Shown here piece after piece: positions 1-64,000 of a DNA stretch of 64,000 bases. Made by a program: the position numbers and the translations under genes. The notes below the pieces were generated by a model. It searched no databases. It saw only the letters and a list, made by a program, of their open reading frames with translations, and was not told the origin of the DNA. The number at the start of each line of letters is the position of its first letter. Position 1 is the first letter of the stretch. The DNA is from an uncultured Candidatus Saccharibacteria bacterium (GTDB lineage Bacteria; Patescibacteriota; JAQUNI01). The stretch lies in contig CAZKRD010000002.1 of assembly GCA_964555185.1 (NCBI GenBank), positions 245,268 to 309,267 on the forward strand, read 5' to 3'.

Positions 1-145
1 GCCAAAATTGAGAATACTTCTTATCTTTTATCTTTAATAAAATGATTGATTGAAAATAGTCCGGAAGCATTTCATTGTCCTGCACATAGTTTTTTAATTT
101 TTTCGCTGTGATTTTTTCCATATTTTTCTTATAATTTATTTAATG

Positions 146-1054
146 TTATATTATTGGCTTTAAAACTAAGTCTCTGCGAAAACGATAAACCGGATGAGAA
201 CGATCAAGGTAAACATCTTCAATATAGAAATGAGGAATAAGATATTCATAAACCTCACCCAAAGGCGGATCTACTTCAATATATTCTCCCAAAACATTAC
301 CCTTAAAATCGCCATGAAAAGGCCAAATTTGCGCGAGAATCTCTTTGGATATCTTATGCTTCTGGGTGTAATTAATAATTTTCTTGCGCAGGTCATGAAG
401 CACGCATCCTCGTTTTTCCCAGCTGTAGACATATTCGAGACATAATTGGTAAAAAATGTAAACTTTATTTTGAAAATTCAAAAAGAATTTAGGATTTTCT
501 TTGTACTTCTTAAAAGCTAAGTCAAAAGTTATCTTTTCTTGAAAATCCATACAAACCATCGCACAAAAATACAATCCGTCTTTTTTGAGAACTTTAAAAA
601 TATCCTGAAAGTTCTTTTTCCAAACAGTCAAGGCCATATTACACTGCGTCTCGTCACTAAAAATAATATCAAATTCATTTTCCTTAAAATACTCACCCAC
701 CTTTTCCCATTTACCGCGAACAAAGCTCTCTTGTCTAGGATCTTCACTCATAAACTCCTTCATTCCTTGATACATAGACTGATTAGAATCTAAGCAGGTA
801 ACTTGCAATTTCAACTTTGCGCAGATATCACGTGTTTCTGGAGTGGCGCCAAGAATCAAAACCTTTAATTTCGGGTTCTTTTTAGCTTGTTTCTTTAAAT
901 GTGCTCTATAAAAAGAAAGTTGATTTTTATTGGGTCGCCAAGGCGGGCCAATCCCTTTCCAGAGATTAACATATTTCGCCCATTCTGGATTGTATGCTTT
1001 ATCTTTTTTATTCATATTAGGATTATAAATTTTGTTATTCTTTCTCATAAACAA
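146..1054 (-). CDS. Class I SAM-dependent methyltransferase-fold protein, paralog 1 of 6 (W-rich N-terminal extension)
   Basis: Shares the motifs found in all six paralogs: N-terminal W..W....RP....YE, motif I-like 'LILGATPETRD', acidic beta2 end 'VTCLDSN', 'FDIIFSD', motif III-like 'VLKKDGLYF'. Overlaps the start of the upstream ATP-grasp gene (1035-1054), so likely translationally coupled. Confidence 0.55.
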   Translation of the reverse strand: MFMRKNNKIYNPNMNKKDKAYNPEWAKYVNLWKGIGPPWRPNKNQLSFYRAHLKKQAKKNPKLKVLILGATPETRDICAKLKLQVTCLDSNQSMYQGMKEFMSEDPRQESFVRGKWEKVGEYFKENEFDIIFSDETQCNMALTVWKKNFQDIFKVLKKDGLYFCAMVCMDFQEKITFDLAFKKYKENPKFFLNFQNKVYIFYQLCLEYVYSWEKRGCVLHDLRKKIINYTQKHKISKEILAQIWPFHGDFKGNVLGEYIEVDPPLGEVYEYLIPHFYIEDVYLDRSHPVYRFRRDLVLKPII

Positions 1055-2369
1055 AAATCATATTCGCGGCCGCGCCGCCGCGGGCAAAGTTAGTAATTAA
1101 AGTATCTGAAAACCTACTCCACAATCCGACAATTTTGTTGTCAACTAAAAAGGGTAAAAAATCCGCTACTTTGAAACTTTCTTCAAGCTTTCCTTCTCGC
1201 CAAAGCAAGGTCTTGTATTTGTTAATCTGAATCTTCTTTTGAATCAGCCAGCCAGTATCAATCTTTTTTAGAATATCCTGCCATTCTTGGGAATTGTAGT
1301 CCTCGCCAAAATGAATGTGTTCGGCGCGGCTGGAAACGCTTTTTTTCAAAATCCAATCCTGCCTATTTTTGACCAAACCATTTTTCACCCGATCATAACC
1401 TGCTCCCTGATAAATAAAGCTTGGCGGGATTAAGCCTTTGATCGTCTTACCTTCTTTTTTGTCTGTAAAATACTGATCAAAGTACCCATTATAAATCAAG
1501 GCAAGCAATGATTTTTCCCCAAACAGAGAGGAAACAAAAGGATTTAGCATTTTAAAAGACCTGTTTTGATAACTTTGGATAAATGCTTCGCGCTTGGAAT
1601 CTACTAGTAAATCATCTAAGTCAAAAAGACGGTAAACAAAATCTATTTTCTTATCTTTAAAATAACATTGATTATTTTTAAAAGTAACATCTTGAATATT
1701 GCCAATAAAAGAATTAGGGGCTTCAGGCTTTAAGTATCGTTCTAAAAAGTATTTTGACTCTGTAATGAAAAAATCATCGCGCTGATCTTTGATTGTTAAA
1801 AGTAAAATGTTATCATTTTGATTTACACTTCCTAATATTTTTTTGACAATCGCCAGATCAGGGAAGGGAGTAAACAAATTATAGTTTTTCTCCAGTTTAG
1901 AAAAATTCAAAAATTTTTGATACAAAACGCCATAATCTTCTAAAATCCCATGGCCATTCGGACAATTGGTATTAATCTCCATTAAATTCATCTTATTACC
2001 CTCAAAAGCAAAATCAAAACGAAGCAAAGGGAAGGGATCAACTAAGTTTAACTTTTGATCAAATTGGTATAAATCTTTTTCTTCTTTAGAAAACCCTAAA
2101 ACCCTTTGAAGCTCTCCTAAATCCGCCTCTTTGTATAAGCGTTTTAGAAATCGAGAAAAAGAAGCCAGATCTTGCTCTAATTTTTCAAAATATTTTTGAG
2201 CAATAAAAAACGGAGTCAAAACGAAAAATTTCTCAAAGCCTTTCAATTGAAAAAGATTATTTTGATCAATATGCTGGTTTATTTTCTGGAAAATTTTCGG
2301 ATAATCTTTTTCTTGCGATCGACAAATCTTAAGAAATTCTTGATCGATTTTTTTGTCTTGATTGATCAT
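1035..2369 (-). CDS. Glutathionylspermidine-synthase-like (circularly permuted ATP-grasp) amidoligase
   Basis: 'PLLRFDFAFEGNKMNLMEINTNCPNGHG' matches the RFDF...(L/M)E(Y/I)N(A/T)DxP signature of the GspS/YgiC/YjfC ATP-grasp family. 444 aa; 4-bp overlap with the upstream hydrolase gene. Confidence 0.5.
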   Translation of the reverse strand: MINQDKKIDQEFLKICRSQEKDYPKIFQKINQHIDQNNLFQLKGFEKFFVLTPFFIAQKYFEKLEQDLASFSRFLKRLYKEADLGELQRVLGFSKEEKDLYQFDQKLNLVDPFPLLRFDFAFEGNKMNLMEINTNCPNGHGILEDYGVLYQKFLNFSKLEKNYNLFTPFPDLAIVKKILGSVNQNDNILLLTIKDQRDDFFITESKYFLERYLKPEAPNSFIGNIQDVTFKNNQCYFKDKKIDFVYRLFDLDDLLVDSKREAFIQSYQNRSFKMLNPFVSSLFGEKSLLALIYNGYFDQYFTDKKEGKTIKGLIPPSFIYQGAGYDRVKNGLVKNRQDWILKKSVSSRAEHIHFGEDYNSQEWQDILKKIDTGWLIQKKIQINKYKTLLWREGKLEESFKVADFLPFLVDNKIVGLWSRFSDTLITNFARGGAAANMIFVYEKE

Positions 2370-3487
2370 TTTGCCTCAATAATTTTTTTAATCCAGCGGC
2401 GGATTTGGTTTAATTCTTTGCCTTGTTCCCTTTCTTCTTTAGTTGGTTTGCGCAAATGGTAATCATGAACATCAACTGCTCCTTCTCTATCGTCAATTTT
2501 ATCAGCTAACAAGCCTTCTTCATCTAAGGCTTTCAAAACAATATTGCCGACTTTTTCATGACCCTTTAATTGACTGAAAAAGCGATAAACCTCGCCGTCA
2601 GGATCCATAGTAACATCATTATCAGTTAAAGAATTGATTGCTGTAATCCTGATATCCTCTGAAAAATCTTTGGCTGTATAGGTTTTAAGTCTCTCAAGCA
2701 TTTCAAAAATATCATCCATCACCTTTTCAGTGTCCATGCCTTTAAAAATTTCAGCATCAGCATGGCCTTGAAAATATTCACGATAAGGCTCCACATTCTC
2801 CTTGATTGTTTCAAGCCAAGATCCCAAAAGAATCGCGTTGTTAATCTTTGCTTCAATTTTGCGAGAAAAATCATTGTCTTCTTTTTTAAGCGCGGCCAAT
2901 GATTCCACCGCGATCCGCGCACCCCAAGAATGACCCATAATATCAATATTCTTAATCTCGTCAATTTTTGAACCCAAAGATTTAAGAAAAGTCAAAACCT
3001 CTCGGTCTGCTGCTTTCCAAGAGAATTTTTCGTCTTTGCCTAAAAACTCTTGTCCTTTTCCTTTAGCGTGTTCAAGTTTTTGAGGACAATGTAAATATTT
3101 CTTCACATCCTCACCTTCAATCCTTAATCCATTGTGCCGCAAAACAACAAAAGCTCTCTTGTCACGCGCAAATTCATCAGCATATTCTGCTTCTTGCATT
3201 GCAAACCCGCCAGCATAACCCGGGGAAAGCACTAGCACATCTTCATAGTCTTTAACTCCTTTAGGTAAATATGCCTTACCTTCTACCACTTCTCCTGTTT
3301 CTGGATTTTGAAATTCAGTCCAAAAACATCTGTAATCCCCTAGCTCGCGTTCCTTATGGTTTTCATCATGATCTTTTTCAAGCTCGAATGTTTTCTCACG
3401 ATTAAAATTCTCTCCAAAGATTTTTTCTAATTCAGAGAAATCTTCTTTTGGTTCTGCTTCTGGTGAAGAAATTCCTTCTTTATTCAT
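2366..3487 (-). CDS. Alpha/beta-fold serine hydrolase
   Basis: Nucleophile elbow G-x-S-x-G in 'IDIMGHSWGARIAVESL'. Downstream D/H candidates are present. Embedded in the paralog operon. Confidence 0.55.
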   Translation of the reverse strand: MNKEGISSPEAEPKEDFSELEKIFGENFNREKTFELEKDHDENHKERELGDYRCFWTEFQNPETGEVVEGKAYLPKGVKDYEDVLVLSPGYAGGFAMQEAEYADEFARDKRAFVVLRHNGLRIEGEDVKKYLHCPQKLEHAKGKGQEFLGKDEKFSWKAADREVLTFLKSLGSKIDEIKNIDIMGHSWGARIAVESLAALKKEDNDFSRKIEAKINNAILLGSWLETIKENVEPYREYFQGHADAEIFKGMDTEKVMDDIFEMLERLKTYTAKDFSEDIRITAINSLTDNDVTMDPDGEVYRFFSQLKGHEKVGNIVLKALDEEGLLADKIDDREGAVDVHDYHLRKPTKEEREQGKELNQIRRWIKKIIEAK

Positions 3488-3500
3488 AATTTTTGTTTAA

Positions 3501-4355
3501 TTATTTCTTTTTTAAAATATAGATTGGATAACCCGGGATGAATTTATCATAATTTTTGCCAAATTCAATTTTAGCTACCTTATAATGGCTTTCATAAAGC
3601 TTAGTCATATCAGAAAGCAAAGGCACGGTCCAGGTTTTATTACTTCTATTATAGCTCTTTTCCATCTTTTGAATAATCCTTTGCAGTTTTTTTCTTTTTT
3701 CGCCCTTTACTTTTTTTAAGTGCAAGTCCATCACTTGATAAATCCCGTTTACCGAAACTTCAAATGTTTTTTGATCTACAGCAGAGCTAAAAAGAAACAA
3801 GGTTTCAAAAACAATATCTGGTTTTGGATCTTTTTGATTTAAATAATGTTCTAGAATCTCATGATCAGGTCGTAAATAGTCTTTGCGGCTGACCGCGGTT
3901 CTTTGAACAAACAAACCATCTTTTTTAAGCAATGATTTTGTTTTCTCTAAAAAAGCATTATGGAGTCTAGATGGCAATTGATTAATTGAACCGTCAGCTA
4001 AGATAATATCAAAATAATTATGCTGAAGCGGAACTGACAGCCAATCACTTCTCGCCCAAACCTCTTTTTCCGCTACCTTGTAATGGCAAAGACTAGTTAG
4101 GGCTAGAATCATTTCTAAACTTAGATCACAAACAACTGTTTTAACCTTATTTTTATAAAACAGATCACGGATTTGGACGGTCGCGCCAAAAACCAAAGCC
4201 CACGCCTCCTTATTCCTGGTCTTCACTCTCTTGATATATTTTTCGTAAATATCCTGTTCATCCTTGGACGGAATGTTGGGCACATCCATATTCTTCCAGT
4301 CTCGAGCAATCTTTTGCCAAGGTTTGGCAAATTTATCTTTAGGCATAGATTTCAA
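3501..4355 (-). CDS. Class I SAM-MTase-fold protein, paralog 2 of 6
   Basis: 'LVFGATVQIRDLF', 'VVCDLS', 'FDIILADGS', 'SLLKKDGLFV'. C-terminal 'PIYILKKK'. N-terminal 'KPWQKIARDWK...IPSKDEQDIYEKY'. Confidence 0.55.
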   Translation of the reverse strand: MKSMPKDKFAKPWQKIARDWKNMDVPNIPSKDEQDIYEKYIKRVKTRNKEAWALVFGATVQIRDLFYKNKVKTVVCDLSLEMILALTSLCHYKVAEKEVWARSDWLSVPLQHNYFDIILADGSINQLPSRLHNAFLEKTKSLLKKDGLFVQRTAVSRKDYLRPDHEILEHYLNQKDPKPDIVFETLFLFSSAVDQKTFEVSVNGIYQVMDLHLKKVKGEKRKKLQRIIQKMEKSYNRSNKTWTVPLLSDMTKLYESHYKVAKIEFGKNYDKFIPGYPIYILKKK

Positions 4356-5335
4356 ATCTTGTTATTAATTACTTTTTTCTTTAAAACATAGATTGGACAG
4401 TGTTTGGTCATAGACTGGTCTTTGGCATAGACCCTATCTTGAATCTCAAAATGTTCTCTCAATTCTTTTTCACTTTCCTTTTTTGATAATACATACCATT
4501 GGTAGTCACCGCACATTGGCAGGAAAACATCTTCGTAAAAATCTAATAGCTCATAAATAATCCTGCTGTATTTGTGGTTTTGAAAACTTTTTTTATTCTC
4601 ATCTCGCAAAACCATTACATGGCTTTGTACGGAGTTTTTAAAATTCTTGTCTGTGCTCGTCTGATAAAATATTTTTATGAACAAAAGATTAGCTGCCAGT
4701 TGGAAACAATACTCACCACTGTCAATTCTCTTCGCTAGCTCAAGAAGAATTTGTTTTATGCTTGTTTTCTTGGTTTCAGGCAAATAGAAATTATGACGAG
4801 TAATCCAAGCGCCTTGATTCTTTAAAACCCTGCTTACTTCCGAAAATAGTTTTTTGTGTTTTGTAGAGGCAACATTACAGATTACTTCATCGCCTAAAAC
4901 TAAATCAAAATATTGATCTGGGAAACCATTAGCAAGCCAGGAACCTTTCTTGAATTCTTCTCTCAAACCATCTGCTCTTGCTAAAAACTCAGTCATTGCT
5001 CTATACATTGCTGGATTAATATCTACACAATAAGCCTTGGCATTATTTAAGATTTCATAAGTATACAAAATCCTGCGCAATTCGGGGGTTGCGCCCATGA
5101 TCATAATCTTGGTATTTTTTTGACCTTTCAAAAAATTCGCGATCAATTCACCGTAATTTTGACATTCATCCAGACTAGGACGATTAGGCACTAAAAGTTT
5201 GCTATACTCCCGACTTATTTTTTGCCAAGTCGCGATTTTATTTTTTTGAACTTCTGATTTTTTCATTTTTAACTTCGTGCTTTTATAGCAAATCTGAATC
5301 AAATCCTTGCGTAAATTTTTAATTATTCTCCGCAA
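4352..5335 (-). CDS. Class I SAM-MTase-fold protein, paralog 3 of 6
   Basis: 'IMIMGATPELRRIL', 'AYCVDIN', 'FDLVLGDEV', 'RVLKNQGAWI'. C-terminal 'PIYVLKKK'. 4-bp overlap with paralog 2. Confidence 0.55.
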   Translation of the reverse strand: MRRIIKNLRKDLIQICYKSTKLKMKKSEVQKNKIATWQKISREYSKLLVPNRPSLDECQNYGELIANFLKGQKNTKIMIMGATPELRRILYTYEILNNAKAYCVDINPAMYRAMTEFLARADGLREEFKKGSWLANGFPDQYFDLVLGDEVICNVASTKHKKLFSEVSRVLKNQGAWITRHNFYLPETKKTSIKQILLELAKRIDSGEYCFQLAANLLFIKIFYQTSTDKNFKNSVQSHVMVLRDENKKSFQNHKYSRIIYELLDFYEDVFLPMCGDYQWYVLSKKESEKELREHFEIQDRVYAKDQSMTKHCPIYVLKKKVINNKI

Positions 5336-6161
5336 AATAGATACGACAAGCTTTGTAAACTCGATGTTCTTTGCTTGTATCTGAAGCTATAATCTTAAAA
5401 TCTTTTTCTAAAACATTCTCAAAATCAACTCGACGCGGAAGGATATAGATACAGCGCTTTGGGATGTAGATGTGATCAGTGATCTCTGATGCCTCTTCTA
5501 GGGAAAGTTCAATCTCTTTTTCCCAAGCCTGCGCCATCAATTCAAAAACCGAAAGCCAATAAGGCCCGTGTTTTTCTTCTTGATAAATATCTGTATTAAA
5601 CATTAAAGCATAAAGAAAATACCATTTCTCAAAATGATTTTTAAAACCCTTGCGGTATTTATCTAAAAAGTCTTTAAGAGTTGTCTTATCCTGAATCTCT
5701 CTTAAGACAATATTTGTAATCAAATACCCGGGACTCTTAAGGTGTCTTTTGATATTAGCGCTAAATTCTCGATGACGGTTAAAGGGAATATTACAATAAA
5801 TATGATCACCGCAAACAATGTCGAATTTCTCTTTTGCTCTAAATTTTAACCAATCACTATAAATAATCTTCTCTTTAGGATTTTTCTTTTTAACAAGTTT
5901 ATTCATTGCCCTAACCATTTCAGGATTAAGATCAACCATTGTTACTTCTAGATTGTATTTGGCAAATAAATCACGCAGTTCTGGGGTTGCCCCGAATAAC
6001 AAAATCTTTGGCTTTTTGCCGATTCTCTTTCTCACTTCTTTTAAAAATTTTTCATAAACTAAAATCTCACCAGGCGATGGCCGCATTGGCGGTTTTAAAT
6101 CTCCCCAAACTTGGGAAAGACTTTTCCAAGAATATGTCTGATTTTGGATTTTATTAGGCAT
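5319..6161 (-). CDS. Class I SAM-MTase-fold protein, paralog 4 of 6
   Basis: 'ILLFGATPELRDLF', 'VTMVDLN', 'FDIVCGDHI', 'RHLKSPGYLI'. N-terminal 'WKSLSQVWGDLKPPMRPSPGEILVYEKF'. Overlaps paralog 3 start. Confidence 0.55.
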   Translation of the reverse strand: MPNKIQNQTYSWKSLSQVWGDLKPPMRPSPGEILVYEKFLKEVRKRIGKKPKILLFGATPELRDLFAKYNLEVTMVDLNPEMVRAMNKLVKKKNPKEKIIYSDWLKFRAKEKFDIVCGDHIYCNIPFNRHREFSANIKRHLKSPGYLITNIVLREIQDKTTLKDFLDKYRKGFKNHFEKWYFLYALMFNTDIYQEEKHGPYWLSVFELMAQAWEKEIELSLEEASEITDHIYIPKRCIYILPRRVDFENVLEKDFKIIASDTSKEHRVYKACRIYFAENN

Positions 6162-6232
6162 ATTTTCAAACCCACTATTGTAAATTATATCAAAATTTTA
6201 GCTAAAAAGAAAGGATATTTCAAAACCATTTA

Positions 6233-7048
6233 TCAAATCTTCTTCAAAAAATAAACCGGTTCGAATTTGCAGTATTCAAACTTTTGAACATAAGAAATAG
6301 AAACAATCTTGAAATGTGTTTTAGCTAATTTCTCAAATTCATCTTTTGGAGGCAGAGTTGAAACGCCGGCAAAATGTTTGTATTTATTCAAAATTCCAAA
6401 ATCAGACCTTATTTCCCCATCTTCTTTTAATTTTTTTACTTTTTCTAAAAATCTCTGCCAAGAAAACTGATATGTTTTAGAATCCCACATGGTTGCTGCG
6501 GCTTGCACTAAAAAATCCTGTTCTGTTTTAATTTTCCCCATCTTGTATTTTTCAAAAACATTGACTATATCTTCACAAACCCAGCTATCTGGAAATTTAA
6601 CAATTAAGTGGGTAGAAACAAAACCATTGGGTTTTAATAGACTATGTAATTTTTTTAACATCTTACCCCAATCCCGCCAGAAAAGTACAGTCAAGACATC
6701 ATCACCAGCAATTAAATCATAATAATTATCTGGCAAGGGTAATTCTCGCCAGTCAGCACGTACAAATGTCTCCTTCTCTATATCTCCTCGAACGAGCAAG
6801 CTCATTGCTTGGTACATCAAAAGAGAATGATCAACACAAGTTACCTCAAATTTGTATTTATGAGCCAGTGTGCGTAATTCTGGGGTAGAACCTAAAATCA
6901 AAATTCGCGGATTCTTCCTCCGCGCTATTTTTTTGAAATGTTTTTCATAAATTTCTTCGTGTTCGGGCAACGGCCGCACGGTCGTATCTTTCCATTTTTC
7001 CCAATCTTGGGCAATCTTGCGAATGTTTTTGGTTAAAATATAAGGCAT
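6233..7048 (-). CDS. Class I SAM-MTase-fold protein, paralog 5 of 6
   Basis: 'ILILGSTPELRTLA', 'VTCVDHS', 'YDLIAGDDV', 'SLLKPNGFVS'. C-terminal 'PVYFLKKI'. Confidence 0.55.
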   Translation of the reverse strand: MPYILTKNIRKIAQDWEKWKDTTVRPLPEHEEIYEKHFKKIARRKNPRILILGSTPELRTLAHKYKFEVTCVDHSLLMYQAMSLLVRGDIEKETFVRADWRELPLPDNYYDLIAGDDVLTVLFWRDWGKMLKKLHSLLKPNGFVSTHLIVKFPDSWVCEDIVNVFEKYKMGKIKTEQDFLVQAAATMWDSKTYQFSWQRFLEKVKKLKEDGEIRSDFGILNKYKHFAGVSTLPPKDEFEKLAKTHFKIVSISYVQKFEYCKFEPVYFLKKI

Positions 7049-7060
7049 ATATTATAAACT

Positions 7061-7190
7061 GTCATTGCGAGGAGCGACCCCGAGCCCGCCGAGGGGAAGC
7101 GACGAAGCAATCTCCTTGAAAAAGGTATTGCTGCTCTACGAGATTGCTTTGGTCACCTCACCCCGAAGGGCAGGCTCCCTCGCAATGACA
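7061..7190. repeat. MITE-like palindromic element (family A), terminal inverted repeats GTCATTGCGAGGAGCGAC ... CCTCGCAATGACA with an internal hairpin (GCAATCTC/GAGATTGC)
   Basis: Seen directly in the sequence. Related copies lie at 22768-22921 and 34044-34149. GC-rich in an AT-rich background. Sits between paralogs 6 and 5. Confidence 0.7.
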
Positions 7191-7346
7191 ACGGGATTGT
7201 TATTTTCTCTCCAATTGCATAACATAACCCCAGTTATAACAGGTGGAGTTACGCGGTTCAGGTGACTTATCTTTAACTCTAAAATATTTTAAAAGCATCC
7301 ATTTGTCTTTTTCCCAATTAAAATAGGTCCATTCTTTATCCATCGG

Positions 7347-8039
7347 CTAAATCTCTTTTGCTTTTTTATAGGCCCTTTTTACTCTCGGATCTTTAATGTA
7401 TTTTTTTAATTCCGCGAAAAAAAGATTAGTGCCGATTTTGTAATTCTTGTTTAAATTCGAATAAAAAGTGCCCCTAGTCCAAAAATCTTCAAAATTCTGC
7501 ACGCTGTAACCTTTTTCTAAATACTCTTTTAAAAGCACATTAAAATTATGGGTTTTGCTCTCTGGGAAGTCAGCATAGAAGCGGGTCAGAAAATAGCCAT
7601 TAAACTTTAAGAGTCTATGTGCTTTTTTAAAAAACACAGGCTGGTTAGCTCTTAATACATTTTCCAAGATATAGTCGCCAAACAGAACATCATATTCGTT
7701 TTCTCTTAAAGGTGCGGAGAGCCAATTGCTTTTCACCCAAATCTCTTTATCTGTTTCCTTTTTATTGTGCATTAATTCTGTCATCGCGATAATCATCTCT
7801 AAATTAGAATCAACAATTGTTACTTTTACTTTAGGATAGCACGCCAGAAGATCACGGATTTCTGGTGTCGCGCCAAAGACCAAAGCCTTAGGACTCTTTT
7901 TCCCTTTAATTGCTTCTTTTAAATATTTTTCATAATCCTGAATGTTTTTGCGGCAAGGCCTGGTGGGATGCTTTAGTTTTTTCCACATCTTAGCCCATTC
8001 CTTCCATGGTTCAATGAATTTTTCTCGCTTTTTGGACAT
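7347..8039 (-). CDS. Class I SAM-MTase-fold protein, paralog 6 of 6 (shorter; lacks the C-terminal P-x-Y-x-LKK segment)
   Basis: 'ALVFGATPEIRDLL', 'VTIVDSN', 'YDVLFGDYI', 'RLLKFNGYFL'. N-terminal 'EPWKEWAKMWKKLKHPTRP...YEKY'. 230 aa versus 271-327 aa for the others. Confidence 0.5.
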   Translation of the reverse strand: MSKKREKFIEPWKEWAKMWKKLKHPTRPCRKNIQDYEKYLKEAIKGKKSPKALVFGATPEIRDLLACYPKVKVTIVDSNLEMIIAMTELMHNKKETDKEIWVKSNWLSAPLRENEYDVLFGDYILENVLRANQPVFFKKAHRLLKFNGYFLTRFYADFPESKTHNFNVLLKEYLEKGYSVQNFEDFWTRGTFYSNLNKNYKIGTNLFFAELKKYIKDPRVKRAYKKAKEI

Positions 8040-8511
8040 AAATTCACTTTAAGAACATATTTTTAATGAATTGTACTAATTAAAACCCTCATTTGATGGG
8101 AATTAAAGCTTTATGCCTTTTATCTTGGCCTATGTGTACAAATACTCTATAGTCGGAGAAACTTGGAAGAAGTCCTGTGAAGTCACAACGCACTTGTCAT
8201 TCACGTGAAAAAGCGGGAATCAGAGTATTCTTGCTCTAAAACCTGGATCTCCGATCAAGTCGGAGATGACAAATGACCTACGTTTGCTTATGAAGATGAC
8301 AACTAAAGGCTATGGAACCAACAAGCACAATAACTAGCACAATCCATATTTTTATAATAAAATTGTATCAAATTTGAGCGATAAAATAAAGGTTTGGTAA
8401 AAATTTATCAGGATATAAAAGTTGACGAAACAATGAAAAAGAGTTATCTTTATAATGAAATGCTGGATAACACGAAACGAAAACACAACCAAAGAGAGGA
8501 GATGACGATAA

Positions 8512-8751
8512 ATGAAGGAAGAGTCACAAGCCGTTTTGTTTATTATGTTGTTTATCTCGGGGATATTTTATCTTGTCGCGATGACCTTCCTTTATCCCAT
8601 TGAAGTCATCCAAGAAAAAAGGATGAGGCACTGCTACAAAAAGAGGCACAGTAAACAGGAGTCTGGTTGGGAAGACTGCTGTAATAAATCTTGCCTCGGA
8701 GCCTGCAACGCTCTCCGGGAAAGGGATTGTCTGGCAAATTTAGAACAGTGA
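8512..8751 (+). CDS. Small membrane protein with a Cys-rich C-terminal tail (6 Cys in ~36 aa)
   Basis: RBS GAGAGGAG ~10 nt upstream of the ATG. One predicted TM helix 'VLFIMLFISGIFYLVAMTFLY'. C-terminus 'HCYKKRHSKQESGWEDCCNKSCLGACNALRERDC'. A rho-independent terminator-like hairpin lies downstream (~8838-8862). Confidence 0.4.
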   Translation: MKEESQAVLFIMLFISGIFYLVAMTFLYPIEVIQEKRMRHCYKKRHSKQESGWEDCCNKSCLGACNALRERDCLANLEQ

Positions 8752-8932
8752 GCAAGAAATGGCGATAAAGAAGCGCTGGGCTCTCTGGAGTTCTATTATC
8801 GCTATGGATAAAGCTTCCCCCACAAGAGGTTCGAAAAACCTCTTTTTTTATATCAAGTATTTTTAACATTGAAAATAGAAAATAAAAAAAAGTTGCAGGG
8901 ATTGCTACAACTAAAGTAGAAATATATTCCAC

Positions 8933-9196
8933 TTAAGATTCCTCTTGTATCTCAAATTTTGTCCCTTGCACACAGTAACTAATTAATCTTTGCCCTCTTG
9001 GAACCCCTTTGCGGCGTATTTTTATCCGAAGAGACAAATAGCCAGGAATATATCGAAATTCTTCTATTCTCACTGGAGGTTCAGCGGGATCAGAACAAAA
9101 AGGTATAACCACTACCAAACAATTCTTTAACGCTTTATTTAATCTGTCTGCCTCCGCTTGAGTAATCTCTTTTATCCCAAAAACCTGATTAGACAT
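8933..9196 (-). CDS. Hypothetical 87-aa protein
   Basis: Strong RBS AAGGAGGA 5 nt before the ATG. No recognisable motif. Lies between the Cys-rich peptide gene and the subtilase. Confidence 0.45.
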   Translation of the reverse strand: MSNQVFGIKEITQAEADRLNKALKNCLVVVIPFCSDPAEPPVRIEEFRYIPGYLSLRIKIRRKGVPRGQRLISYCVQGTKFEIQEES

Positions 9197-9349
9197 ATGA
9201 TCCTCCTTGCGTGTTGTTTTTCTTGAAAAAATTAGACAAAATAAAAAAGATCAAATTAAAAAACTAAATTAATATCTTTTAATCTTGGTTGAAAATCCAA
9301 CTTTGTCAAATTTAACCCTCAAGATGAAAAGTTAATATAATAACAGTTC

Positions 9350-10627
9350 CTAGGGAGCGATCGGCAAACCAAAACCAGTGGCTGTGTCGTCACCAGTAGT
9401 CCAAATCTCTGCTGCTATGCCGTGCAAATAATTCCGAGTGTTATTGGCTGACCCTTGCCAGAGCTTAGCAGCCAGACCTGAAACATGCGGGGTGGCCATT
9501 GAAGTTCCAGACATATAGGCATAGCAACCATTTTTATAAGCAGACTCCACTGAAACTCCTGGAGTTGCTAGTTCCACTTCCCTTTCTTCGACTAGATAAT
9601 CGCCATCATTGACTCCGCGTGAACTCCAATCCGGAACTGCTTCACTGGAATTGATCGCACCAACAGCAACCGCCTTGTAATAAGCAGCCGGATAATTAAT
9701 ACTGTCGTAAGTTGGTCCATCATTGCCAGCCGCAACCACAACTAATACTCCTTTACTTACTGCATAATCAATGGCCGCAAGCTCTTGAGAATCAGGATCA
9801 TCACCGCCATAACTCATTGAAATAATATTTGCACCATGGTCAGCAGCATAACGAATACCAGCAGCAGAATCATCACCATAACAAGAACCACGCCGGTCAC
9901 AGACCTTAACTGTCATTAATTTTGCTTCTGGCGCTACACCATAAATCCCTAAACCATCTTCGCCGCTATTAGCTAAAATTGTGCCCGAAACATGAGTGCC
10001 ATGGCCGTGCGCGTCTTCACAACTCTTTCTATCTGGTTTGAAGTGAGTGACCTTACTCACACAATCCGTAAGATTACCCATCAAGTCCAAATGATCTTGA
10101 TCCACACCTGTGTCTAAAACCGCTACTGTAACTCCATTACCTCCTTCCCCGCCATTCACTTTATTGATACCCCATGGCTTTTGATCGCCGGGCAAACAAG
10201 TTCTATCTGGTTCAGGATCAGGATCAGAAGGACAATCTTGGGGACAACGCTTGGGCTCATTACCCTGACAGACGCTATCACCACAGACAGGCTTACCAGT
10301 GATCTTGCGGATGCCTACCTGTCTAACCTCTACCCCTAAATCCCTCAAAGATTGAACTTGCTTTTTGGTCAACATTGTTGAAAACGCTCCTGGAAATTCT
10401 TGATTGACACCAAAAAGCGTTTTCAAAACTGGATTCTCTGAACTAATATAATGAGGCTCTGGTGTTAATTCCCAACTATCACCAATCACTGGCGAGTTTG
10501 CAGGTGCTATTGCTTCTTCTTTGGCCTCCTCTGATGCTGGGATCAGGAAGCCCTTTACTTGAATTGCTCCAGAAAAAACTAAAATCCCTGCTACTAAGAT
10601 TCCTAATCCAATTTTAATTTTCTTCAT
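9350..10627 (-). CDS. Secreted subtilisin-like serine protease (S8 family)
   Basis: Catalytic triad motifs in order: 'VAVLDTGVD' (Asp), 'HGHGTHVSGT' (His), 'GTSMATPHVSG' (Ser). N-terminal signal peptide 'MKKIKIGLGILVAGILVFSGA'. Cys-rich insert 'CGDSVCQGNEPKRCPQDCPSD'. Confidence 0.85.
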   Translation of the reverse strand: MKKIKIGLGILVAGILVFSGAIQVKGFLIPASEEAKEEAIAPANSPVIGDSWELTPEPHYISSENPVLKTLFGVNQEFPGAFSTMLTKKQVQSLRDLGVEVRQVGIRKITGKPVCGDSVCQGNEPKRCPQDCPSDPDPEPDRTCLPGDQKPWGINKVNGGEGGNGVTVAVLDTGVDQDHLDLMGNLTDCVSKVTHFKPDRKSCEDAHGHGTHVSGTILANSGEDGLGIYGVAPEAKLMTVKVCDRRGSCYGDDSAAGIRYAADHGANIISMSYGGDDPDSQELAAIDYAVSKGVLVVVAAGNDGPTYDSINYPAAYYKAVAVGAINSSEAVPDWSSRGVNDGDYLVEEREVELATPGVSVESAYKNGCYAYMSGTSMATPHVSGLAAKLWQGSANNTRNYLHGIAAEIWTTGDDTATGFGLPIAP

Positions 10628-10688
10628 TTATTTACTCACCTCCTCGCTTTTATGTCTTTTATATTATTTTAAAACAAATTCGAACAAA

Positions 10689-10872
10689 ATGAAAGGCAAA
10701 GTGTGCCTGCACTCTGAGGCTTTGTCCTCCTTCGCCCTGACGAGCTTCAGAGGACACCCCTTCTTTCTTAGTCAGACAAATTATTGTTTGTTTTTAGAGT
10801 GCTGTGCACTCCGAAGCTCCAAACAAAGTGAGGAGCGAAGATGTGTTTGCACACCGAAGCCTTGGCGAAGGT
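10689..10872. repeat. GC-rich imperfect long palindrome (family B motifs CCGAAGCCTTGGCG / GAGCTTC(A/G)GAGG) abutting the 3' end of tRNA-Ala
   Basis: Left and right arms are imperfect reverse complements. Shares CGCCAAGGCTTCGG-type cores with 20811-20887, 32713-32850 and 55706-55762. Confidence 0.55.
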
Positions 10873-10873
10873 G

Positions 10874-10946
10874 TGGACCTGGGGAGAATCGAACTCCCTA
10901 CCTCAGCAATGCGAATGCTGCGCTCTACCAGATGAGCTACAGGCCC
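10874..10946 (-). tRNA. tRNA-Ala (anticodon CGC)
   Basis: Manual fold: acceptor GGGCCUG with a G3:U70 pair (Ala identity), D-arm GCUC/GAGC, anticodon loop UUCGCAU, T-arm GGGAG-UUCGAUU-CUCCC, discriminator A. No encoded CCA. Confidence 0.85.
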
Positions 10947-11216
10947 GTTTTTTAAATTCTCAATTCTCAATTCTCAATTTTAAAAACAATTTTAATGTTT
11001 TAATGTTGAATTTTCAAAAAATTTCGAGGATATAAGGATTTCTCAAAAACGATTTACTAATTTATTATAGAACAAACCATTAAATTAAGGAAATTCCTTG
11101 CTCAAATAAAAAATTTGTTGTAGGCTTAAATGTACTTCTAACTCTCAAGTTTGTTCTTTACCCATTCTTAATTCTAAAAACCAGAAACATTCAACCAAAC
11201 GAGAGGAGATTGAAAA

Positions 11217-12371
11217 ATGGGCAACACGCCAATTTGGCCTACCTGGCCCGTAACTTCCGGAGAAGATGAACTGCTGGGAGTCGTCGCAAGAAGCGGACGA
11301 TGGGATGTGAATAGTCGGATTACCGGACAACTAACAAAAAAGATGGCCAAATATATTGGAATGAGACACTGCGTCTTTTTCAATTCTGGCACATCAGCTC
11401 TCTATGCCGCGATAATGACAATTAGATCGTCCAAGTCAGACGAAATAATCACTGGTTCATTAACCTTTGAGGCGACTGGTGGCGCAATTTTGCTTTCAGG
11501 ACTCACGCCCGTTATCGTCGATCATGACATTAAGACCCTTACTCCGGACCTCGCGCAGATCAAAAAAGTGATCACGCCAAGGACAAAGGTGATCATGTCC
11601 CTTCCAATCTATGGTATGCTTCCCAATACTGCAGGAATTATAGAGATCATAGAAGAAGCAAACAAGGAAGGCTTGGCAGACATAAAATTGATCACTGATG
11701 CCTGCCAAGCAGTCGATGCCAGGGAAAACAAAAGCATAGTTGGCGCTGAAGGAGAAATTGTTTGCGGCAGTTTCCAGCAAAGCAAACAACTAACCGGTGG
11801 AACAGGCGGTTTTGCCGCCACTAACGATGACTGGACAGCGAAATGTCTTTCAGATTTCCATAACCACGGCAGAGTTGGATTCCCCGATGATACAGGGACC
11901 AACATTCATGGCGTAAACCTAAGACCCCACCCAGCCGCGCTGGCGATTGTTCTTTCTCAATTGGAAATTGTCCCAGGCCAAACAGAAGCGCGAAGAAGGA
12001 ACATGAAAATCCTTTCCGACTTGCTTCAGGATGAAAAAAGGATCATCTTGCCTCCGCTGACTAATGACTGCGGCCCGCACATATATGTAATCAGAGTTGT
12101 TGATGCTAACATCAAACTCGCCTTCTTGGCTGAATTGAAGAATCGAGGAATTCCCAGCATTTCTGGAGGATATCCTCAATTACTCAGTCAAAACCCAAAT
12201 TTCGCAGAAGGCACAATCTGTCTTTGTCCAAACGCGGAAATGATTCAAGCAAGCCAAATCTGGCTGATGCACTGGCTTTTCTTGGATCCAAAGGGTAACC
12301 CTGATCAAGCTAGGGTCAATATGCAATATCTCGCGCAAGCAATCCGCGAAGCCTTAGATAAAGTCTCCTAA
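11217..12371 (+). CDS. DegT/DnrJ/EryC1/StrS-family PLP-dependent sugar aminotransferase
   Basis: 'FFNSGTSALYAAIMTI' (DegT N-terminal motif). Lys-containing 'SFQQSKQLTGGTGG'. RBS GAGAGGAG upstream. Terminator stem AACGCCA/TGGCGTT plus T-run immediately after the stop. Confidence 0.7.
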   Translation: MGNTPIWPTWPVTSGEDELLGVVARSGRWDVNSRITGQLTKKMAKYIGMRHCVFFNSGTSALYAAIMTIRSSKSDEIITGSLTFEATGGAILLSGLTPVIVDHDIKTLTPDLAQIKKVITPRTKVIMSLPIYGMLPNTAGIIEIIEEANKEGLADIKLITDACQAVDARENKSIVGAEGEIVCGSFQQSKQLTGGTGGFAATNDDWTAKCLSDFHNHGRVGFPDDTGTNIHGVNLRPHPAALAIVLSQLEIVPGQTEARRRNMKILSDLLQDEKRIILPPLTNDCGPHIYVIRVVDANIKLAFLAELKNRGIPSISGGYPQLLSQNPNFAEGTICLCPNAEMIQASQIWLMHWLFLDPKGNPDQARVNMQYLAQAIREALDKVS

Positions 12372-12396
12372 ACGCCACCTTGGCGTTTTTTTTATT
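12372..12396 (+). terminator. Rho-independent terminator (stem AACGCCA..TGGCGTT + T8)
   Basis: Seen directly after the DegT stop codon. Confidence 0.6.
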
Positions 12397-12448
12397 ATTA
12401 AAAAGAACCCTAAAATAAAGAGGGTTCTGAAAGAATGAACTGCTCTAT

Positions 12449-13213
12449 TTATTGCTCTACTTGCTGCAATTTGCTTGCCGAAAAATCATCAATCTTCTTT
12501 GAGATCTTGGCCGCGTCCTCCTCTCTTCCCAATTTGTTGTAGAGCAACTCCTGATTATGCAAAACCAAAAGTTGAATCGTTGATATTTCCATATCTCTCA
12601 AGCAATCCTCAGAAGACTCAACAGGGCCCCAAAAAGCAAAAAGTCTATCAATACAATCAAGGCATTGGGTAAAATATCCTAGAGCCTCCTCTTCGTGACC
12701 TAGATCGAGATTATAGAAAGCAAGGTTACTGTAAACTATCATTAAACCTTCTTGCTCATCTGGGGTTTTTGTCTCTGTGGCTTCCAGAATCTTCTGGGCT
12801 TTTTGCCAATAAATCACTGCCTTTTGATAATACTCTTGGGCTATGTATAAATCAGCAAGATCAATATAGAGGCATGGATCTTCTATCCCATTATTCTGAT
12901 TAATATCAAGGGCTTTTTGATAATACTCTAAAGACTCTTTATAATCCCCCTGCTCTTGATAAACAAAAGCTTTAATATGTAATGCCTTGGTATTTTCAGG
13001 TTCCCAATCGAAAATCCTTTCGCAACAATATAATGCATCTTGATAGTTTCCCGTACGAGTATATTCACGAGCTCTAGATGTAAGACGACTAATCAGGTTT
13101 CTCCTTCGAATGGCTTCTTTTCTATTTAAAGCTAAGTGTCCAACAAGGAAAAGTAATAAAACAATTACAACTAACGGCCACTTTAAAAAGCTCCGCTTCT
13201 TACTGTCTGACAT
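12449..13213 (-). CDS. TPR-repeat protein with an N-terminal membrane anchor
   Basis: TM 'WPLVVIVLLLFLVGHLAL'. Repeated TPR-like W/Y-x-x-A-L-x-I motifs ('YYQKALDINQNN', 'AVIYWQKAQKIL', 'ALYCCERIFDWEP'). Confidence 0.6.
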   Translation of the reverse strand: MSDSKKRSFLKWPLVVIVLLLFLVGHLALNRKEAIRRRNLISRLTSRAREYTRTGNYQDALYCCERIFDWEPENTKALHIKAFVYQEQGDYKESLEYYQKALDINQNNGIEDPCLYIDLADLYIAQEYYQKAVIYWQKAQKILEATETKTPDEQEGLMIVYSNLAFYNLDLGHEEEALGYFTQCLDCIDRLFAFWGPVESSEDCLRDMEISTIQLLVLHNQELLYNKLGREEDAAKISKKIDDFSASKLQQVEQ

Positions 13214-13290
13214 AGCCTAAAACCCCCTTTCTTCTAATAAAGAGTTTTGTATTGAGGAATAAAAAAAGAACAAACAACTTAAGCCAAAAG

Positions 13291-13364
13291 TACGCTCAGG
13301 AGGATTCGAACCTCCGACCTCAAGCTCCGGAAGCTTGCGCTCTATCCAGCTGAGCTATGAGCGC
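13291..13364 (-). tRNA. tRNA-Arg (anticodon CCG)
   Basis: Manual fold: acceptor GCGCUCA/UGAGCGU, D-arm GCUC-AGCUGGAUA-GAGC, anticodon stem CAAGC/GCUUG with loop UUCCGGA, T-arm GGAGG-UUCGAAU-CCUCC, discriminator A. Confidence 0.85.
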
Positions 13365-13443
13365 TTTAATTCAAATAACGAATTTAATAATCACTAATAT
13401 CAAAAACAACCAGCCAATCTTAATCAATTGACTTGATTTCTAA

Positions 13444-13725
13444 TTACTCCAAGACTTTATAAACCACATCTCCTTCGTGCACTTTTTGATCCACTTTCAA
13501 ACCAATCACATCTCCTTTTTTCGCCTCCTGAATCTGATCGTGTTCAACCTGCATTGACTCCACTTTTTGGTCAAAATCTTCGCTGTGGCCCTTGATATGA
13601 ATCGTTTCACCGACTTTCAACCCGCCTTTAGTAATTTCAATAAGCCCCACCTTAATTTTATTGTAATAATGGGTTATTTTACCAATCTCTTCTTCTTTGC
13701 GTTCTTCTTGTTTTTTTTCTGCCAC
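13444..13725 (-). CDS. Small standalone protein with an EF-Tu domain-2-like beta-barrel (94 aa, GTG start)
   Basis: 'VGLIEITKGGLKVGETIHIKGH...VESMQVEHDQIQEAKKGDVIGLKVDQKVHEGDVVYKV' matches the EF-Tu domain-2 consensus (G.v..G.l.vGd.v.i.......V.si......v..A.aGd.vgl.l......i..Gdvl). RBS AGGAGGTG 7 nt before the GTG. The longer ORF in the track has no RBS. Confidence 0.4.
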   Translation of the reverse strand: MAEKKQEERKEEEIGKITHYYNKIKVGLIEITKGGLKVGETIHIKGHSEDFDQKVESMQVEHDQIQEAKKGDVIGLKVDQKVHEGDVVYKVLE

Positions 13726-13970
13726 TTTTTTCTCACCTCCTTTCGATTCTATTATACTAGAGTTTTCAAAAAATATAAAGCAAAGAGGCCAATATTGAAG
13801 ACTTTTACACCAAAAATTCAAAAAAATTGCTTCTGTGGATAACTCACTTGTATTCGGTTTTTGTTTGGTGTATAATATAAACCAGATGGGCCTCGCAAAA
13901 ACATTTTGAATTCTCCCTCGACCTCGATTAGCTAAAAAGGCGGCAAACCGCCTCTATAAAAAACATCTTT

Positions 13971-14573
13971 ATGCAGATAACCAAACGACAAAAACAAATA
14001 TTGGATTTCTTAGTCGAATTCATTGCCACCCATGACTATGCTCCCAGTTTACGCGAGATAGCCGATCATTTTGGTTTGTCTTCAACCGCGACCGTGCACG
14101 AACACCTTAGAAATTTAGAAGACTCTGGCTATATCCAATCCGTCAAAGGCGAAGCGCGTTCGATTAGCCCTTCAGGTAAGTTTATGCGCTTTAAAAAAGC
14201 AATTGAACTGCCTTTAGTCGGCTTAATCGCCGCTGGTGAACCGATTGAAGCAATTCAACAGAATGAAACCATCTGTGTCCCTTTGGGTTTAGTAGATAAA
14301 AAACCGAATTCTTTTGTTCTTCAAGTCAAAGGAAGCTCAATGATTGATGAGGGAATATTAAACGGGGATTATATTATCGCGGAAAGGACCTTTTCGCCTA
14401 AAAACGGCGATGTCGTGGTTGCTTTGCTCAACAATCAGTACGCCACCCTCAAAAAGTTTTTCAGAGAAAAAAACAGAATCAGACTCCAGCCAGCAAACAA
14501 AAATATGAAACCGATCTATTCAAAGAACCCGGCAATCCAAGGAATTGTCCGCGCGGTGATGAGGAAATTCTGA
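13971..14573 (+). CDS. lexA: LexA repressor (S24 peptidase)
   Basis: N-terminal wHTH 'LTKRQKQILDFLVEF...APSLREIADHFGLSS'. Cleavage-site region 'LPLVGLIAAGEP'. Ser in 'VKGSSMIDEGI', Lys in 'GDVVVALLNNQYATLKKF'. Promoter-like TTGTTT...TATAAT upstream. Confidence 0.85.
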   Translation: MQITKRQKQILDFLVEFIATHDYAPSLREIADHFGLSSTATVHEHLRNLEDSGYIQSVKGEARSISPSGKFMRFKKAIELPLVGLIAAGEPIEAIQQNETICVPLGLVDKKPNSFVLQVKGSSMIDEGILNGDYIIAERTFSPKNGDVVVALLNNQYATLKKFFREKNRIRLQPANKNMKPIYSKNPAIQGIVRAVMRKF

Positions 14574-14618
14574 TCATCCATTTTAAAATCTATTTATTCT
14601 TTATATATAAGGGGAGCA

Positions 14619-14660
14619 AAAATCGACCTAAAGTATTATTGGTCGATTTTTGTGTTTTCT
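14619..14660 (+). terminator. Rho-independent terminator (AAAATCGACC..GGTCGATTTT + T-rich tail)
   Basis: 10-bp perfect stem with a 12-nt loop, followed by TGTGTTTTCT, downstream of lexA. Confidence 0.6.
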
Positions 14661-14684
14661 AAAATAAAAAAAGAGGCCGTTATT

Positions 14685-15434
14685 TCAAGGTTTGGCCTCG
14701 CTTGATTCAAGTCGCCTAGAAAGCGCAGTGATCGTTTCACCTAAATAAAGATTTAGACTGATTATAAGCGCTTCCCTAGTAGTAGGCGGCCCACCAGTAG
14801 ATATCTGGGTTTTCAACGAAGGCTTAAGCATATCCAGAATGGCTTCCAGGGGTGACTGAGCGCCCTCTGCTGCTTTCTTTGTTGGGATAACCATTTTCTG
14901 TAAAATCTCACAGGCAATGATAAGACGCCCAACATTTTCATCGAGATCTAAGGCTCTTTCTTTTGGTATACCAACATTTGATGATTGTTCAGCAGCCGCA
15001 AAACCTGCTTGAACATAATTCACCATCAGCAAGTGCGCAGGTGGTAGTTTTTCGGTACCTGCGCGTCCAGAAAGGTTGGCAATCGTCTCAGTTAGAAGAA
15101 TCATCATCGGATTTGCAGCCGGGTCTTGCTGTAACTGATCACAATGCCCACGCAACCTTTCACTGCAACGATTCAGGGCTCTCAATGTTTCTTCCATTGG
15201 TGATGGCTTGTTCCCGCTCTTCTCTATCGGGATAGTCATTCCCTGTAATGCCTGGCAGCCAAAACTGAAGATTCTTTGGGCTGTCGTAAAATCCATGCCC
15301 TCGACAGCCTCGTGATCAGGTACAGAGCCTTCCAGGAGATTCACTGCAGCAGTGGCGTTTTCCACGCCTGTCTCAATACAATCAACCACCAGTAAATGTG
15401 CTGTTGACAACAAACCCTCTGATTCATTTTGCAT
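14685..15434 (-). CDS. Hypothetical protein with an internal duplication (AHLLVV.../AHLLMV...), visibly higher G+C than its surroundings
   Basis: Two ~110-aa halves both begin 'AHLL(V/M)V(D/N)..(E/Q)(T/A)G...A'. Codon and GC composition are distinct by eye. No family recognised. Confidence 0.4.
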   Translation of the reverse strand: MQNESEGLLSTAHLLVVDCIETGVENATAAVNLLEGSVPDHEAVEGMDFTTAQRIFSFGCQALQGMTIPIEKSGNKPSPMEETLRALNRCSERLRGHCDQLQQDPAANPMMILLTETIANLSGRAGTEKLPPAHLLMVNYVQAGFAAAEQSSNVGIPKERALDLDENVGRLIIACEILQKMVIPTKKAAEGAQSPLEAILDMLKPSLKTQISTGGPPTTREALIISLNLYLGETITALSRRLESSEAKP

Positions 15435-15618
15435 CGTAATCTCCCTCCTATATTGTTGAAAAGATCATGTTTAACAGCACCAAAAAAACTAACGAACAAC
15501 CAGCCCTTATTTATAATACACAAAATAATATATGTCAAATTGTTTATCTGATTTTCTAATTATTTTAAAAAAAATAACAACAAAAAAAGCCAGTCTTTAT
15601 AACTTGACTAGCATCGAA

Positions 15619-16041
15619 TTAAATATGACTCTCTGCTTGCTGAGGGGAAAGAGCACACGATCTTTCTAACTCTTTAGCAATATGCCAAAGCTCAAATAGT
15701 TGAGCATTATCAAAAAGGCAATGCAGCCGCTCCGCGATTCTCTTTTTTAATGCTTTACCGAATTGATAACACTCATAATCTGGGCCTTTTAACCACATGG
15801 ATATTGCTAAAATATTCATTGCTCTCTCAAGACTTTTAGAATAAAAATAAGCCTCGTTAGAAAATGCAAAGTGTCGTAAAATAGGATACCTATCCCGGAG
15901 CCAAAATATTGCGGGATGAAGTATTTTAGGATTACGCCAAATCAAAGTAGTCTCATCAGATGAACCCAGGAAACCAAAAATGACAGCAATGATATCACTC
16001 CTCGTAAACCTAACCTCTTCTTCTAAAGCACAATCTGCTTC
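15619..16041 (-). CDS. Hypothetical protein (141 aa)
   Basis: RBS GGAGGTGAAGG 5 nt before the ATG at 16041. The longer track ORF overlaps the upstream membrane-protein gene, so the internal start is preferred. Confidence 0.4.
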   Translation of the reverse strand, partial: EADCALEEEVRFTRSDIIAVIFGFLGSSDETTLIWRNPKILHPAIFWLRDRYPILRHFAFSNEAYFYSKSLERAMNILAISMWLKGPDYECYQFGKALKKRIAERLHCLFDNAQLFELWHIAKELERSCALSPQQAESHI

Positions 16042-16061
16042 CATATCCTTCACCTCCAATT

Positions 16062-16895
16062 CTAGAAAAACAAATAACCAACTAAGAAACCTAAAATTGA
16101 ACAAAGAACAATCGGCGGCAGAGCAGGCAGGCTCTTCCGCTTTTTTTGCAGATTGAAAATAAGGAAACTCATAATAATACCAATCAAACCTCCAATCGCG
16201 CAAGCAATAGTTTTAGAGAGTCCTGTGGGCAAAACAGAGATGCAAAAAAGCAAAGGGAAAGCTAGATCACCTGAACCCAAAAACATAAACCCTTTCCCTT
16301 TTTCTACCTTTGTAAGTTCAGTCTTCAAGGTAGAAAGATCTCCCGGAACAATCAAAGCGGGAAACACCTTGCGGGCAATTAAGCCCTCCGCCATCTTGAC
16401 CATATGTTTGGTCTTGTAAACCGCAATGATATCATACAAAGACAGAATACCCAAAAGCGCGAGCACCGTAATCCAATGAATGTTTAAGCCCAAACTGACT
16501 GCCAAACCAGACAAACCAATCGTTAAGACTAGATTCTGAATCCAAACTCGGGGATAAGCATAGCGCAGAACAATCAAAACAAGAGCGATAATTAAAGAAA
16601 AAATAAAAGGCAGGATCGCTGAAAAAATCAGCTGAATCCCCAAAAACAGGGCGAAAGAAAAAAAGATATGAAAAAAAATCCCCCGGCGGAAATACTTCAA
16701 AGCAATCAGGATAAAAATTGTCCCAATTGCAAAAGCAACTAAAGTCTGCCATAAGGGAATCTTTGGACCAGTCAATACTTCTGGGACAAAACTGACTAAT
16801 CTCAAGCTGGCGAGGATCGTAATCAGATAAGCAAACAGGGTATAAAAAATCTCAAGGAGAAGACTAATTGTGAATTCTTTTTTGTTCAGATTCAT
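16062..16895 (-). CDS. Presenilin/signal-peptide-peptidase-like intramembrane aspartyl protease (A22 family homolog)
   Basis: Polytopic membrane protein with the three hallmark motifs in canonical order: 'LSLYDIIAVY' (YD), 'FLGSGDLAFP' (GxGD), 'KSLPALPPIV' (PAL). Confidence 0.55.
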   Translation of the reverse strand: MNLNKKEFTISLLLEIFYTLFAYLITILASLRLVSFVPEVLTGPKIPLWQTLVAFAIGTIFILIALKYFRRGIFFHIFFSFALFLGIQLIFSAILPFIFSLIIALVLIVLRYAYPRVWIQNLVLTIGLSGLAVSLGLNIHWITVLALLGILSLYDIIAVYKTKHMVKMAEGLIARKVFPALIVPGDLSTLKTELTKVEKGKGFMFLGSGDLAFPLLFCISVLPTGLSKTIACAIGGLIGIIMSFLIFNLQKKRKSLPALPPIVLCSILGFLVGYLFF

Positions 16896-19473
16896 ATTTT
16901 GTCAAACCGCGCTTGTGCTTCATCTTAATCACCCTTTTTTTGCCATTCTTTGGCTTTGATTTTGCTTTGAGTTTGGTCTCTTGGACCCCTTTCTTTTTGG
17001 ACAGTGTTTTGTCTTGTTTGCTCAAAGTCAAAGCATAATCTAGGACGCCGTCCATATTGGCAACCGGAATAAACTTCAGCTCCTTGCGCGCCTCTTTAGG
17101 CACCTCGGTTAGATCTTTTTTATTATCAGCCGGCATAATAATTATTTTCGCGCCAGCTCTGTGCGCGGCCAAAGCTTTTTCTTTTAAGCCCCCGATCTCC
17201 AAAACATTGCCGCGGAGCGTAACCTCGCCGGTCATTGTAATTGCTCTTTTTACTGGGCGGCGAGCAATCGCCGAGACCAGCGCGGTTGCAATCGCAATCC
17301 CGGCTGATGGTCCGTCTTTAGGGATTGCGCCGGCCGGCACATGAACATGAATATCATTCTTTTGGAAAAACTTCTCATCAATACCCAAAACCTTGGCCCG
17401 ACTGCGCGCGTAAGACAAAGCGGCCTGGGCTGATTCCTTCATCACATCCCCGAGTTGCCCGGTCAAAATCAAATCACCCTTACCGCTCATTGTGGTCGCT
17501 TCAATGGACAACACCTCTCCACCAGCCTGGGTCCAAGCAAGCCCTGTAACCACGCCGATCTCGTTCTTCTTTTCGGTCAAAGCAAGAGCAAACCTGGAAG
17601 GTCCTAGGTATTTCGCCAAATCCGCCAAGGTAATCCGGTAGGACTTTTTCTTGCCGTTTCCTGCTAGCTTGCGCACGACCTTGCGGCACAAGGTGGCGAG
17701 CTCGCGCTCCAAATTCCTGACCCCCGCCTCGCGGGTATACTCATTGATTACTGTCCGTACAACTGCATCGCTGATATACAAATCTTTTCTTTTTAAACCG
17801 TGGGATTTATATAATTTAGGCAAGAGATGTTTTTTGGCAATCCGCAGCTTTTCCTCTTCGGTATAACCCGGAAAATGGATCACTTCCATCCGGTCGCGCA
17901 AAGCAGGCGGGATTGTATCCAAGACATTAGCGGTGGTGATAAACATTACTTTGGATAAATCAAAAGGCACTTCTAAATAATGATCAGAAAATTCACTGTT
18001 TTGTTCTGGATCCAAGGCCTCTAAAAGGGCAGAAGTGGGATCGCCGCGAAAATCCTTGCCCACCTTGTCAATCTCATCAAGCATAAACACCGGATTCTTC
18101 TCGGTTGCCGTGTTAATCCCCTGGACGATCCGGCCGGGCAGAGCGCCAACATAGGTGCGGCGGTGCCCCCTGATCTCTGCTTCATCCCGGATCCCCCCTA
18201 AACTCATTCGGAAAAATTTTCGGCGCATGGCGCGCGCAATTGATTTGCCGATTGAGGTCTTGCCAGTGCCTGGCGGCCCGACAAAACAGAGAATCGGCCC
18301 CCTGATCTTACCTACCATCTTATGGACCGCTAAATACTCCAAAACCCTTTCTTTCACTTTTCTCAAACCAAAATGATCTTGGTTTAAAATCCGACTCGCT
18401 TTTTTAATATCAATCTGGCTCTTGCTTTCTCGTGACCAAGGCAGATCAATCAACCAATCTAAATAAGTACGGAGATAAGAAACCTCGGGAGAAAAAGAAG
18501 GCATTTTCTCCATCCGGGCCAGCTCTTTTAAGGCCACCTTTTCCACATTGGAGGGCATCTTTGTTTTTTTGATCTGAGTCTCTAGGTCTTCGCCTTTTTC
18601 TCCTTCACTGTCTCCCAACTCCTTCTGAATACTCTTCAACTGCTCACGTAAAAACATCTCTTTCTGCATTTTGCCAAGTTCCTTGTGGGTCTTTTTCTCA
18701 ATCTTCTTACCTGTTTCCAAGATTTGCTTCTCATGAGCGATGTGTTTGGAGAGTAGTTCCAGCCGTTTTTGGAGATCAGTACTCTCTAAAATCTCCTGCC
18801 GCTTTTCTAAAGATAAATCCAGATTAAAAACCATCAAATCAATCATCTGATCCGGGGTTTCGGCGTTGAAAATCGCAACCAGAACATCCAGAGGCACCAT
18901 TTTGCCAATCGAAACACACTCCTTGAATTGGGCTAAAATATTCCTGATCAGCGCCTTGACTGCCAAGGTTTCCTTTTCTTTGGTTTCTAAAATTTTAGTT
19001 CTGACCTTAAAATAGGGGGACTCTTGGATAAACCCAAGAACACGCGCCCTCTTAATCCCCTCGACAATAATCTTGACTGAATTATCAGGCAAATTTAAAT
19101 CCTGGGCAATCATCGCCACCGTGCCTACCTTGTAAAGGTTTTGAGGGGTTATTGGTCTTGCTTTACCTTCTTCTTCAACTTCTTCTTTCTTATTTTTAAC
19201 TTGTTTCTCTGAAACAAAAATAGCTAAACGGTCGCTTTTCACGGCCTCTTGGACAGCGATCGCGCTTTTTTGATCGCGGATAATCAAAGGCAGGACCAGA
19301 CGGGGAAAAACCACCAGATCCCGAACGGCAACTAAGGGCAACTCTTTCTTTATTTTAGGTTTGGGAGGCTTTTGGGCGACAATTTCCCTGTTGCCTCCAA
19401 ATGGAAAATCCAGCTCTTTTGCCTCATCTTGATCATCCTCTTGTTCTTCTGGTCTATTGTTTTGCTTAATCAT
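16864..19473 (-). CDS. lon: ATP-dependent protease La (Lon)
   Basis: Lon N-domain 'LPLVAVRDLVVFPRLVLPLIIRDQKS'. Walker A 'GPPGTGKTSIGKSIA'. Catalytic Ser 'PKDGPSAGIAIATALVS'. Unusual Lys-rich ~50-aa C-terminal tail. Confidence 0.9.
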   Translation of the reverse strand: MIKQNNRPEEQEDDQDEAKELDFPFGGNREIVAQKPPKPKIKKELPLVAVRDLVVFPRLVLPLIIRDQKSAIAVQEAVKSDRLAIFVSEKQVKNKKEEVEEEGKARPITPQNLYKVGTVAMIAQDLNLPDNSVKIIVEGIKRARVLGFIQESPYFKVRTKILETKEKETLAVKALIRNILAQFKECVSIGKMVPLDVLVAIFNAETPDQMIDLMVFNLDLSLEKRQEILESTDLQKRLELLSKHIAHEKQILETGKKIEKKTHKELGKMQKEMFLREQLKSIQKELGDSEGEKGEDLETQIKKTKMPSNVEKVALKELARMEKMPSFSPEVSYLRTYLDWLIDLPWSRESKSQIDIKKASRILNQDHFGLRKVKERVLEYLAVHKMVGKIRGPILCFVGPPGTGKTSIGKSIARAMRRKFFRMSLGGIRDEAEIRGHRRTYVGALPGRIVQGINTATEKNPVFMLDEIDKVGKDFRGDPTSALLEALDPEQNSEFSDHYLEVPFDLSKVMFITTANVLDTIPPALRDRMEVIHFPGYTEEEKLRIAKKHLLPKLYKSHGLKRKDLYISDAVVRTVINEYTREAGVRNLERELATLCRKVVRKLAGNGKKKSYRITLADLAKYLGPSRFALALTEKKNEIGVVTGLAWTQAGGEVLSIEATTMSGKGDLILTGQLGDVMKESAQAALSYARSRAKVLGIDEKFFQKNDIHVHVPAGAIPKDGPSAGIAIATALVSAIARRPVKRAITMTGEVTLRGNVLEIGGLKEKALAAHRAGAKIIIMPADNKKDLTEVPKEARKELKFIPVANMDGVLDYALTLSKQDKTLSKKKGVQETKLKAKSKPKNGKKRVIKMKHKRGLTKYESEQKRIHN

Positions 19474-19786
19474 TTTTGTTTTTATTCTAAAATCACAAAA
19501 TACATCTAAATCTCACGAATTTCATAATTTAGAAATCTTTATTTAAAAATTTAATCTACACCTTACCTCTAATGATAGCATTGTTTTAGAAAATCAAAAA
19601 GGCCCTGGTTAATGTCAGTGGGCATAATAAATAATTGTCAAGAAAAAATCAAAATCTTGTCTTTTTTAATCCAAGGGTTTTCTTGATTTTTTTGCTTTTG
19701 ACCACCCTTTCAGCGATAAACCGCGATGCGGTGCGATAACGGGTGTTCTTTTTTTTGTATTGATGACGTTTATAAGGCACAAAAAA

Positions 19787-20605
19787 TTATTTCACAATAA
19801 TCATTGCCTTCCTGCCTCGCTCAATCTCTTCCTTAGACCCAGGAAAATCATGAATCGCGTTATCTAATATGTGGTAAGGATAAAAATAATTCTCGCCGCG
19901 CCGGGTTCCCGGGTCATTAGTGATAAAACCACTCTCATTAAAACCGGTTAAAACCAAATTATGATAGAGGGGCCCAGGCGAGGTGAAATTAGGATTGCCC
20001 AAAAGCCTGCCTGCGGCTGGAACAATCACCGGATAGCCAGCAACGATTCTCTCTTTTAAATCATCTATCGTAATATCATAAACAACCTCCACATTCTGAT
20101 AACCATAATAATCTTGGGCAAGCTTAGCGGTTTCTTTGACATCCGTATCCTTATAATCGCCATAACGTGACATTTGAAAATCAATTAGGCGATCAAGTTC
20201 CTCTCTCATCCTCTCTTTGTTTAAATCTTTTTTCTGCCAGAAATAATGGACAATCACCAGGCTTGCCTCTTCGCACGACTCTTCGTCCCGCTCGTCCCAA
20301 AGAGCATATGGCGACTGCGGAGCAAAAGGAACTTCAAGTAAAAAATCGGGGGGAATCTCCTGATCTTTAGACTCTGACACCTCTAGTTCTTGAAGTGAGT
20401 CACCACCTTCTAAAGCTAGATTTTCTGGCTCTAAATCAACAACTGTTGTCTGCTCCTGGTTCTCTGGGAGATAATTAATATTTCTCTGTTCCCCTTGTGC
20501 CTGTTTAAATTCCACCTCAAATCCGCTTAGGTAAAAAATCAATGCGATCAGCAAAATAAAAAAAGGGGTGAAGAGAAACAAAAATTTTCTCAATGACAAC
20601 GCCAT
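19787..20605 (-). CDS. Membrane-anchored protein with a C39-like (papain-fold) cysteine peptidase domain
   Basis: N-terminal TM 'FLFLFTPFFILLIALIFYL'. Putative nucleophile region 'CEEASLVIVHYFW' and downstream His ('YHILDNAIHDF') resemble Peptidase_C39_2 proteins. ATG at 20605 is preferred over the upstream TTG. Confidence 0.4.
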   Translation of the reverse strand: MALSLRKFLFLFTPFFILLIALIFYLSGFEVEFKQAQGEQRNINYLPENQEQTTVVDLEPENLALEGGDSLQELEVSESKDQEIPPDFLLEVPFAPQSPYALWDERDEESCEEASLVIVHYFWQKKDLNKERMREELDRLIDFQMSRYGDYKDTDVKETAKLAQDYYGYQNVEVVYDITIDDLKERIVAGYPVIVPAAGRLLGNPNFTSPGPLYHNLVLTGFNESGFITNDPGTRRGENYFYPYHILDNAIHDFPGSKEEIERGRKAMIIVK

Positions 20606-20810
20606 AAAGTTACCCCTGGTCAAACTTCTGAACAAGCTCGTTAATAAGCCTTTTTTGTTCCTTTAAATCCAAAACTTCGCGGCGGATCCGCGCTTTTTCT
20701 TTACGGATGAATTGCTTGATTCCTTTAGATAATCTTTTTGATCTATTCATTACCATCATCATAACATAACCCCCTGAAAAATAACAAAAAAATTAATTTT
20801 AATACCAAAA

Positions 20811-20887
20811 TCTTCCGCCTACGCTCACGAGCTTCGGCGGACAGGTCCGCTCTCGCGCCAAGGCTTCGGTGGACAGACAAACAGTGG
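20811..20887. repeat. GC-rich repeat (family B) with direct repeats GAGCTTCGGCGGACAG / AGGCTTCGGTGGACAG
   Basis: Seen in the sequence. Shares CGCCAAGGCTTCGG with 10855-10872. Confidence 0.5.
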
Positions 20888-20982
20888 ATAACTCTCTATT
20901 CCTTATTTTAAAAATGTGCTATAGTGATATGATTTAAAAAATCTTGAATAATTTATATCAAAAAAGAAGGGAGGTGATAATC

Positions 20983-21765
20983 TTGGACAACAATACCTTA
21001 TTTAATGAAGAGGACGACAAAAAAGACAAGAAAGAAGATGAAATGGATGAATTAGACCTCGAGGATGATGATGAAGACATCATCCCGATCGAGGAAACAG
21101 GCGGAGGCGGCCGCAAGATTCTCTGGACGATTGTGGTGTTGATTATTATCGGCTTGGGAATTTACTCTTTTGCTAAAAGAGAACAAATCCGAGAAGGCCT
21201 ACAAACACCAGAAGAGGAAACCGGAGAAATCGGCGAAGCCGCCTCCGACACCCTAGAAGAATTCACTTGGGAAGGTGAAGAAGGAGAAACCACGATAGAA
21301 GAAGAAGGGGAACAAATCGTGATCAAAGAATCTGAAATGCCCGAGCTTGAAGAATTCACGATCACAGATGAAGGAGAAGCGATTGCCGGACAAGAAGAAG
21401 CAACCACTCCTGAAATAGAAAAGCCAGAAGAGATTATTCTTGAACCCAAAGTTGCAAGCGATGACGAAAAAATTACGGCCACGGCTCAACCCGGTGAAGG
21501 GATCACCCATCTGGCCCGGAGAGCGCTCGCTGAATACCTAGAAAAAAATAATCTCACCGGGGAGTTGAGTGCCGAACAAAAAATATACATTGAAGACTAT
21601 CTCCAAAATCGGACAGGGACCGAAATGCTTGCTTTGGGCGAAACCCGCACCTTCAGCAATGCCTTGATCGCAGAAGCAGTTGATGCTTCAAAACAGCTTG
21701 ATGAAAAACAACTCAAAAACTTAGAAAAATACGTTGTGATAGTATTTGGTTCAGCTGGCTCTTAA
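20983..21765 (+). CDS. Highly acidic single-pass membrane protein (hypothetical)
   Basis: RBS GGGAGGTGA 6 nt before the TTG at 20983. Asp/Glu-rich N-terminus, TM 'ILWTIVVLIIIGLGIYSFA', E-rich ectodomain. The start codon is uncertain. Confidence 0.4.
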   Translation: MDNNTLFNEEDDKKDKKEDEMDELDLEDDDEDIIPIEETGGGGRKILWTIVVLIIIGLGIYSFAKREQIREGLQTPEEETGEIGEAASDTLEEFTWEGEEGETTIEEEGEQIVIKESEMPELEEFTITDEGEAIAGQEEATTPEIEKPEEIILEPKVASDDEKITATAQPGEGITHLARRALAEYLEKNNLTGELSAEQKIYIEDYLQNRTGTEMLALGETRTFSNALIAEAVDASKQLDEKQLKNLEKYVVIVFGSAGS

Positions 21766-21997
21766 AAAAGCAAAATAAAAATTCAAAACAAAAATAAAAA
21801 GCAAACAAAAACAAAATAAAAAGACCGCCTCTTTTCAAGAAAAAGCCAAGCATGCAGCTTTCTAAAAAAGGGCGGTTTTATTTTCTAGAATCGAACACCT
21901 AATCTATGCATGATCCAGCAAAAAGCAAAAAGTGAAATAATTGCTCCAAAAATTCCAAAGACGAGATGCCTAAAACCTATCTTATTCTCAGCTGTTT

Positions 21998-22645
21998 TCA
22001 TTCTATTCTCCTCCCAAGTTGTCCTTTTGCATAAAGCGAAAATTTCCGCAAAGACTGGAAGATGTCAATTTCTGGCACACCAAGACTTTGAAAGTCTGCA
22101 GAATCTAAATCACCTGTACAAATCACTATCGACTGTATACCCACAGTAATTGCTTCTCGATAATGTTTGATCGAATCGGTAACAAAAAGCGCGTGGGCTG
22201 GTCTATTTGATAATCCCGTTTGCTCTAAGGCAGAAATAAACAATTCACTTTTAGAATCGTTCTGTTTGCCTTTTCCATTAACAATGACTGTAAACCAATG
22301 CTTAAGAATTCCGAGTCTGCGCATATGACGCTCCAGGATTCCTTGCTTACGATTGGTTACGATTCCTAAATCAAAGCCCATATCTCGAAGCTCCTGAATC
22401 GCTCGGAATGTGTCAGGAACTAGATCTCTCGCGCTATTACTGCGTCTAAATCTGCCGAAAAAAGGTAGAGAAGTCATAGCTTCCTGCCGAAAAAGATAAA
22501 ACACAAATTCCGCTTTCTCTATCGTCTCGAGAAATCCCAAGCTTCTGGCTTTCTGAAAATAAAGAGAGACCTTTAAGGGTAGAGTCCTCCGCAAAGGACC
22601 ATCAAAGTCAAGCAGAATCAAAACTAAAGACCCGATATCAGGCAT
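21998..22645 (-). CDS. HAD-superfamily hydrolase
   Basis: Motif I 'LILLDFDGPL'. Motif II 'GIVTNRKQ'. Motif IV region 'LFVTDSIKHYREA'. Confidence 0.65.
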   Translation of the reverse strand: MPDIGSLVLILLDFDGPLRRTLPLKVSLYFQKARSLGFLETIEKAEFVFYLFRQEAMTSLPFFGRFRRSNSARDLVPDTFRAIQELRDMGFDLGIVTNRKQGILERHMRRLGILKHWFTVIVNGKGKQNDSKSELFISALEQTGLSNRPAHALFVTDSIKHYREAITVGIQSIVICTGDLDSADFQSLGVPEIDIFQSLRKFSLYAKGQLGRRIE

Positions 22646-22767
22646 AGAATCACTCCCCCCGGTCCGTCTTAAATTTTAAACAAAGAACACAAGCTAAAGC
22701 CACTATAAACCGTATAAAAAATATTAAAAAAAGTCAATAAAAAATACGCGAACCAAAACCCCCTCCT

Positions 22768-22921
22768 GTCATTGCGAGCGACCGGAGGGAGCGAAGCCAT
22801 CCTACGGGTGGTCACCCGTAGGGTGACAATTTCGTGAAAGTCTTATTTGACTCTTAGGAATGAGGTTGCTTCAGTTCACAGCGAGCTGTCTCCCCCTTCG
22901 GGGGAACTCCTCGCAATGACA
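22768..22921. repeat. MITE-like palindromic element (family A copy 2) carrying an internal CCTACGGGTGGTCACCCGTAGGGTGAC hairpin
   Basis: Terminal repeats GTCATTGCGAGCGACC ... CCTCGCAATGAC. Compare 7061-7190. Confidence 0.65.
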
Positions 22922-22967
22922 CTAGAGTCTTTGGATCACGCTAAATGGTCTCGATTTATCCCAAATC

Positions 22968-24074
22968 TCACTCCGGCTTTTTTATCCTGCCCAAAACAAC
23001 ACCAAGTACAATCAAGGCGATAGCGACAACCACTACCGCGCCGCTCTCAATCATCTTATACAAAGTAAATTTGGAAACTAAATCACTGAAAATTGAGCTA
23101 ATCCCGTCAAATATTGCCGGATCTACTGCTTTCTCTAGTTGGGGGCCAGCTAATTTCAAAAAACTGGAAGGTTTCGAAAAACGAGAAAAAAGAAGCAAAA
23201 CAACAGAGCTAAGTAAAACTAATAGGCCCGGTACTAAAATCGTTGTTCCGACTTTTTTGAAAACAGAAGAAAGCGGCTTCCAGACTAGAAGGCCAATGAA
23301 AATCAACAAAACAAACACAGCGGCAGTAGCAATATAAAGGATAAAAAAGGCAAGATGAGTATAATCGCGCACTTTGCTTAAAGTTGCAAGCGGCGATTCT
23401 GCGTCTCCTGCTTTTTTAGGAACGGATTCTTTTTGCCCTAAATTTAAAAGGTCAATTTCGTCAGGCAAACCTTCAAACATTTTGTCAAGCACCCCTTCCT
23501 GTTCAAAAGCCTCGCTGAATTTTTCCACATCCTCTTGGCTCATCCCCGGAGGCAAACAAAATATATTCTGATCACCCTGCTGTAGTTTCCTAACTTGATC
23601 TTCAGTACATTTAGGCATATCACTAAAAGCTTCTCCAATCAATTCGCCAAAAGAAGATCCTAGACTCTGCTTGACCTCTTCTAAAGAAATAGTGAGTTCT
23701 AGCTCCTCTTCGTCAGAGTAAAACCAAACAAAAAAATCATCAACCAAGCCACCTAACTCTTCTTCCATCCAGGTTTGGGGAAAAGCCTGCTCCACAATCC
23801 TGTTTAAGGCATCAGGAGAAATCCCAGGTAAAGGAGAAGCGCTCTGGCCCGGGCTTTTGTCGCCCTGCGCAGCTGTTTTAAACATACCACTTAAAAAAGA
23901 ACTTAAAGCTTGGGTGATCTGCCCCTCTTCAATCAATGCTTTATAGACCGCGGGCCGCAAAAAAACAAGCTTAAAATTGTGGATATAAAGGACAGTAGTA
24001 AAACTCAAACAGAAAAGAATGGCCAGAAGAGTAGCGAGTAGTTTGCGACACATAATTTTTAAATCAAAATGCAA
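22968..24074 (-). CDS. Hypothetical membrane protein
   Basis: N-terminal and C-terminal hydrophobic helices. No family recognised. Confidence 0.35.
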   Translation of the reverse strand: MHFDLKIMCRKLLATLLAILFCLSFTTVLYIHNFKLVFLRPAVYKALIEEGQITQALSSFLSGMFKTAAQGDKSPGQSASPLPGISPDALNRIVEQAFPQTWMEEELGGLVDDFFVWFYSDEEELELTISLEEVKQSLGSSFGELIGEAFSDMPKCTEDQVRKLQQGDQNIFCLPPGMSQEDVEKFSEAFEQEGVLDKMFEGLPDEIDLLNLGQKESVPKKAGDAESPLATLSKVRDYTHLAFFILYIATAAVFVLLIFIGLLVWKPLSSVFKKVGTTILVPGLLVLLSSVVLLLFSRFSKPSSFLKLAGPQLEKAVDPAIFDGISSIFSDLVSKFTLYKMIESGAVVVVAIALIVLGVVLGRIKKPE

Positions 24075-24325
24075 ATCTCAAAATGCAAAATGAAAGTTCA
24101 AAGATCAAAAATAATTCCCTGTTAAATTCCTCTGCGCATTTCGTATTTTGGTTTTGATTTTTGATGGTTAATTTAAATATATTATACCACAACTTACAAA
24201 AAATATACAAATTAAAAAAACTCCTCGAATAAACTATCGAAGAGTTAACCTAGGCATTAATAATAATCCCTCTTTGCTTTCTCAAATCTCGCGAAAACGG
24301 CATCTGCGGCTAAACAAAGAGTGCT

Positions 24326-25573
24326 TTACTCATACCGTAAAGCTTCAATCGGATCTAATTTCGCTGCACGGCGAGCAGGATAAAGACCAAAGACTAAGCC
24401 CACGCAAGCTGAAACGCCAACTGCTAAAATAATTGATATTGCGGGTAGAGAAAAAACCCAGTCTTCATAGCCCAAACTTTTAATGACCACTGATGCTAAA
24501 TAAGAAAGGCTGGCAGCCAGAATAATACCACCAATCCCGCCTAAAATAGTCAGCATCACTGATTCTAATAAAAATTGAGTTAAGATATTACTATTGGTTG
24601 CACCTACTGATTTACGCAGACCAATTTCGCGTGTTCTCTCAGTTACGGAAACTAACATAATGTTCATAATCCCAATCCCACCAACAACTAAAGAGATTGC
24701 CGCGATTGAAGAAAGCAGGATTGAAAGTACGCCCATTATTTGCGAAAGCATATCTTGCGCTTGCTCTTGGGTTCCTGTGTGGAAATCATCTTTGGAAATA
24801 TCGCCTTCAGGGTTATCAATATCATGCTGATCGCGCAGTAACCACTGGATTTCATTTTCTGCTTCTGCGACTAAGTCATCGCTTTTGGCTCGCGCTACAA
24901 TCGCAATAATATAATCAATACCTAAAAGACTTTTTTGTCCAGTAGTTACGGGGGTGAAAAATAATTCATCTTGATTCTGGAAAGCAACTGTGCCTACTTC
25001 CTCTAAGACGCCAATGACCTCAAAACTTTTTTGATCGATTTTAACCTTCTTACCAATCGCTTCATTGTCTTCAAATAAATCCTCTTTGACCTTACTGCCT
25101 AAAACCACAACCTGCGCTCTCGCTTTTACTTCCTCTTCAGTAAAAGGACGACCCTCTCCTAAGTCAACATCCATAATTGCAAAATAGGAAGCATCAATCC
25201 CATAGAAAGTCGCATCACGGTTATTATTTTTGTAAACTAATTTCCCTTTGCCAATAATCATCGCAGAGACTAAATCAACTAAACTTGATTTCTTCACTGC
25301 TTCAACATCTTTGTATTTTAAGGTAGTCAAATTAATCCCCATCATCTGATCAGGAGGGCCTTCTTTATTCATTGCTCCTGGTTCAATGAATATATTATTA
25401 GAACCAACGCCCTGGACTTGATTGATAATAAAACCTTCAGCGCCAGAGCCCAAAGACATAATTAAAATTACAGCCATGATCCCAATAACAATGCCAAGCA
25501 TAGTTAATATGCTTCTCATTTTGTTGCGCCGGAGCGCGGTTGACGAAGTTTTCAAAATATCTAAAAGTTTCAT
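24326..25573 (-). CDS. ABC transporter permease, FtsX/MacB family
   Basis: N-terminal TM 'MRSILTMLGIVIGIMAVILIMSLG', large periplasmic loop, C-terminal FtsX 3-TM bundle ending '...YPARRAAKLDPIEALRYE'. Confidence 0.8.
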   Translation of the reverse strand: MKLLDILKTSSTALRRNKMRSILTMLGIVIGIMAVILIMSLGSGAEGFIINQVQGVGSNNIFIEPGAMNKEGPPDQMMGINLTTLKYKDVEAVKKSSLVDLVSAMIIGKGKLVYKNNNRDATFYGIDASYFAIMDVDLGEGRPFTEEEVKARAQVVVLGSKVKEDLFEDNEAIGKKVKIDQKSFEVIGVLEEVGTVAFQNQDELFFTPVTTGQKSLLGIDYIIAIVARAKSDDLVAEAENEIQWLLRDQHDIDNPEGDISKDDFHTGTQEQAQDMLSQIMGVLSILLSSIAAISLVVGGIGIMNIMLVSVTERTREIGLRKSVGATNSNILTQFLLESVMLTILGGIGGIILAASLSYLASVVIKSLGYEDWVFSLPAISIILAVGVSACVGLVFGLYPARRAAKLDPIEALRYE

Positions 25574-25575
25574 AT

Positions 25576-26268
25576 TTAGTTATTCTTATTATCGCTTTCT
25601 ACTTTCCCGTCTCTTAATTTAATCAATCTCTTCGCGTGTTTCGCGTCATCCGCGTCATGGGTAACCATAATAATCGTATGGCCCTCTTGATTTAATTGTT
25701 GCAAAAGATGCAAAATCTGCTCTGAATTTTTGCTGTCCAAATTACCAGTCGGCTCATCAGCAAAAATTACACTAGGGTTTAAAACCAAGGCGCGGGCAAT
25801 CGCCACCCGCTGGCTCTCGCCGCCTGAAAGCTGGTTGGAGAGATTGTCTAGACGGTGTGATAACCCGACTTTTGAAGCCGCTTTACGCGCCAACCGGTCC
25901 TTGTCCTTTACGTTTGCATAAACCAGGGGCAATTTAATATTATCCAAAACCGAAGTCCTTGAAAGAAGATTAAAGGTCTGAAAAACAAAACCTACTTTTT
26001 TGTTACGCAGCTTGGCAAGTCCATCCTCGTCAAACTCACGATTGTTTTTACCTTGAAAAAAATAATCACCATCTGACTGACAATCCAGAAAACTTAAAAT
26101 GTGCATTAAAGTAGACTTGCCTGAACCAGAAGGGCCCATAATCGCCACGAACTCGCCTTCGGCAATTCTCAAACCAACGCCGTTTAGAGCATAAGTCTTA
26201 ACGCCGTCATGATCATAAACTTTTTTCAAATTTCTAACCTTAATTAAAGACATAAAGGAAACAACCAA
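25576..26268 (-). CDS. ABC transporter ATP-binding protein (MacB/LolD-like)
   Basis: Walker A 'GPSGSGKST'. Signature '[15 protein letters not shown]'. Walker B '[11 protein letters not shown]'. Confidence 0.9.
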
Positions 26269-26342
26269 TAATCCTGCCTACCCTGCCTGCCGGCAGGCAG
26301 GGAATTTGGTTACTGGCACAATTGGTGATTTCAAAAAGAATC

Positions 26343-27680
26343 TTACTTCTGCTCCTTAATAAATGTCACAACCTCATCCTCTTCCTTTAAACCATCGATG
26401 ATCTCAATAGTCCCGCCATCTCCCCGCAAGCCGACAACGACATCAACCTCGCGAATTTCTTCACCCTCTAGAATCTCCACGTACTTGCGGCCGTCTTTCT
26501 CTTTGACCGCGCGATGGGGAGCGATCAGGACATCATTTTTTGTATATATTTTAATTGACAAATCAGCAGTCATTCCGGAACGGACCAAGCCTTCCGGGTC
26601 AGAAAATTTAATCTTGATTTGGTAATAGGTTACACCTTCAATAATTGTTTCGGTCGGCTCCATCGCTGACACCTTGCCAGTAAGCTCCTCGTCAGAAAGC
26701 GCATCTAAGGTAATCTCGATTTCTTGATCTAATTTAACTTGACTAATATCGGATTCTGGAATCTTGACTTCAATTTCAAGCTCTTTGCTCGCAAGCTGGA
26801 TTAGAGGAGAATAAGCAAGCGCGCCCTCGCCCTCTTCAATATTAATTTTGCTCACAATCGCAGACAAAGAACTTGTTAACCAACTTTTAGCTAAAGAGTT
26901 GCGAACTAAATCTAAACCGGCCTTGCTGTAATCAACCTGATTGATTAAATTTGATTTCTGGGGATCAAACCCGAGCGCTTCTTGCCTTTTTACTGCTTGA
27001 CGCGCCTGTTCCTGCAGATACCAAGCCGCGTCTTCCGTCTGCTTATTGCTTACTTTAAGCGACTCTAACGCCTCTTTTACTTTGCGTTCATTGCCTTGCG
27101 CTTGAGTTAGAGCCGCGCGGGCTAGATCTCGCGTGTATTGCGCTAAATTACCGGCATCATGCTCACTGTTCACTTCATCAAAATATTCTTGATAATCTTT
27201 GGTGTAATTTTTGGCTTCATCTAAAGCAACTTCCGCATCAAGAAGTGCGCGCTCGTTAGCCGCTTTAGTATTAAGATAAGTCTGATAGCTTTGATTATAG
27301 GCGGTTTGCGCCGCTCTTAAGTCGTGGGTTTCAGCCATCTTGAGATTGCTTTGGGCTAAATTTAAACTCGCCTCGGCCTGTGTTACTTGTAGCCTTTGCG
27401 TGCTGGAATCAAGGCTTAATAGCAGATCCCCTTTGCTTACTTCTTCTCCGACCCTAACATTAATCTTCCCTACAACCCCGTTTTGTTCCAACACCAAATC
27501 AATCACTTTTTTGGGCCTGACCGTACCAATTACAGAGACTGTTTGTTTTAATTCGCCGCGATAAACTTTACTTGTCGAATATTCCGGCTTTTTCTCTGGA
27601 CGTAAAAGCACAGAGGCCACAATCCCTCCGACAATTAAAACCGCGATAATGATCAAAATCCGTTTAGTCCGCTTTTTCAT
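26343..27680 (-). CDS. HlyD/MacA-family periplasmic adaptor (membrane fusion protein)
   Basis: N-terminal anchor 'ILIIIAVLIVGGIVASVLL', long coiled-coil region, beta-barrel C-terminus. Forms an operon with the ABC ATPase and permease. Confidence 0.75.
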   Translation of the reverse strand: MKKRTKRILIIIAVLIVGGIVASVLLRPEKKPEYSTSKVYRGELKQTVSVIGTVRPKKVIDLVLEQNGVVGKINVRVGEEVSKGDLLLSLDSSTQRLQVTQAEASLNLAQSNLKMAETHDLRAAQTAYNQSYQTYLNTKAANERALLDAEVALDEAKNYTKDYQEYFDEVNSEHDAGNLAQYTRDLARAALTQAQGNERKVKEALESLKVSNKQTEDAAWYLQEQARQAVKRQEALGFDPQKSNLINQVDYSKAGLDLVRNSLAKSWLTSSLSAIVSKINIEEGEGALAYSPLIQLASKELEIEVKIPESDISQVKLDQEIEITLDALSDEELTGKVSAMEPTETIIEGVTYYQIKIKFSDPEGLVRSGMTADLSIKIYTKNDVLIAPHRAVKEKDGRKYVEILEGEEIREVDVVVGLRGDGGTIEIIDGLKEEDEVVTFIKEQK

Positions 27681-27829
27681 TGAATTTTAGAGTTTAATAA
27701 CGAATAAATATTATAATACTTTTTAATAATTTAGTCAATGGTTTAAATATCCAATATAATAGAATATAATGCCGCAAATAAAAAAAACCCAAGCTTCATT
27801 TCTTTAGGTCTTATCATATCCTCACAATC

Positions 27830-28309
27830 CTATAATCTAACAAAATGATCAACAGCCGGCTTAATATTGGGAGCACAGTCTGGGGGTAAATTATCAGCTG
27901 GATGCCAAGCATGTTCCCGAACATATTTACCCGGCTTAATTTTCTTACTTAACTTTTTTGCTAAATAATGAATGAGGATAACATACTCTAAAACTCCCTT
28001 CTTCTCTCTTTTAAGAACTAGGACGAAAGGCTTACTTAGAATCTTAATATCAATCCCAAGCTCTGCTTTTGCTTCTAAAATCGCATTCTTTCGAATTGAA
28101 CAATTCTCTTTTTGCGCGCCGCCTGGAAACTTCCAAAAAGAATCTTCACCGTGCTTATCCAAAAGCACCTTACCATTCTCAATAATCACTGGACCAGAAG
28201 CAATAGTCAGCTTCACTGATTTTCCGTCTTTATCAGTGCTATTGTAATGCCTAAATTCAGTCATAAATTTTCTCTCACTATTTCTGTTCTCAAGAATAAC
28301 ACAAATCAA
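27830..28309 (-). CDS. NUDIX hydrolase
   Basis: Nudix-box-like 'GGAQKENCSIRKNAILEAKAELGIDI' (G-x5-E-x7-[RK]-x-xEAxGI). Confidence 0.5.
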   Translation of the reverse strand: MICVILENRNSERKFMTEFRHYNSTDKDGKSVKLTIASGPVIIENGKVLLDKHGEDSFWKFPGGAQKENCSIRKNAILEAKAELGIDIKILSKPFVLVLKREKKGVLEYVILIHYLAKKLSKKIKPGKYVREHAWHPADNLPPDCAPNIKPAVDHFVRL

Positions 28310-28334
28310 AAAAAATCAAAAGTGGAACTCCTTG

Positions 28335-29375
28335 TTATTCCTCGGTCAAAAATTCGGCCAGTTCTTCCCGTGCTGACCTACTTTTCAAAAATAAAAATCC
28401 TAGGCAAAACATCGCCTTGGCCGCTATCTTGCTGGTCTGATAAACCTCTAAAACCTTTTCCTCTAGTTTTTTGCTTTCAAGCAATTCGGAAAGCTCCTCG
28501 AGATCATACTTGGGATTCAAGATTTTGCGGGCAGCTTCTCTACCCGAAACAAAGCCTGGATGAATCCCTTCTCCGGTTAAGCCAGAAGCCAGGCCGGCCG
28601 CGTCACCTGTTAAAAAAATATTGCCAAATTCTAGGCCTTGAAAATCATAATTGATCGGAGCTGCCTGTAACTTGTATTCTCCCGGGTTAAGACCAATCTC
28701 TTTGCACCAAGTGTCAAAATGCCTCCTGAATTTTGCGGCATTGATAAATCTCAAATCAGCGCCAGCGCCGACAGAATTATATTTTTTATGCGGAAAGATC
28801 CAGGCATAATTCGGACCGAATTTTTTTAACTCAAAGAATACCTCCAATGCATCAAATTTTTCCCTGGGAATATGATATTGAACGGCGAGTATAATTTTTT
28901 TTACGGGAAGACCTAAAAATTTCCTAACAATAGAACTGCTTCCGTCCGCGCCAATTAAATATTTAAAAGACAATTTCTCTCCATCTTTAGTCACGACATA
29001 ATTCTTTTGAACCTCTATGACCTCTAAATTGAGCCTCACTTCTGCCCCTTTATTTCTTGCCTGCTCTAATTGCCATTTTCCCAAACTCTTGCGGCTGCAG
29101 GTCCAAATCCAAGGCTGATCTAGTTCAAGTTTGTACTTTTTGCCTCTGAAATAGAGATTGGCACAACTAAACTCTTCTTCAACAAGAGATTTTGGGATGT
29201 GCAGATCTTCAAAATCTTTAACCGTCAACCCGCCAGCGCAGACCTTATCACCGACTATTTTCTTTCTCTCCAAAACTAAAACTTTCTTCTTTGGGGCAAG
29301 CACAGTGGCAGCCGAAAGCCCAGCCGGTCCCGCGCCAACAATAATTACGTCATAGGTTTTGTTTTTTGTTTTCAT
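28335..29375 (-). CDS. FAD-dependent oxidoreductase, geranylgeranyl-reductase family
   Basis: 'YDVIIVGAGPAGLSAATVLA' dinucleotide-binding motif. 'LIGADGSSSIVRK' and 'GDAAGLASGLTGEGI' motifs typical of GGR-family flavoproteins. Confidence 0.7.
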   Translation of the reverse strand: MKTKNKTYDVIIVGAGPAGLSAATVLAPKKKVLVLERKKIVGDKVCAGGLTVKDFEDLHIPKSLVEEEFSCANLYFRGKKYKLELDQPWIWTCSRKSLGKWQLEQARNKGAEVRLNLEVIEVQKNYVVTKDGEKLSFKYLIGADGSSSIVRKFLGLPVKKIILAVQYHIPREKFDALEVFFELKKFGPNYAWIFPHKKYNSVGAGADLRFINAAKFRRHFDTWCKEIGLNPGEYKLQAAPINYDFQGLEFGNIFLTGDAAGLASGLTGEGIHPGFVSGREAARKILNPKYDLEELSELLESKKLEEKVLEVYQTSKIAAKAMFCLGFLFLKSRSAREELAEFLTEE

Positions 29376-29397
29376 TTATTTGAAAAAATAGACTACC

Positions 29398-30090
29398 CTA
29401 ACCTAAATAATATGTTCCTATAATTCTTCTAGTCTTTGGGTTGCACACCAAATTACAAACAACCAAATTAACTTCTCTTATTGAAAATTTTCCAATCGAA
29501 ATATTCTCTAGTTCTTTAATCTTGACAATCAATTCTCTTTTTGGTCGTCCTTTAAAACGACACAAGGTAATGTTGCCAAAAAATACTTCGTCAGAAAAAT
29601 ATTTCTTGTCATCAGATAAACCAATATCTTTCAATCCAGCATCTAAGGTTTGAACCAATCTTCCTAATGTTTCATTAGAATATCCGATCAAAGAAACGGT
29701 TTTAGGAAATAACATAAGATTCTGTAAATCAAAACTGAAAGAACTAAATTTAGGGGTTACTTCTCGGAACAATTTATCTGCCTTCATCACATCGTCTTTG
29801 CTAAACCGTGGCGGCTTGTGGATAATTCGAATATTCTTAATTGTTAAGTGCAATGATTCGAGGGGATAATAATAATGGTCAGGATCTATCTTCTTTAAGG
29901 GTTCAATTATATCTCGGGAAATCTTCTGGCCAATCTTGGAAGGAATAAACGTTAATGAAGAAAGACAAAGCCTATCGTCATTCTGATCCACATAATCACT
30001 CTGAATCTGGACTCCATTTTTTTGACTACTAATAATAGACTTAATTTTCTGAATAAGCTTTTTTTGCTTTTTACTATAATTGTTTTTCAT
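29398..30090 (-). CDS. Hypothetical protein
   Basis: One 'LHLTIK' H-x-T motif but no convincing second one, so not called a 2H phosphoesterase. Confidence 0.35.
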   Translation of the reverse strand: MKNNYSKKQKKLIQKIKSIISSQKNGVQIQSDYVDQNDDRLCLSSLTFIPSKIGQKISRDIIEPLKKIDPDHYYYPLESLHLTIKNIRIIHKPPRFSKDDVMKADKLFREVTPKFSSFSFDLQNLMLFPKTVSLIGYSNETLGRLVQTLDAGLKDIGLSDDKKYFSDEVFFGNITLCRFKGRPKRELIVKIKELENISIGKFSIREVNLVVCNLVCNPKTRRIIGTYYLG

Positions 30091-30107
30091 TCTTTTAATA
30101 AGTCTGC

Positions 30108-31016
30108 TTATCTTTCTCTTAAACGTTTTATTCGCTCGCCGGGTGAAGGATGGGTTAGGAAAAGACGATTAAACCAATTTGTCCCTTGCCGGCCGCGAAA
30201 GGGAGAGATGATAAAAAGATGGGCATTGTAATTGCGGGCAACTTTCATTGAAGCGGGATCTCTCGAAACTTTTTCTAAAGCGCTGGCTAACCCTTCAGGA
30301 TACCGCGTCAATAAAGCTCCAGTAGCATCAGCTAGAAACTCGCGCTTGCGCGAAATCGCCAGCCGAATCAAGGTCGCGGCAATCGGCGCTAAAATCGCGG
30401 TCGCAATTCCGATCAACATAAAAATCGCTCCCACCTGTCCTCCGCGCGAATCGCGCGATCTTCTGCTGCGGCCTCCGCCAAAAAAACTAAAACGTAAAAA
30501 AATATTAGAGGCGATCGCGATCACACCAGCTAGAACTACAGCGACAGTCTGTAAAAGCGTATCCCGGTTTTTGATATGAGCAATCTCATGGGCAATCACG
30601 CCTTGAAGCTCTAAACGGCGCAATTTCGCTAAAAGCCCGGTGGTTACCGCGATCACCGCGCGTTTTTCATTGCGGCCCGTGGCAAAAGCATTGGGCTGGG
30701 ACTCGTTTAAAATATAGATACGAGGCATTGGCATTCCAGCGGTAATGCATAAATTCTCAACAGTTCGATACAGTTCCCGCGCGTCCTTTTCGGCAATCGG
30801 CTTAGCCCGAGTTAAAGCCAAGATTATTTTATCCGAATACCAATAACTTAAAAAACTGGTAATCACACTGAATAGAACCGCGAAAATCAAAATAAATTGA
30901 TTTTCCAGAATATAGCCAAAAAGCCAGCCAAAACCAATAATTAGGACTAAAAAAACCGTCATTAAAAACCAAGTCCTGCGAATATTAGAATCTTTGTGGG
31001 TATAAAGCGTGGCCAT
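30108..31016 (-). CDS. htpX: Zinc metalloprotease HtpX (M48)
   Basis: Two N-terminal TMs. 'VIAHEIAHIKNRD' HEXXH zinc-binding motif. Confidence 0.85.
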   Translation of the reverse strand: MATLYTHKDSNIRRTWFLMTVFLVLIIGFGWLFGYILENQFILIFAVLFSVITSFLSYWYSDKIILALTRAKPIAEKDARELYRTVENLCITAGMPMPRIYILNESQPNAFATGRNEKRAVIAVTTGLLAKLRRLELQGVIAHEIAHIKNRDTLLQTVAVVLAGVIAIASNIFLRFSFFGGGRSRRSRDSRGGQVGAIFMLIGIATAILAPIAATLIRLAISRKREFLADATGALLTRYPEGLASALEKVSRDPASMKVARNYNAHLFIISPFRGRQGTNWFNRLFLTHPSPGERIKRLRER

Positions 31017-31250
31017 ATATTATAATTCTAACAAAAAACCGCCTGCCTCGCTAGTCCTTGCCTGTTGTGGATTTGTGCAAAATTTAAAAAAGGGCGGCCA
31101 CTTGGGGCCGCCCCTACAAACATTTTTTCTAAAACAAGTAAGTATTTACAAAAATCAAAATTTAAGCTATGTTGGCTGGAGCTGCACTTTGCGGCTCAAC
31201 TGTTGGTTCTTAAAACTCAACCCAAATATCCAAACAAGGAGGAAATAGCA

Positions 31251-32669
31251 ATGGATATGAAAGTAACTCTAGGGGTAATAATGGGCAACCGGGGATTCTT
31301 TCCTAACCATCTGGTTGAGGAAGGCCGGAAAGAGGTTTTGAAAGTGCTGGCGGATGAAGGTATAGATGTGGTGGCTCTTACGCCGGAAGATACGAACTTG
31401 GGCAGCGTGGAAACACTTGAGGAAGCGGTGAAGTGCGCGGAGCTATTCAAGAAAAACCGAGAGAAGATTCAGGGCGTCCTGGTTAGTCTCCCCAATTTCG
31501 GCGATGAACGCGGCGTTGCCAACACCTTGAAGATGGCGAATCTGGATGTTCCGGTGCTCGTGCAGGCATTCCCGGATGCTGTAGACGCGATGGATCTTGC
31601 TAACCGTAGGGACAGCTTCTGCGGCAAGATGTCAATTTGCAATAACTTAAGACAATACGGCATCGACTATTCTCTCACCGCACTGCATACGGTATCCCCT
31701 GATTCTAATGCGTTCAAGGAAGATCTCCGGTGGTTTACCGGTGTATGTCGAGTTGTCGGGGGGCTACGAACTGCCCGAATAGGCGCGATTGGTGCGCGAC
31801 CTTCAGCTTTTAACACAGTCAGATATAGCGAAAAACTCCTGCAAGCATCTGGCATCACTGTCGAAACTATTGACCTGTCGGACATATTCGGCCTCGCGTG
31901 GAAGCTGGATGACGATGATTCTGCGGTCAAGAGCAAACTTGATAGTGTCAAATCCTATATCAATGCAGAAGGCGTGCCGACGAAATCCTTCGTCAAAATG
32001 GCGAAGCTGGCTGTGGTGATCGAGAATTGGATGGAGGAGAATCGTCTGGACGCCAGCGCGGTTCAGTGCTGGACTTCCGTGGAAGAGAACTACGGTATCG
32101 TGCCATGCACGATCATGAGCATGATGACTGAAGGGCTGATGCCTTCAGCATGTGAGGTGGATGTCTGCGGCGCAGTCGCAATGTACGCCCTTCAACTGGC
32201 ATCCGGCGTTCCGTCAGCGCTTGCTGACTGGAACAATAACTACGGCGATGATCCGGACAAGTGTGTCGCCTTCCACTGCTCAAACTGGCCCAGGAGCTTA
32301 TTTCGAAAAGTTCCAGATATGGTTTATCAGGACATAATTGCCGGTACTGTAGGGGCAAAAAACGCGTACGGAACGTGTGTAGGACGAGCTGCAGCAGGAC
32401 CGATGACTTTCGCGTGTGTGTCCACGGATGATACGGTAGGAAAGATACGGACATACATAGGCGATGGTTTATTCATAAATGATCCGCTGGATACCTTTGG
32501 CGGACACGGTGTGCTGAAAATCGAAAACATGCAGGAGTTGCTTCGCTTCATTTGCAAGAACGGGTTCGAGCATCACGTTGCTATCAATCCATCTTTTCAG
32601 GCGGATGTACTCTACGAAGCCTTCGACAACTATTTGGATTGGGATGTCTACTACCACGGGCAAGAATAA
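31251..32669 (+). CDS. L-fucose/L-arabinose isomerase-family protein (COG2407-like), in a high-GC island
   Basis: RBS AGGAGG 8 nt before the ATG at 31251. N-terminal 'KVTLGVIMGNRGFFP' and C-terminal 'HHVAINPSFQADVLYEAFDNYLDWDVYY' resemble FucI/AraA-type sugar isomerases. G+C is visibly higher than in neighbouring genes. Confidence 0.55.
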   Translation: MDMKVTLGVIMGNRGFFPNHLVEEGRKEVLKVLADEGIDVVALTPEDTNLGSVETLEEAVKCAELFKKNREKIQGVLVSLPNFGDERGVANTLKMANLDVPVLVQAFPDAVDAMDLANRRDSFCGKMSICNNLRQYGIDYSLTALHTVSPDSNAFKEDLRWFTGVCRVVGGLRTARIGAIGARPSAFNTVRYSEKLLQASGITVETIDLSDIFGLAWKLDDDDSAVKSKLDSVKSYINAEGVPTKSFVKMAKLAVVIENWMEENRLDASAVQCWTSVEENYGIVPCTIMSMMTEGLMPSACEVDVCGAVAMYALQLASGVPSALADWNNNYGDDPDKCVAFHCSNWPRSLFRKVPDMVYQDIIAGTVGAKNAYGTCVGRAAAGPMTFACVSTDDTVGKIRTYIGDGLFINDPLDTFGGHGVLKIENMQELLRFICKNGFEHHVAINPSFQADVLYEAFDNYLDWDVYYHGQE

Positions 32670-32683
32670 TTATCACTTGCCAA

Positions 32684-32713
32684 CCCCGCAAATCAAAACG
32701 CGGGTTTTTTTTA
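32684..32713 (+). terminator. Rho-independent terminator (CCCGC..GCGGG + T9)
   Basis: Directly after the isomerase stop codon. Confidence 0.55.
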
Positions 32714-32850
32714 TAATTTATTGTCATTACCCGTAGGGGCAACCCTTGTGGTTGCCCGTTATTGGTAAACCAAAAACAGGGCGACCACCCACCTACGCCA
32801 AGGCTCTGGCGGGCGGGCACGGGGTCGCCCCTACGAATTGTTCCATCCAA
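32713..32850. repeat. GC-rich palindromic element with CCGTAGGGGC(A/G)ACC inverted termini and a CGCCAAGGCTCTGGCG core
   Basis: Left 'CATTACCCGTAGGGGCAACC', right 'GGGGTCGCCCCTACGAATTG'. Related to the hairpin inside the A2 element at 22800-22830. Confidence 0.55.
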
Positions 32851-32947
32851 AAACAAAAATTTCAAATTTGTTTATAATTCGCAGTGAGGAGAAAGTGAAA
32901 TTCCTTTTCACTTTATCCGAACAAGAATTTCAAGCTTGCTTATTTCC

Positions 32948-33508
32948 CTAAAACACAAAAGAAAACAAGAGAGCTAAGATTGCTAAAACAAAAGAAATAA
33001 TTGCCCACAAAAGATCCTTATTCTTTCTTATCACTTTGGCATAAACTAAAGCTGTAATTCCAAGCAAAACCGCAGGAATCACTGCTCTTCTTGTTGTATT
33101 GTAAAACAAAAGTTTAGCCGGAGAATTTGGAGTATAACCAAATACTTTAAAAAGAAGCAAAACCCAAGCACTAAAAACAGACACAAGCAGACTCAGAAAA
33201 GTAAAATAACTCAATCTCTTCTTATCGCTTTTTTCTATCTTTTTAGGAGCCTCTTTTCTAACCAGTGGCGGGGCCAGTGGTTTTTTCGTCTCTTTCTTAT
33301 AAACCTTCTTTTCTGGAATTCCTTGTTCCGGCTTTTTCTTCCTGCGCGCCTTGCGATAAATCCATCGGATTAAAAAAAACATACCCAAGATAAACAACAA
33401 AAACAGAGGAAAAAGCACGCCGCGCGTATCTCGGATGAAAAGTTGAAAACTCAAAACCAAAAACAAAACCATTGAAAAAGCTAACCAAATCACTTTTTTC
33501 TTTCTCAT
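32948..33508 (-). CDS. Hypothetical membrane protein with a Lys-rich linker
   Basis: Hydrophobic N- and C-terminal segments. 'RKARRKKKPEQG...KKETKKP' basic stretch. Confidence 0.35.
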   Translation of the reverse strand: MRKKKVIWLAFSMVLFLVLSFQLFIRDTRGVLFPLFLLFILGMFFLIRWIYRKARRKKKPEQGIPEKKVYKKETKKPLAPPLVRKEAPKKIEKSDKKRLSYFTFLSLLVSVFSAWVLLLFKVFGYTPNSPAKLLFYNTTRRAVIPAVLLGITALVYAKVIRKNKDLLWAIISFVLAILALLFSFVF

Positions 33509-33522
33509 ATCTTGATTTTTAT

Positions 33523-33981
33523 TTAATTATCTGAACTTTTTCTAAATGATTTATAGATAAAAATTCCAGATAAAATCGCAATTAGGGCATAATAGGTTAA
33601 AATCAAATACCATCGCGGCGTGCCATACCAAGAAGTTTCGGGAAACCATCTTTTAAAAAGAAGGATTACCCAAGATAAAGCGCCCCAGCTATGGCAAAGC
33701 AGAAGAAACAAAACGAAGATTAAATTTAAAGACCTCTTTAAGACAAGAACCAAAAGCAGACAGAACAAAAGATAACCAAAAATAGCCACAATAAAAATTG
33801 CAGGATGAATCTTTAAAAAATACTCAGCAATCGGATTGAGTTCGTTGACTTGGGTATAATCACGCCAATAATTCTGATTTTGGCCAACCAAAGTTAAGCC
33901 AAAATCTAAAACAATCACAATCCCAGCCAAAATCATTAAGTATTTAGATTTAAAACCAAATCTTTCCTGATCTTGAGACAT
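33523..33981 (-). CDS. Hypothetical polytopic membrane protein
   Basis: Four predicted TM helices. No motif recognised. Confidence 0.35.
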   Translation of the reverse strand: MSQDQERFGFKSKYLMILAGIVIVLDFGLTLVGQNQNYWRDYTQVNELNPIAEYFLKIHPAIFIVAIFGYLLFCLLLVLVLKRSLNLIFVLFLLLCHSWGALSWVILLFKRWFPETSWYGTPRWYLILTYYALIAILSGIFIYKSFRKSSDN

Positions 33982-34043
33982 AAAATCCTGTTTTTTACTT
34001 TTAGTTTTTATTTTAGCCCGAATTACAGAACCATCTAGGCTGT

Positions 34044-34149
34044 CTATTAGCGAGCGACGGGAAGGAGCGAAGCAATCTCGTGAGAATCCACATAATTACT
34101 CTGTAACGAGATTGCTTCGTTCGGGCAGCAGCCCTCCCTCGCAATGACA
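34044..34149. repeat. MITE-like palindromic element (family A copy 3, left terminus degenerate)
   Basis: '...AGCGAGCGACGGGAAGGAGCGAAGCAATCTCGT ... ACGAGATTGCTTCG ... CCCTCCCTCGCAATGACA'. Perfect internal 14-bp hairpin. Confidence 0.6.
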
Positions 34150-34307
34150 AATGGTTTTTCGTAATTTAGGGTATTTTAGATTTGTTTTAATTGTAACAAA
34201 AATCTTTACAAAAGACAAAAAATGTGAAATAATATGGTGTTAGTAATTTCTGTTCTTTTTTTGAATCTACCGTTATCCCCAAAAATCCCAATAAGGAGGA
34301 ATATCTG

Positions 34308-35105
34308 ATGAAAAAGTATGTTTTTATTGTGGTGGTGGCTACTCTGTGCGCCTTGTTAGTCCTTGGACTTATACAAAAAGAAAAGGAAACCCCTTGGGAA
34401 GTTAGCGTAATTACTACTCTTGGCTTTTGGTTCGCTGTGATTGCTTTCCTTTCCTTTATGGAAAATGAAAATTTCGCCGAAATCTACATTAAGAAAGCAT
34501 GGATAAACCGCGTCCTCTTCTCTGTTGCATTTTTGGCCTGGGTGGTAATACTCAGTTTTGGATCGCTCTCGTTCCTCGGAATTTACGGAAAGGCAGTATT
34601 CCTCATTGATGTGATTTGCTTAGGTTATATAGTTCTGTACATATTAATCTTTTGGAATCCACAAAGAGTCCCCGAGAATACAATCGCAGTCAAAGGAACG
34701 AAAATCCATTACACCGGCGAAAGGCTTTGGATGTTCAGCTTCCTTCTAGAAAGAACCACGTTTATCCTAAAAGACGAGGGCCTCCCTCTACCAAAAATTC
34801 AACACACCATTCAGACAGGAGAAGGAGCCTTTGATCTCTGGATCACAAGTTCTGTAATAATCAAAGAAGGAAGAGGCGGAGGAGTAGGTGTGATTAAATC
34901 AAGAGAGATAAATCTCAGGCATATTAAAAAAATCGTAGTAGAAAAAATCAAACGTCGAATCAGGGGGCTTGATCTCTCTGACAAAACTATTGGAGAAGCA
35001 ATAGACCTGCTACGTGGCATAGGGATCTCGACCTTTCAAACAACAAGTTTGCCACTGTTGTGGGTAGGTCAAGATGCAAAGATAACAATCGAGCCCCAGC
35101 CCTAA
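34308..35105 (+). CDS. Hypothetical membrane protein (N-terminal 4 TM + soluble C-domain)
   Basis: RBS AAGGAGGA upstream. No family recognised. Confidence 0.4.
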   Translation: MKKYVFIVVVATLCALLVLGLIQKEKETPWEVSVITTLGFWFAVIAFLSFMENENFAEIYIKKAWINRVLFSVAFLAWVVILSFGSLSFLGIYGKAVFLIDVICLGYIVLYILIFWNPQRVPENTIAVKGTKIHYTGERLWMFSFLLERTTFILKDEGLPLPKIQHTIQTGEGAFDLWITSSVIIKEGRGGGVGVIKSREINLRHIKKIVVEKIKRRIRGLDLSDKTIGEAIDLLRGIGISTFQTTSLPLLWVGQDAKITIEPQP

Positions 35106-35239
35106 ATCCGCACCTAGAAATTTCAACCTGCGGATTTTTTTAATTCTTGTTTTATTTGTCAAAAAAATAGGGGAAGATTTTAGTCTTCCCCAGACAAGAA
35201 CCGTGCGGCCCTGTACCGCCAAAAGAACGATGATAAGAT

Positions 35240-35920
35240 CTAAGATACACGACAAACCTCCAGTTCTTCCAGGGTTTCAAAAAAATCAACAAACCCCTGA
35301 ACATTACGCGAATAATGTAGAGCAAAATCCTTTCGAATCTCCGAATTTTCAATAAAGGTCGCAAGAGAATTGATCGCCACCCTTCCCTTGTTCCCTTTAA
35401 CTAAAAAACTAGTAAAAATATTCTGATAACAACTCAACAGATTATCTCTTGGGTCCTGCATAAGCCAAACAGCCAAAGATGCTTTATTAAAATCGCCTTG
35501 ATCGAAAACCTCTTTAGCTGTAACACCACTGCAAACGACATCATCAATAACCACGACACTCTCAGATTGAGGACAATAAAACTTCTCCACCTCTGCTCGA
35601 GGATTTCTCAAACCAATCCGTTTTGCTCTAACATCTATTCCTCTTATTAAGCCCAAACTCGCTTTTACAGTCTGCGCCCCTCTCCCCGGGAAAATCAAAA
35701 CATCAAAATCGTCAGGCTTAAAAACACTCAAAAGTTTTTCATTCAGAAAACTCAAGTCCAGAATTTGGGCTGAATAACCAAATATCTCTAATAAATCTGA
35801 CACAAAGCCTAACCTACCAAGACCAATATCATCAATGAATATGTTTGCGTCATAGACAAACCAATACTCTCCAACGACAAGCTTGGGCAGTTTATTTGCC
35901 ACTCTCTCTTTCCAAGACAA
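35240..35920 (-). CDS. Type I phosphoribosyltransferase-family protein
   Basis: PRPP-binding motif 'VVVIDDVVCSGVTAKEV'. Confidence 0.55.
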   Translation of the reverse strand: MSWKERVANKLPKLVVGEYWFVYDANIFIDDIGLGRLGFVSDLLEIFGYSAQILDLSFLNEKLLSVFKPDDFDVLIFPGRGAQTVKASLGLIRGIDVRAKRIGLRNPRAEVEKFYCPQSESVVVIDDVVCSGVTAKEVFDQGDFNKASLAVWLMQDPRDNLLSCYQNIFTSFLVKGNKGRVAINSLATFIENSEIRKDFALHYSRNVQGFVDFFETLEELEVCRVS

Positions 35921-35936
35921 AGCAATCCCTCCTATC

Positions 35937-36446
35937 TTATCTCTTTGCGACCTTTAGTGCTGACTTGACTGCTTCTTTAGCTGAATTCACGATAAAATAC
36001 GGATATGTTTTCCTCTTGTTAAACTCAAGTTTCTCCAAGATATCTTCCTGGAATCCTTTAATAAAAATCAATGGCTTTCGGTTCCGATAAGCAATGGCTA
36101 ACTCCGCTAAAGTACCCGCGTCTCCTGGAATTACGATAATAGCATCGCAACTTAAAACCCCGGCAAAAAGATAATCACCAATATCAATAGGCGTACAGAT
36201 CTCTACAGTCGTCCAAGGGATAGCCGTTCCTCTTTCCCTGCCTGGTGTACCCACAACAATACCCCCGTTCTGATAAGCGGCCTTGCTCGCTGCCGCCACT
36301 ACGCCACTGCAGCCACCGGTAATTAAGATTGCCTTCTCCTTTGCGACTCCTCTGCCAATTTCCCCTGCTAATTTTAAAATCTTTCTTTGCTCTCCCTTGT
36401 TTTTCGGCAAGTTCTTTCGCTCTGGCCCAATAATGCCAATTTGCAT
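35937..36446 (-). CDS. LOG-family (TIGR00725-type Rossmann) protein
   Basis: 'ILITGGCSGVVAAASKAAYQNGG' and 'AIIVIPGDAGTLAELAIAY' match LOG/TIGR00725 motifs. The start is trimmed to the ATG of 'MQIGIIG' (weak AAGGT RBS) because the longer track ORF runs into the upstream terminator T-run. An alternative start is 36461. Confidence 0.5.
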   Translation of the reverse strand: MQIGIIGPERKNLPKNKGEQRKILKLAGEIGRGVAKEKAILITGGCSGVVAAASKAAYQNGGIVVGTPGRERGTAIPWTTVEICTPIDIGDYLFAGVLSCDAIIVIPGDAGTLAELAIAYRNRKPLIFIKGFQEDILEKLEFNKRKTYPYFIVNSAKEAVKSALKVAKR

Positions 36447-36469
36447 TTTACCTTTTTTCATAATTTTAT

Positions 36470-36516
36470 TGATTAAAAACAAAAACCCCTTCCCATATAT
36501 TCTCTCTGGGAAGAGG
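36470..36516 (-). terminator. Rho-independent terminator for the TrpR-like gene (CCTCTTCCCA..TGGGAAGGGG + TTTTTGTTTTT, read on the minus strand)
   Basis: Seen in the sequence. Confidence 0.55.
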
Positions 36517-36544
36517 TCAGGTTGATCTTTAATTTTCTATAATA

Positions 36545-36868
36545 TCAAAGCAACCTTTTCCCAAAAAGAGAAGGGTTGCGATGATGGATTTTTAATCTTT
36601 TTAACATTAATTGATAACCGCCCATTCCAGACTTAAGCCACTTAGCCACTCGCGCTACAGTGCGCGAACTCAATCCTGTTTCTTTTTCAATTTGGGAATA
36701 GGGAATTTTCACTTTGAGCATTTGCGCTGCCTGCCAGCGCTTGCCAAACTCAATAATCTCGGCTTCGGTTAAAAGATCACGAAAAAACTTCTTCGCTTCG
36801 CTCACATTCTTTAAAGCCAAGATTGCTTTGAATAAGTCTTCAGTTTTTTGATTGTCCCATTTGGGCAT
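36545..36868 (-). CDS. TrpR-like YerC/YecD-family DNA-binding protein
   Basis: 'LSSRTVARVAKWLKSGMGGYQL' HTH typical of the YerC/YecD family. Confidence 0.55.
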   Translation of the reverse strand: MPKWDNQKTEDLFKAILALKNVSEAKKFFRDLLTEAEIIEFGKRWQAAQMLKVKIPYSQIEKETGLSSRTVARVAKWLKSGMGGYQLMLKRLKIHHRNPSLFGKRLL

Positions 36869-36903
36869 GTATTTGATATCACTTTACTTAAATAAAGTAT
36901 ATC

Positions 36904-36929
36904 AAAACAAAAAAACCCTGTCAAGGGTT
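36904..36929 (-). terminator. Rho-independent terminator (AACCCT-GTCA-AGGGTT flanked by A/T runs; bidirectional geometry)
   Basis: Downstream of the YkgJ-like gene on the minus strand. Confidence 0.5.
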
Positions 36930-36956
36930 TAAAAAATGACTTGAATATTCAAACCA

Positions 36957-37493
36957 TTAGTAAGTAACTAAAGCACTCTTTTCTTTATTCGATAAAGCAA
37001 GAAAAGTATCAAGCTCTATTGCATAATCTAGCCAGCCAAGATAATGATCAAGCCAGTGTTGATAAGCTGCCGGGTCAAAACGGTCGATCGACTGGAAAGC
37101 CACCTCTTTAGCCGCTTTAATAAAATCCGAAGTTAAACGCTTAGAAGCTGGGCATTTGGGGTCAATGACAAGTATAACTTCGCCATTCCGCCGGATCGCT
37201 TTAATCGGATAGGATCGGCAATCAAGAGGCTTGTAATCTTGGATCAGGCATTTTCCTTTACGCAAAAATCGACAATCCCTCTTATTAAGCCATCTTTTTC
37301 CAATAATATAATAAGTCCCCTTTCCCAAAACCCTTATCTTTTCAAATCTCTTCTGAAAGAAAAGAATTCCCGTCATGATCCTAATCTTGCTCTTTTCAAA
37401 CCAAGTTAAGATCGGTGACCCGATTTCACCACTCGATCTACAACACTCGCTGCCACATTCCTTGCAAAATTCCAATAAAGACAGTCTATCCAT
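36957..37493 (-). CDS. YkgJ/UPF0153-family Cys-cluster (putative Zn/Fe-binding) protein
   Basis: 'CKECGSECC' C-x2-C-x3-CC signature. A further 'CRFLRKGKC' motif. Confidence 0.55.
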   Translation of the reverse strand: MDRLSLLEFCKECGSECCRSSGEIGSPILTWFEKSKIRIMTGILFFQKRFEKIRVLGKGTYYIIGKRWLNKRDCRFLRKGKCLIQDYKPLDCRSYPIKAIRRNGEVILVIDPKCPASKRLTSDFIKAAKEVAFQSIDRFDPAAYQHWLDHYLGWLDYAIELDTFLALSNKEKSALVTY

Positions 37494-37758
37494 CTCTGTT
37501 TCTCCTCTCTGAATCTAAAATATCCATCTGACTATGTCTACTATTTTCCAGATTGTAAGCCCTGTTATAGTAGCTCCCACAACTATCACAAACCACTCAA
37601 GAGCATTAAGTTTTGCTTTATCTTCCTCCTCCATCTCTTCTCCCTCCTTTCATAAAAAGAACATCCCCTTGCCCCTATTTTTTGACAAGGGAATCAATAT
37701 ATACTTTTCCTTGACCTATTTCAACTTTTATGTTAAATTTAATAGGTTTTTAAAATAA

Positions 37759-38607
37759 TTGTTTAATAAATCAATGATTTTCAGCCAAAAACAAGGGATT
37801 GATGAGCTAATTATCCGGGAATTATCCCATTCCCCGCATTTAGAATTAAAGGAATTAATTAAAAAAATATCACCCAAACTTAAGAAAAAAATCAGTCTTC
37901 AAGCTTGGTACAAAATAATCAAAAAACTCCTAGATCAAGGGGTAATCATTAAGCAAAACAAAAAATACACCCTGAATGTATCTTGGCTTGCCCAAGTGAT
38001 TAAATGGGCAAATATGCTCAAAACCATCTATGTTGAACGCGCACGCGATAAAATCATCAAACTCCCCAAAAAACAAAAAGAGAAGGTTAAATTCACCTTC
38101 CCGGATTTATTGTCTTTAAACGCTTTCTGGGCTCACATCCTAGTCCATCTGGGCTCTCTAACCCCTGAAGGATCAACTGTCTATGCCTACAACCCTCATT
38201 TCTGGTTTTATTTAGCGCATGGAGATTTTGAAAAGCAATACAATCAGAGCATGAAAGACTACAAGGTCAAAACCCAAATTATTATTGGCTCAAATACTTT
38301 CTTAGATCAGTGGAATGCAAAATTCTTTGATTCTAAAATTATTGAGCACTGGTTATCACCAAAACCTCTATACCCTGATCAAAAAAAATATATTAATTAT
38401 TTAAATGGCTATTATCTTGAAATAAAATTAGAGAAACAGATGGCTGAAAAAATCGACAAGCTGTTCAAAAAAACAGAATCCTTAGCTGATATTTCGCAAC
38501 TCGAACTTTTAGCCCTATTTTCCGAAAAATCAATCTGCACAATGATGGTTTCCTGTAATAAACAAAAAGGCGAGGCCTTTGCCCGCAAAATCAAAAGACA
38601 TTTTTAA
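37759..38607 (+). CDS. Hypothetical protein
   Basis: 282-aa ORF. No motif recognised. Confidence 0.35.
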   Translation: MFNKSMIFSQKQGIDELIIRELSHSPHLELKELIKKISPKLKKKISLQAWYKIIKKLLDQGVIIKQNKKYTLNVSWLAQVIKWANMLKTIYVERARDKIIKLPKKQKEKVKFTFPDLLSLNAFWAHILVHLGSLTPEGSTVYAYNPHFWFYLAHGDFEKQYNQSMKDYKVKTQIIIGSNTFLDQWNAKFFDSKIIEHWLSPKPLYPDQKKYINYLNGYYLEIKLEKQMAEKIDKLFKKTESLADISQLELLALFSEKSICTMMVSCNKQKGEAFARKIKRHF

Positions 38608-38630
38608 TTTTGACTATATCTTCAAAAAAA

Positions 38631-39020
38631 TCAAAGAACATCCAGCTCTTTGATTTTTTGATACTGTTTCGGCGATAAAAATTTGCCCTTGCGCACTGTT
38701 TCAACCATTATCCTGCATGGTCTCCTTCGTCTTTTGGTTTGCCAATCACCTATCTTCTTCTCTTGAAGCAATGTTTCTAATTTCTTAAGTATTTTGTCGC
38801 TAAGGGCTAGGCTTTTACCGAACTTATCTCTCATTTCATTTTTAAATTCATACCTAAAATCTTCTAAGTCTTGTTTAGTCGCGAAAACCTTAAGAGCATC
38901 TTCCTTGGTCAGGAATTTCTCTAAATCCTTTTTGGTCGCAAAAACCTTTTCCATTGCTGGAATCAAAACTCCTCGAATATCCTTAATCGTTAATGGCTTA
39001 CTGTTGATATTTCCCGGCAT
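38631..39020 (-). CDS. Hypothetical protein with tandem 'FATK(K/Q)DLE(K/D)F' repeats and an Arg-rich tail
   Basis: 'KVFATKKDLEKFLTKEDALKVFATKQDLEDF' internal repeat. 'KRRRRP' near the C-terminus. Confidence 0.35.
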   Translation of the reverse strand: MPGNINSKPLTIKDIRGVLIPAMEKVFATKKDLEKFLTKEDALKVFATKQDLEDFRYEFKNEMRDKFGKSLALSDKILKKLETLLQEKKIGDWQTKRRRRPCRIMVETVRKGKFLSPKQYQKIKELDVL

Positions 39021-39062
39021 ATGGCTTTAATATAACACAATCGAAAGGATATTTAAACATTC

Positions 39063-40838
39063 TTACTCCATAAAATTCCCGGCCTGGATCTCCCAGAGTT
39101 TTTTGTATTTTCCTCGGGCTTTTTCAATCAATTCCTGATGGCTTCCTTCTTCGACAATCTTACCCTTGTCAATTACAATAATCCGATCCATTTTGCGGAT
39201 TGTAGAGAGACGATGGGCAATCACGATTACGGTTTTTTTCTCCATCAGTCTATCGATTGCCTCCTGAATCAGTCTTTCTGATTCAGAATCCAAACTGGAA
39301 GTTGCTTCGTCTAAAACCAGAATCGGAGCGTTGCGCAAGATTGCCCGAGCAATCGCGACCCGCTGGCGCTCGCCGCCAGATAACTTTATCCCCCGCTCAC
39401 CAACATAGGTATCATAACCCTCTGCAAACTCGGAGATAAATTCATGGGCATGCGCCGCCCTGGCTGCTTTCACTATTTCAGCATTCGAAGCCCCTGGTTT
39501 GCCGTAACGAATATTCTCACGTAAACTGCGATGAAACAACATTGGGTCTTGCGGCACTAAACTGATCTTGCGCCATAAACTCTCTTGAGTCACCCGACTT
39601 ATATCTTGACCATCAATCAAAATTTGACCGCGAGATACATCATGCATCCGTAAAAGCAGCTTAACAACCGTGGTTTTACCAGAACCTGACGGCCCAACTA
39701 AAGCCAAACGTTCATTGCTCTTAATCTTCAAATTAAACCCTTTAAATATCTCACGAGTCTTACGGTAATAAAAATCAATATTTTTAAACTCTATTGCTCC
39801 TTCTGAAACAAGCAGGACTTTAGCGCCTTTTATGTCAGCAATCCCATGCGGGGTGTCTAGGATCACGGTCATCTCTTCAGCGTCAGCTAAGGATTCATAG
39901 ATTCTCCTTAAAATCTTGCCAAAATCCCAAAGCTGCATAAAGAGGATCGCAAGATAGCTTTGAATCAAAACAAAATCACCAACCGACAAAATTCCTTTTT
40001 GCCAAAGACGGATCGCTAAATACAGAATCCCTACTTCTAAAAATAGAAACAGGAGACCTTGAAAAGCTTCAAAAAAATTATTTAAATCCCAAGTAAAGCG
40101 GCGCAATTTACGCAATTCCTCTAAGATTCTCTTAAAAGCATTAGATTCTCGAGTAAAACCGTTAAACAATTTTATATTCTTACTATTTGTAACCGTATCT
40201 GCCAACCGTCCTGTTGTTTCTGTTTCTTTTGCTGCTTTTTGGATGTCATATTTCAACTTATACCTGCTAAAAATGACATTGATTAATAGAAAAACAAAAA
40301 CCCATGCTAAAATACCGACTCCTAATATATAATTTTGCTTATACAAAATAATAATAATCAATGTGAGCTGGGTGATTAAAGGCAGGATGCGCCAAGTGAT
40401 CTGATCGGCAATCACCTCAAAAGCGCGTTCAAACCATTTTACTCTTTTAACTAATGATCCGACAAAACTATTCTCAAAAAAAGCAAAGGAATGCTTGTGC
40501 AGGTAATCAAAAGACTTGCTCGTCAAACTGACCATTGCTTTTGGCTGGAAATAGCTCGTGGCAAAAGTAACTATTCGCCAGACGGCCCAACTAGCTGACT
40601 TGATTAGAGCAATGATAACTAATAAGCGAAAAAGGTTAATGCTGATTGACTCAAGATCACTGCCGCCTGCTAAAACATCAATAAACTTCTTTAAATAAAC
40701 AGGCGTAATGACGCGCAATACCGAAGCCCCAATCACCGAGAAAAAAATAAGGAGGGCAGAAAGTTTGTAATCTAAAACTGCCCGCCAATAGAATTTGAGA
40801 GTTTTTTTAGTATGATTTTTCATAAAAGATGAAAACAA
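39063..40838 (-). CDS. ABC exporter, fused permease/ATPase (MsbA/type I exporter-like)
   Basis: 6-TM N-domain. Walker A 'GPSGSGKTTVVKLL'. Signature '[16 protein letters not shown]'. Walker B 'ILVLDEATSSLD'. Confidence 0.85.
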   Translation of the reverse strand: MFSSFMKNHTKKTLKFYWRAVLDYKLSALLIFFSVIGASVLRVITPVYLKKFIDVLAGGSDLESISINLFRLLVIIALIKSASWAVWRIVTFATSYFQPKAMVSLTSKSFDYLHKHSFAFFENSFVGSLVKRVKWFERAFEVIADQITWRILPLITQLTLIIIILYKQNYILGVGILAWVFVFLLINVIFSRYKLKYDIQKAAKETETTGRLADTVTNSKNIKLFNGFTRESNAFKRILEELRKLRRFTWDLNNFFEAFQGLLFLFLEVGILYLAIRLWQKGILSVGDFVLIQSYLAILFMQLWDFGKILRRIYESLADAEEMTVILDTPHGIADIKGAKVLLVSEGAIEFKNIDFYYRKTREIFKGFNLKIKSNERLALVGPSGSGKTTVVKLLLRMHDVSRGQILIDGQDISRVTQESLWRKISLVPQDPMLFHRSLRENIRYGKPGASNAEIVKAARAAHAHEFISEFAEGYDTYVGERGIKLSGGERQRVAIARAILRNAPILVLDEATSSLDSESERLIQEAIDRLMEKKTVIVIAHRLSTIRKMDRIIVIDKGKIVEEGSHQELIEKARGKYKKLWEIQAGNFME

Positions 40839-40899
40839 TGATTCTATTCTACCAAAAAATCGCCAAAAAGGCGATTTTTTGGATAAATATCACCAAGAA

Positions 40900-42170
40900 T
40901 CAATTCGACTTAGCCTTCTTCCGCCGCTTAAGTAAAATCACAATCACGACAATAACAACGATCACGAACAATAAAAAGAGACCAACAATCACACCTAAAA
41001 TAACCCAAATCTTTTTTGACTTAGACTTAGTCGGAGTTCCGCCAATGATCGGATCAGCAGCAGCCTTTTCCGGCCCGCCCACGGTTAAAACAAACGGCAT
41101 ATTCTGATAAGGAATATCTTCGCCCTTAACTTCTATTGTGTATTTACCCTTTTCCGCTGTTATTTTTTGAGAAAAAGGCGGACTGCTAACCTCTTTCGTG
41201 ATTATTGCATTGCCGTTGGGGTCTGTTATTGCCAATGAAACCGCGCTCCCGTCAAAATTCAAAATCACGGAAAAGTCTTCTTCGCCTGTCGCGTTAAAGT
41301 AATAAATTTTTTCTTCCCCTTGGTCAATCCCGTCCACAATTTCCTGTAAAACCTGATCACCGCCTTGAGTAGCCAGCTCTTGAGCTTTGCGCGCGATCTT
41401 GCCGCCCTTGGCGCGGACAGCAAACCAATTCAGAACGCTCTGGACATCAGAAGAAACCTGGGCTTCATTATGAAAGCTGGTGTACAAGACCTCTCCATCG
41501 CCTTCAGAGAAAGAAACAACATAAGGCTTATCCTGCAATGTCCCCTCTTCTCCACCATAACCAAGCGATACAGGCCCGGTCATATGGACCTTTGTCCCTG
41601 AACCCGGACTATCCATCACGACCCAAGAACCCATATCATAATTGATTTCTATCGTACTTTTACCGATTACCGAGGCTAGACCAGGATCAACTATCTGCGC
41701 CTGGACCACTCCTACTTCGCCGATTCGAGAACTGTAATAATCCGTAGCTTCATCTTCGTCATAATATTCACGGTCGCTGTAAAAATTGATTTTACCCGGG
41801 AAAGCCTCAATAATAATTGAATTAGCATAATCCGAAGCGTAAACAATTCCGCCGCCTTTAACATAAGAGGCAATTGCCGGCCCGGCTTCCTCTGCCACAT
41901 AATCCGCGTCCGAGGAACAATTAATATAGACAACATCATACTCTTTTAATTTCTCTTCTGATTTTAATTCTTCAAATTGGATCTCGTCATAAGCAAATCC
42001 CAAACCCTCCAAAACCGCGCCGATATCATCAAAATCAGGCGGGGTCACCGCGATCTTCCCCGTGGTCGCGCCCAAGACTGTCGGTTCGGCCCGAATAACA
42101 GAAGGCGCTAAAAGCAAAATAGTGGTCAGGACGCAAAAAACAGAAATAAAAAATCTTTTTGTTTTCATTT
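40900..42170 (-). CDS. Secreted protein with a C-terminal TM anchor and basic tail (hypothetical)
   Basis: RBS AAGGAGGTG 4 nt before the ATG at 42170. Signal peptide 'MKTKRFFISVFCVLTTILLLAPSVIRA'. C-terminal 'IWVILGVIVGLFLLFVIVVIVVIVILLKRRKKAKSN'. Confidence 0.45.
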
Positions 42171-42251
42171 TCACCTCCTTTCTTTTGGTTTTATTATACC
42201 AAAAAATTATTTTTTGTGAAAAAAATCCCATCAAACAAAAAATGGCAAACG

Positions 42252-42533
42252 CTAAATTAAAACAACAAACAAAATAACAATCAAGATAATCCCCAGACAA
42301 TAGAGGAATGTATAACCTAAAACCTTAAGCGCTTCCTTGATTTTCTTGTTTAGAACCAGATAAACTGGATAGCCAAAAACAAGCAAACCAGTTACTGCTG
42401 CCGAGAAAACAAGCAAGAAAAGCATTAAGATCCAGCCTAAAATATTAGGCCGTTTCGACATCACTCTCTCCATCAACAGGAAAAATCCTGAAAGCAGAGC
42501 GCAATACAAAAGCACGGCTAAAGACTGCAGCAA
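42252..42533 (-). CDS. Small membrane protein (hypothetical)
   Basis: Three hydrophobic helices in 93 aa. Confidence 0.3.
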   Translation of the reverse strand: MLQSLAVLLYCALLSGFFLLMERVMSKRPNILGWILMLFLLVFSAAVTGLLVFGYPVYLVLNKKIKEALKVLGYTFLYCLGIILIVILFVVLI

Positions 42534-42629
42534 ACCTACTATTTCTAGTCTGATTTTTTTTATACGTTTTTATGAAAAAAATACAAAGCAATTCTTTATT
42601 AACTCCATCTTCCTAAATTTTCCAATTGA

Positions 42630-43202
42630 TTATTGTTGCTCGTAGCCTGCTTCCTTGGGAAACAGCAGCAGAAAAGGATAGCCGCGATAATTTCTCTTAA
42701 TCTTTCCGCAGCCAATGCCTTTCAATAATTCTATCATCCCCTCTGTAATTTTCTCGGGATTAACATCTTTTCCCGAACCAATATATTCAACCTCAACAAA
42801 ATCACCAAGCCCGGAAACAGAATCAATAGAAATTTTGTAATCCTTATAGATCCAATTCTCTCTTTGTTTATCCACGGTCACGATCGGTTTTAAATCAAGG
42901 GCTTTAAAAATCTTACTCATTTGCTCTTTATCCTTAATCCGTGTTTCGTATTCATCACAATAATGACCTTTCCCTTCTTTGTTTGTATGCCAATTCTTGT
43001 AATTAATAAAATAAACCCCATCCGTGTTTCTTAATCTTAACCATTCTTTGGCTGGCCGGACATTAATAAAATTACGATGAGCAGGCACGAAGTATTCATC
43101 GATCTGGTGTTTTTGGGAGTCAAGATGGGCATTCTTTTTCAAAAATTCCTTCAGCGCTTTTTTGTCTTCAATATTAACTTGAATTTCAATTTCCTTGTCC
43201 AT
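42630..43202 (-). CDS. CYTH-domain protein (CyaB/ThTPase-like triphosphate tunnel metalloenzyme)
   Basis: N-terminal 'EIEIQVNI' ExExK-type motif. 'DEYETRIKD' and 'DFVEVEY' acidic strands typical of CYTH. Confidence 0.5.
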   Translation of the reverse strand: MDKEIEIQVNIEDKKALKEFLKKNAHLDSQKHQIDEYFVPAHRNFINVRPAKEWLRLRNTDGVYFINYKNWHTNKEGKGHYCDEYETRIKDKEQMSKIFKALDLKPIVTVDKQRENWIYKDYKISIDSVSGLGDFVEVEYIGSGKDVNPEKITEGMIELLKGIGCGKIKRNYRGYPFLLLFPKEAGYEQQ

Positions 43203-43345
43203 AAATTAAAAAACTTTTTTTATTTTGAATCATTAAAAAAATCTGCCTTCTTTTAAAATTATACCAAACCTTGGCAGTGAACGGCAAGGCTGAATGAATA
43301 AAAAAACCGACGAGAATCTCGCCGGAAAGGAAGTAAGGAACTTAC

Positions 43346-44569
43346 CTAGGCTTTCTTGAAAAGCGCTTCAGGACTTCTGGTGACTAAACAGCGAATCCCC
43401 GCATAACACAAAACTGGAAACAGTTCAATAGGAATCGGTGTTTGATGAATCTTACCCTCACCAACAATATTAGCAACTGTCTCCGCGACAGGGTCATCGC
43501 CTGCTGTCATTAACACGCGGCCGTCAGAAAATTGCACGAGATTTAAAGAATAAGGAATCTGCATCTTCTTAGGATAATGCACCTTAATCTCTAAAGATTC
43601 GCATCGGCGCTTTATTAAATCTATTGAATCATAAGGCAAACGAGGAATCCAAGGATACCCTCCGCCTCCCTGCCAATCCGCAGTACAGATTAACGGATCT
43701 ACCACTAGGTGCAAACCCCCATCCTTGCCTTCAAGCAAACAGCCCACTCTGTCTAAATGATCATTGCAGATGAGTTTCTCCGCTTTCTTGCTTCTGGAAA
43801 ATACTTGAGCAAGAAGCAAAGGAATGATGCCAACCTTTATTCCTAATGCTCTGATTCTCTCTATCTCTTTTTGGGGATCGGTTGAATCCCCTTTCTCAAG
43901 AATCAATCTCTCGCCAACCAACATTGTCTTACGGCGCGACAAGACCCGTCCCCCTTCTCCATAAGGAGAAGAAATGATCTGATGTCCCTTGGCCTCTGTC
44001 ACTTGCAGTTCTACTACTTTAGAGTTCACTAAAATAATATTAGGGAAAACAGTAGCAAAATCACGAGGATAGATAACAGAAGGAGGAACAAATTCTGGAG
44101 GAAAACCCACCAAACGACAGTTTAATCCTTGTATACAAGCACCAAGAGAGGTTTGATCAATCATATCTTCGTGAGCATAGATGATGCGGAAATTAATCCC
44201 CATCTCCGTTAGGGCATAAACAATCGCGACATATTCCTCGCGCAGCTTTTGCAAAGCTTCGCATTCACTTTGAATCTCATGTAAGATTCGAAAAGCAAGA
44301 TCAGCCTGACCAACTGGTGCGTAATAGCTCTCTCTGAATTTTTTCCCAAACAAAGGTTCACCAACTAAATATGAATCTGTCATTGCTCCTGCCTCCTGCA
44401 TATCAGTAATAAAACCCGATTTCTTAAAGATCAGAAAGTAAAACGAATTGGACTCAATATAATAGAAGATTTTTGCAAAAATAGCAATAATCCAGCTTAA
44501 AAAAACAGAGCAGCCGTATTTTCCTGCCAAATCAAGAAATAATAGCTGACCCTTATCTTCTAATTTCAA
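43346..44569 (-). CDS. Amidinotransferase-superfamily protein (agmatine/arginine deiminase-like)
   Basis: C-terminal 'YAGIRCLVT' resembles the GGGIHC(I/M)T catalytic-Cys motif of deiminases. Overlaps surE by 4 bp. The N-terminal start is uncertain. Confidence 0.35.
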   Translation of the reverse strand: MKLEDKGQLLFLDLAGKYGCSVFLSWIIAIFAKIFYYIESNSFYFLIFKKSGFITDMQEAGAMTDSYLVGEPLFGKKFRESYYAPVGQADLAFRILHEIQSECEALQKLREEYVAIVYALTEMGINFRIIYAHEDMIDQTSLGACIQGLNCRLVGFPPEFVPPSVIYPRDFATVFPNIILVNSKVVELQVTEAKGHQIISSPYGEGGRVLSRRKTMLVGERLILEKGDSTDPQKEIERIRALGIKVGIIPLLLAQVFSRSKKAEKLICNDHLDRVGCLLEGKDGGLHLVVDPLICTADWQGGGGYPWIPRLPYDSIDLIKRRCESLEIKVHYPKKMQIPYSLNLVQFSDGRVLMTAGDDPVAETVANIVGEGKIHQTPIPIELFPVLCYAGIRCLVTRSPEALFKKA

Positions 44570-45354
44570 ATTCTAATTTTTAAACCCTTTAATTTACGAT
44601 AAATCTTCTCGTCCGTGAAAGTAGATCTAAAAGGTGAGATGGAAATCTCACCCCTCTGCATTGCGCCAGCATCAAAAGAGGGTTCGAGTTTATTCCTCAT
44701 AATCCCCGGAGGCAGAATATAGTTTTTGGCTTTGCGGTTAATCTTAATCTTGCAGTTATAAAAATCAGTAACATAAGGGCAAAATTTCGTGAAGCGAATC
44801 TTGCGAGTAGGTTTATAAGGAAAATTGATATTCAAAAGCCGAGCGCCCCAAAGGTCATTCTTTAAAGCTAAATTAAAAATCTTGAAAAACTCTTTGCCCG
44901 GATATTCCAAGCATCGATTGATCGCGCGCATACTCTTATCTTCCGTCCACCAATCTTCAGGAGAACAGTTATAGCTTGCTACCATACCCCTGGGAGCGAG
45001 TCTTAAAGAAATTGCCCGCAAGGCCGCAGCTAGGGTGCCTGAGCTAAAGATGCCCATAGTCATATTCGCGCCCCAATTAATTCCGGCAATCACTAGATCA
45101 AATTTTTCTTTAAAATGATTCCAAGCAAAGCCAATCGCGTCTACGGGCGTCCCCGCAACCCAAATCGCGGGAACACCAGAAACTGAAGTCTCGCCCCAAG
45201 CTACCTTTTTGTTAAAATTGATCTTGCCGCCAATCCCGCTTTGCTTGGTTTTAGTGCCCGCGATTTTAAGCTTATGTTCTTTTTTTAAAAAATGGATCAA
45301 AAGACGAATCCCAATCGCGTCATACCCATCATCACCAGTTAAAAGAATTTTCAT
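44566..45354 (-). CDS. surE: 5'/3'-nucleotidase SurE
   Basis: 'MKILLTGDDGYDAIGIRLL' matches the SurE N-terminal DDG motif. Length 262 aa. Confidence 0.65.
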   Translation of the reverse strand: MKILLTGDDGYDAIGIRLLIHFLKKEHKLKIAGTKTKQSGIGGKINFNKKVAWGETSVSGVPAIWVAGTPVDAIGFAWNHFKEKFDLVIAGINWGANMTMGIFSSGTLAAALRAISLRLAPRGMVASYNCSPEDWWTEDKSMRAINRCLEYPGKEFFKIFNLALKNDLWGARLLNINFPYKPTRKIRFTKFCPYVTDFYNCKIKINRKAKNYILPPGIMRNKLEPSFDAGAMQRGEISISPFRSTFTDEKIYRKLKGLKIRI

Positions 45355-45399
45355 AGTTTAAATATAAATAATCAACATTCAACTTCTCATTTCCCATCT

Positions 45400-46386
45400 T
45401 CATGATCTGATCTCCTTTTCCAGCCAAGGAATATTCTGGGTTTTTCTTTTCCAAAAAATATCCTCCCAAATGTAATGGAACGCTAATTTTTCCCAACCGG
45501 GATAGTTCGATCTAAAAAATTTAAGAATTTTCTGAACGGATACTAATTTTTTATCAAATAATAGTCGCGACATTATTTTCTGCTCCCAAGGCGGAATTGT
45601 TTCTAAAGAACCGCAATGGTAAAAATCTTCAAACAAAAGATACTCAACAGAGGCAGGGCCAATGCCGTAGAGTTTTAACGCCTCTTTTTTAAGTTCACCC
45701 CTCCCCATTTTTCGCATCTGAAACTCATTAATTTCTCCACAAACAAACTGTTCACTAATTCTTTTCAAAAATTTAGCCCGATAACCTAACTTTAAATCTC
45801 TTAAAACCTGCTCGGCTGTCTTAGCTATAATTTGCGGACTCCAAAAAGAAAATAAAATTTTATGGTCAAATTCAACTTGCTGGCCGAATTTATTGAAAAG
45901 ATTCTCAAGCATTTGAGAAGTACGGCGGACAGTGGCATTTTGCAAAACAATATAAATGATCAAGGTCTCATAGAACGAATTAGCAGCCACCGGCTTCATC
46001 CCTTTCCATTTTTTAAACAAAGGCCCTAACACTTTATCGTTTTTGAACTTCTTACTGAATTCCGCGATATCGGATTTAATATTAAACCGCCACTCTATCT
46101 CGGGAATAATTTCTTTTTTAATCTCCGGCTTGATTGGTTTTCGAGAATAGACAGTTAATTTTACTTTGGGATTAGCGACCGTGCCCTTGTTTTCTAACTT
46201 CAATCCAAAAATATCATCTTTCCAAAACATCATGATCCAATAGTTATCCTGCTCCCAAACATTATCCGAGGACGGAAAATGCGAGGGCTTATGGATCGTA
46301 GCGTTGAAATTATAAAGCGGTGTTGGTTTTAGCAACACCGAGAACTTTTTATTTAGTTTAATAATCTTACTTTTCATCTTCATCAA
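45400..46386 (-). CDS. HhH-GPD superfamily DNA glycosylase-like protein
   Basis: Helix-hairpin-helix 'LKLYGIGPASVEYLLF' followed by a Gly/Pro/Asp-rich region. Confidence 0.45.
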   Translation of the reverse strand: MMKMKSKIIKLNKKFSVLLKPTPLYNFNATIHKPSHFPSSDNVWEQDNYWIMMFWKDDIFGLKLENKGTVANPKVKLTVYSRKPIKPEIKKEIIPEIEWRFNIKSDIAEFSKKFKNDKVLGPLFKKWKGMKPVAANSFYETLIIYIVLQNATVRRTSQMLENLFNKFGQQVEFDHKILFSFWSPQIIAKTAEQVLRDLKLGYRAKFLKRISEQFVCGEINEFQMRKMGRGELKKEALKLYGIGPASVEYLLFEDFYHCGSLETIPPWEQKIMSRLLFDKKLVSVQKILKFFRSNYPGWEKLAFHYIWEDIFWKRKTQNIPWLEKEIRS

Positions 46387-46499
46387 ATATTTTCACAACT
46401 GGTTTGGATTTTTGAGATTTTATCCTAGACATAAGTTTAGAATCAAAATAAAGTTGGCTCCATTCTCCCTCTTCCAAGACCTGATTTATCTATCTCTCT

Positions 46500-46925
46500 T
46501 TATTTCATCCTATTAAAATTTCCGTTAAGAATCACATCGGTCACGGCTTTTATCTCATCAGTATAAGAAACCTTTTCTGGTATTGGATTTAGAAGAAAAA
46601 CCTTTTTATCCTTGACGTGAGCAAAGCCCATTTCCATTAAAGTATTTCCGCCAATATAATTCTTAATGCCGTCTTTGTCATAATTTAAAACCAAAATAGC
46701 ATTGCTGTCCGCAATCGCTTTGTAATACCACTTGATATAACCTTCTTTTCTTTTGACTTGACCGTGGTCTTCTTTAATTCTCTTCATTAACTCTGGATTT
46801 CTACCAAGGGCTAAATCTTCCATTACAGGACAAATGATCCCCTTATGCCCCATCTTATTTAATTGATCTCTCACTTCAACCATTTCTTTTCTAAATCTTA
46901 CGCTTCCGCAAATTGTTATTTTCAT
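46500..46925 (-). CDS. Nucleoside 2-deoxyribosyltransferase-like protein
   Basis: 'KITICGSVRF' (IYLAGP-like) and 'IGGNTLMEMGFAHVKDKKVFLL' (GT.fE.G.A...gKpv) match NDT-family motifs. Confidence 0.5.
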   Translation of the reverse strand: MKITICGSVRFRKEMVEVRDQLNKMGHKGIICPVMEDLALGRNPELMKRIKEDHGQVKRKEGYIKWYYKAIADSNAILVLNYDKDGIKNYIGGNTLMEMGFAHVKDKKVFLLNPIPEKVSYTDEIKAVTDVILNGNFNRMK

Positions 46926-47074
46926 AGTTTTATTTTTGTTAGATCTAAACTTTATATATTGCTGCGAGGGTGAAACTCTCTCAAACTCTTTATTATCACT
47001 ATACCAAATTTAGTTGATCAATCCAAGGAAAACAAAAAAGAGCCATTTCGCAATGTCATCTACGAAATGGCTGT

Positions 47075-48601
47075 CTAGGACATCTGTCCCAGTGTTTTTT
47101 CTCTTTTGTCTAAATCATCTAAGACTAAAGAAAATCCTCTGAAACTGTCTTCAGGTCTCCAGACGGGATTGCCTGCTATTCTAGGAATCCCATCCATAAT
47201 AAACTGAAACGGCTTGCCTCTCGCCAACTTCCCCCATTCGGCAATCACTCTACTATACAGATTGTTCTGAAATACTCTTTGTCTCAACCCAGGAACGCCT
47301 GCCAATATATGCCTAACGCTATGGTTGATAGAAAAAGCTCTACAGCAAGCGGCCTCGGCCTCTTCTTTAGTCATCATAGATAACTTCCTCACGAAGTGCG
47401 CGGTGTCATAGTTGTTCGGGTCCCAATCTACAATTTCACCATTACGCACCGCTTCATAGAAGTCAACTGTTTCAGGAAAAGGAACAACACGAAATAGAGC
47501 GACCAGATCAAAAAGCTGAGCCATCGCACGCGCCTCTTTGAGTATAGCGGGCGCACATTGGTCGGGGAATCCAACCATCCAGCCAGCATTAACAAGAATG
47601 CTATATCTATGGAACTCATCAACTATTAGGCGATATTGCTCTGGCTTATTGTGCGTTTTTCCCTCATCAGCCAGTCTTTGAGAATCCAATGTCTCAATCC
47701 CCAAAAAGACCTGCCTAACTCCCATTCGAGCAAGCGCAGAAACTTCTTTAATCACATCGGGAGTCGCATCTAGTTGAATGAAAAGATAAAATGTATCGCC
47801 CAGTTTTTCATTCAATCTGATGAGCTGTTCGGATAAGGTCCTATAAATGGGTGAACGCCGAAAATTATCATCCAGCAACATTATGGGCAAACCGACCCGA
47901 TGTGTTTTCTCTATCCATTCTAGAACGCCCTCGGGGTCTCTTGCTCTCGATCTAGTCATCTGACGACCACGCAAAGTAGTCACACAACAAAAAGAACAGT
48001 TGTGAGGACACCCTTCGGAAGTGTCGATGCCGGCAAGCCTATTAAGCGTTAAGCCATAGCCATCAGAAATCACATCTGGCACATCTGGCAGAGGCGCCTC
48101 TCTCAAATCGACATAATTCCTCTGCCAATACAAGATCTTTAGGCTGTTGTTGAGAGCATCTTCAATAATCTTGCCTACAGTTTCCTCGCCCTCTCCGACA
48201 TTAAAAGAAATTCCTTTGTCGCGAAGCAGCTCGTAAGTTTTATAATCCGCCAAAGTAACACCCGCCCCGCCAATCACGACATCCACACTGTCAAGGCGCT
48301 TCAGGTAAACAGCTATATCTATCGCCCTCGGCAGCTCAAAAGTTTTGGCGCTTATCAAAACCAATTTCTTGCCGCAATCGTTGCGTGCGATAATCTTCCT
48401 TAGGTATTCATCGCCATTCTCCGTCCTTTCATTAACACAAGTTATATTCACTTTACATTCTAGCCTTTCAGTTGCCTGAAGCAATAAAGATTTAAGAACT
48501 AAAAACACTGCCGGAGGCATTGATACTCTTCTATACTGCATCAATCTACCATTGTCCTCATAAGAAGACGCGGAAATAATCCAAACCCCCAAATCATTCA
48601 T
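47075..48601 (-). CDS. Cobalamin-binding radical SAM protein
   Basis: 'EGCPHNCSFCCV' CxxxCxxC cluster motif. N-terminal B12-binding-like Rossmann 'VVIGGAGVT'. Confidence 0.7.
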   Translation of the reverse strand: MNDLGVWIISASSYEDNGRLMQYRRVSMPPAVFLVLKSLLLQATERLECKVNITCVNERTENGDEYLRKIIARNDCGKKLVLISAKTFELPRAIDIAVYLKRLDSVDVVIGGAGVTLADYKTYELLRDKGISFNVGEGEETVGKIIEDALNNSLKILYWQRNYVDLREAPLPDVPDVISDGYGLTLNRLAGIDTSEGCPHNCSFCCVTTLRGRQMTRSRARDPEGVLEWIEKTHRVGLPIMLLDDNFRRSPIYRTLSEQLIRLNEKLGDTFYLFIQLDATPDVIKEVSALARMGVRQVFLGIETLDSQRLADEGKTHNKPEQYRLIVDEFHRYSILVNAGWMVGFPDQCAPAILKEARAMAQLFDLVALFRVVPFPETVDFYEAVRNGEIVDWDPNNYDTAHFVRKLSMMTKEEAEAACCRAFSINHSVRHILAGVPGLRQRVFQNNLYSRVIAEWGKLARGKPFQFIMDGIPRIAGNPVWRPEDSFRGFSLVLDDLDKREKTLGQMS

Positions 48602-48650
48602 CGTATCACCTCCATGATAATAGCGAAAATAAAGTACAGAGGAAAAATGG

Positions 48651-48677
48651 GAGAAAAGGTTCCTGACACCTTTTCTC
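48651..48677. repeat. REP-like hairpin (family C) GAGAAAAGGT-tcctgac-ACCTTTTCTC, solo copy
   Basis: Perfect 10-bp stem. The same unit flanks the IS200-like transposase in inverted orientation. Confidence 0.7.
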
Positions 48678-48691
48678 TATTTTGAATAACT

Positions 48692-49408
48692 TTATAGTTG
48701 TATTAGATATTTTATAAGATATTGTAAATAATAAATACCAGTAATTAAAAATACTGAAGCGACTGCGTATCTCATAACTTTTTCAACTTTTTGCACAATT
48801 CGAAAGGCCCGACTTACCTTTTGCATACTGAAAGCAATCAGAAACGAAAAAATAATTACAGGTAATCCTGTGCCAAGAGCAAATAATGGTGGGAGTAATA
48901 AACTTTCAGTTGACTTAAGAACCAAAGGGATCAAAACACCAAAAAACAAAACTCCGCTGTATGGACAGAAAGCCAAAGCAAACAAAACGCCTAAAAGCAA
49001 AGAGCCGATATAACCTTTTGAAGATAGCCATTCTTTTAATTTTTCTATTCTCTCGTTCTTTGATCCTATGTTAATCTTTATAACCCCGAACATCATCAAA
49101 CCGATCACAATTAAAATAGGCCCCAGAATTTTATCACCCCAGCCTTGAAAAATACTTGAAATCTGGAAAGATGATAAGCCAAAATATATTAAAGTGGCTA
49201 AAAGAGTGTAACTGATTCCTCGTCCAATCGTATAAAACAGGCCATTCAGTAATGTGTTTTTAGTAGTTTTAATCTCTTTAGAGATATAAGCTATGGCGGT
49301 GATATTGGTAGCCAAGGGGCAGGGGCTAATGGAAGTTAAAATACCGAGCAAAAAAGCGGTTAAAAGTGGAATATTGTAGTTATCTATTAGAACATTAATG
49401 AAATCCAT
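48692..49408 (-). CDS. CcdA/DsbD_2-like thiol-disulfide membrane transporter
   Basis: 6 TM helices with single Cys in TM1 ('SISPCPLAT') and TM4 ('FCPYSG'). Confidence 0.5.
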   Translation of the reverse strand: MDFINVLIDNYNIPLLTAFLLGILTSISPCPLATNITAIAYISKEIKTTKNTLLNGLFYTIGRGISYTLLATLIYFGLSSFQISSIFQGWGDKILGPILIVIGLMMFGVIKINIGSKNERIEKLKEWLSSKGYIGSLLLGVLFALAFCPYSGVLFFGVLIPLVLKSTESLLLPPLFALGTGLPVIIFSFLIAFSMQKVSRAFRIVQKVEKVMRYAVASVFLITGIYYLQYLIKYLIQL

Positions 49409-49409
49409 A

Positions 49410-49913
49410 TTATTTGCCCAACAACGAATTTAATTTATCTTCTAAATAGATTTTAAATTGGTTCTCGTTCCCTGCTAGCCGCCACACATTTGTATCTTGA
49501 CTAATATTATCTTGGTTGTTTCTGATGGCATTGATAAACAATGAGGAGCCGCTGGCTTTGAATTTTGCGGCCAACTCCCTATTTTCTGGCAATTCAACAT
49601 TTATTTCCTGAAAATCAACAGTTCCATTTTTGATCTCATCAGCGAAGTTATTCTCAATTGTTTCCTTTATATATTTGCCGATTGTCAGGCAGGAAGAACA
49701 CCTCTGTGTTCGGTGAAAATAATATACCTGCAATTTGTCAGCCGCTATATCTGTGTTGGCTATTGGAACATTGCTGTTGTTTTTATTTTGGCTTGCGCTG
49801 ATATCAGCCGTTTGATTGTCGCTTGGTTGTTGGTTTATAAACTTTTTACCGCACCCCACTAATACTAAAACACCAATGATTAGAATAGATATTAATAATG
49901 TTTTTTTGCTCAT
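49410..49913 (-). CDS. Lipoprotein with a CxxC motif (thioredoxin-like?)
   Basis: Lipobox 'LVGCG'. 'QRCSSCLTIGKY'. Confidence 0.4.
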   Translation of the reverse strand: MSKKTLLISILIIGVLVLVGCGKKFINQQPSDNQTADISASQNKNNSNVPIANTDIAADKLQVYYFHRTQRCSSCLTIGKYIKETIENNFADEIKNGTVDFQEINVELPENRELAAKFKASGSSLFINAIRNNQDNISQDTNVWRLAGNENQFKIYLEDKLNSLLGK

Positions 49914-49938
49914 AAGTTTTAATTTTGATTTATATTAT

Positions 49939-51051
49939 TTAAACCAATCTGCCGAAGATCAAACCGGCGATTGTTGAATAAAATATTACTAATAATACGT
50001 AAACAGCTGTTTTTTTATTGCCCAAAACGCGCCTGACTACCAGCATATTAGGCAAGCTCAACGAAGGTCCAGCCAGAAGCAGGGCCAAAGCAGGCCCTTG
50101 GCTCATACCTTTTGCAATTAAAGCCTGAAGTATTGGGATTTCCGTTAAGGTAGAAAAATACATAAAAGCACCAAAGATAGAAGCTACCAAATTGCCTATA
50201 ATAGAGTTTGATCCGACTATCTTTTGAATCAGTTCTTGGGGCAGGAATGGCATAATAAATCCAGCCACAAATACGCCGATAAAAAGAATTGGGAGGAGCA
50301 TTTTGGTAAAAGACCAAGTTTCTTTCATCCATTCCTTATTAGTTTGCTTTTGGAATTTAACAGTAGCAATAACAATCGCCACTAATGAGAGAACCACCAT
50401 TAATACATATTTGAGTATTTGATTGATCTGTAATCCATTAACGACCAAAACACTGACCATAGCCAACATAAATACTAAAATCGTGATTTTACCATACAGC
50501 GGTTGGTCAGATTTCTCGATAATTAACTCTCCGTCTTCTGTTTTTTCTCTAAATATCCCCTGCATACTAAGACCGACTAAAATAGAAAGAAAAATCGCTG
50601 AAACGATTCTAGCCAGTCCAATTTTTACGCCTAAAACTGACATTGTTAGAAATATGGCCGCGATATTTATTGCCGGGCCTGAAAAAAGAAAAGTAACAGC
50701 CGGGCCAAGTCCAGCCCCTCTTTTTCTAATGCCAGCAAACAAGGGTAAAATAGTGCAAGAACAAACCGCCAAAATAGCCCCTGAAACAGAAGCTAAAGAA
50801 TAAGAAATGACTTTTTTAGCTCGTCCGCCCAGATATTTCAAAACAAAATCTTTTTTAATAAAAACAGAAATCGCCCCAGCAATAAAAAACGCAGGCAAGA
50901 GACAGGTTAAAATATGATCTCTGGCATATTCATGAAGCAGTTTAACGCCTGAAAGAATAGCGCCCGTGAATAGAACCGACTGCATAGGCATAAAATAGAA
51001 AAACAAAAATAGCCCAAGTAACAGAATAAAAATTTTAATTTCTTTATTCAT
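49939..51051 (-). CDS. Permease (DUF318/YraQ-like)
   Basis: 8-10 TM helices. Conserved with ArsR/thioredoxin neighbours in many anaerobes (established operon architecture). Confidence 0.5.
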   Translation of the reverse strand: MNKEIKIFILLLGLFLFFYFMPMQSVLFTGAILSGVKLLHEYARDHILTCLLPAFFIAGAISVFIKKDFVLKYLGGRAKKVISYSLASVSGAILAVCSCTILPLFAGIRKRGAGLGPAVTFLFSGPAINIAAIFLTMSVLGVKIGLARIVSAIFLSILVGLSMQGIFREKTEDGELIIEKSDQPLYGKITILVFMLAMVSVLVVNGLQINQILKYVLMVVLSLVAIVIATVKFQKQTNKEWMKETWSFTKMLLPILFIGVFVAGFIMPFLPQELIQKIVGSNSIIGNLVASIFGAFMYFSTLTEIPILQALIAKGMSQGPALALLLAGPSLSLPNMLVVRRVLGNKKTAVYVLLVIFYSTIAGLIFGRLV

Positions 51052-51137
51052 AAAACTACATAATCATCAATAGATATTGATATTATGGTTAAAATTTTAT
51101 CTCTGCCGCAAAAACAGAGATAAAGTATGGTTAACTT

Positions 51138-51371
51138 TTATTTAAGCCAGCCCTTGATTTCTTCCACATCAGGAATTCGACCCGACGCTTTGACTTCTTG
51201 ATCAATCACAATGGCAGGTGTTGACATAACTCCATATTCAGTAATTTTAGCAATGTCATGTTCATGTTCAATTTTAATATCCTTTAAACCAAGTTCTTCG
51301 ACGGCCTTTTTAGCGTTGTTTTCTAATGTCTGACAATTAGGGCAGCCAGAGCCCAAAATTTTGATAATCAT
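51138..51371 (-). CDS. Thioredoxin-fold 'redox-active disulfide protein 2'
   Basis: 'KILGSGCPNCQTL' CxxC. 77 aa. Confidence 0.65.
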   Translation of the reverse strand: MIIKILGSGCPNCQTLENNAKKAVEELGLKDIKIEHEHDIAKITEYGVMSTPAIVIDQEVKASGRIPDVEEIKGWLK

Positions 51372-51375
51372 AGCT

Positions 51376-51681
51376 TTACTTTAAAAACTTGTTTAATAAC
51401 TTTAAATGTTTTTCTACGACCATTTGATTCAACTTATAAAAAATCTTCAAACTTTCTTTTCTTGAAGAAATTAAATCAAAATCTTTCAAGACCTTTAAAT
51501 GATGGGAAACAAGATTCTGTGGAAGTTCCAAATATTGCCATATATCACAAACGCATTTTTCGCCGTTTCTCAAAATACAAATAATTTTTAACCGATTTTG
51601 TTCAGCAATGATTTTTAAAAACTCGGCGGTTTTTAACAATTCATCAGCGAACTTCTTATTTTTACAACATTTTGGCTTCAT
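51376..51681 (-). CDS. ArsR/SmtB-family metalloregulator
   Basis: 'CVCDIWQYLELPQNLVSHHLKVLKDFDLI' HTH with an upstream Cys pair. Confidence 0.7.
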   Translation of the reverse strand: MKPKCCKNKKFADELLKTAEFLKIIAEQNRLKIICILRNGEKCVCDIWQYLELPQNLVSHHLKVLKDFDLISSRKESLKIFYKLNQMVVEKHLKLLNKFLK

Positions 51682-51757
51682 ATTATTTCATCAATTATGA
51701 TTAGTATAGTTTATATTGATATAATATAAAATTATTAAAAGATTATCAAGAGGCTTA

Positions 51758-51787
51758 GAGAAAAAGGTGTCAGGAACCTTTTCTGGG
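51758..51787. repeat. REP-like hairpin (family C), inverted orientation, at the 3' flank of the transposase
   Basis: AGAAAAAGGT-gtcagga-ACCTTTTCT. Overlaps the tnpA stop codon. Confidence 0.65.
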
Positions 51788-52444
51788 CCTACCCCGCTGT
51801 CTTAGGGTTGTTTCAAGACCAAACTTTTTGACCGTTTCATTCATCCAATGGTCGTCGCCATAAGGACGGCTTTTTGAGATTGACGTCCTAATGCATTCCA
51901 ACTCCTTTCCGACTAGAGAATCATTCACTTGCTTCCAATAATCATACGGAAGTTCAATTGGCCAGGGAGATAGAAGTTCTTTTTGTTTATTGTCCCCATA
52001 CTCTCTTCTCCAAAGACTAGACCACTTCCAGTCTTCCGCCCTTTGGACTAGTTTAGCACGTAAGGTATTGCTTTCAATATAACGGCAAAGTTGTAAGAAA
52101 TAATTATCTTTCTGAATTAGAAATGATTTATACCTGCCTTGATATAGATGACCAGTGCCCATTGAACGATAAGAAGCATGCCAGCGTTGAGTGTGGGTAA
52201 GCGTTAACCATTGTATAAACCTCGTCATATCGCCATCATTTTTAGGGCATAAACAAAAATGCCAATGATTAGGCATTATTTGATAGGAAAATATTTGTAT
52301 TGGATAATGATCTTTTGCTTCTTCTAGGATCGTTTCAAAAACTTGATAATCATTCTCTTTCTCAAAGAGTACCATACGGGCATTGGCACGATTTAAGACG
52401 TGATAAATCTCATTGCCTATGTTTATACGTGACACTCTTCCCAT
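51770..52444 (-). mobile_element. tnpA: IS200/IS605-family Y1 (HuH) transposase, REP-associated (RAYT-like)
   Basis: 'YHVLNRAN' N-terminal motif. HuH 'MPNHWHFCL'. Catalytic Tyr 'GHLYQGRYKS'. Flanked by inverted family-C hairpins. Confidence 0.75.
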
Positions 52445-52462
52445 ACGAGTATTATATCACAA

Positions 52463-52498
52463 TAAAAGGTTCCTGACACCTTTTCTCCCACCTTTTCT
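52463..52498. repeat. REP-like hairpin (family C) at the 5' flank of the transposase, plus a CCTTTTCTCC reiteration
   Basis: AAAAGGT-tcctgac-ACCTTTTCTC, then CCACCTTTTCTCCCCC. Confidence 0.65.
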
Positions 52499-52529
52499 CC
52501 CCCTTATTTCGCTTTAAATAGTTAAGGAA

Positions 52530-52745
52530 TTATTCAATTTCGGTTTCGATATCTTTTTTAATCTCTTCAAACTCATTTTCAATCTTTTTTAACCTATCTT
52601 TGCTTTGTTTGATTAGTAGAGCAGCTTTTTTGATTTTCACTAAACCATCTTCAACATCTAATTCTTGCTGGTTTTCAAACCAATTTGATATTTCTGCCAA
52701 TTCTTTTAAAAGAGGTTTAAGATTTGTTTTTTTCATATTTTTCAA
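52530..52745 (-). CDS. xseB: Exodeoxyribonuclease VII small subunit
   Basis: 71-aa helical protein ('LKELAEISNWFENQQELDVEDGLVKIKKAALLIKQ'). Overlaps the 3' end of xseA. Confidence 0.6.
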   Translation of the reverse strand: MKNMKKTNLKPLLKELAEISNWFENQQELDVEDGLVKIKKAALLIKQSKDRLKKIENEFEEIKKDIETEIE

Positions 52746-53970
52746 TTATTTTTGAATTTATTTTTCCGTCCTTTAATTGCAAATTAACTATTTCATTAAT
52801 TTTAACTTGTTTAACACTTTTTATTACACCCTTTTGCCCCCGCATTATACAATAACCCAGAGAGAAATTCTTTTGGGGGTCGTTGGCTTTAATTGTTTTT
52901 TCGATAAAAACCAACCGCTGTTTGATATCCAACAATCCTTCTTTAAATCTTTTTAAGACTGTATCTCTTCCTTGCTCTATCTCTTTTTTCTTGTCTTTTA
53001 AATACTGGTGTAATTGTTCTAAATTCTTTTTTAATTCAGATTCAAATGCATAAAAAGAAGCAAAGATTTTATTCAAATAAGAGGCCATACTCACAAATCT
53101 TTGGGAAAACTCTTTATTTTTTTTCTGCAATATTCCTTGAAAAGAATTAATAATCGTTCTTTCTTGTCTTTCTATACTCAAGGAGGCCTTTTCCCAGTTA
53201 GAAGAAACTAATTTAGCCGCAGCCGTAGGTGTGGAGCAGGTAGCATCACTAGCCAAAGAAACCAGAGGAACATCTCTTTCATGCCCAATAGCTGCTATAA
53301 CTGGAAAGGGTAAACTGGTCACCTTCCTAACAATGCTTTCGTTATTGAAAGCCTGCAAGCTTTCCAATGATCCTCCCCCTCTAGTAAGAACTAATAAATC
53401 AATATCTTTTTTCTCAAAACTTTTAATTGCTGAAAGAATATCTTTCACAGCCTCCATGCCTTCAACTCTAGCATCTATAAACTGAATTTTAAAGCCAAAC
53501 TTTCCTAGGTTGGCGCGGAAATCTCCAATAGCCGCGCCTGACTTTGAAGTGATTAGCCCTATTTTTTGAGAATATATTGGAAGGGGTTTCTTTTTTTCAA
53601 ATATACCCTCCTTCCGCAAGGATTCTTTCAGTTTGAGATACGCTTTTCTTAATTCTCCTTCTCCTTGTAAAGAAACGCTCTCTGCTTTAAAGCTAAATCT
53701 GCCCTGTGGTTTATAAATATTCCCTACTCCTAATAGTACTACTTTCATGCCTTTTTCCAATTTAACCCCTGAAATACTGTAGTTATACTTCCAAATGATA
53801 CAGTCCAAAACACTTTCCTCAGCGTCCTTAATTGTGAAGTAAACATGACCACTAGTTGGAATATTTACTTGGGTAACTTCCCCAGTGACTTTCACTTTAA
53901 AACGATCTAAGGCTGTATTTACAGTCCCGATGTATTCAGTAACAGTGAATATTTTTTCAGGATTTTCCAT
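52717..53970 (-). CDS. xseA: Exodeoxyribonuclease VII large subunit
   Basis: N-terminal OB-fold 'FTVTEYIGTVNTALDRF...VKVTGEVTQVNIPTSGHVYFTIKD'. Length 417 aa. Confidence 0.75.
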   Translation of the reverse strand: MENPEKIFTVTEYIGTVNTALDRFKVKVTGEVTQVNIPTSGHVYFTIKDAEESVLDCIIWKYNYSISGVKLEKGMKVVLLGVGNIYKPQGRFSFKAESVSLQGEGELRKAYLKLKESLRKEGIFEKKKPLPIYSQKIGLITSKSGAAIGDFRANLGKFGFKIQFIDARVEGMEAVKDILSAIKSFEKKDIDLLVLTRGGGSLESLQAFNNESIVRKVTSLPFPVIAAIGHERDVPLVSLASDATCSTPTAAAKLVSSNWEKASLSIERQERTIINSFQGILQKKNKEFSQRFVSMASYLNKIFASFYAFESELKKNLEQLHQYLKDKKKEIEQGRDTVLKRFKEGLLDIKQRLVFIEKTIKANDPQKNFSLGYCIMRGQKGVIKSVKQVKINEIVNLQLKDGKINSKIIEKYEKNKS

Positions 53971-54031
53971 ATTTCAGTTTTCCTGGCGAGTTTTTAACGA
54001 GTTTATGACGCGTCACGGTCGCCCTTGAGTG

Positions 54032-54102
54032 CTGCCGGGCCAGGGATCGAACCTGGATCAGAGGAGTCAAAGTCCTCGGTGTTACCATTACACCACCCGG
54101 CA
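54032..54102 (-). tRNA. tRNA-Gln (anticodon TTG)
   Basis: Manual fold: U1:A72 acceptor UGCCGGG/CCCGGCA (typical of bacterial tRNA-Gln), D-arm GUGU-AAUGGUA-ACAC, anticodon loop CUUUGAC, T-loop UUCGAUC, discriminator G. Confidence 0.8.
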
Positions 54103-54153
54103 TTATTTATAAAATTAATTCTTTAATCCATTAACTCGTTAATTCGCAAATGA

Positions 54154-55665
54154 TTATTTAACCACCTCTCCGCCAAAGACTTCTAGGGCTTCGCGGGTTA
54201 AGTGGTTTTCTTGTTTCTGCTCTTCTTCTTGAACCTTCTTACACTGAACCCGCCATTTACCACCCAAAACATTATCTAAAACCCCTTCTATGGTTCTCCT
54301 GTTCGCGTCTTGAGAGACAATATTTTTATGAAAATCACGCGGGAAGCCCAAGATCAAAGCGCCGTTTTGAACCGCGATTGGGCGACACAGCTTTAAAAAA
54401 GCGCAAAGAGAATAATTCAAGGGCTGAACCGCTCCGATCACATCGCCCCATTTTTCCTTAACCCTGCCTAAGTCAGCAGGCACAATTTTGCAAGTAATTT
54501 CACTTATCGCTTCCTTAGCTGTAACTCTCTCTTCTTTTGCTTCCTCTTTTTTTTCTTGAGGTATCCCGCAATAATCTATAATACAAAGCTCTAAAGGTAA
54601 TTGAGCGATCGCGGAGCTGGTTAAGTCATTTTTCGCTGAAACAAAAAGCTTGATCAGATAAGCCAATTCTTTTAGAGAAAACTTTAGGGTCAAACTTGAT
54701 AATTCTTCTTTTTGATTTTCAGAAAAATTCACTCCTCCATAGTCAACTAAATCAAGGTTGACTCTAGCCAGCATTATCCTCCGTAAATAATCTATCGCGT
54801 ATTCGGTAAAATTCCGCAAATCGTGGCCCTGGGTCATGAGCTTGTTAACCAACTTGATCGCTCTCGCGCTTTCTTTCTTGGCGAGTAAATTGACAAACTC
54901 AAAAATTAAATTCCAATCTACGGCTCCTAAAAAATCAGAAACATTCTCTACCTTAATCTCTTTGCGCGGCCAAACCAGAATCTGACCAAGTAAACTCTCG
55001 GCATCCCGGATCGCGCCATCAGCTTTGGCCGCAATCAGCCTTAAAATTTCGCCGTCAACCTTCCGCTTCTCCAGTTTCAAAAGCCTCTTGAGTCTATGGG
55101 TAATCTGATCAACGGTCAACTTCTTAAAATCAAAACGTTGACAGCGAGAAAGGATCGTCGGCAGAACTTTGTGAACCTCTGTTGTCGCTAAAATAAAAAG
55201 GGTATGAGCAGGCGGCTCTTCCAGGGTTTTTAAGAGGGCGTTGAACGCCTCTTTGGTCAGCATATGAACCTCATCAATAATCAAAACTTTATGGGCTGCT
55301 TTTCTGGGCGCGAAACGAACGTTCTCCCGTAACGACCGAATCTCATCAATCCCTCGGTTCGAAGCGGCATCAATCTCAATTAAATCTAGGGAGCTCCCCG
55401 CCACAATCTCCTGACAGCTGACACAGCGGTTGCAGGGCTCTATCTTGCCTTGACGGCGTTCCCGCGCGTCTTTTTTGCTGAGGCAATTTACGGCCTTAGC
55501 CAAAAGCCGGGCGACGGTTGTTTTCCCGGTCCCGCGAGGCCCGGCAAAAATATAGGCATGGGCAACCTTATCCAGAGCGAGCTCATTCTTTAGGGTTTTT
55601 ACAACATGCTCCTGTCCCTCCATCTCGGAGAACTTCTGGGGTCTGTATTTACGGTATAGGGTCAT
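54154..55665 (-). CDS. dnaX: DNA polymerase III subunit gamma/tau
   Basis: 'LYRKYRPQKFSEMEGQEHV' start. Walker A 'GPRGTGKTT'. Zn-module 'CNRCVSCQEI'. SRC motif 'LSRCQRFDF'. Confidence 0.9.
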   Translation of the reverse strand: MTLYRKYRPQKFSEMEGQEHVVKTLKNELALDKVAHAYIFAGPRGTGKTTVARLLAKAVNCLSKKDARERRQGKIEPCNRCVSCQEIVAGSSLDLIEIDAASNRGIDEIRSLRENVRFAPRKAAHKVLIIDEVHMLTKEAFNALLKTLEEPPAHTLFILATTEVHKVLPTILSRCQRFDFKKLTVDQITHRLKRLLKLEKRKVDGEILRLIAAKADGAIRDAESLLGQILVWPRKEIKVENVSDFLGAVDWNLIFEFVNLLAKKESARAIKLVNKLMTQGHDLRNFTEYAIDYLRRIMLARVNLDLVDYGGVNFSENQKEELSSLTLKFSLKELAYLIKLFVSAKNDLTSSAIAQLPLELCIIDYCGIPQEKKEEAKEERVTAKEAISEITCKIVPADLGRVKEKWGDVIGAVQPLNYSLCAFLKLCRPIAVQNGALILGFPRDFHKNIVSQDANRRTIEGVLDNVLGGKWRVQCKKVQEEEQKQENHLTREALEVFGGEVVK

Positions 55666-55705
55666 CTTATTTTACGATTAATTTCTTTTTATTGATTACC
55701 TTGAT

Positions 55706-55762
55706 TTCGGGCGGGTCACACCTGTCCGCCAAAGCCTTAGTAAAGGAGGGATCCGCCCCTAC
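55706..55762. repeat. GC-rich repeat (family B): GGGCGGGTCACACCTGTCCGCCAAAGCC...GGGATCCGCCCCTAC
   Basis: Shares CTGTCCGCC and GCCAAAGCC cores with 20830-20880. Confidence 0.45.
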
Positions 55763-55765
55763 TTA

Positions 55766-56224
55766 TTATTTCTTTTTATTAAAAACAATAAACTTGTAAC
55801 CGGCAAAATTCCAAATCAGAGAAATGGCGGTAGCCAATATCTTAATTCCATTGGCCCATAATGGCGGGGAAAGGTCGAAAAGCGGATTAACAAAAGTTGT
55901 GCCTAAATAAACAATACTGCTGTTAATCCCGAGGCCGATCGCGGTGACAATAATAAATTGGACATATTGGAAACCAGCCCGCTCTCCGTCTTTGGACTTA
56001 AAAGTCCAAAAACGGTTCCAGAAAAAGCTGTTGGTGGAAGCGATCATAAAGGAAATGCCATTAAAGACAAGGATCGGCCAGCCGGCATAAATCTTAAAAA
56101 TCCACATCTCCAAATTGATAACGCCAAAATCCAAAGCCGTATTAAATCCGCCGATAAGAGCGAACTTTAAAAACTGACCAATCACCGGATACTTCTCTAA
56201 AAGCTTTTTGTTTTCTTTTTGCAT
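55766..56224 (-). CDS. GtrA-family membrane protein
   Basis: 'FLKFALIGGFNTALDFGVINL' GtrA signature. 4 TM. Confidence 0.65.
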   Translation of the reverse strand: MQKENKKLLEKYPVIGQFLKFALIGGFNTALDFGVINLEMWIFKIYAGWPILVFNGISFMIASTNSFFWNRFWTFKSKDGERAGFQYVQFIIVTAIGLGINSSIVYLGTTFVNPLFDLSPPLWANGIKILATAISLIWNFAGYKFIVFNKKK

Positions 56225-56358
56225 GATTTTTTTAAATAATAAATAACCTATTCATCATTCATGATTCTAAACAAATTGTAACAAAAAAAAAGAATCCTGA
56301 CAATTCGGAACTTCTGCTGTTGCTGATTTCAGTATTATTTGAGCGAAGTCTGGCAATC

Positions 56359-57072
56359 TTACTCGTCTTCCTCCACTAAACCCTCCAAGCTGTCTTCTAA
56401 GTCCAGGTCCAAGTTATCAATCACCTGTCCGGGAACCACCTCTTTTTCTTCTTCTTTTTTCTTGGAAGCGGTTATCTCTTCTTGGCTCATTTCTTTCTCA
56501 GCAACCATATCCTTCAAATCGCTTTTTTTGATAATATTCTCAATCGCCGCCCATTCTGACTCGCCTTTAACCGGCACAACCAGGGTAACCTCATCGCCAA
56601 CCTCACCCTTAAAATAGGTGATACTGGCAAGCAACACCTTATAGGTCTTGCTGTCCGCGACAACCTGATACTCGCCGTTTTCGTCCTGGGAGAGCACGCC
56701 CATAATTTTCTTCCTTGGTATAGGCCCGATCTGTTTGTAAATAAAGGATCCGTCTTCAGAAATAGTCAGCTTTAAGGTATCACCCTGAACAATTTTAGAT
56801 TTAGAGGCGTAATTCGCCGGCACTGGATATTCACTGCCGTCTGATCCAACCATATTTTGACCATTAAAAACACCTTGAACAATCCGGGATTTGCCTGTTT
56901 CCACGGCAAGCTCCTGGGCTTTTTGTAATATCTCTTTTTTGTCCACTTTCGGCTTTTGGGACCCCAAATCAGCTCCGGTTAATTCAGATATGATTTTTTT
57001 GGCCTGGGCTAAACTGGATTCAGCCTGCCCTAAAATTTCCCTAATTAAGCCTAATTTTTCTAAATCCGCCAT
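56359..57072 (-). CDS. Hypothetical protein with an acidic C-terminus
   Basis: No motif recognised. C-terminal 'DNLDLDLEDSLEGLVEEDE'. Confidence 0.35.
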   Translation of the reverse strand: MADLEKLGLIREILGQAESSLAQAKKIISELTGADLGSQKPKVDKKEILQKAQELAVETGKSRIVQGVFNGQNMVGSDGSEYPVPANYASKSKIVQGDTLKLTISEDGSFIYKQIGPIPRKKIMGVLSQDENGEYQVVADSKTYKVLLASITYFKGEVGDEVTLVVPVKGESEWAAIENIIKKSDLKDMVAEKEMSQEEITASKKKEEEKEVVPGQVIDNLDLDLEDSLEGLVEEDE

Positions 57073-57348
57073 TTTCTTTAATTTTCCTCTTTTTGTTTTA
57101 TCCCCCTGTTTTTACTAAGGAGAGAGGAATGTTTCTTTTTAATTAAAGTATATAAAGAAAGTATATCAAAAAATGAAATAAAAGTCAAATAAAGTTGCTT
57201 GACTTCTCTTCGCTTGAAAGCTATAATAAAAATAAGAGTGGCTTTCCTATGCTAAAAACAAAAATGAACCCAGTTAAAATCTTATTATTATCAAGTTACG
57301 AGAACATGTCAAGAAATAATAAAATTTCTAACTGAAGCTAAAAAACCA

Positions 57349-58311
57349 ATGAAAAACCCTAATCGGGTAAAAACAAAAAAAGTTACGATTATCAAAAATC
57401 AAGATCTGACCTGGTATGACCTTGAAAAACCCCAAAAAGAAGAATACGATATGCTCCGGAGAAAATTTCAGTTCCATCCTCTTGATATTCAAGACTGTAT
57501 CTCGCCCGTCCAAAGACCGAAAATTGACGAATACGATGATTATATTTTCTTAATCATCCGCCTGCCTTACTACAAAGAGAAAGAAAAGGTGATTATGGCG
57601 TCAGAATTGGATATCTTTATTGGTAAAGATTATCTGGTCACGATTCACCGCGGCAAGGTAAGCACCCTGAAAAGCTTTGTGGAAGAATGTAAATCTTATC
57701 AAAAAATCCGCGAAAAATATCTCCAATACGGACCGGGGTTCCTGCTCTATGAAATCCTGAAAAGAATGTTTGACCGCTGTTATCCCCTGCTTGATTCAAT
57801 CGGAGAAGAAATCGATCGTATGGAAAACAAAATGTTCCGCGGACACGAAAGAGAAACCGTAAAAACCATTGCCAATATCAAAAGGAACGTGATCAACTTC
57901 CGCAAGATAATGAAAGCCCACCGCCAAGTGATCAAAAAAATAATGGAGAGCGATAAATTCTTTCTCAACTTAAACGGGGCGCGCCTGCATCACCAAGCGA
58001 TCACCTTTAAATATGTCTTGGAAGAAATCGAAAACATCTGGGACATCCTAGACGGCCACGCCGAAACGATTTTCGCTCTGGACCGCACTAATGAGAGCTT
58101 AATCTCGCACCAGTTAAATAAAGTGATGAAAGCTCTAACCATTATCTCCGCGATCTTCCTGCCCGCGGCCTTGATCACTCAATTCTTCGGGATCTCCTTT
58201 GGTGATGCGCCCTTCACTCAAAACACAATCGGCATCCTCGCTATTCTTTTCGCGATTATTTTGACTTCGGCTTTGATGATCTTATTTTTCCGGAGAAAAA
58301 AATGGTTGTAA
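57349..58311 (+). CDS. corA: CorA-family divalent cation transporter
   Basis: CorA-like soluble N-domain, two C-terminal TMs with 'FFGISF' in place of the canonical YGMNF, C-terminal 'FFRRKKWL'. Confidence 0.65.
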   Translation: MKNPNRVKTKKVTIIKNQDLTWYDLEKPQKEEYDMLRRKFQFHPLDIQDCISPVQRPKIDEYDDYIFLIIRLPYYKEKEKVIMASELDIFIGKDYLVTIHRGKVSTLKSFVEECKSYQKIREKYLQYGPGFLLYEILKRMFDRCYPLLDSIGEEIDRMENKMFRGHERETVKTIANIKRNVINFRKIMKAHRQVIKKIMESDKFFLNLNGARLHHQAITFKYVLEEIENIWDILDGHAETIFALDRTNESLISHQLNKVMKALTIISAIFLPAALITQFFGISFGDAPFTQNTIGILAILFAIILTSALMILFFRRKKWL

Positions 58312-58424
58312 AATTTGAATATTTATACTATACTCAATAGCCAAACCTTTGGCTGTTTTTTATTCTGCTGCACTAGTGATAAACTACAAAATTGGGAAGA
58401 CATGAAACATAAGGAGAGGAAATT

Positions 58425-59129
58425 ATGCCGAAAAGAACTACTAAAGTACTGGATACTGGTTCAGGTATGATTAGTAAATTTGACAAAGCGCGAGACGGCT
58501 GGCTCATGAAAATTATACGCCGAGTACGCAAATGGCCCATTATAAGACACATTAGGGCAGATTGGCTGTCTGTCGGACGTATGATCATCGCTGTTGTCAA
58601 TATTATTCTATTCGCTCTTTTTATCAAATCAGGCGAAGAAAAATTTATTAGTCTGATTTTAGTCTTTACTATTAGTGCCTATTTATCAGATCTTATCGAT
58701 GGATCATGGGCGCGCGTAGAGATAGAGGATGGAACAAAAGATGAAAACTCAAGTTTTGGTGCTCTGATTGACAACGCGGCTGACAAAGCCATCTGTATTC
58801 CCAGTATGCTCTTTGTAATGTATTTGCTAAAAGTGTATTGGGTGCCGATTGTGATTATAGCACTAGAGGGCGTTTTAGGTTTATTGAGGATCATTATTGT
58901 CCGGAAATACAAGATCGAGGTTCGAGCTAATCATTACGGACAAATGAAAAATTGGGCGCATGGTTTTGGGATCTGCTTTATACTACTAGAGCTGACGGTC
59001 CCCGGAATGGCCTATATTGGTTACAACATGCTAAAATGGGTAGCCATTCCTATAACCATTATTAGCCTTGTAAATCACATAGGGAATGTACGACCTCAAA
59101 TAAGAGAACTCAAACGGGCTTCAAATTAA
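58425..59129 (+). CDS. CDP-alcohol phosphatidyltransferase-family protein
   Basis: 'DLIDGSWARV...SFGALIDNAADK' matches D-G-x2-A-R-x7-8-G-x3-D-x3-D. Confidence 0.7.
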   Translation: MPKRTTKVLDTGSGMISKFDKARDGWLMKIIRRVRKWPIIRHIRADWLSVGRMIIAVVNIILFALFIKSGEEKFISLILVFTISAYLSDLIDGSWARVEIEDGTKDENSSFGALIDNAADKAICIPSMLFVMYLLKVYWVPIVIIALEGVLGLLRIIIVRKYKIEVRANHYGQMKNWAHGFGICFILLELTVPGMAYIGYNMLKWVAIPITIISLVNHIGNVRPQIRELKRASN

Positions 59130-59192
59130 AAGCCCTTTTTTTTATTCATTTTTCAAGGTAGAATAAGAATAGTTTAAAATAAAGCTTAATTT

Positions 59193-60626
59193 ATGTCATT
59201 TGAACTCTATAACACCCAAACCAAAAAAAAAGAGAAGTTCAAGTCGCGAAATAGAGGAAAAGTGAATATGTACACCTGCGGGCCGACCGTCTATGACTAT
59301 GCTCATATCGGCAACTTCCGCTCTAACTTGACTGCAGATATCCTAAGGCGCTGGCTTGCTTATTTGGGATATGAAGTAACTCAAATCAAAAACATCACGG
59401 ATGTCGGCCATCTAGTTTCAGACGCGGACACAGGCGAAGACAAAATTGAAGCGGCGGCTAAAAAGAAAAAGGTTGACCCTTTTGAAATCTCACTGTTTTA
59501 TACCAAAAAGTTTTTTGAGGATGAACAAAAGCTCAATATCCTTCCTGCCCATAAATTCCCGCGCGCCACCAAACACATCAAGCAGATGATCAAAGCTGTT
59601 AAAACCTTGCTCAAAAAAGGACTTGCTTACGAAAAGCGAGGAAATGTTTTTTATGAAATCGCTAAATTTCCCGGATACGGGAAACTGTCCGGCAATACTT
59701 TAGAGAAACTAAAACAAGAAGCAAGAGTCCAAAAACATCCGGATAAAAAAAATCCTTTTGACTTCGCGCTTTGGAAGAAATCAGAACCAGGACACATTAT
59801 GAAATGGGATTCACCCTGGTCAGAAGGATATCCTGGCTGGCATATTGAATGTTCAGTGATGAGCATGGAATATCTGGGCGATACTCTGGATATTCATACT
59901 GGCGGGGAAGATAATATCTTTCCTCATCATGAAAACGAAATTGCTCAATCTGAAGGAATCACGGGTAAGCCTTTCTGCACTTTTTGGGTGCACACAAGCT
60001 GGCTTTTAGTTGACAATGCAAAAATGAGCAAATCCAAAAGTAATTTCTATACTCTGCGCGATCTTGAAAAAATGGGCTACTCCCCGCTTGCTTTCCGAAT
60101 GCTCGTTCTGCAGTCGCATTACAAAAAACACCTTAATTTCACGAAAGGCGCTATTACAGCAACCCAAGTAGGTTTGCAAAAAATTTACGATTTTATTGAA
60201 ACTCTGCTTCTCGATAAAGGCTATGAAAAAGGCGGCGCTCCACCGCGAGAAATCGATAAATTGATCAGAGAATACAAAGAAAAATTTGAGACAGCAATGA
60301 ATAATGATCTGAATACGCCGCAGGCAGTTGCCTCTCTTTTTGAATTTATTCGGAAAATAAACAGCCTTGCTCCTTTGCGCAAAAAAGAGGCAAAGCCGAT
60401 TTATGATTTCCTAATCCAACTCGATCAAGTTTTAGGTCTAAACTTAGACAAAATCGGGAAGCAAAAGCCCGCAATTCCCGTGAAAATAAAAAGCTTAATT
60501 CAAAAAAGAGAAGAAGCGCGGCAAAAAAAAGATTTTAAAAAAGCAGACGAGTTGAGGATAAAAATTGAAAAATTAGGATATCAATTAAAAGATTCTAAAA
60601 AAGAAACAGTTGTAAAAAAGAAATAA
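59193..60626 (+). CDS. cysS: Cysteine--tRNA ligase
   Basis: HIGH 'YAHIGNFRS'. KMSKS 'KMSKSKSN'. Zinc/Cys-binding 'HIECS'. Confidence 0.9.
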   Translation: MSFELYNTQTKKKEKFKSRNRGKVNMYTCGPTVYDYAHIGNFRSNLTADILRRWLAYLGYEVTQIKNITDVGHLVSDADTGEDKIEAAAKKKKVDPFEISLFYTKKFFEDEQKLNILPAHKFPRATKHIKQMIKAVKTLLKKGLAYEKRGNVFYEIAKFPGYGKLSGNTLEKLKQEARVQKHPDKKNPFDFALWKKSEPGHIMKWDSPWSEGYPGWHIECSVMSMEYLGDTLDIHTGGEDNIFPHHENEIAQSEGITGKPFCTFWVHTSWLLVDNAKMSKSKSNFYTLRDLEKMGYSPLAFRMLVLQSHYKKHLNFTKGAITATQVGLQKIYDFIETLLLDKGYEKGGAPPREIDKLIREYKEKFETAMNNDLNTPQAVASLFEFIRKINSLAPLRKKEAKPIYDFLIQLDQVLGLNLDKIGKQKPAIPVKIKSLIQKREEARQKKDFKKADELRIKIEKLGYQLKDSKKETVVKKK

Positions 60627-60832
60627 AAAAGACGTTAGGTTGTCTTCTAATGTCCAAAATAAACCTAACGCCATACTAATCAGGACCATTCTTAAAAATC
60701 TTATCAGGATCCGCTCCTTTCCAAGAGATGACGATCAGCAAAATAAATCCGAGCAAAGAAGCCAAGGGGTGACGAAGAACATCCTTTAACGTCCACGTGT
60801 CCTCTGTGGTCCAACTACTTTTACCTTTGATC

Positions 60833-61066
60833 TTAATCAACTCCCTCCAAATCGACAATATTGATAAGCAACTGCCCTTTCGTGGACATATCCTGCGTCC
60901 CTACTATTAGCTTCATCATACAGATTACAGGTGCTGCTATTATCACCGCAATTAAAAAGATTATAGCCATAATCAAATGCCTTACCAAAAAGGCATTTAA
61001 AATTCTTTCTGTCATTGCACTCACTTCCTTCTCCTTCAACATATTCTGATTATTCGTACGCCACAA
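60833..61066 (-). CDS. Small membrane protein (hypothetical)
   Basis: One TM 'LIMAIIFLIAVIIAAPVICMM'. Overlaps the upstream small gene end. The start is uncertain. Confidence 0.3.
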   Translation of the reverse strand: MWRTNNQNMLKEKEVSAMTERILNAFLVRHLIMAIIFLIAVIIAAPVICMMKLIVGTQDMSTKGQLLINIVDLEGVD

Positions 61067-61290
61067 GAACCATATTGAAAATGGATATCCAGATGCGGTA
61101 ATTCCGGATCCCGAACCGCCCTTATTACACTATTTATTCCTATTGTTAAAGATACGATCCCGACGACTATACCTGCCACATCTATCCTTTCAGGACGATA
61201 CAAAAATACCCACAACATAATTACTCCCGCTACCAGAAACGTAAGAATGGAAATCCAAATCAAACAAAAGTAACCAACATTCTTCAGCAT
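61036..61290 (-). CDS. Small two-TM membrane protein (hypothetical)
   Basis: Strong RBS GAGGAGGA 6 nt before the ATG at 61290. Confidence 0.4.
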   Translation of the reverse strand: MLKNVGYFCLIWISILTFLVAGVIMLWVFLYRPERIDVAGIVVGIVSLTIGINSVIRAVRDPELPHLDIHFQYGSCGVRIIRIC

Positions 61291-61525
61291 ATCTATCCTC
61301 CTCGTCTCACGAAAATTCTAAATATTCAATAGTTCTATACCTTAAACTCCTTTATTTTACCACCTTCTTCCTAATCTGTCCAATTTTTTGGAAAATAAAA
61401 AAGGCATTGCGAAGCAATGCCATACAGTCTACAAAGAACAATTGGTCACACTAATTTCGGCGGCAAACAGGTCACTACCTCCAGTCTAAACTCTTTACAC
61501 TTCAGCTTATAATACAATCTAACAG

Positions 61526-62533
61526 ATGTCTAACTTTTCCTGGCTTAAAATCAAAAAGCCTTTTTTATGTTTAGCGCCTTTAGCAGGGATTTCTGATTCG
61601 CCTTTCCGTCAAATCGCAAAAAACTTTGGCGCAGATCTTGTTTTTACGGAAATGGTTTCGGCAAAAGGTTTAGTGCACAACAGCGAAAAAACTTTTGATC
61701 TAATGCGCTTTACTCAAAAAGAAAGGCCAATCATCCTTCAGCTTTTCGGCAAGGAACCAAGGGCTTTTGCTAAAGCCGCTGAAATAATTGACAAATTGAA
61801 AGACTCCCAAAAACCTGACGGTCTTGATCTTAACTTGGGCTGTCCCGCGCGCAAGGTTAAGGCGCACGGTTCAGGCGTGAGTTTGATGAAAAAACCCAAA
61901 CTAGTCAATCAAATTATTGAAGCCATTGTTTTGAACACCGGCCTGCCTCTTTCAATTAAAATCCGCGCTGGCATTGCGAAAGAAAAAATCACTGCCTCCG
62001 ACTTTATCTCTAAAATCAACTGGCAGAAACTCTCCGCGATCACGATTCACGGCAGAACCCTAGGACAGGGTTTCTCGGGACCAATAGATTATCAACAAAT
62101 TAAAAAAGTGAAACAAGGGGCAAAAGGCAAGATAATTATTGCCAATGGCGGTATTTGTGATTCTGAAAGCGCCAAAACAATGCTCCGAGAGACAGATGCT
62201 GACGGTTTGATGATTGGCCAGGCCGCTTTTGGCAACCCCTGGGTTTTTTCTGAAATAAAGTACCCCAAAAAATCTTCGATTTTCCGGGGACCTCAAGTAA
62301 TAAAAAAGAGGGAGAAATACCAACCGCCTGCTTTGGAGGATAAAACAAAAATCGCCTTAAAACATACTAAGCTGATGATAGAATACAAGGGTGAAGAAAA
62401 GGGCGTCCGTGATATGCGCAAACACCTTCTTTGGTACTTCAAGGCTTTTCAAGGCGCGCGTAAATTAAGAAAAAAACTAACGGCCGTTTCGACTTATCGA
62501 GAACTTAAATCTGTTCTCTCTATCTTGAATTGA
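61526..62533 (+). CDS. tRNA-dihydrouridine synthase
   Basis: 'LAPLAGISDSPFRQIAKNFGADLVFTEMVSAKGL' Dus N-terminal motif. 'LNLGCPARKV' catalytic-Cys motif. Confidence 0.85.
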   Translation: MSNFSWLKIKKPFLCLAPLAGISDSPFRQIAKNFGADLVFTEMVSAKGLVHNSEKTFDLMRFTQKERPIILQLFGKEPRAFAKAAEIIDKLKDSQKPDGLDLNLGCPARKVKAHGSGVSLMKKPKLVNQIIEAIVLNTGLPLSIKIRAGIAKEKITASDFISKINWQKLSAITIHGRTLGQGFSGPIDYQQIKKVKQGAKGKIIIANGGICDSESAKTMLRETDADGLMIGQAAFGNPWVFSEIKYPKKSSIFRGPQVIKKREKYQPPALEDKTKIALKHTKLMIEYKGEEKGVRDMRKHLLWYFKAFQGARKLRKKLTAVSTYRELKSVLSILN

Positions 62534-62546
62534 ACATCGCATACTG

Positions 62547-63956
62547 GTGTGTTATACTAAAATGACTCAAAAAATAAATCTACAAATGAAAAATCGTATG
62601 GCAGATAATAAAAATCAAAAAATCAGCGGCCGCGTTCCGCCACAAAATCTGGAAGCGGAAAAATCAGTCTTGGGAGCGATTATGTTGGATAAAGACGCTT
62701 TAATCAAAATTGCCGACCGTCTGGGCGCCCGCGATTTCTATAGCGAAAAGCACAAAGAGATTTATGAATCCTGCCTCGAGCTTTATGAAGAACGAGAACC
62801 GATTGATGTTTTGAGTCTTTCCAATAAACTAGAGAACAAAAAGCTTACTGAAAAGTTGGGCGGTTCAAGTTATTTGACCAATCTTGTTAATGCCGTGCCT
62901 AGTGCGGCAAATGTCCTGCATTACGCGAAAATTGTAAGAGACAAAGCTACCTTGCGCCGTTTGATCCAGGCTGGCCAAAAAATTACAGAAGCGGGCTACC
63001 GCGAAGAAGAGGAAGACCTTGAAAAGATGATTGATCAAGCAGAGCAAAAATTGTTCGCAGTTTCCCAAAAATATTTAAAACAGAACTTTATCCCAATCCA
63101 AGACGTCCTAATCGAAGCCTTTGACCGAATTGACGAGTTACACAAAGACAAAGGCAAACTGCGAGGAATCCCGACTGGTTTTGCTGATCTTGACAACATT
63201 TTGGCTGGACTGCAAAGATCAGACCTGGTTATTTTAGCCTCCCGACCCTCTATGGGCAAGACCTCTTTAGCGCTTGATATTGTCCGTCAAGTAGCGACCC
63301 AAAGCAAGGTGCCGGTTGGACTCTTTAGCCTCGAAATGGGTAAAGAACAGCTCGTTGATCGTCTGCTTTGCGCTCAGGCTAATGTCGATCTTTGGAAAAT
63401 GCGTACTGGCAAAATCGGCGAAAGTGAATTCCCCAAAATCGGCGAAGCGATGGGAATATTAGCCGAAGCACCGATTTTTATTGACGATTCCGCAACCAGC
63501 AATATTATGGAAATGCGCACCAAAGCGCGACGGTTACAAGCTGAACACAAAATCGGACTTTTGATTGTTGATTATTTACAACTGATGGAAGGCCGCACAA
63601 CCGACAACCGCGTCCAAGAGGTTTCTGAAATCTCGCGTAATTTAAAGGCGCTCGCGAGAGAACTCGATATCCCCGTACTCGCTCTTTCCCAGCTGTCGCG
63701 CGCGGTTGAATCCCGCTCGCCCGCTATTCCTCAGCTTTCAGATCTACGCGAATCTGGATCGATCGAGCAGGACGCGGACGTGGTGATGTTTATCTATCGG
63801 GAAGTAATGTATAAGCGGGAAACCGATCGCGCGCATATCGCGGACATCTTCATTAAAAAACACCGCAATGGCCCGACCGGCCAAATTGAACTCTATTTTG
63901 ATGAAAACCGCGCCTCTTTTCGAAATCTGGATAGAACCCATGCCAAAAAAGGTTAA
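62547..63956 (+). CDS. dnaB: Replicative DNA helicase DnaB
   Basis: 'PPQNLEAEKSVLGAIM' N-terminal motif. Walker A 'ASRPSMGKTSLALDI'. 'IDYLQLM' and 'LSQLSRAVE' motifs. The exact start among several ATGs is uncertain. Confidence 0.9.
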   Translation: MCYTKMTQKINLQMKNRMADNKNQKISGRVPPQNLEAEKSVLGAIMLDKDALIKIADRLGARDFYSEKHKEIYESCLELYEEREPIDVLSLSNKLENKKLTEKLGGSSYLTNLVNAVPSAANVLHYAKIVRDKATLRRLIQAGQKITEAGYREEEEDLEKMIDQAEQKLFAVSQKYLKQNFIPIQDVLIEAFDRIDELHKDKGKLRGIPTGFADLDNILAGLQRSDLVILASRPSMGKTSLALDIVRQVATQSKVPVGLFSLEMGKEQLVDRLLCAQANVDLWKMRTGKIGESEFPKIGEAMGILAEAPIFIDDSATSNIMEMRTKARRLQAEHKIGLLIVDYLQLMEGRTTDNRVQEVSEISRNLKALARELDIPVLALSQLSRAVESRSPAIPQLSDLRESGSIEQDADVVMFIYREVMYKRETDRAHIADIFIKKHRNGPTGQIELYFDENRASFRNLDRTHAKKG

Positions 63957-64000
63957 AACTTAAAAATATGCTCCCAAATCTCAAAGACTTAAACAAATTA

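Follow-up and report, generated by a model that had tools for sequence, protein, structure and literature searches.

A RAYT-like transposase gene enclosed by inverted hairpins in a Patescibacteria-like genome is probably a complete TIRtron

It was found that a single transposase gene, tnpA, is enclosed by two inverted hairpins in the window (the whole 64,000-nucleotide stretch of DNA analyzed here). Positions 51758-52501 probably constitute a complete TIRtron, with a RAYT-like TIRYT gene and inverted hairpin ends, and a further hairpin at 48651-48677 would be a stray single end. Measured from one hairpin to the other, the cassette is about 730 nt long, and it carries one gene. The window contains exactly three copies of a 19-nt core, AAAGGTTCCTGACACCTTT, at 48655-48673 (+), 51763-51781 (−), and 52465-52483 (+), versus 0.02 expected from shuffled sequences, none of which reached three copies. 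Two copies flank tnpA in inverted orientation and the third lies alone, 3.1 kb off, so that the arrangement given in a preliminary description of this DNA (tnpA bracketed by inverted hairpins, with a solo copy 3 kb away) is confirmed. In the 81.5 kb of the source contig that were covered, these are the only hairpins, all inside 3.85 kb, and they make up one cassette and one solo end. Over these 81.5 kb, the hairpin system of the source genome has a very low copy number and is not a proliferating REP population.

The solo hairpin (48651..48677, + strand) consists of GAGAAAAGGT, the loop TCCTGAC, and ACCTTTTCTC. Its 10-bp stem is perfect, and its predicted DNA fold has a ΔG of −9.3 (+) or −10.1 (−) kcal/mol, with z-scores of −3.2 and −4.1. 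The hairpin at the downstream (3′) end of the cassette (51758..51784, − strand) reads AGAAAAGGTTCCTGACACCTTTTTCTC on the tnpA strand. The hairpin at the upstream (5′) end (52461..52487, + strand) is inverted relative to the downstream one and consists of AATAAAAGGT, TCCTGAC, and ACCTTTTCTC. Stems of 10 bp had been reported for the hairpins in general, but in both flanking copies the stem is perfect over 7 bp, AAAAGGT/ACCTTTT, before a mismatch or a 1-nt bulge, and each copy folds weakly as single-stranded DNA (about −4 kcal/mol). Since perfect pairing in the flanking stems stops at 7 bp, the hairpins that had been called identical are so over 23-24 nt only and differ beyond. A search with the 27-mer gave an exact match at 48651-48677 and one with two mismatches at 52461-52487. 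The cassette end can be written as a 21-25-nt imperfect palindrome, RRAAAAGGT-TCCTGAC-ACCTTTTYY, with a 7-bp stem and an asymmetric 7-nt loop. On the side facing away from tnpA, the outer arm is repeated in tandem (ACCTTTTCTCCC twice, 52478-52489 and 52490-52501, + strand). This reiteration is polar in related hairpins, being found at 51 of 273 on this side and 3 of 202 on the other (2 and 1 with shuffled flanks). Beyond RRAAAA/TTTTYY the information content of the flanks is about zero. Beside the related hairpins I found neither a conserved foot (GT[AG]G or other) nor a conserved TTAC-like flank of the kind that had been suggested as a target or cleavage site.

The downstream hairpin overlaps tnpA (51770..52444, − strand), because the stop codon TGA (TCA at 51770-51772 on the + strand) sits within the hairpin loop TCCTGAC. 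The last TnpA residues, K-G-S, and the stop codon are thus encoded by the hairpin. Of 71 related loci, 61 likewise use the TGA of the hairpin loop as their stop codon. At the other end lies the top promoter-like site of the region (52451..52479, − strand; 10/12 plus TG), the predicted tnpA promoter. It comprises a −35-like GTGTCA (52479-52474) in the hairpin loop, a 17-nt spacer, and a TG-extended TATAAT (52456-52451). The gap between the −10 box and the ATG of tnpA (52444) is just 6 nt, and the predicted mRNA is therefore probably leaderless. Inspection by eye showed a TATAAT-like box with an equal 6-nt gap to the start codon in four other loci too (L129, L130, L139, and L140). The common layout in about 90 related loci is a hairpin, a promoter, tnpA, and a stop codon within the second hairpin.

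TnpA has 224 residues and, by sequence and predicted fold, appears to belong to the RAYT-like TIRYT group of HUH/Y1 single-strand DNA endonuclease-ligases. It matches Pfam Y1_Tnp (PF01797) at 59.9 bits and has an N-terminal Y1 core (residues 13-126) and a helical C-terminal extension (residues ~143-214), in which no Pfam HTH profile, including Bac_DnaA_C, HTH_23, and HTH_28, was matched. The top Foldseek match of the AF2 model (pLDDT 89.7) is 4er8, the E. coli TnpA_REP (E 2.4e-8, TMt 0.71), which is also the best PDB match by sequence (E 2e-3, versus 0.3 for ISDra2). The HuH motif had been correctly recognized in PNHWH; it is H60-W61-H62 in MPNHWH (codons 52259..52267, − strand). The catalytic tyrosine had been placed in LYQGRYKS, a segment that aligns with the 'W motif' (IWQPRF) and not with the Tyr motif. 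The inferred catalytic residue is Y122 in CRYIESNT (52079..52081, − strand), aligned with Y115 of 4er8; in this motif T replaces the P of Y---NP. An AT-hook-like core, R217-G218-R219-P220 (51785..51796, − strand), stands directly ahead of the hairpin-encoded K-G-S-stop, and a GRP motif near the C-terminus is found in most published TIRYTs as well. The HuH motif, Y122, and RGRP are all invariant in alignments A1 and A2.

Do the hairpins and TnpA occur together elsewhere? At least 120 stretches of GTDB genomes, from more than 10 phylum-level groups as judged by record titles, contain the exact 19-mer. MAGs of different phylum-level groups bearing the 19-mer differ visibly in G+C content. In metagenomes, 80 loci were picked by protein alone and their ends were then compared with the core. 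Ends with at most three mismatches were found at 44 of 75 upstream and 40 of 79 downstream positions, and most of the other loci inspected have variant palindromes at equal positions, such as AAATGGGGTCAGCCACCATTT. Of 59 loci, 48 have an identical central 13-mer at both ends (15.2 on average and 24 at most after shuffling), and the nearest protein neighbor shares the hairpin class in 69 of 87 cases, versus 24% by chance. The hairpin variant tracks the TnpA lineage. The outer arms of end pairs are complementary for 5.22 bp beyond GG/CC (3.30 ± 0.11 when shuffled). Close inverted pairs have the polarity (−,+) in 53 cases and (+,−) in one, and (−,+) was counted 34 times among pairs 600-900 nt apart; doublets without tnpA retain the polarity of cassette ends (53 of 54 close pairs). 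In the hairpin alignment, paired cells amount to 77.7% (73.0% shuffled) and the covariation score is 0.199 (0.142 shuffled), while sliding the pairing by one column gives an equal score; covariation modestly favors a hairpin over a palindromic duplex site.

Some of these loci point to mobility of the whole unit. One genome (locus L046) has two cassette copies with 95.2% identity, and the 756 nt that match run exactly from hairpin to hairpin, with unrelated flanks and no target duplication. Between the window cassette and an NPL-UPA2 copy (75% amino acid identity), similarity also ends at both hairpins. Because similarity between cassette copies stops within about 3 nt of the hairpins, these are terminal and not subterminal. 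Many TnpA homologues lie on contigs of 0.75-1.5 kb, and in three Logan contigs the break falls within the hairpin.

By analogy with characterized Y1 transposases, TnpA would bind an end that has folded into a hairpin while the DNA is transiently single-stranded, or that is extruded as a cruciform. TnpA may read the orientation of the end from the asymmetric loop, with the RGRP tail probably sitting in the A4/T4 tract of the stem. H60/H62 and Y122 would then cut and rejoin one strand at the outer edges of both hairpins; the cleavage sites, the strand choice, and the single-stranded substrate proposed here follow IS608/ISDra2 and E. coli TnpA_REP. Such a reaction could move or copy the cassette or tnpA-less doublets and occasionally leave solo ends. 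Since the −35 box of tnpA lies in the upstream hairpin, binding of TnpA to this hairpin should repress tnpA.

Could the cassette instead be a classical REPtron, that is, a domesticated single-copy RAYT maintaining flanking REPs that are dispersed in high copy number as REPINs? A known example is E. coli TnpA_REP (RayT/YafM) with REP/BIME (Nunvar 2010; Ton-Hoang 2012; Messing 2012, PDB 4er8). It is the closest solved structure in sequence and fold, and it shares the HuH and Tyr catalytic residues, a W-x-(F/W)-S-(S/T) motif after the Tyr helix, inverted palindromes around the gene, and solo or paired palindromes elsewhere in genomes. Solo copies of the hairpin studied here are also present away from any tnpA. 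One Planctomycetales MAG has REPIN-like hairpin doublets at six loci with a common spacer of about 30 nt, and locus L179 has five doublets in 6.4 kb. In a comparison of RAYT and IS200 profiles, of the kind that had been proposed, REP_Tyr_transpos is the top NCBIfam profile of TnpA (64.6 bits versus 13.5 for transpos_IS200), but both scores are under the cut-offs (80 bits, equivalog, and 55 bits, respectively). The GTAG guide tetranucleotide, like any other conserved foot, is absent, and the source contig has just the three hairpins. E. coli TnpA_REP has 165 residues, whereas the protein here has 224, with a helical domain and the RGRP tail in addition. REP palindromes are species-specific, whereas the core here is common across phyla. 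Moreover, the two ends of a single doublet enclose the gene, as TIRs enclose an IS, and gene and ends are duplicated together. Thus, a classical REPtron seems unlikely; of the REP/RAYT module proposed at first, the RAYT-like Y1 transposase with inverted cognate hairpins stands, while the REP part does not.

Considerably less likely is a host regulatory function for the hairpins, as intrinsic terminators or operators that have nothing to do with transposition, with a Y1 gene merely in between. The solo hairpin lies 14 nt downstream of a DsbD_2-family gene and 50 nt upstream of a radical-SAM gene, both on the − strand, and scored terminator-like on both strands; no tnpA remnant is recognizable in its left flank. 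The upstream hairpin overlaps the predicted tnpA promoter, and long stop-free stretches contain 66% of hairpin cores but 91% of random positions, by a crude test. However, the A/T-rich stems are weak by the standard of terminators, the ends match within loci, and the same 19-mer accompanies TnpA homologues in MAGs of many phylum-level groups. As a sole explanation, host regulation is refuted by the co-variation of hairpin and TnpA lineage and by the duplication of the unit from hairpin to hairpin. A secondary role is compatible with the TIRtron interpretation: the solo hairpin probably now also serves, as REPs do, as the 3′-end stem-loop of the DsbD_2 operon (a terminator or an RNA stabilizer).

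A canonical IS200/IS605 element, which would move by peel-and-paste and have a subterminal hairpin at its left and its right end, both on one strand, was the other option offered initially and is highly improbable. IS608 and ISDra2 (subclass 1.1) resemble the cassette in their HUH/Y1 fold with a Y1_Tnp domain, compact size, hairpin ends, and lack of target-site duplication. In contrast, the Tyr motif here is Y---N(P/T) followed by W-WSS and not Y---Q, the protein has a C-terminal domain, no tnpB is present near tnpA, the IS200 profile score is very low, no TTAC-like flank is conserved, and the ends are inverted copies of one sequence at the very termini. Although the hairpin occurs at only three sites in the 81.5 kb of contig, TnpA does not belong with canonical IS200 transposases.

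The solo hairpin and the tnpA 3′ hairpin are perfect inverted copies of each other over 23 nt at a distance of 3087 nt, and what they enclose is exactly a 3.1-kb operon (ArsR, Thioredoxin_3, an ArsP_1 permease, a 167-residue protein, and DsbD_2); a third hairpin was noticed 2.1 kb downstream of the cassette in equal relative orientation at locus L038. That this pair mobilizes the operon as cargo of a composite element is just as improbable, since all cassettes and 53 of the 54 close doublets have the polarity opposite to its (+,−), no second hairpin-bounded copy of the operon was seen, and a close relative (85-92% nucleotide identity) lacks a far larger 8.6-kb island (45,373-54,015, including the cassette) whose ends match no hairpin.

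The TIRYT/TIRtron group was described by Di Nocera, De Gregorio, and Rocco (2013, BMC Genomics 14:522, PMC3733652), and includes 'rba 2408' (Rhodopirellula baltica RB2408), 'dau 2153', and 'gbm 2474'. TnpA is 51% identical to rba 2408 over 222 residues (E 2e-86) and 43% identical to dau 2153. MPNHWH, WLTLTHTQR, GHLYQGRYKSF, CRYVERN, W-WSS, PFG...W, and RGRPRK are shared motifs, as are terminal inverted repeats at a fixed distance, the 3′ one overlapping the gene end. The sister lineages' GGGGTCAG fits the published TIR motif GGGGWSAS (PMC3733652), whereas the window repeat GGTGTCAG matches it at 7 of 8 positions. By sequence, the window cassette belongs to this known group and is nothing new in kind. 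The host is Patescibacteria-like, from a group absent from the complete-genome surveys of 2013 and 2018 (PMC3733652, PMC6006769). In these two papers I found no description of each TIR as a 7-bp-stem palindrome, of a stop codon in the repeat loop, of a promoter in the upstream copy, or of polar reiteration of the outer arm.

TnpA also resembles TnpA_Y1 subclass 2.1 (Quentin, Siguier, Chandler, and Fichant 2018, PMC6006769), which equals RAYT Group 1 (Bertels et al. 2017, PMC5581495). Compared by motifs, its family shares the class-2 signatures, namely a consensus YVERNP fitting Y---NP and the 'SS' motif; a length of about 230 residues with a C-terminal extension, low copy number, occasional duplicates, and plasmid copies are further similarities. 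TnpA differs in that NHWH stands where subclass 2.1 has NHVH/NH[YF]H, and YQ where it has W[EQ]/FQ. Quentin et al. report an HTH (PMC6006769), whereas the C-terminal part here has no Bac_DnaA_C, HTH_23, or HTH_28 match, and they report no REP-like secondary structure beside 2.1 genes, whereas a conserved palindrome bounds tnpA here. A 'transposase' of a P. aeruginosa plasmid, 31% identical to TnpA over the full length, has the exact subclass 2.1 motifs NHVH, WE, and YIELNP, together with WSS. This plasmid gene has TIRs of about 31 bp containing GGGGACAG, and the last part of its coding sequence overlaps the 3′ TIR.

The window carries a tnpA gene (51770-52444, minus strand) for a 224-aa protein, between two hairpins in inverted orientation, at 51758-51784 (minus strand) downstream and at 52461-52487 (plus strand) upstream. 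The 19-nt core of the hairpins, AAAGGTTCCTGACACCTTT, has three exact copies in the 64 kb, at 48655 (plus), 51763 (minus) and 52465 (plus), where 0.02 are expected from shuffled sequences. The core at the 3′ end of the cassette (51763-51781, minus strand) and the core at its 5′ end (52465-52483, plus strand) are exact inverted copies of each other, and the third core belongs to a solo hairpin at 48651-48677. The preliminary description assigned 10-bp stems to these hairpins. The solo copy does have a perfect 10-bp stem with the 7-nt loop TCCTGAC, and it folds well as single-stranded DNA (-9.3 and -10.1 kcal/mol, z -3.2 and -4.1), but the two gene-flanking copies have in common only the inner 7 bp (AAAAGGT/ACCTTTT), which are followed by a mismatch in one and a one-base bulge in the other. 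Taken singly, these two fold weakly (about -4 kcal/mol). None of the three hairpins matched an Rfam family in a search of 47.5-53.5 kb even at E<=10, and at gathering thresholds nothing besides three tRNAs was found in the whole window.

Pfam PF01797 (Y1_Tnp) scored 59.9 bits on the TnpA protein. The top-scoring curated family was NF047646 (REP_Tyr_transpos), but its cut-off of 80 bits was reached neither by the window protein (64.6 bits) nor by three relatives (70.8-75.6 bits); NF033573 (transpos_IS200, cut-off 55) gave only 13.5 bits. In the PDB, the top match by sequence was E. coli TnpA_REP (4er8, E 2e-3, versus 0.3 for the ISDra2 TnpA). The alignment to 4er8 places the catalytic tyrosine at Y122 in CRYIESNT, opposite Y115 of TnpA_REP, with a W-W-S-S motif after it. 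It had been proposed that LYQGRYKS holds the tyrosine; this region actually contains the WQ/WE motif of RAYTs. With an AlphaFold2 model (pLDDT 89.7), Foldseek returned 4er8 first (E 2.4e-8, TM 0.71 on target), followed by the ISDra2 (2xma) and IS608 (2vjv) transposases. Residues H60, H62 and Y122 are unchanged throughout the family alignments A1 and A2. The HuH motif, the single tyrosine on the next helix and the RRM-like fold of the model place the protein in the HUH/Y1 superfamily, with catalysis predicted. The model also has an additional small helical domain at residues 143-214.

RAYT-like genes with terminal inverted repeats (TIRs) instead of GTAG-tagged REPs were described by Di Nocera et al. 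(2013; PMC3733652), who named the genes TIRYTs and the elements TIRtrons. In BLASTP, the TIRYT 'rba 2408' of Rhodopirellula baltica (Additional file 5 of that study) aligned with the window protein across 222 aa at 51% identity (E 2e-86), and 'dau 2153' at 43% (E 2e-65). Judged by its sequence, it groups with the published TIRYTs, being a RAYT-like HUH/Y1 protein that is longer than RAYTs and has signatures of its own. The gene is bounded by terminal inverted repeats and not by GTAG-tagged REPs, and it ends at the TGA in the loop of the hairpin downstream; in TIRtrons, the 3′ repeat may overlap the gene end in this way. The motif GGGGWSAS is common to 'some' TIRs, not all (Di Nocera et al. 2013; PMC3733652). 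The window repeat GGTGTCAG agrees with it at 7 of 8 positions, and sister lineages of the protein family have GGGGTCAG, which fits the motif, or GGGGTCGG. The C-terminus of TnpA has an invariant R-G-R-P and then K-G-S in A1 and A2; in the window, the R-G-R-P codons, an AT-hook-like core, occupy 51785-51796 (minus strand) and directly precede the K-G-S-stop encoded by the hairpin. Most TIRYTs in the list of Di Nocera et al. also have a GRP motif close to the C-terminus, and the hairpin stem is an A4/T4 tract. The window element is very probably a TIRtron, and neither a REPtron nor an IS200/IS605 element. The RAYT-type reading in the preliminary description was right in kind, as the profile and structure matches indicate, but a classical REPtron and the subterminal hairpins of an IS200/IS605 element are not supported.

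According to Quentin et al. (2018; PMC6006769), most TIRYTs correspond to subclass 2.1, which equals RAYT Group 1 of Bertels et al. (2017), and REP-like structures were not reported beside subclass 2.1 genes. The expected features of the subclass are Y---NP, a HuH motif NH[VYF]H, an 'SS' motif and a median length of ~238 aa. The consensus of the window family (CRYVERNP and W-WSS, 224 aa) is alike in the Tyr motif and in SS, whereas its HuH motif is NHWH, its W motif is YQ, and the window protein's own Tyr motif is YIESNT. Scanned against Pfam at E<=1, the window protein and 12 members of its family gave Y1_Tnp alone, with no C-terminal domain and no hit to the HTH profiles (Bac_DnaA_C, HTH_23, HTH_28) that the C-terminal extension of subclass 2.1 resembles. 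The motifs are thus compatible with a position either within subclass 2.1 or beside it. A 'transposase' on a P. aeruginosa plasmid has the exact 2.1 motifs (NHVH, WE, YIELNP, WSS) and shares 31% identity with the window protein across the full length. Its TIRs of ~31 bp contain GGGGACAG, and the 3′ TIR overlaps the end of the coding sequence. The plasmid collection held just distant homologues (25-37% identity). A word-indexed search gave 6198 homologues at E<=1e-3, the best 120 of which are nearly all exactly 224 aa, and at E<=1e-30 there were 549 clusters (50% identity) among 1.84 billion representatives. The TIRYTs or Group-1 RAYTs are the largest RAYT-like group, comparative genomics was the only type of study in the literature searched, and they may be either domesticated or still mobile.

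The REPtron is the alternative that comes closest. It combines a single-copy gene with many dispersed palindromes, and other genomes do hold several doublet loci of the same hairpin. In 81.5 kb of the 355-kb source contig there are three copies of the hairpin, all within 3.85 kb. The 5′ GT[AG]G tetranucleotide foot is absent from the position matrix of 241 distinct hairpin instances, and the protein falls short of the REP_Tyr_transpos cut-off (64.6 versus 80 bits). The IS200/IS605 elements (subclass 1.1) fit less well. Their transposases are ~130-155 aa in length with a Tyr motif Y---Q, whereas the window protein has YIESNT and 224 aa. They also have distinct subterminal hairpins on the same strand, set-back cleavage sites and often tnpB, whereas the window ends are inverted copies of one sequence and copy-to-copy similarity stops within about 3 nt of the hairpins. 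There is no tnpB beside the cassette, whose neighbours are xseB/xseA and the ArsR operon. A TTAC-like site near the hairpins, suggested earlier as an IS200-type mark, was not found in the same 241 instances.

Is this hairpin common in other genomes? An exact scan with the 19-mer of one genome per GTDB species gave at least 120 stretches. By record title, they include Planctomycetota, Alpha-, Beta-, Gamma- and Deltaproteobacteria, Nitrospirota, NC10, NPL-UPA2, Acidobacteriota, Verrucomicrobia, Bacteroidetes, Zixibacteria, several Patescibacteria and one MAG labelled Woesearchaeota. Since the scan finds exact copies only, an independent set of 80 metagenome loci was picked by protein similarity alone (47-75% identity). 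A sequence within 3 mismatches of the 19-mer is present at the upstream end in 44/75 and at the downstream end in 40/79 of these loci. Most of the remaining loci inspected have variant palindromes at the same two positions (for example AAATGGGGTCAGCCACCATTT, AAAAGGGGTCGGGAGTCTTTT and AAGGGGGTCAGGTACCCTTT), and several contain GGGGTCAG. Five residues of ...GG(T/G)GTC... (G13, G14, G16, T17 and C18) are invariant in 131 distinct ends. The central 13-mer is identical at both ends in 48/59 loci (shuffled mean 15.2, maximum 24), and the nearest protein neighbour has the same hairpin class in 69/87 cases, against 24% by chance. The hairpin class tracks the protein tree, as expected of a cognate enzyme-site pair. 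In the hairpin class of the window, the 13-mer is constant while protein identity averages 57%. The position matrix reads RRAAAAGGTTCCTGACACCTTTTYY, and conservation stops at RRAAAA...TTTTYY, with <=0.1 bit beyond.

Some loci depart from the usual arrangement. The metagenome contig L189 (Ga0163146_10000267) has three different TnpA homologues (51%, 43% and 38% to the window protein) in 6.7 kb, each beside its own palindrome variant. A Nealsonbacteria MAG (L082, 1529-2263) has the exact core with no tnpA near, where two direct copies 716 nt apart bracket ORFs of 62 and 65 aa. The MAG labelled Woesearchaeota (L091, 1243-2933), whose archaeal label is that of the record title only, has two exact-core copies around unrelated genes, again with no tnpA near. 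In a stop-free-stretch test, 66% of cores lie inside such stretches versus 91% of random positions, which is only suggestive of an intergenic preference, the test being crude and high-GC genomes being almost wholly 'open'.

The support from base pairing for a hairpin, as opposed to a duplex site, is real but modest. Paired cells amount to 77.7% (73.0 +/- 0.7 when shuffled). The covariation score is 0.199, compared with 0.142 +/- 0.010 for shuffled sequences, and sliding by one column scores equally because of the A and T runs. The clearest exchanges are found in the pair adjoining GG/CC (A-T 61, T-A 24, G-C 4, C-G 2, unpaired 39). An extension of each hairpin's own stem by covarying outer pairs was rejected, as there are only 1.31 bp beyond the 19-mer versus 1.13 +/- 0.055 bp. 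Between the two ends of a pair, the outer arms are complementary over 5.22 bp (3.30 +/- 0.11 bp expected) and the inner arms over 4.12 bp (2.81 +/- 0.12 bp). The own stems of solo copies show a weaker signal than this (3.85 versus 3.18 +/- 0.10 bp).

The orientation of the two ends is fixed. When tnpA is placed on the top strand, GTCAGGA is always the loop of the upstream end and TCCTGAC always that of the downstream end. In 200 loci, neighbouring hairpins 600-900 nt apart are in the (-,+) arrangement 34 times, and those less than 150 nt apart are (-,+) 53 times and (+,-) once. Since the short doublets keep the polarity of the cassette, they are read as gene-less cassettes, like MITEs or REPINs. 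In planctomycete MAGs, short doublets with a common spacer recur at several loci. The loop TGA is the stop codon in 61/71 related loci. In the best promoter-like site of the window, the upstream hairpin's loop supplies the -35 element (GTGTCA), and 6 nt separate a TG-extended TATAAT from the ATG; thus, a leaderless mRNA and its repression by any hairpin binder are predicted. The same 6-nt spacing from TATAAT to ATG was seen by eye in four other loci (L129, L130, L139 and L140).

At both cassette ends the TGAC-ACC side of the hairpin faces outward, and I found the arm of this side repeated within 50 nt in 51/273 hairpins, while the other arm is repeated in 3/202; shuffled flanks gave 2 and 1. 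In the window, the upstream hairpin has one extra arm, with ACCTTTTCTCCC at 52478-52489 and again at 52490-52501. The reiterated units start variably in the loop or the arm (CCTGACACC..., TGACACC..., ACC..., CC...) and end a few bases past the T run. Lineages with variant hairpins have arm reiteration too, sometimes as a nested series (L165, L140, L152, L162, L200). Besides the window (52478-52501), it was noted in L008, L037, L049, L082, L091, L102, L105 and L106. The polarity is symmetric about the element and does not follow the direction of replication. Thus, the arm repeats may be a by-product of the cut-and-rejoin step of the transposase, and it is suspected that they are its scars.

Several observations point to movement of the unit. 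A Pirellulaceae MAG (L046) has two copies 1.56 kb apart that are 95.2% identical over exactly 756 nt. The similar stretch reaches from one hairpin's outer edge to about 3 nt past the T run of the other hairpin; the sequences on either side are unrelated, with no target duplication. Likewise, the window cassette and a copy in NPL-UPA2 (75% aa identity), which adjoins a tRNA gene, are similar solely between the two hairpins. Contigs of 0.75-1.5 kb carry many of the homologues. Three Logan contigs of the source samples, L002 (SRR8482198), L003 (SRR8482191) and L004 (SRR8482192), break off within the cassette's 3′ hairpin (...ACCTTTT). A repeat or a polymorphic junction has such an effect on an assembler, and the join to the ArsR operon in these samples may be of either kind. 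TIRtron-end hairpins can break assemblies, and for annotation, short identical hairpins beside ~224-aa 'IS200-like' genes should be taken as the ends of TIRtrons and not as REPs or the ends of IS200 elements.

On the family, fold, catalytic residues, matched ends, enzyme co-variation, polarity and copied unit established here, a mechanism may be drawn by analogy with IS608/ISDra2 and E. coli TnpA_REP. The enzyme would bind single-stranded DNA in which the palindrome is folded into a hairpin, would read the orientation from the asymmetric loop, and would cut one strand at the outer edges and rejoin it. For contacts in the minor groove of the A4/T4 tract, in the manner of AT-hooks, the RGRP tail is a good candidate. 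Binding to the upstream end should switch tnpA off. It is conceivable, if rather unlikely, that the cassette belongs to a distinct sub-family of autonomous hairpin-ended Y1 elements in many bacterial phyla. The sub-family could span at least 549 clusters at 50% identity, including Patescibacteria and perhaps DPANN archaea (one MAG labelled Woesearchaeota). Its 21-nt end could be near-invariant while the transposase diverges to ~50% identity, and the polar reiterations could be scars of a cut-and-rejoin step at or inside the hairpin that is undescribed for IS200/IS605 or REP systems. If true, this enzyme of 224 aa, which ends in an AT-hook, would act as a compact single-stranded DNA recombinase that recognizes a fixed site and follows its own mechanism, and TIRYTs would count as a live class of transposons, not as domesticated genes.

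The window offers an unusually clean, minimal example of a TIRtron, and its host is Patescibacteria-like with a small genome. Comparison of the related loci defines its recognition element (RRAAAAGGT-TCCTGAC-ACCTTTTYY) and the co-variation of this element with the protein lineage, a copied unit that runs from hairpin to hairpin with no target duplication, tnpA-less derivatives of fixed polarity, and a layout for autoregulation. The system may be tested directly with one 27-mer oligonucleotide and one 224-aa protein. In the literature examined, I found no description of polar arm reiteration, of near-invariance of the ends across phyla, or of a stop codon and a promoter inside the ends.

The cassette lies in a variable part of this genome. 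The G+C content of the window is 39.4%, and the CysS homologues that carry names are from Patescibacteria (Moranbacteria, Portnoybacteria; 53-57% identity). In a close relative, L208 (JGI Ga0366832_1000267; 85-92% nucleotide identity), collinearity extends to tRNA-Gln (54,031-54,102) and resumes at SurE; this relative lacks window positions 45,373-54,015, having instead ~0.6 kb with a 123-aa ORF and no hairpin. Thus, the cassette, the solo hairpin and the operon of ArsR, thioredoxin, ArsP permease and DsbD_2 genes lie in a variable island of 8.6 kb, whose ends are not hairpins. The island (45373-54015) also contains an HhH-GPD gene, a 141-aa gene, a radical-SAM gene and, oddly, xseB and xseA. 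The solo hairpin is 14 nt past the DsbD_2 stop codon and has a terminator-like score on both strands. It does not appear to be the leftover of a second tnpA 3′ end, since its left flank, when locally aligned to that part of tnpA, scores lower than the mean of shuffled sequences. Exactly the ArsR operon is enclosed by the solo hairpin and the tnpA 3′ hairpin, but their reading as the ends of a cargo transposon is not supported, since their polarity is reversed relative to every cassette and the indel against the relative is 8.6 kb with other end points; nothing shows that the operon moves with those hairpins.

Other features of the window were also noted. Four tandem paralogous Methyltransf_11/25 genes, followed by GSP_synth, GCS2 and ATP-grasp genes, lie at ~3500-9300 (L206 4331-8018), with direct repeats at 6035, 6928 and 7913 (spacing 893 and 985 nt). 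A 38-nt inverted repeat (10844-10881 and 20842-20879) is 79% complementary, and the first of its arms adjoins the 3′ end of tRNA-Ala (10873-10946, minus strand) or overlaps with it; the repeat may be a tRNA-fragment duplication of the kind made by integrative elements. The DnaB of the window (62547-63956) has ~456-469 aa and no intein, while that of L208 (1-1997) is 872 aa long and contains both an intein and a LAGLIDADG domain.
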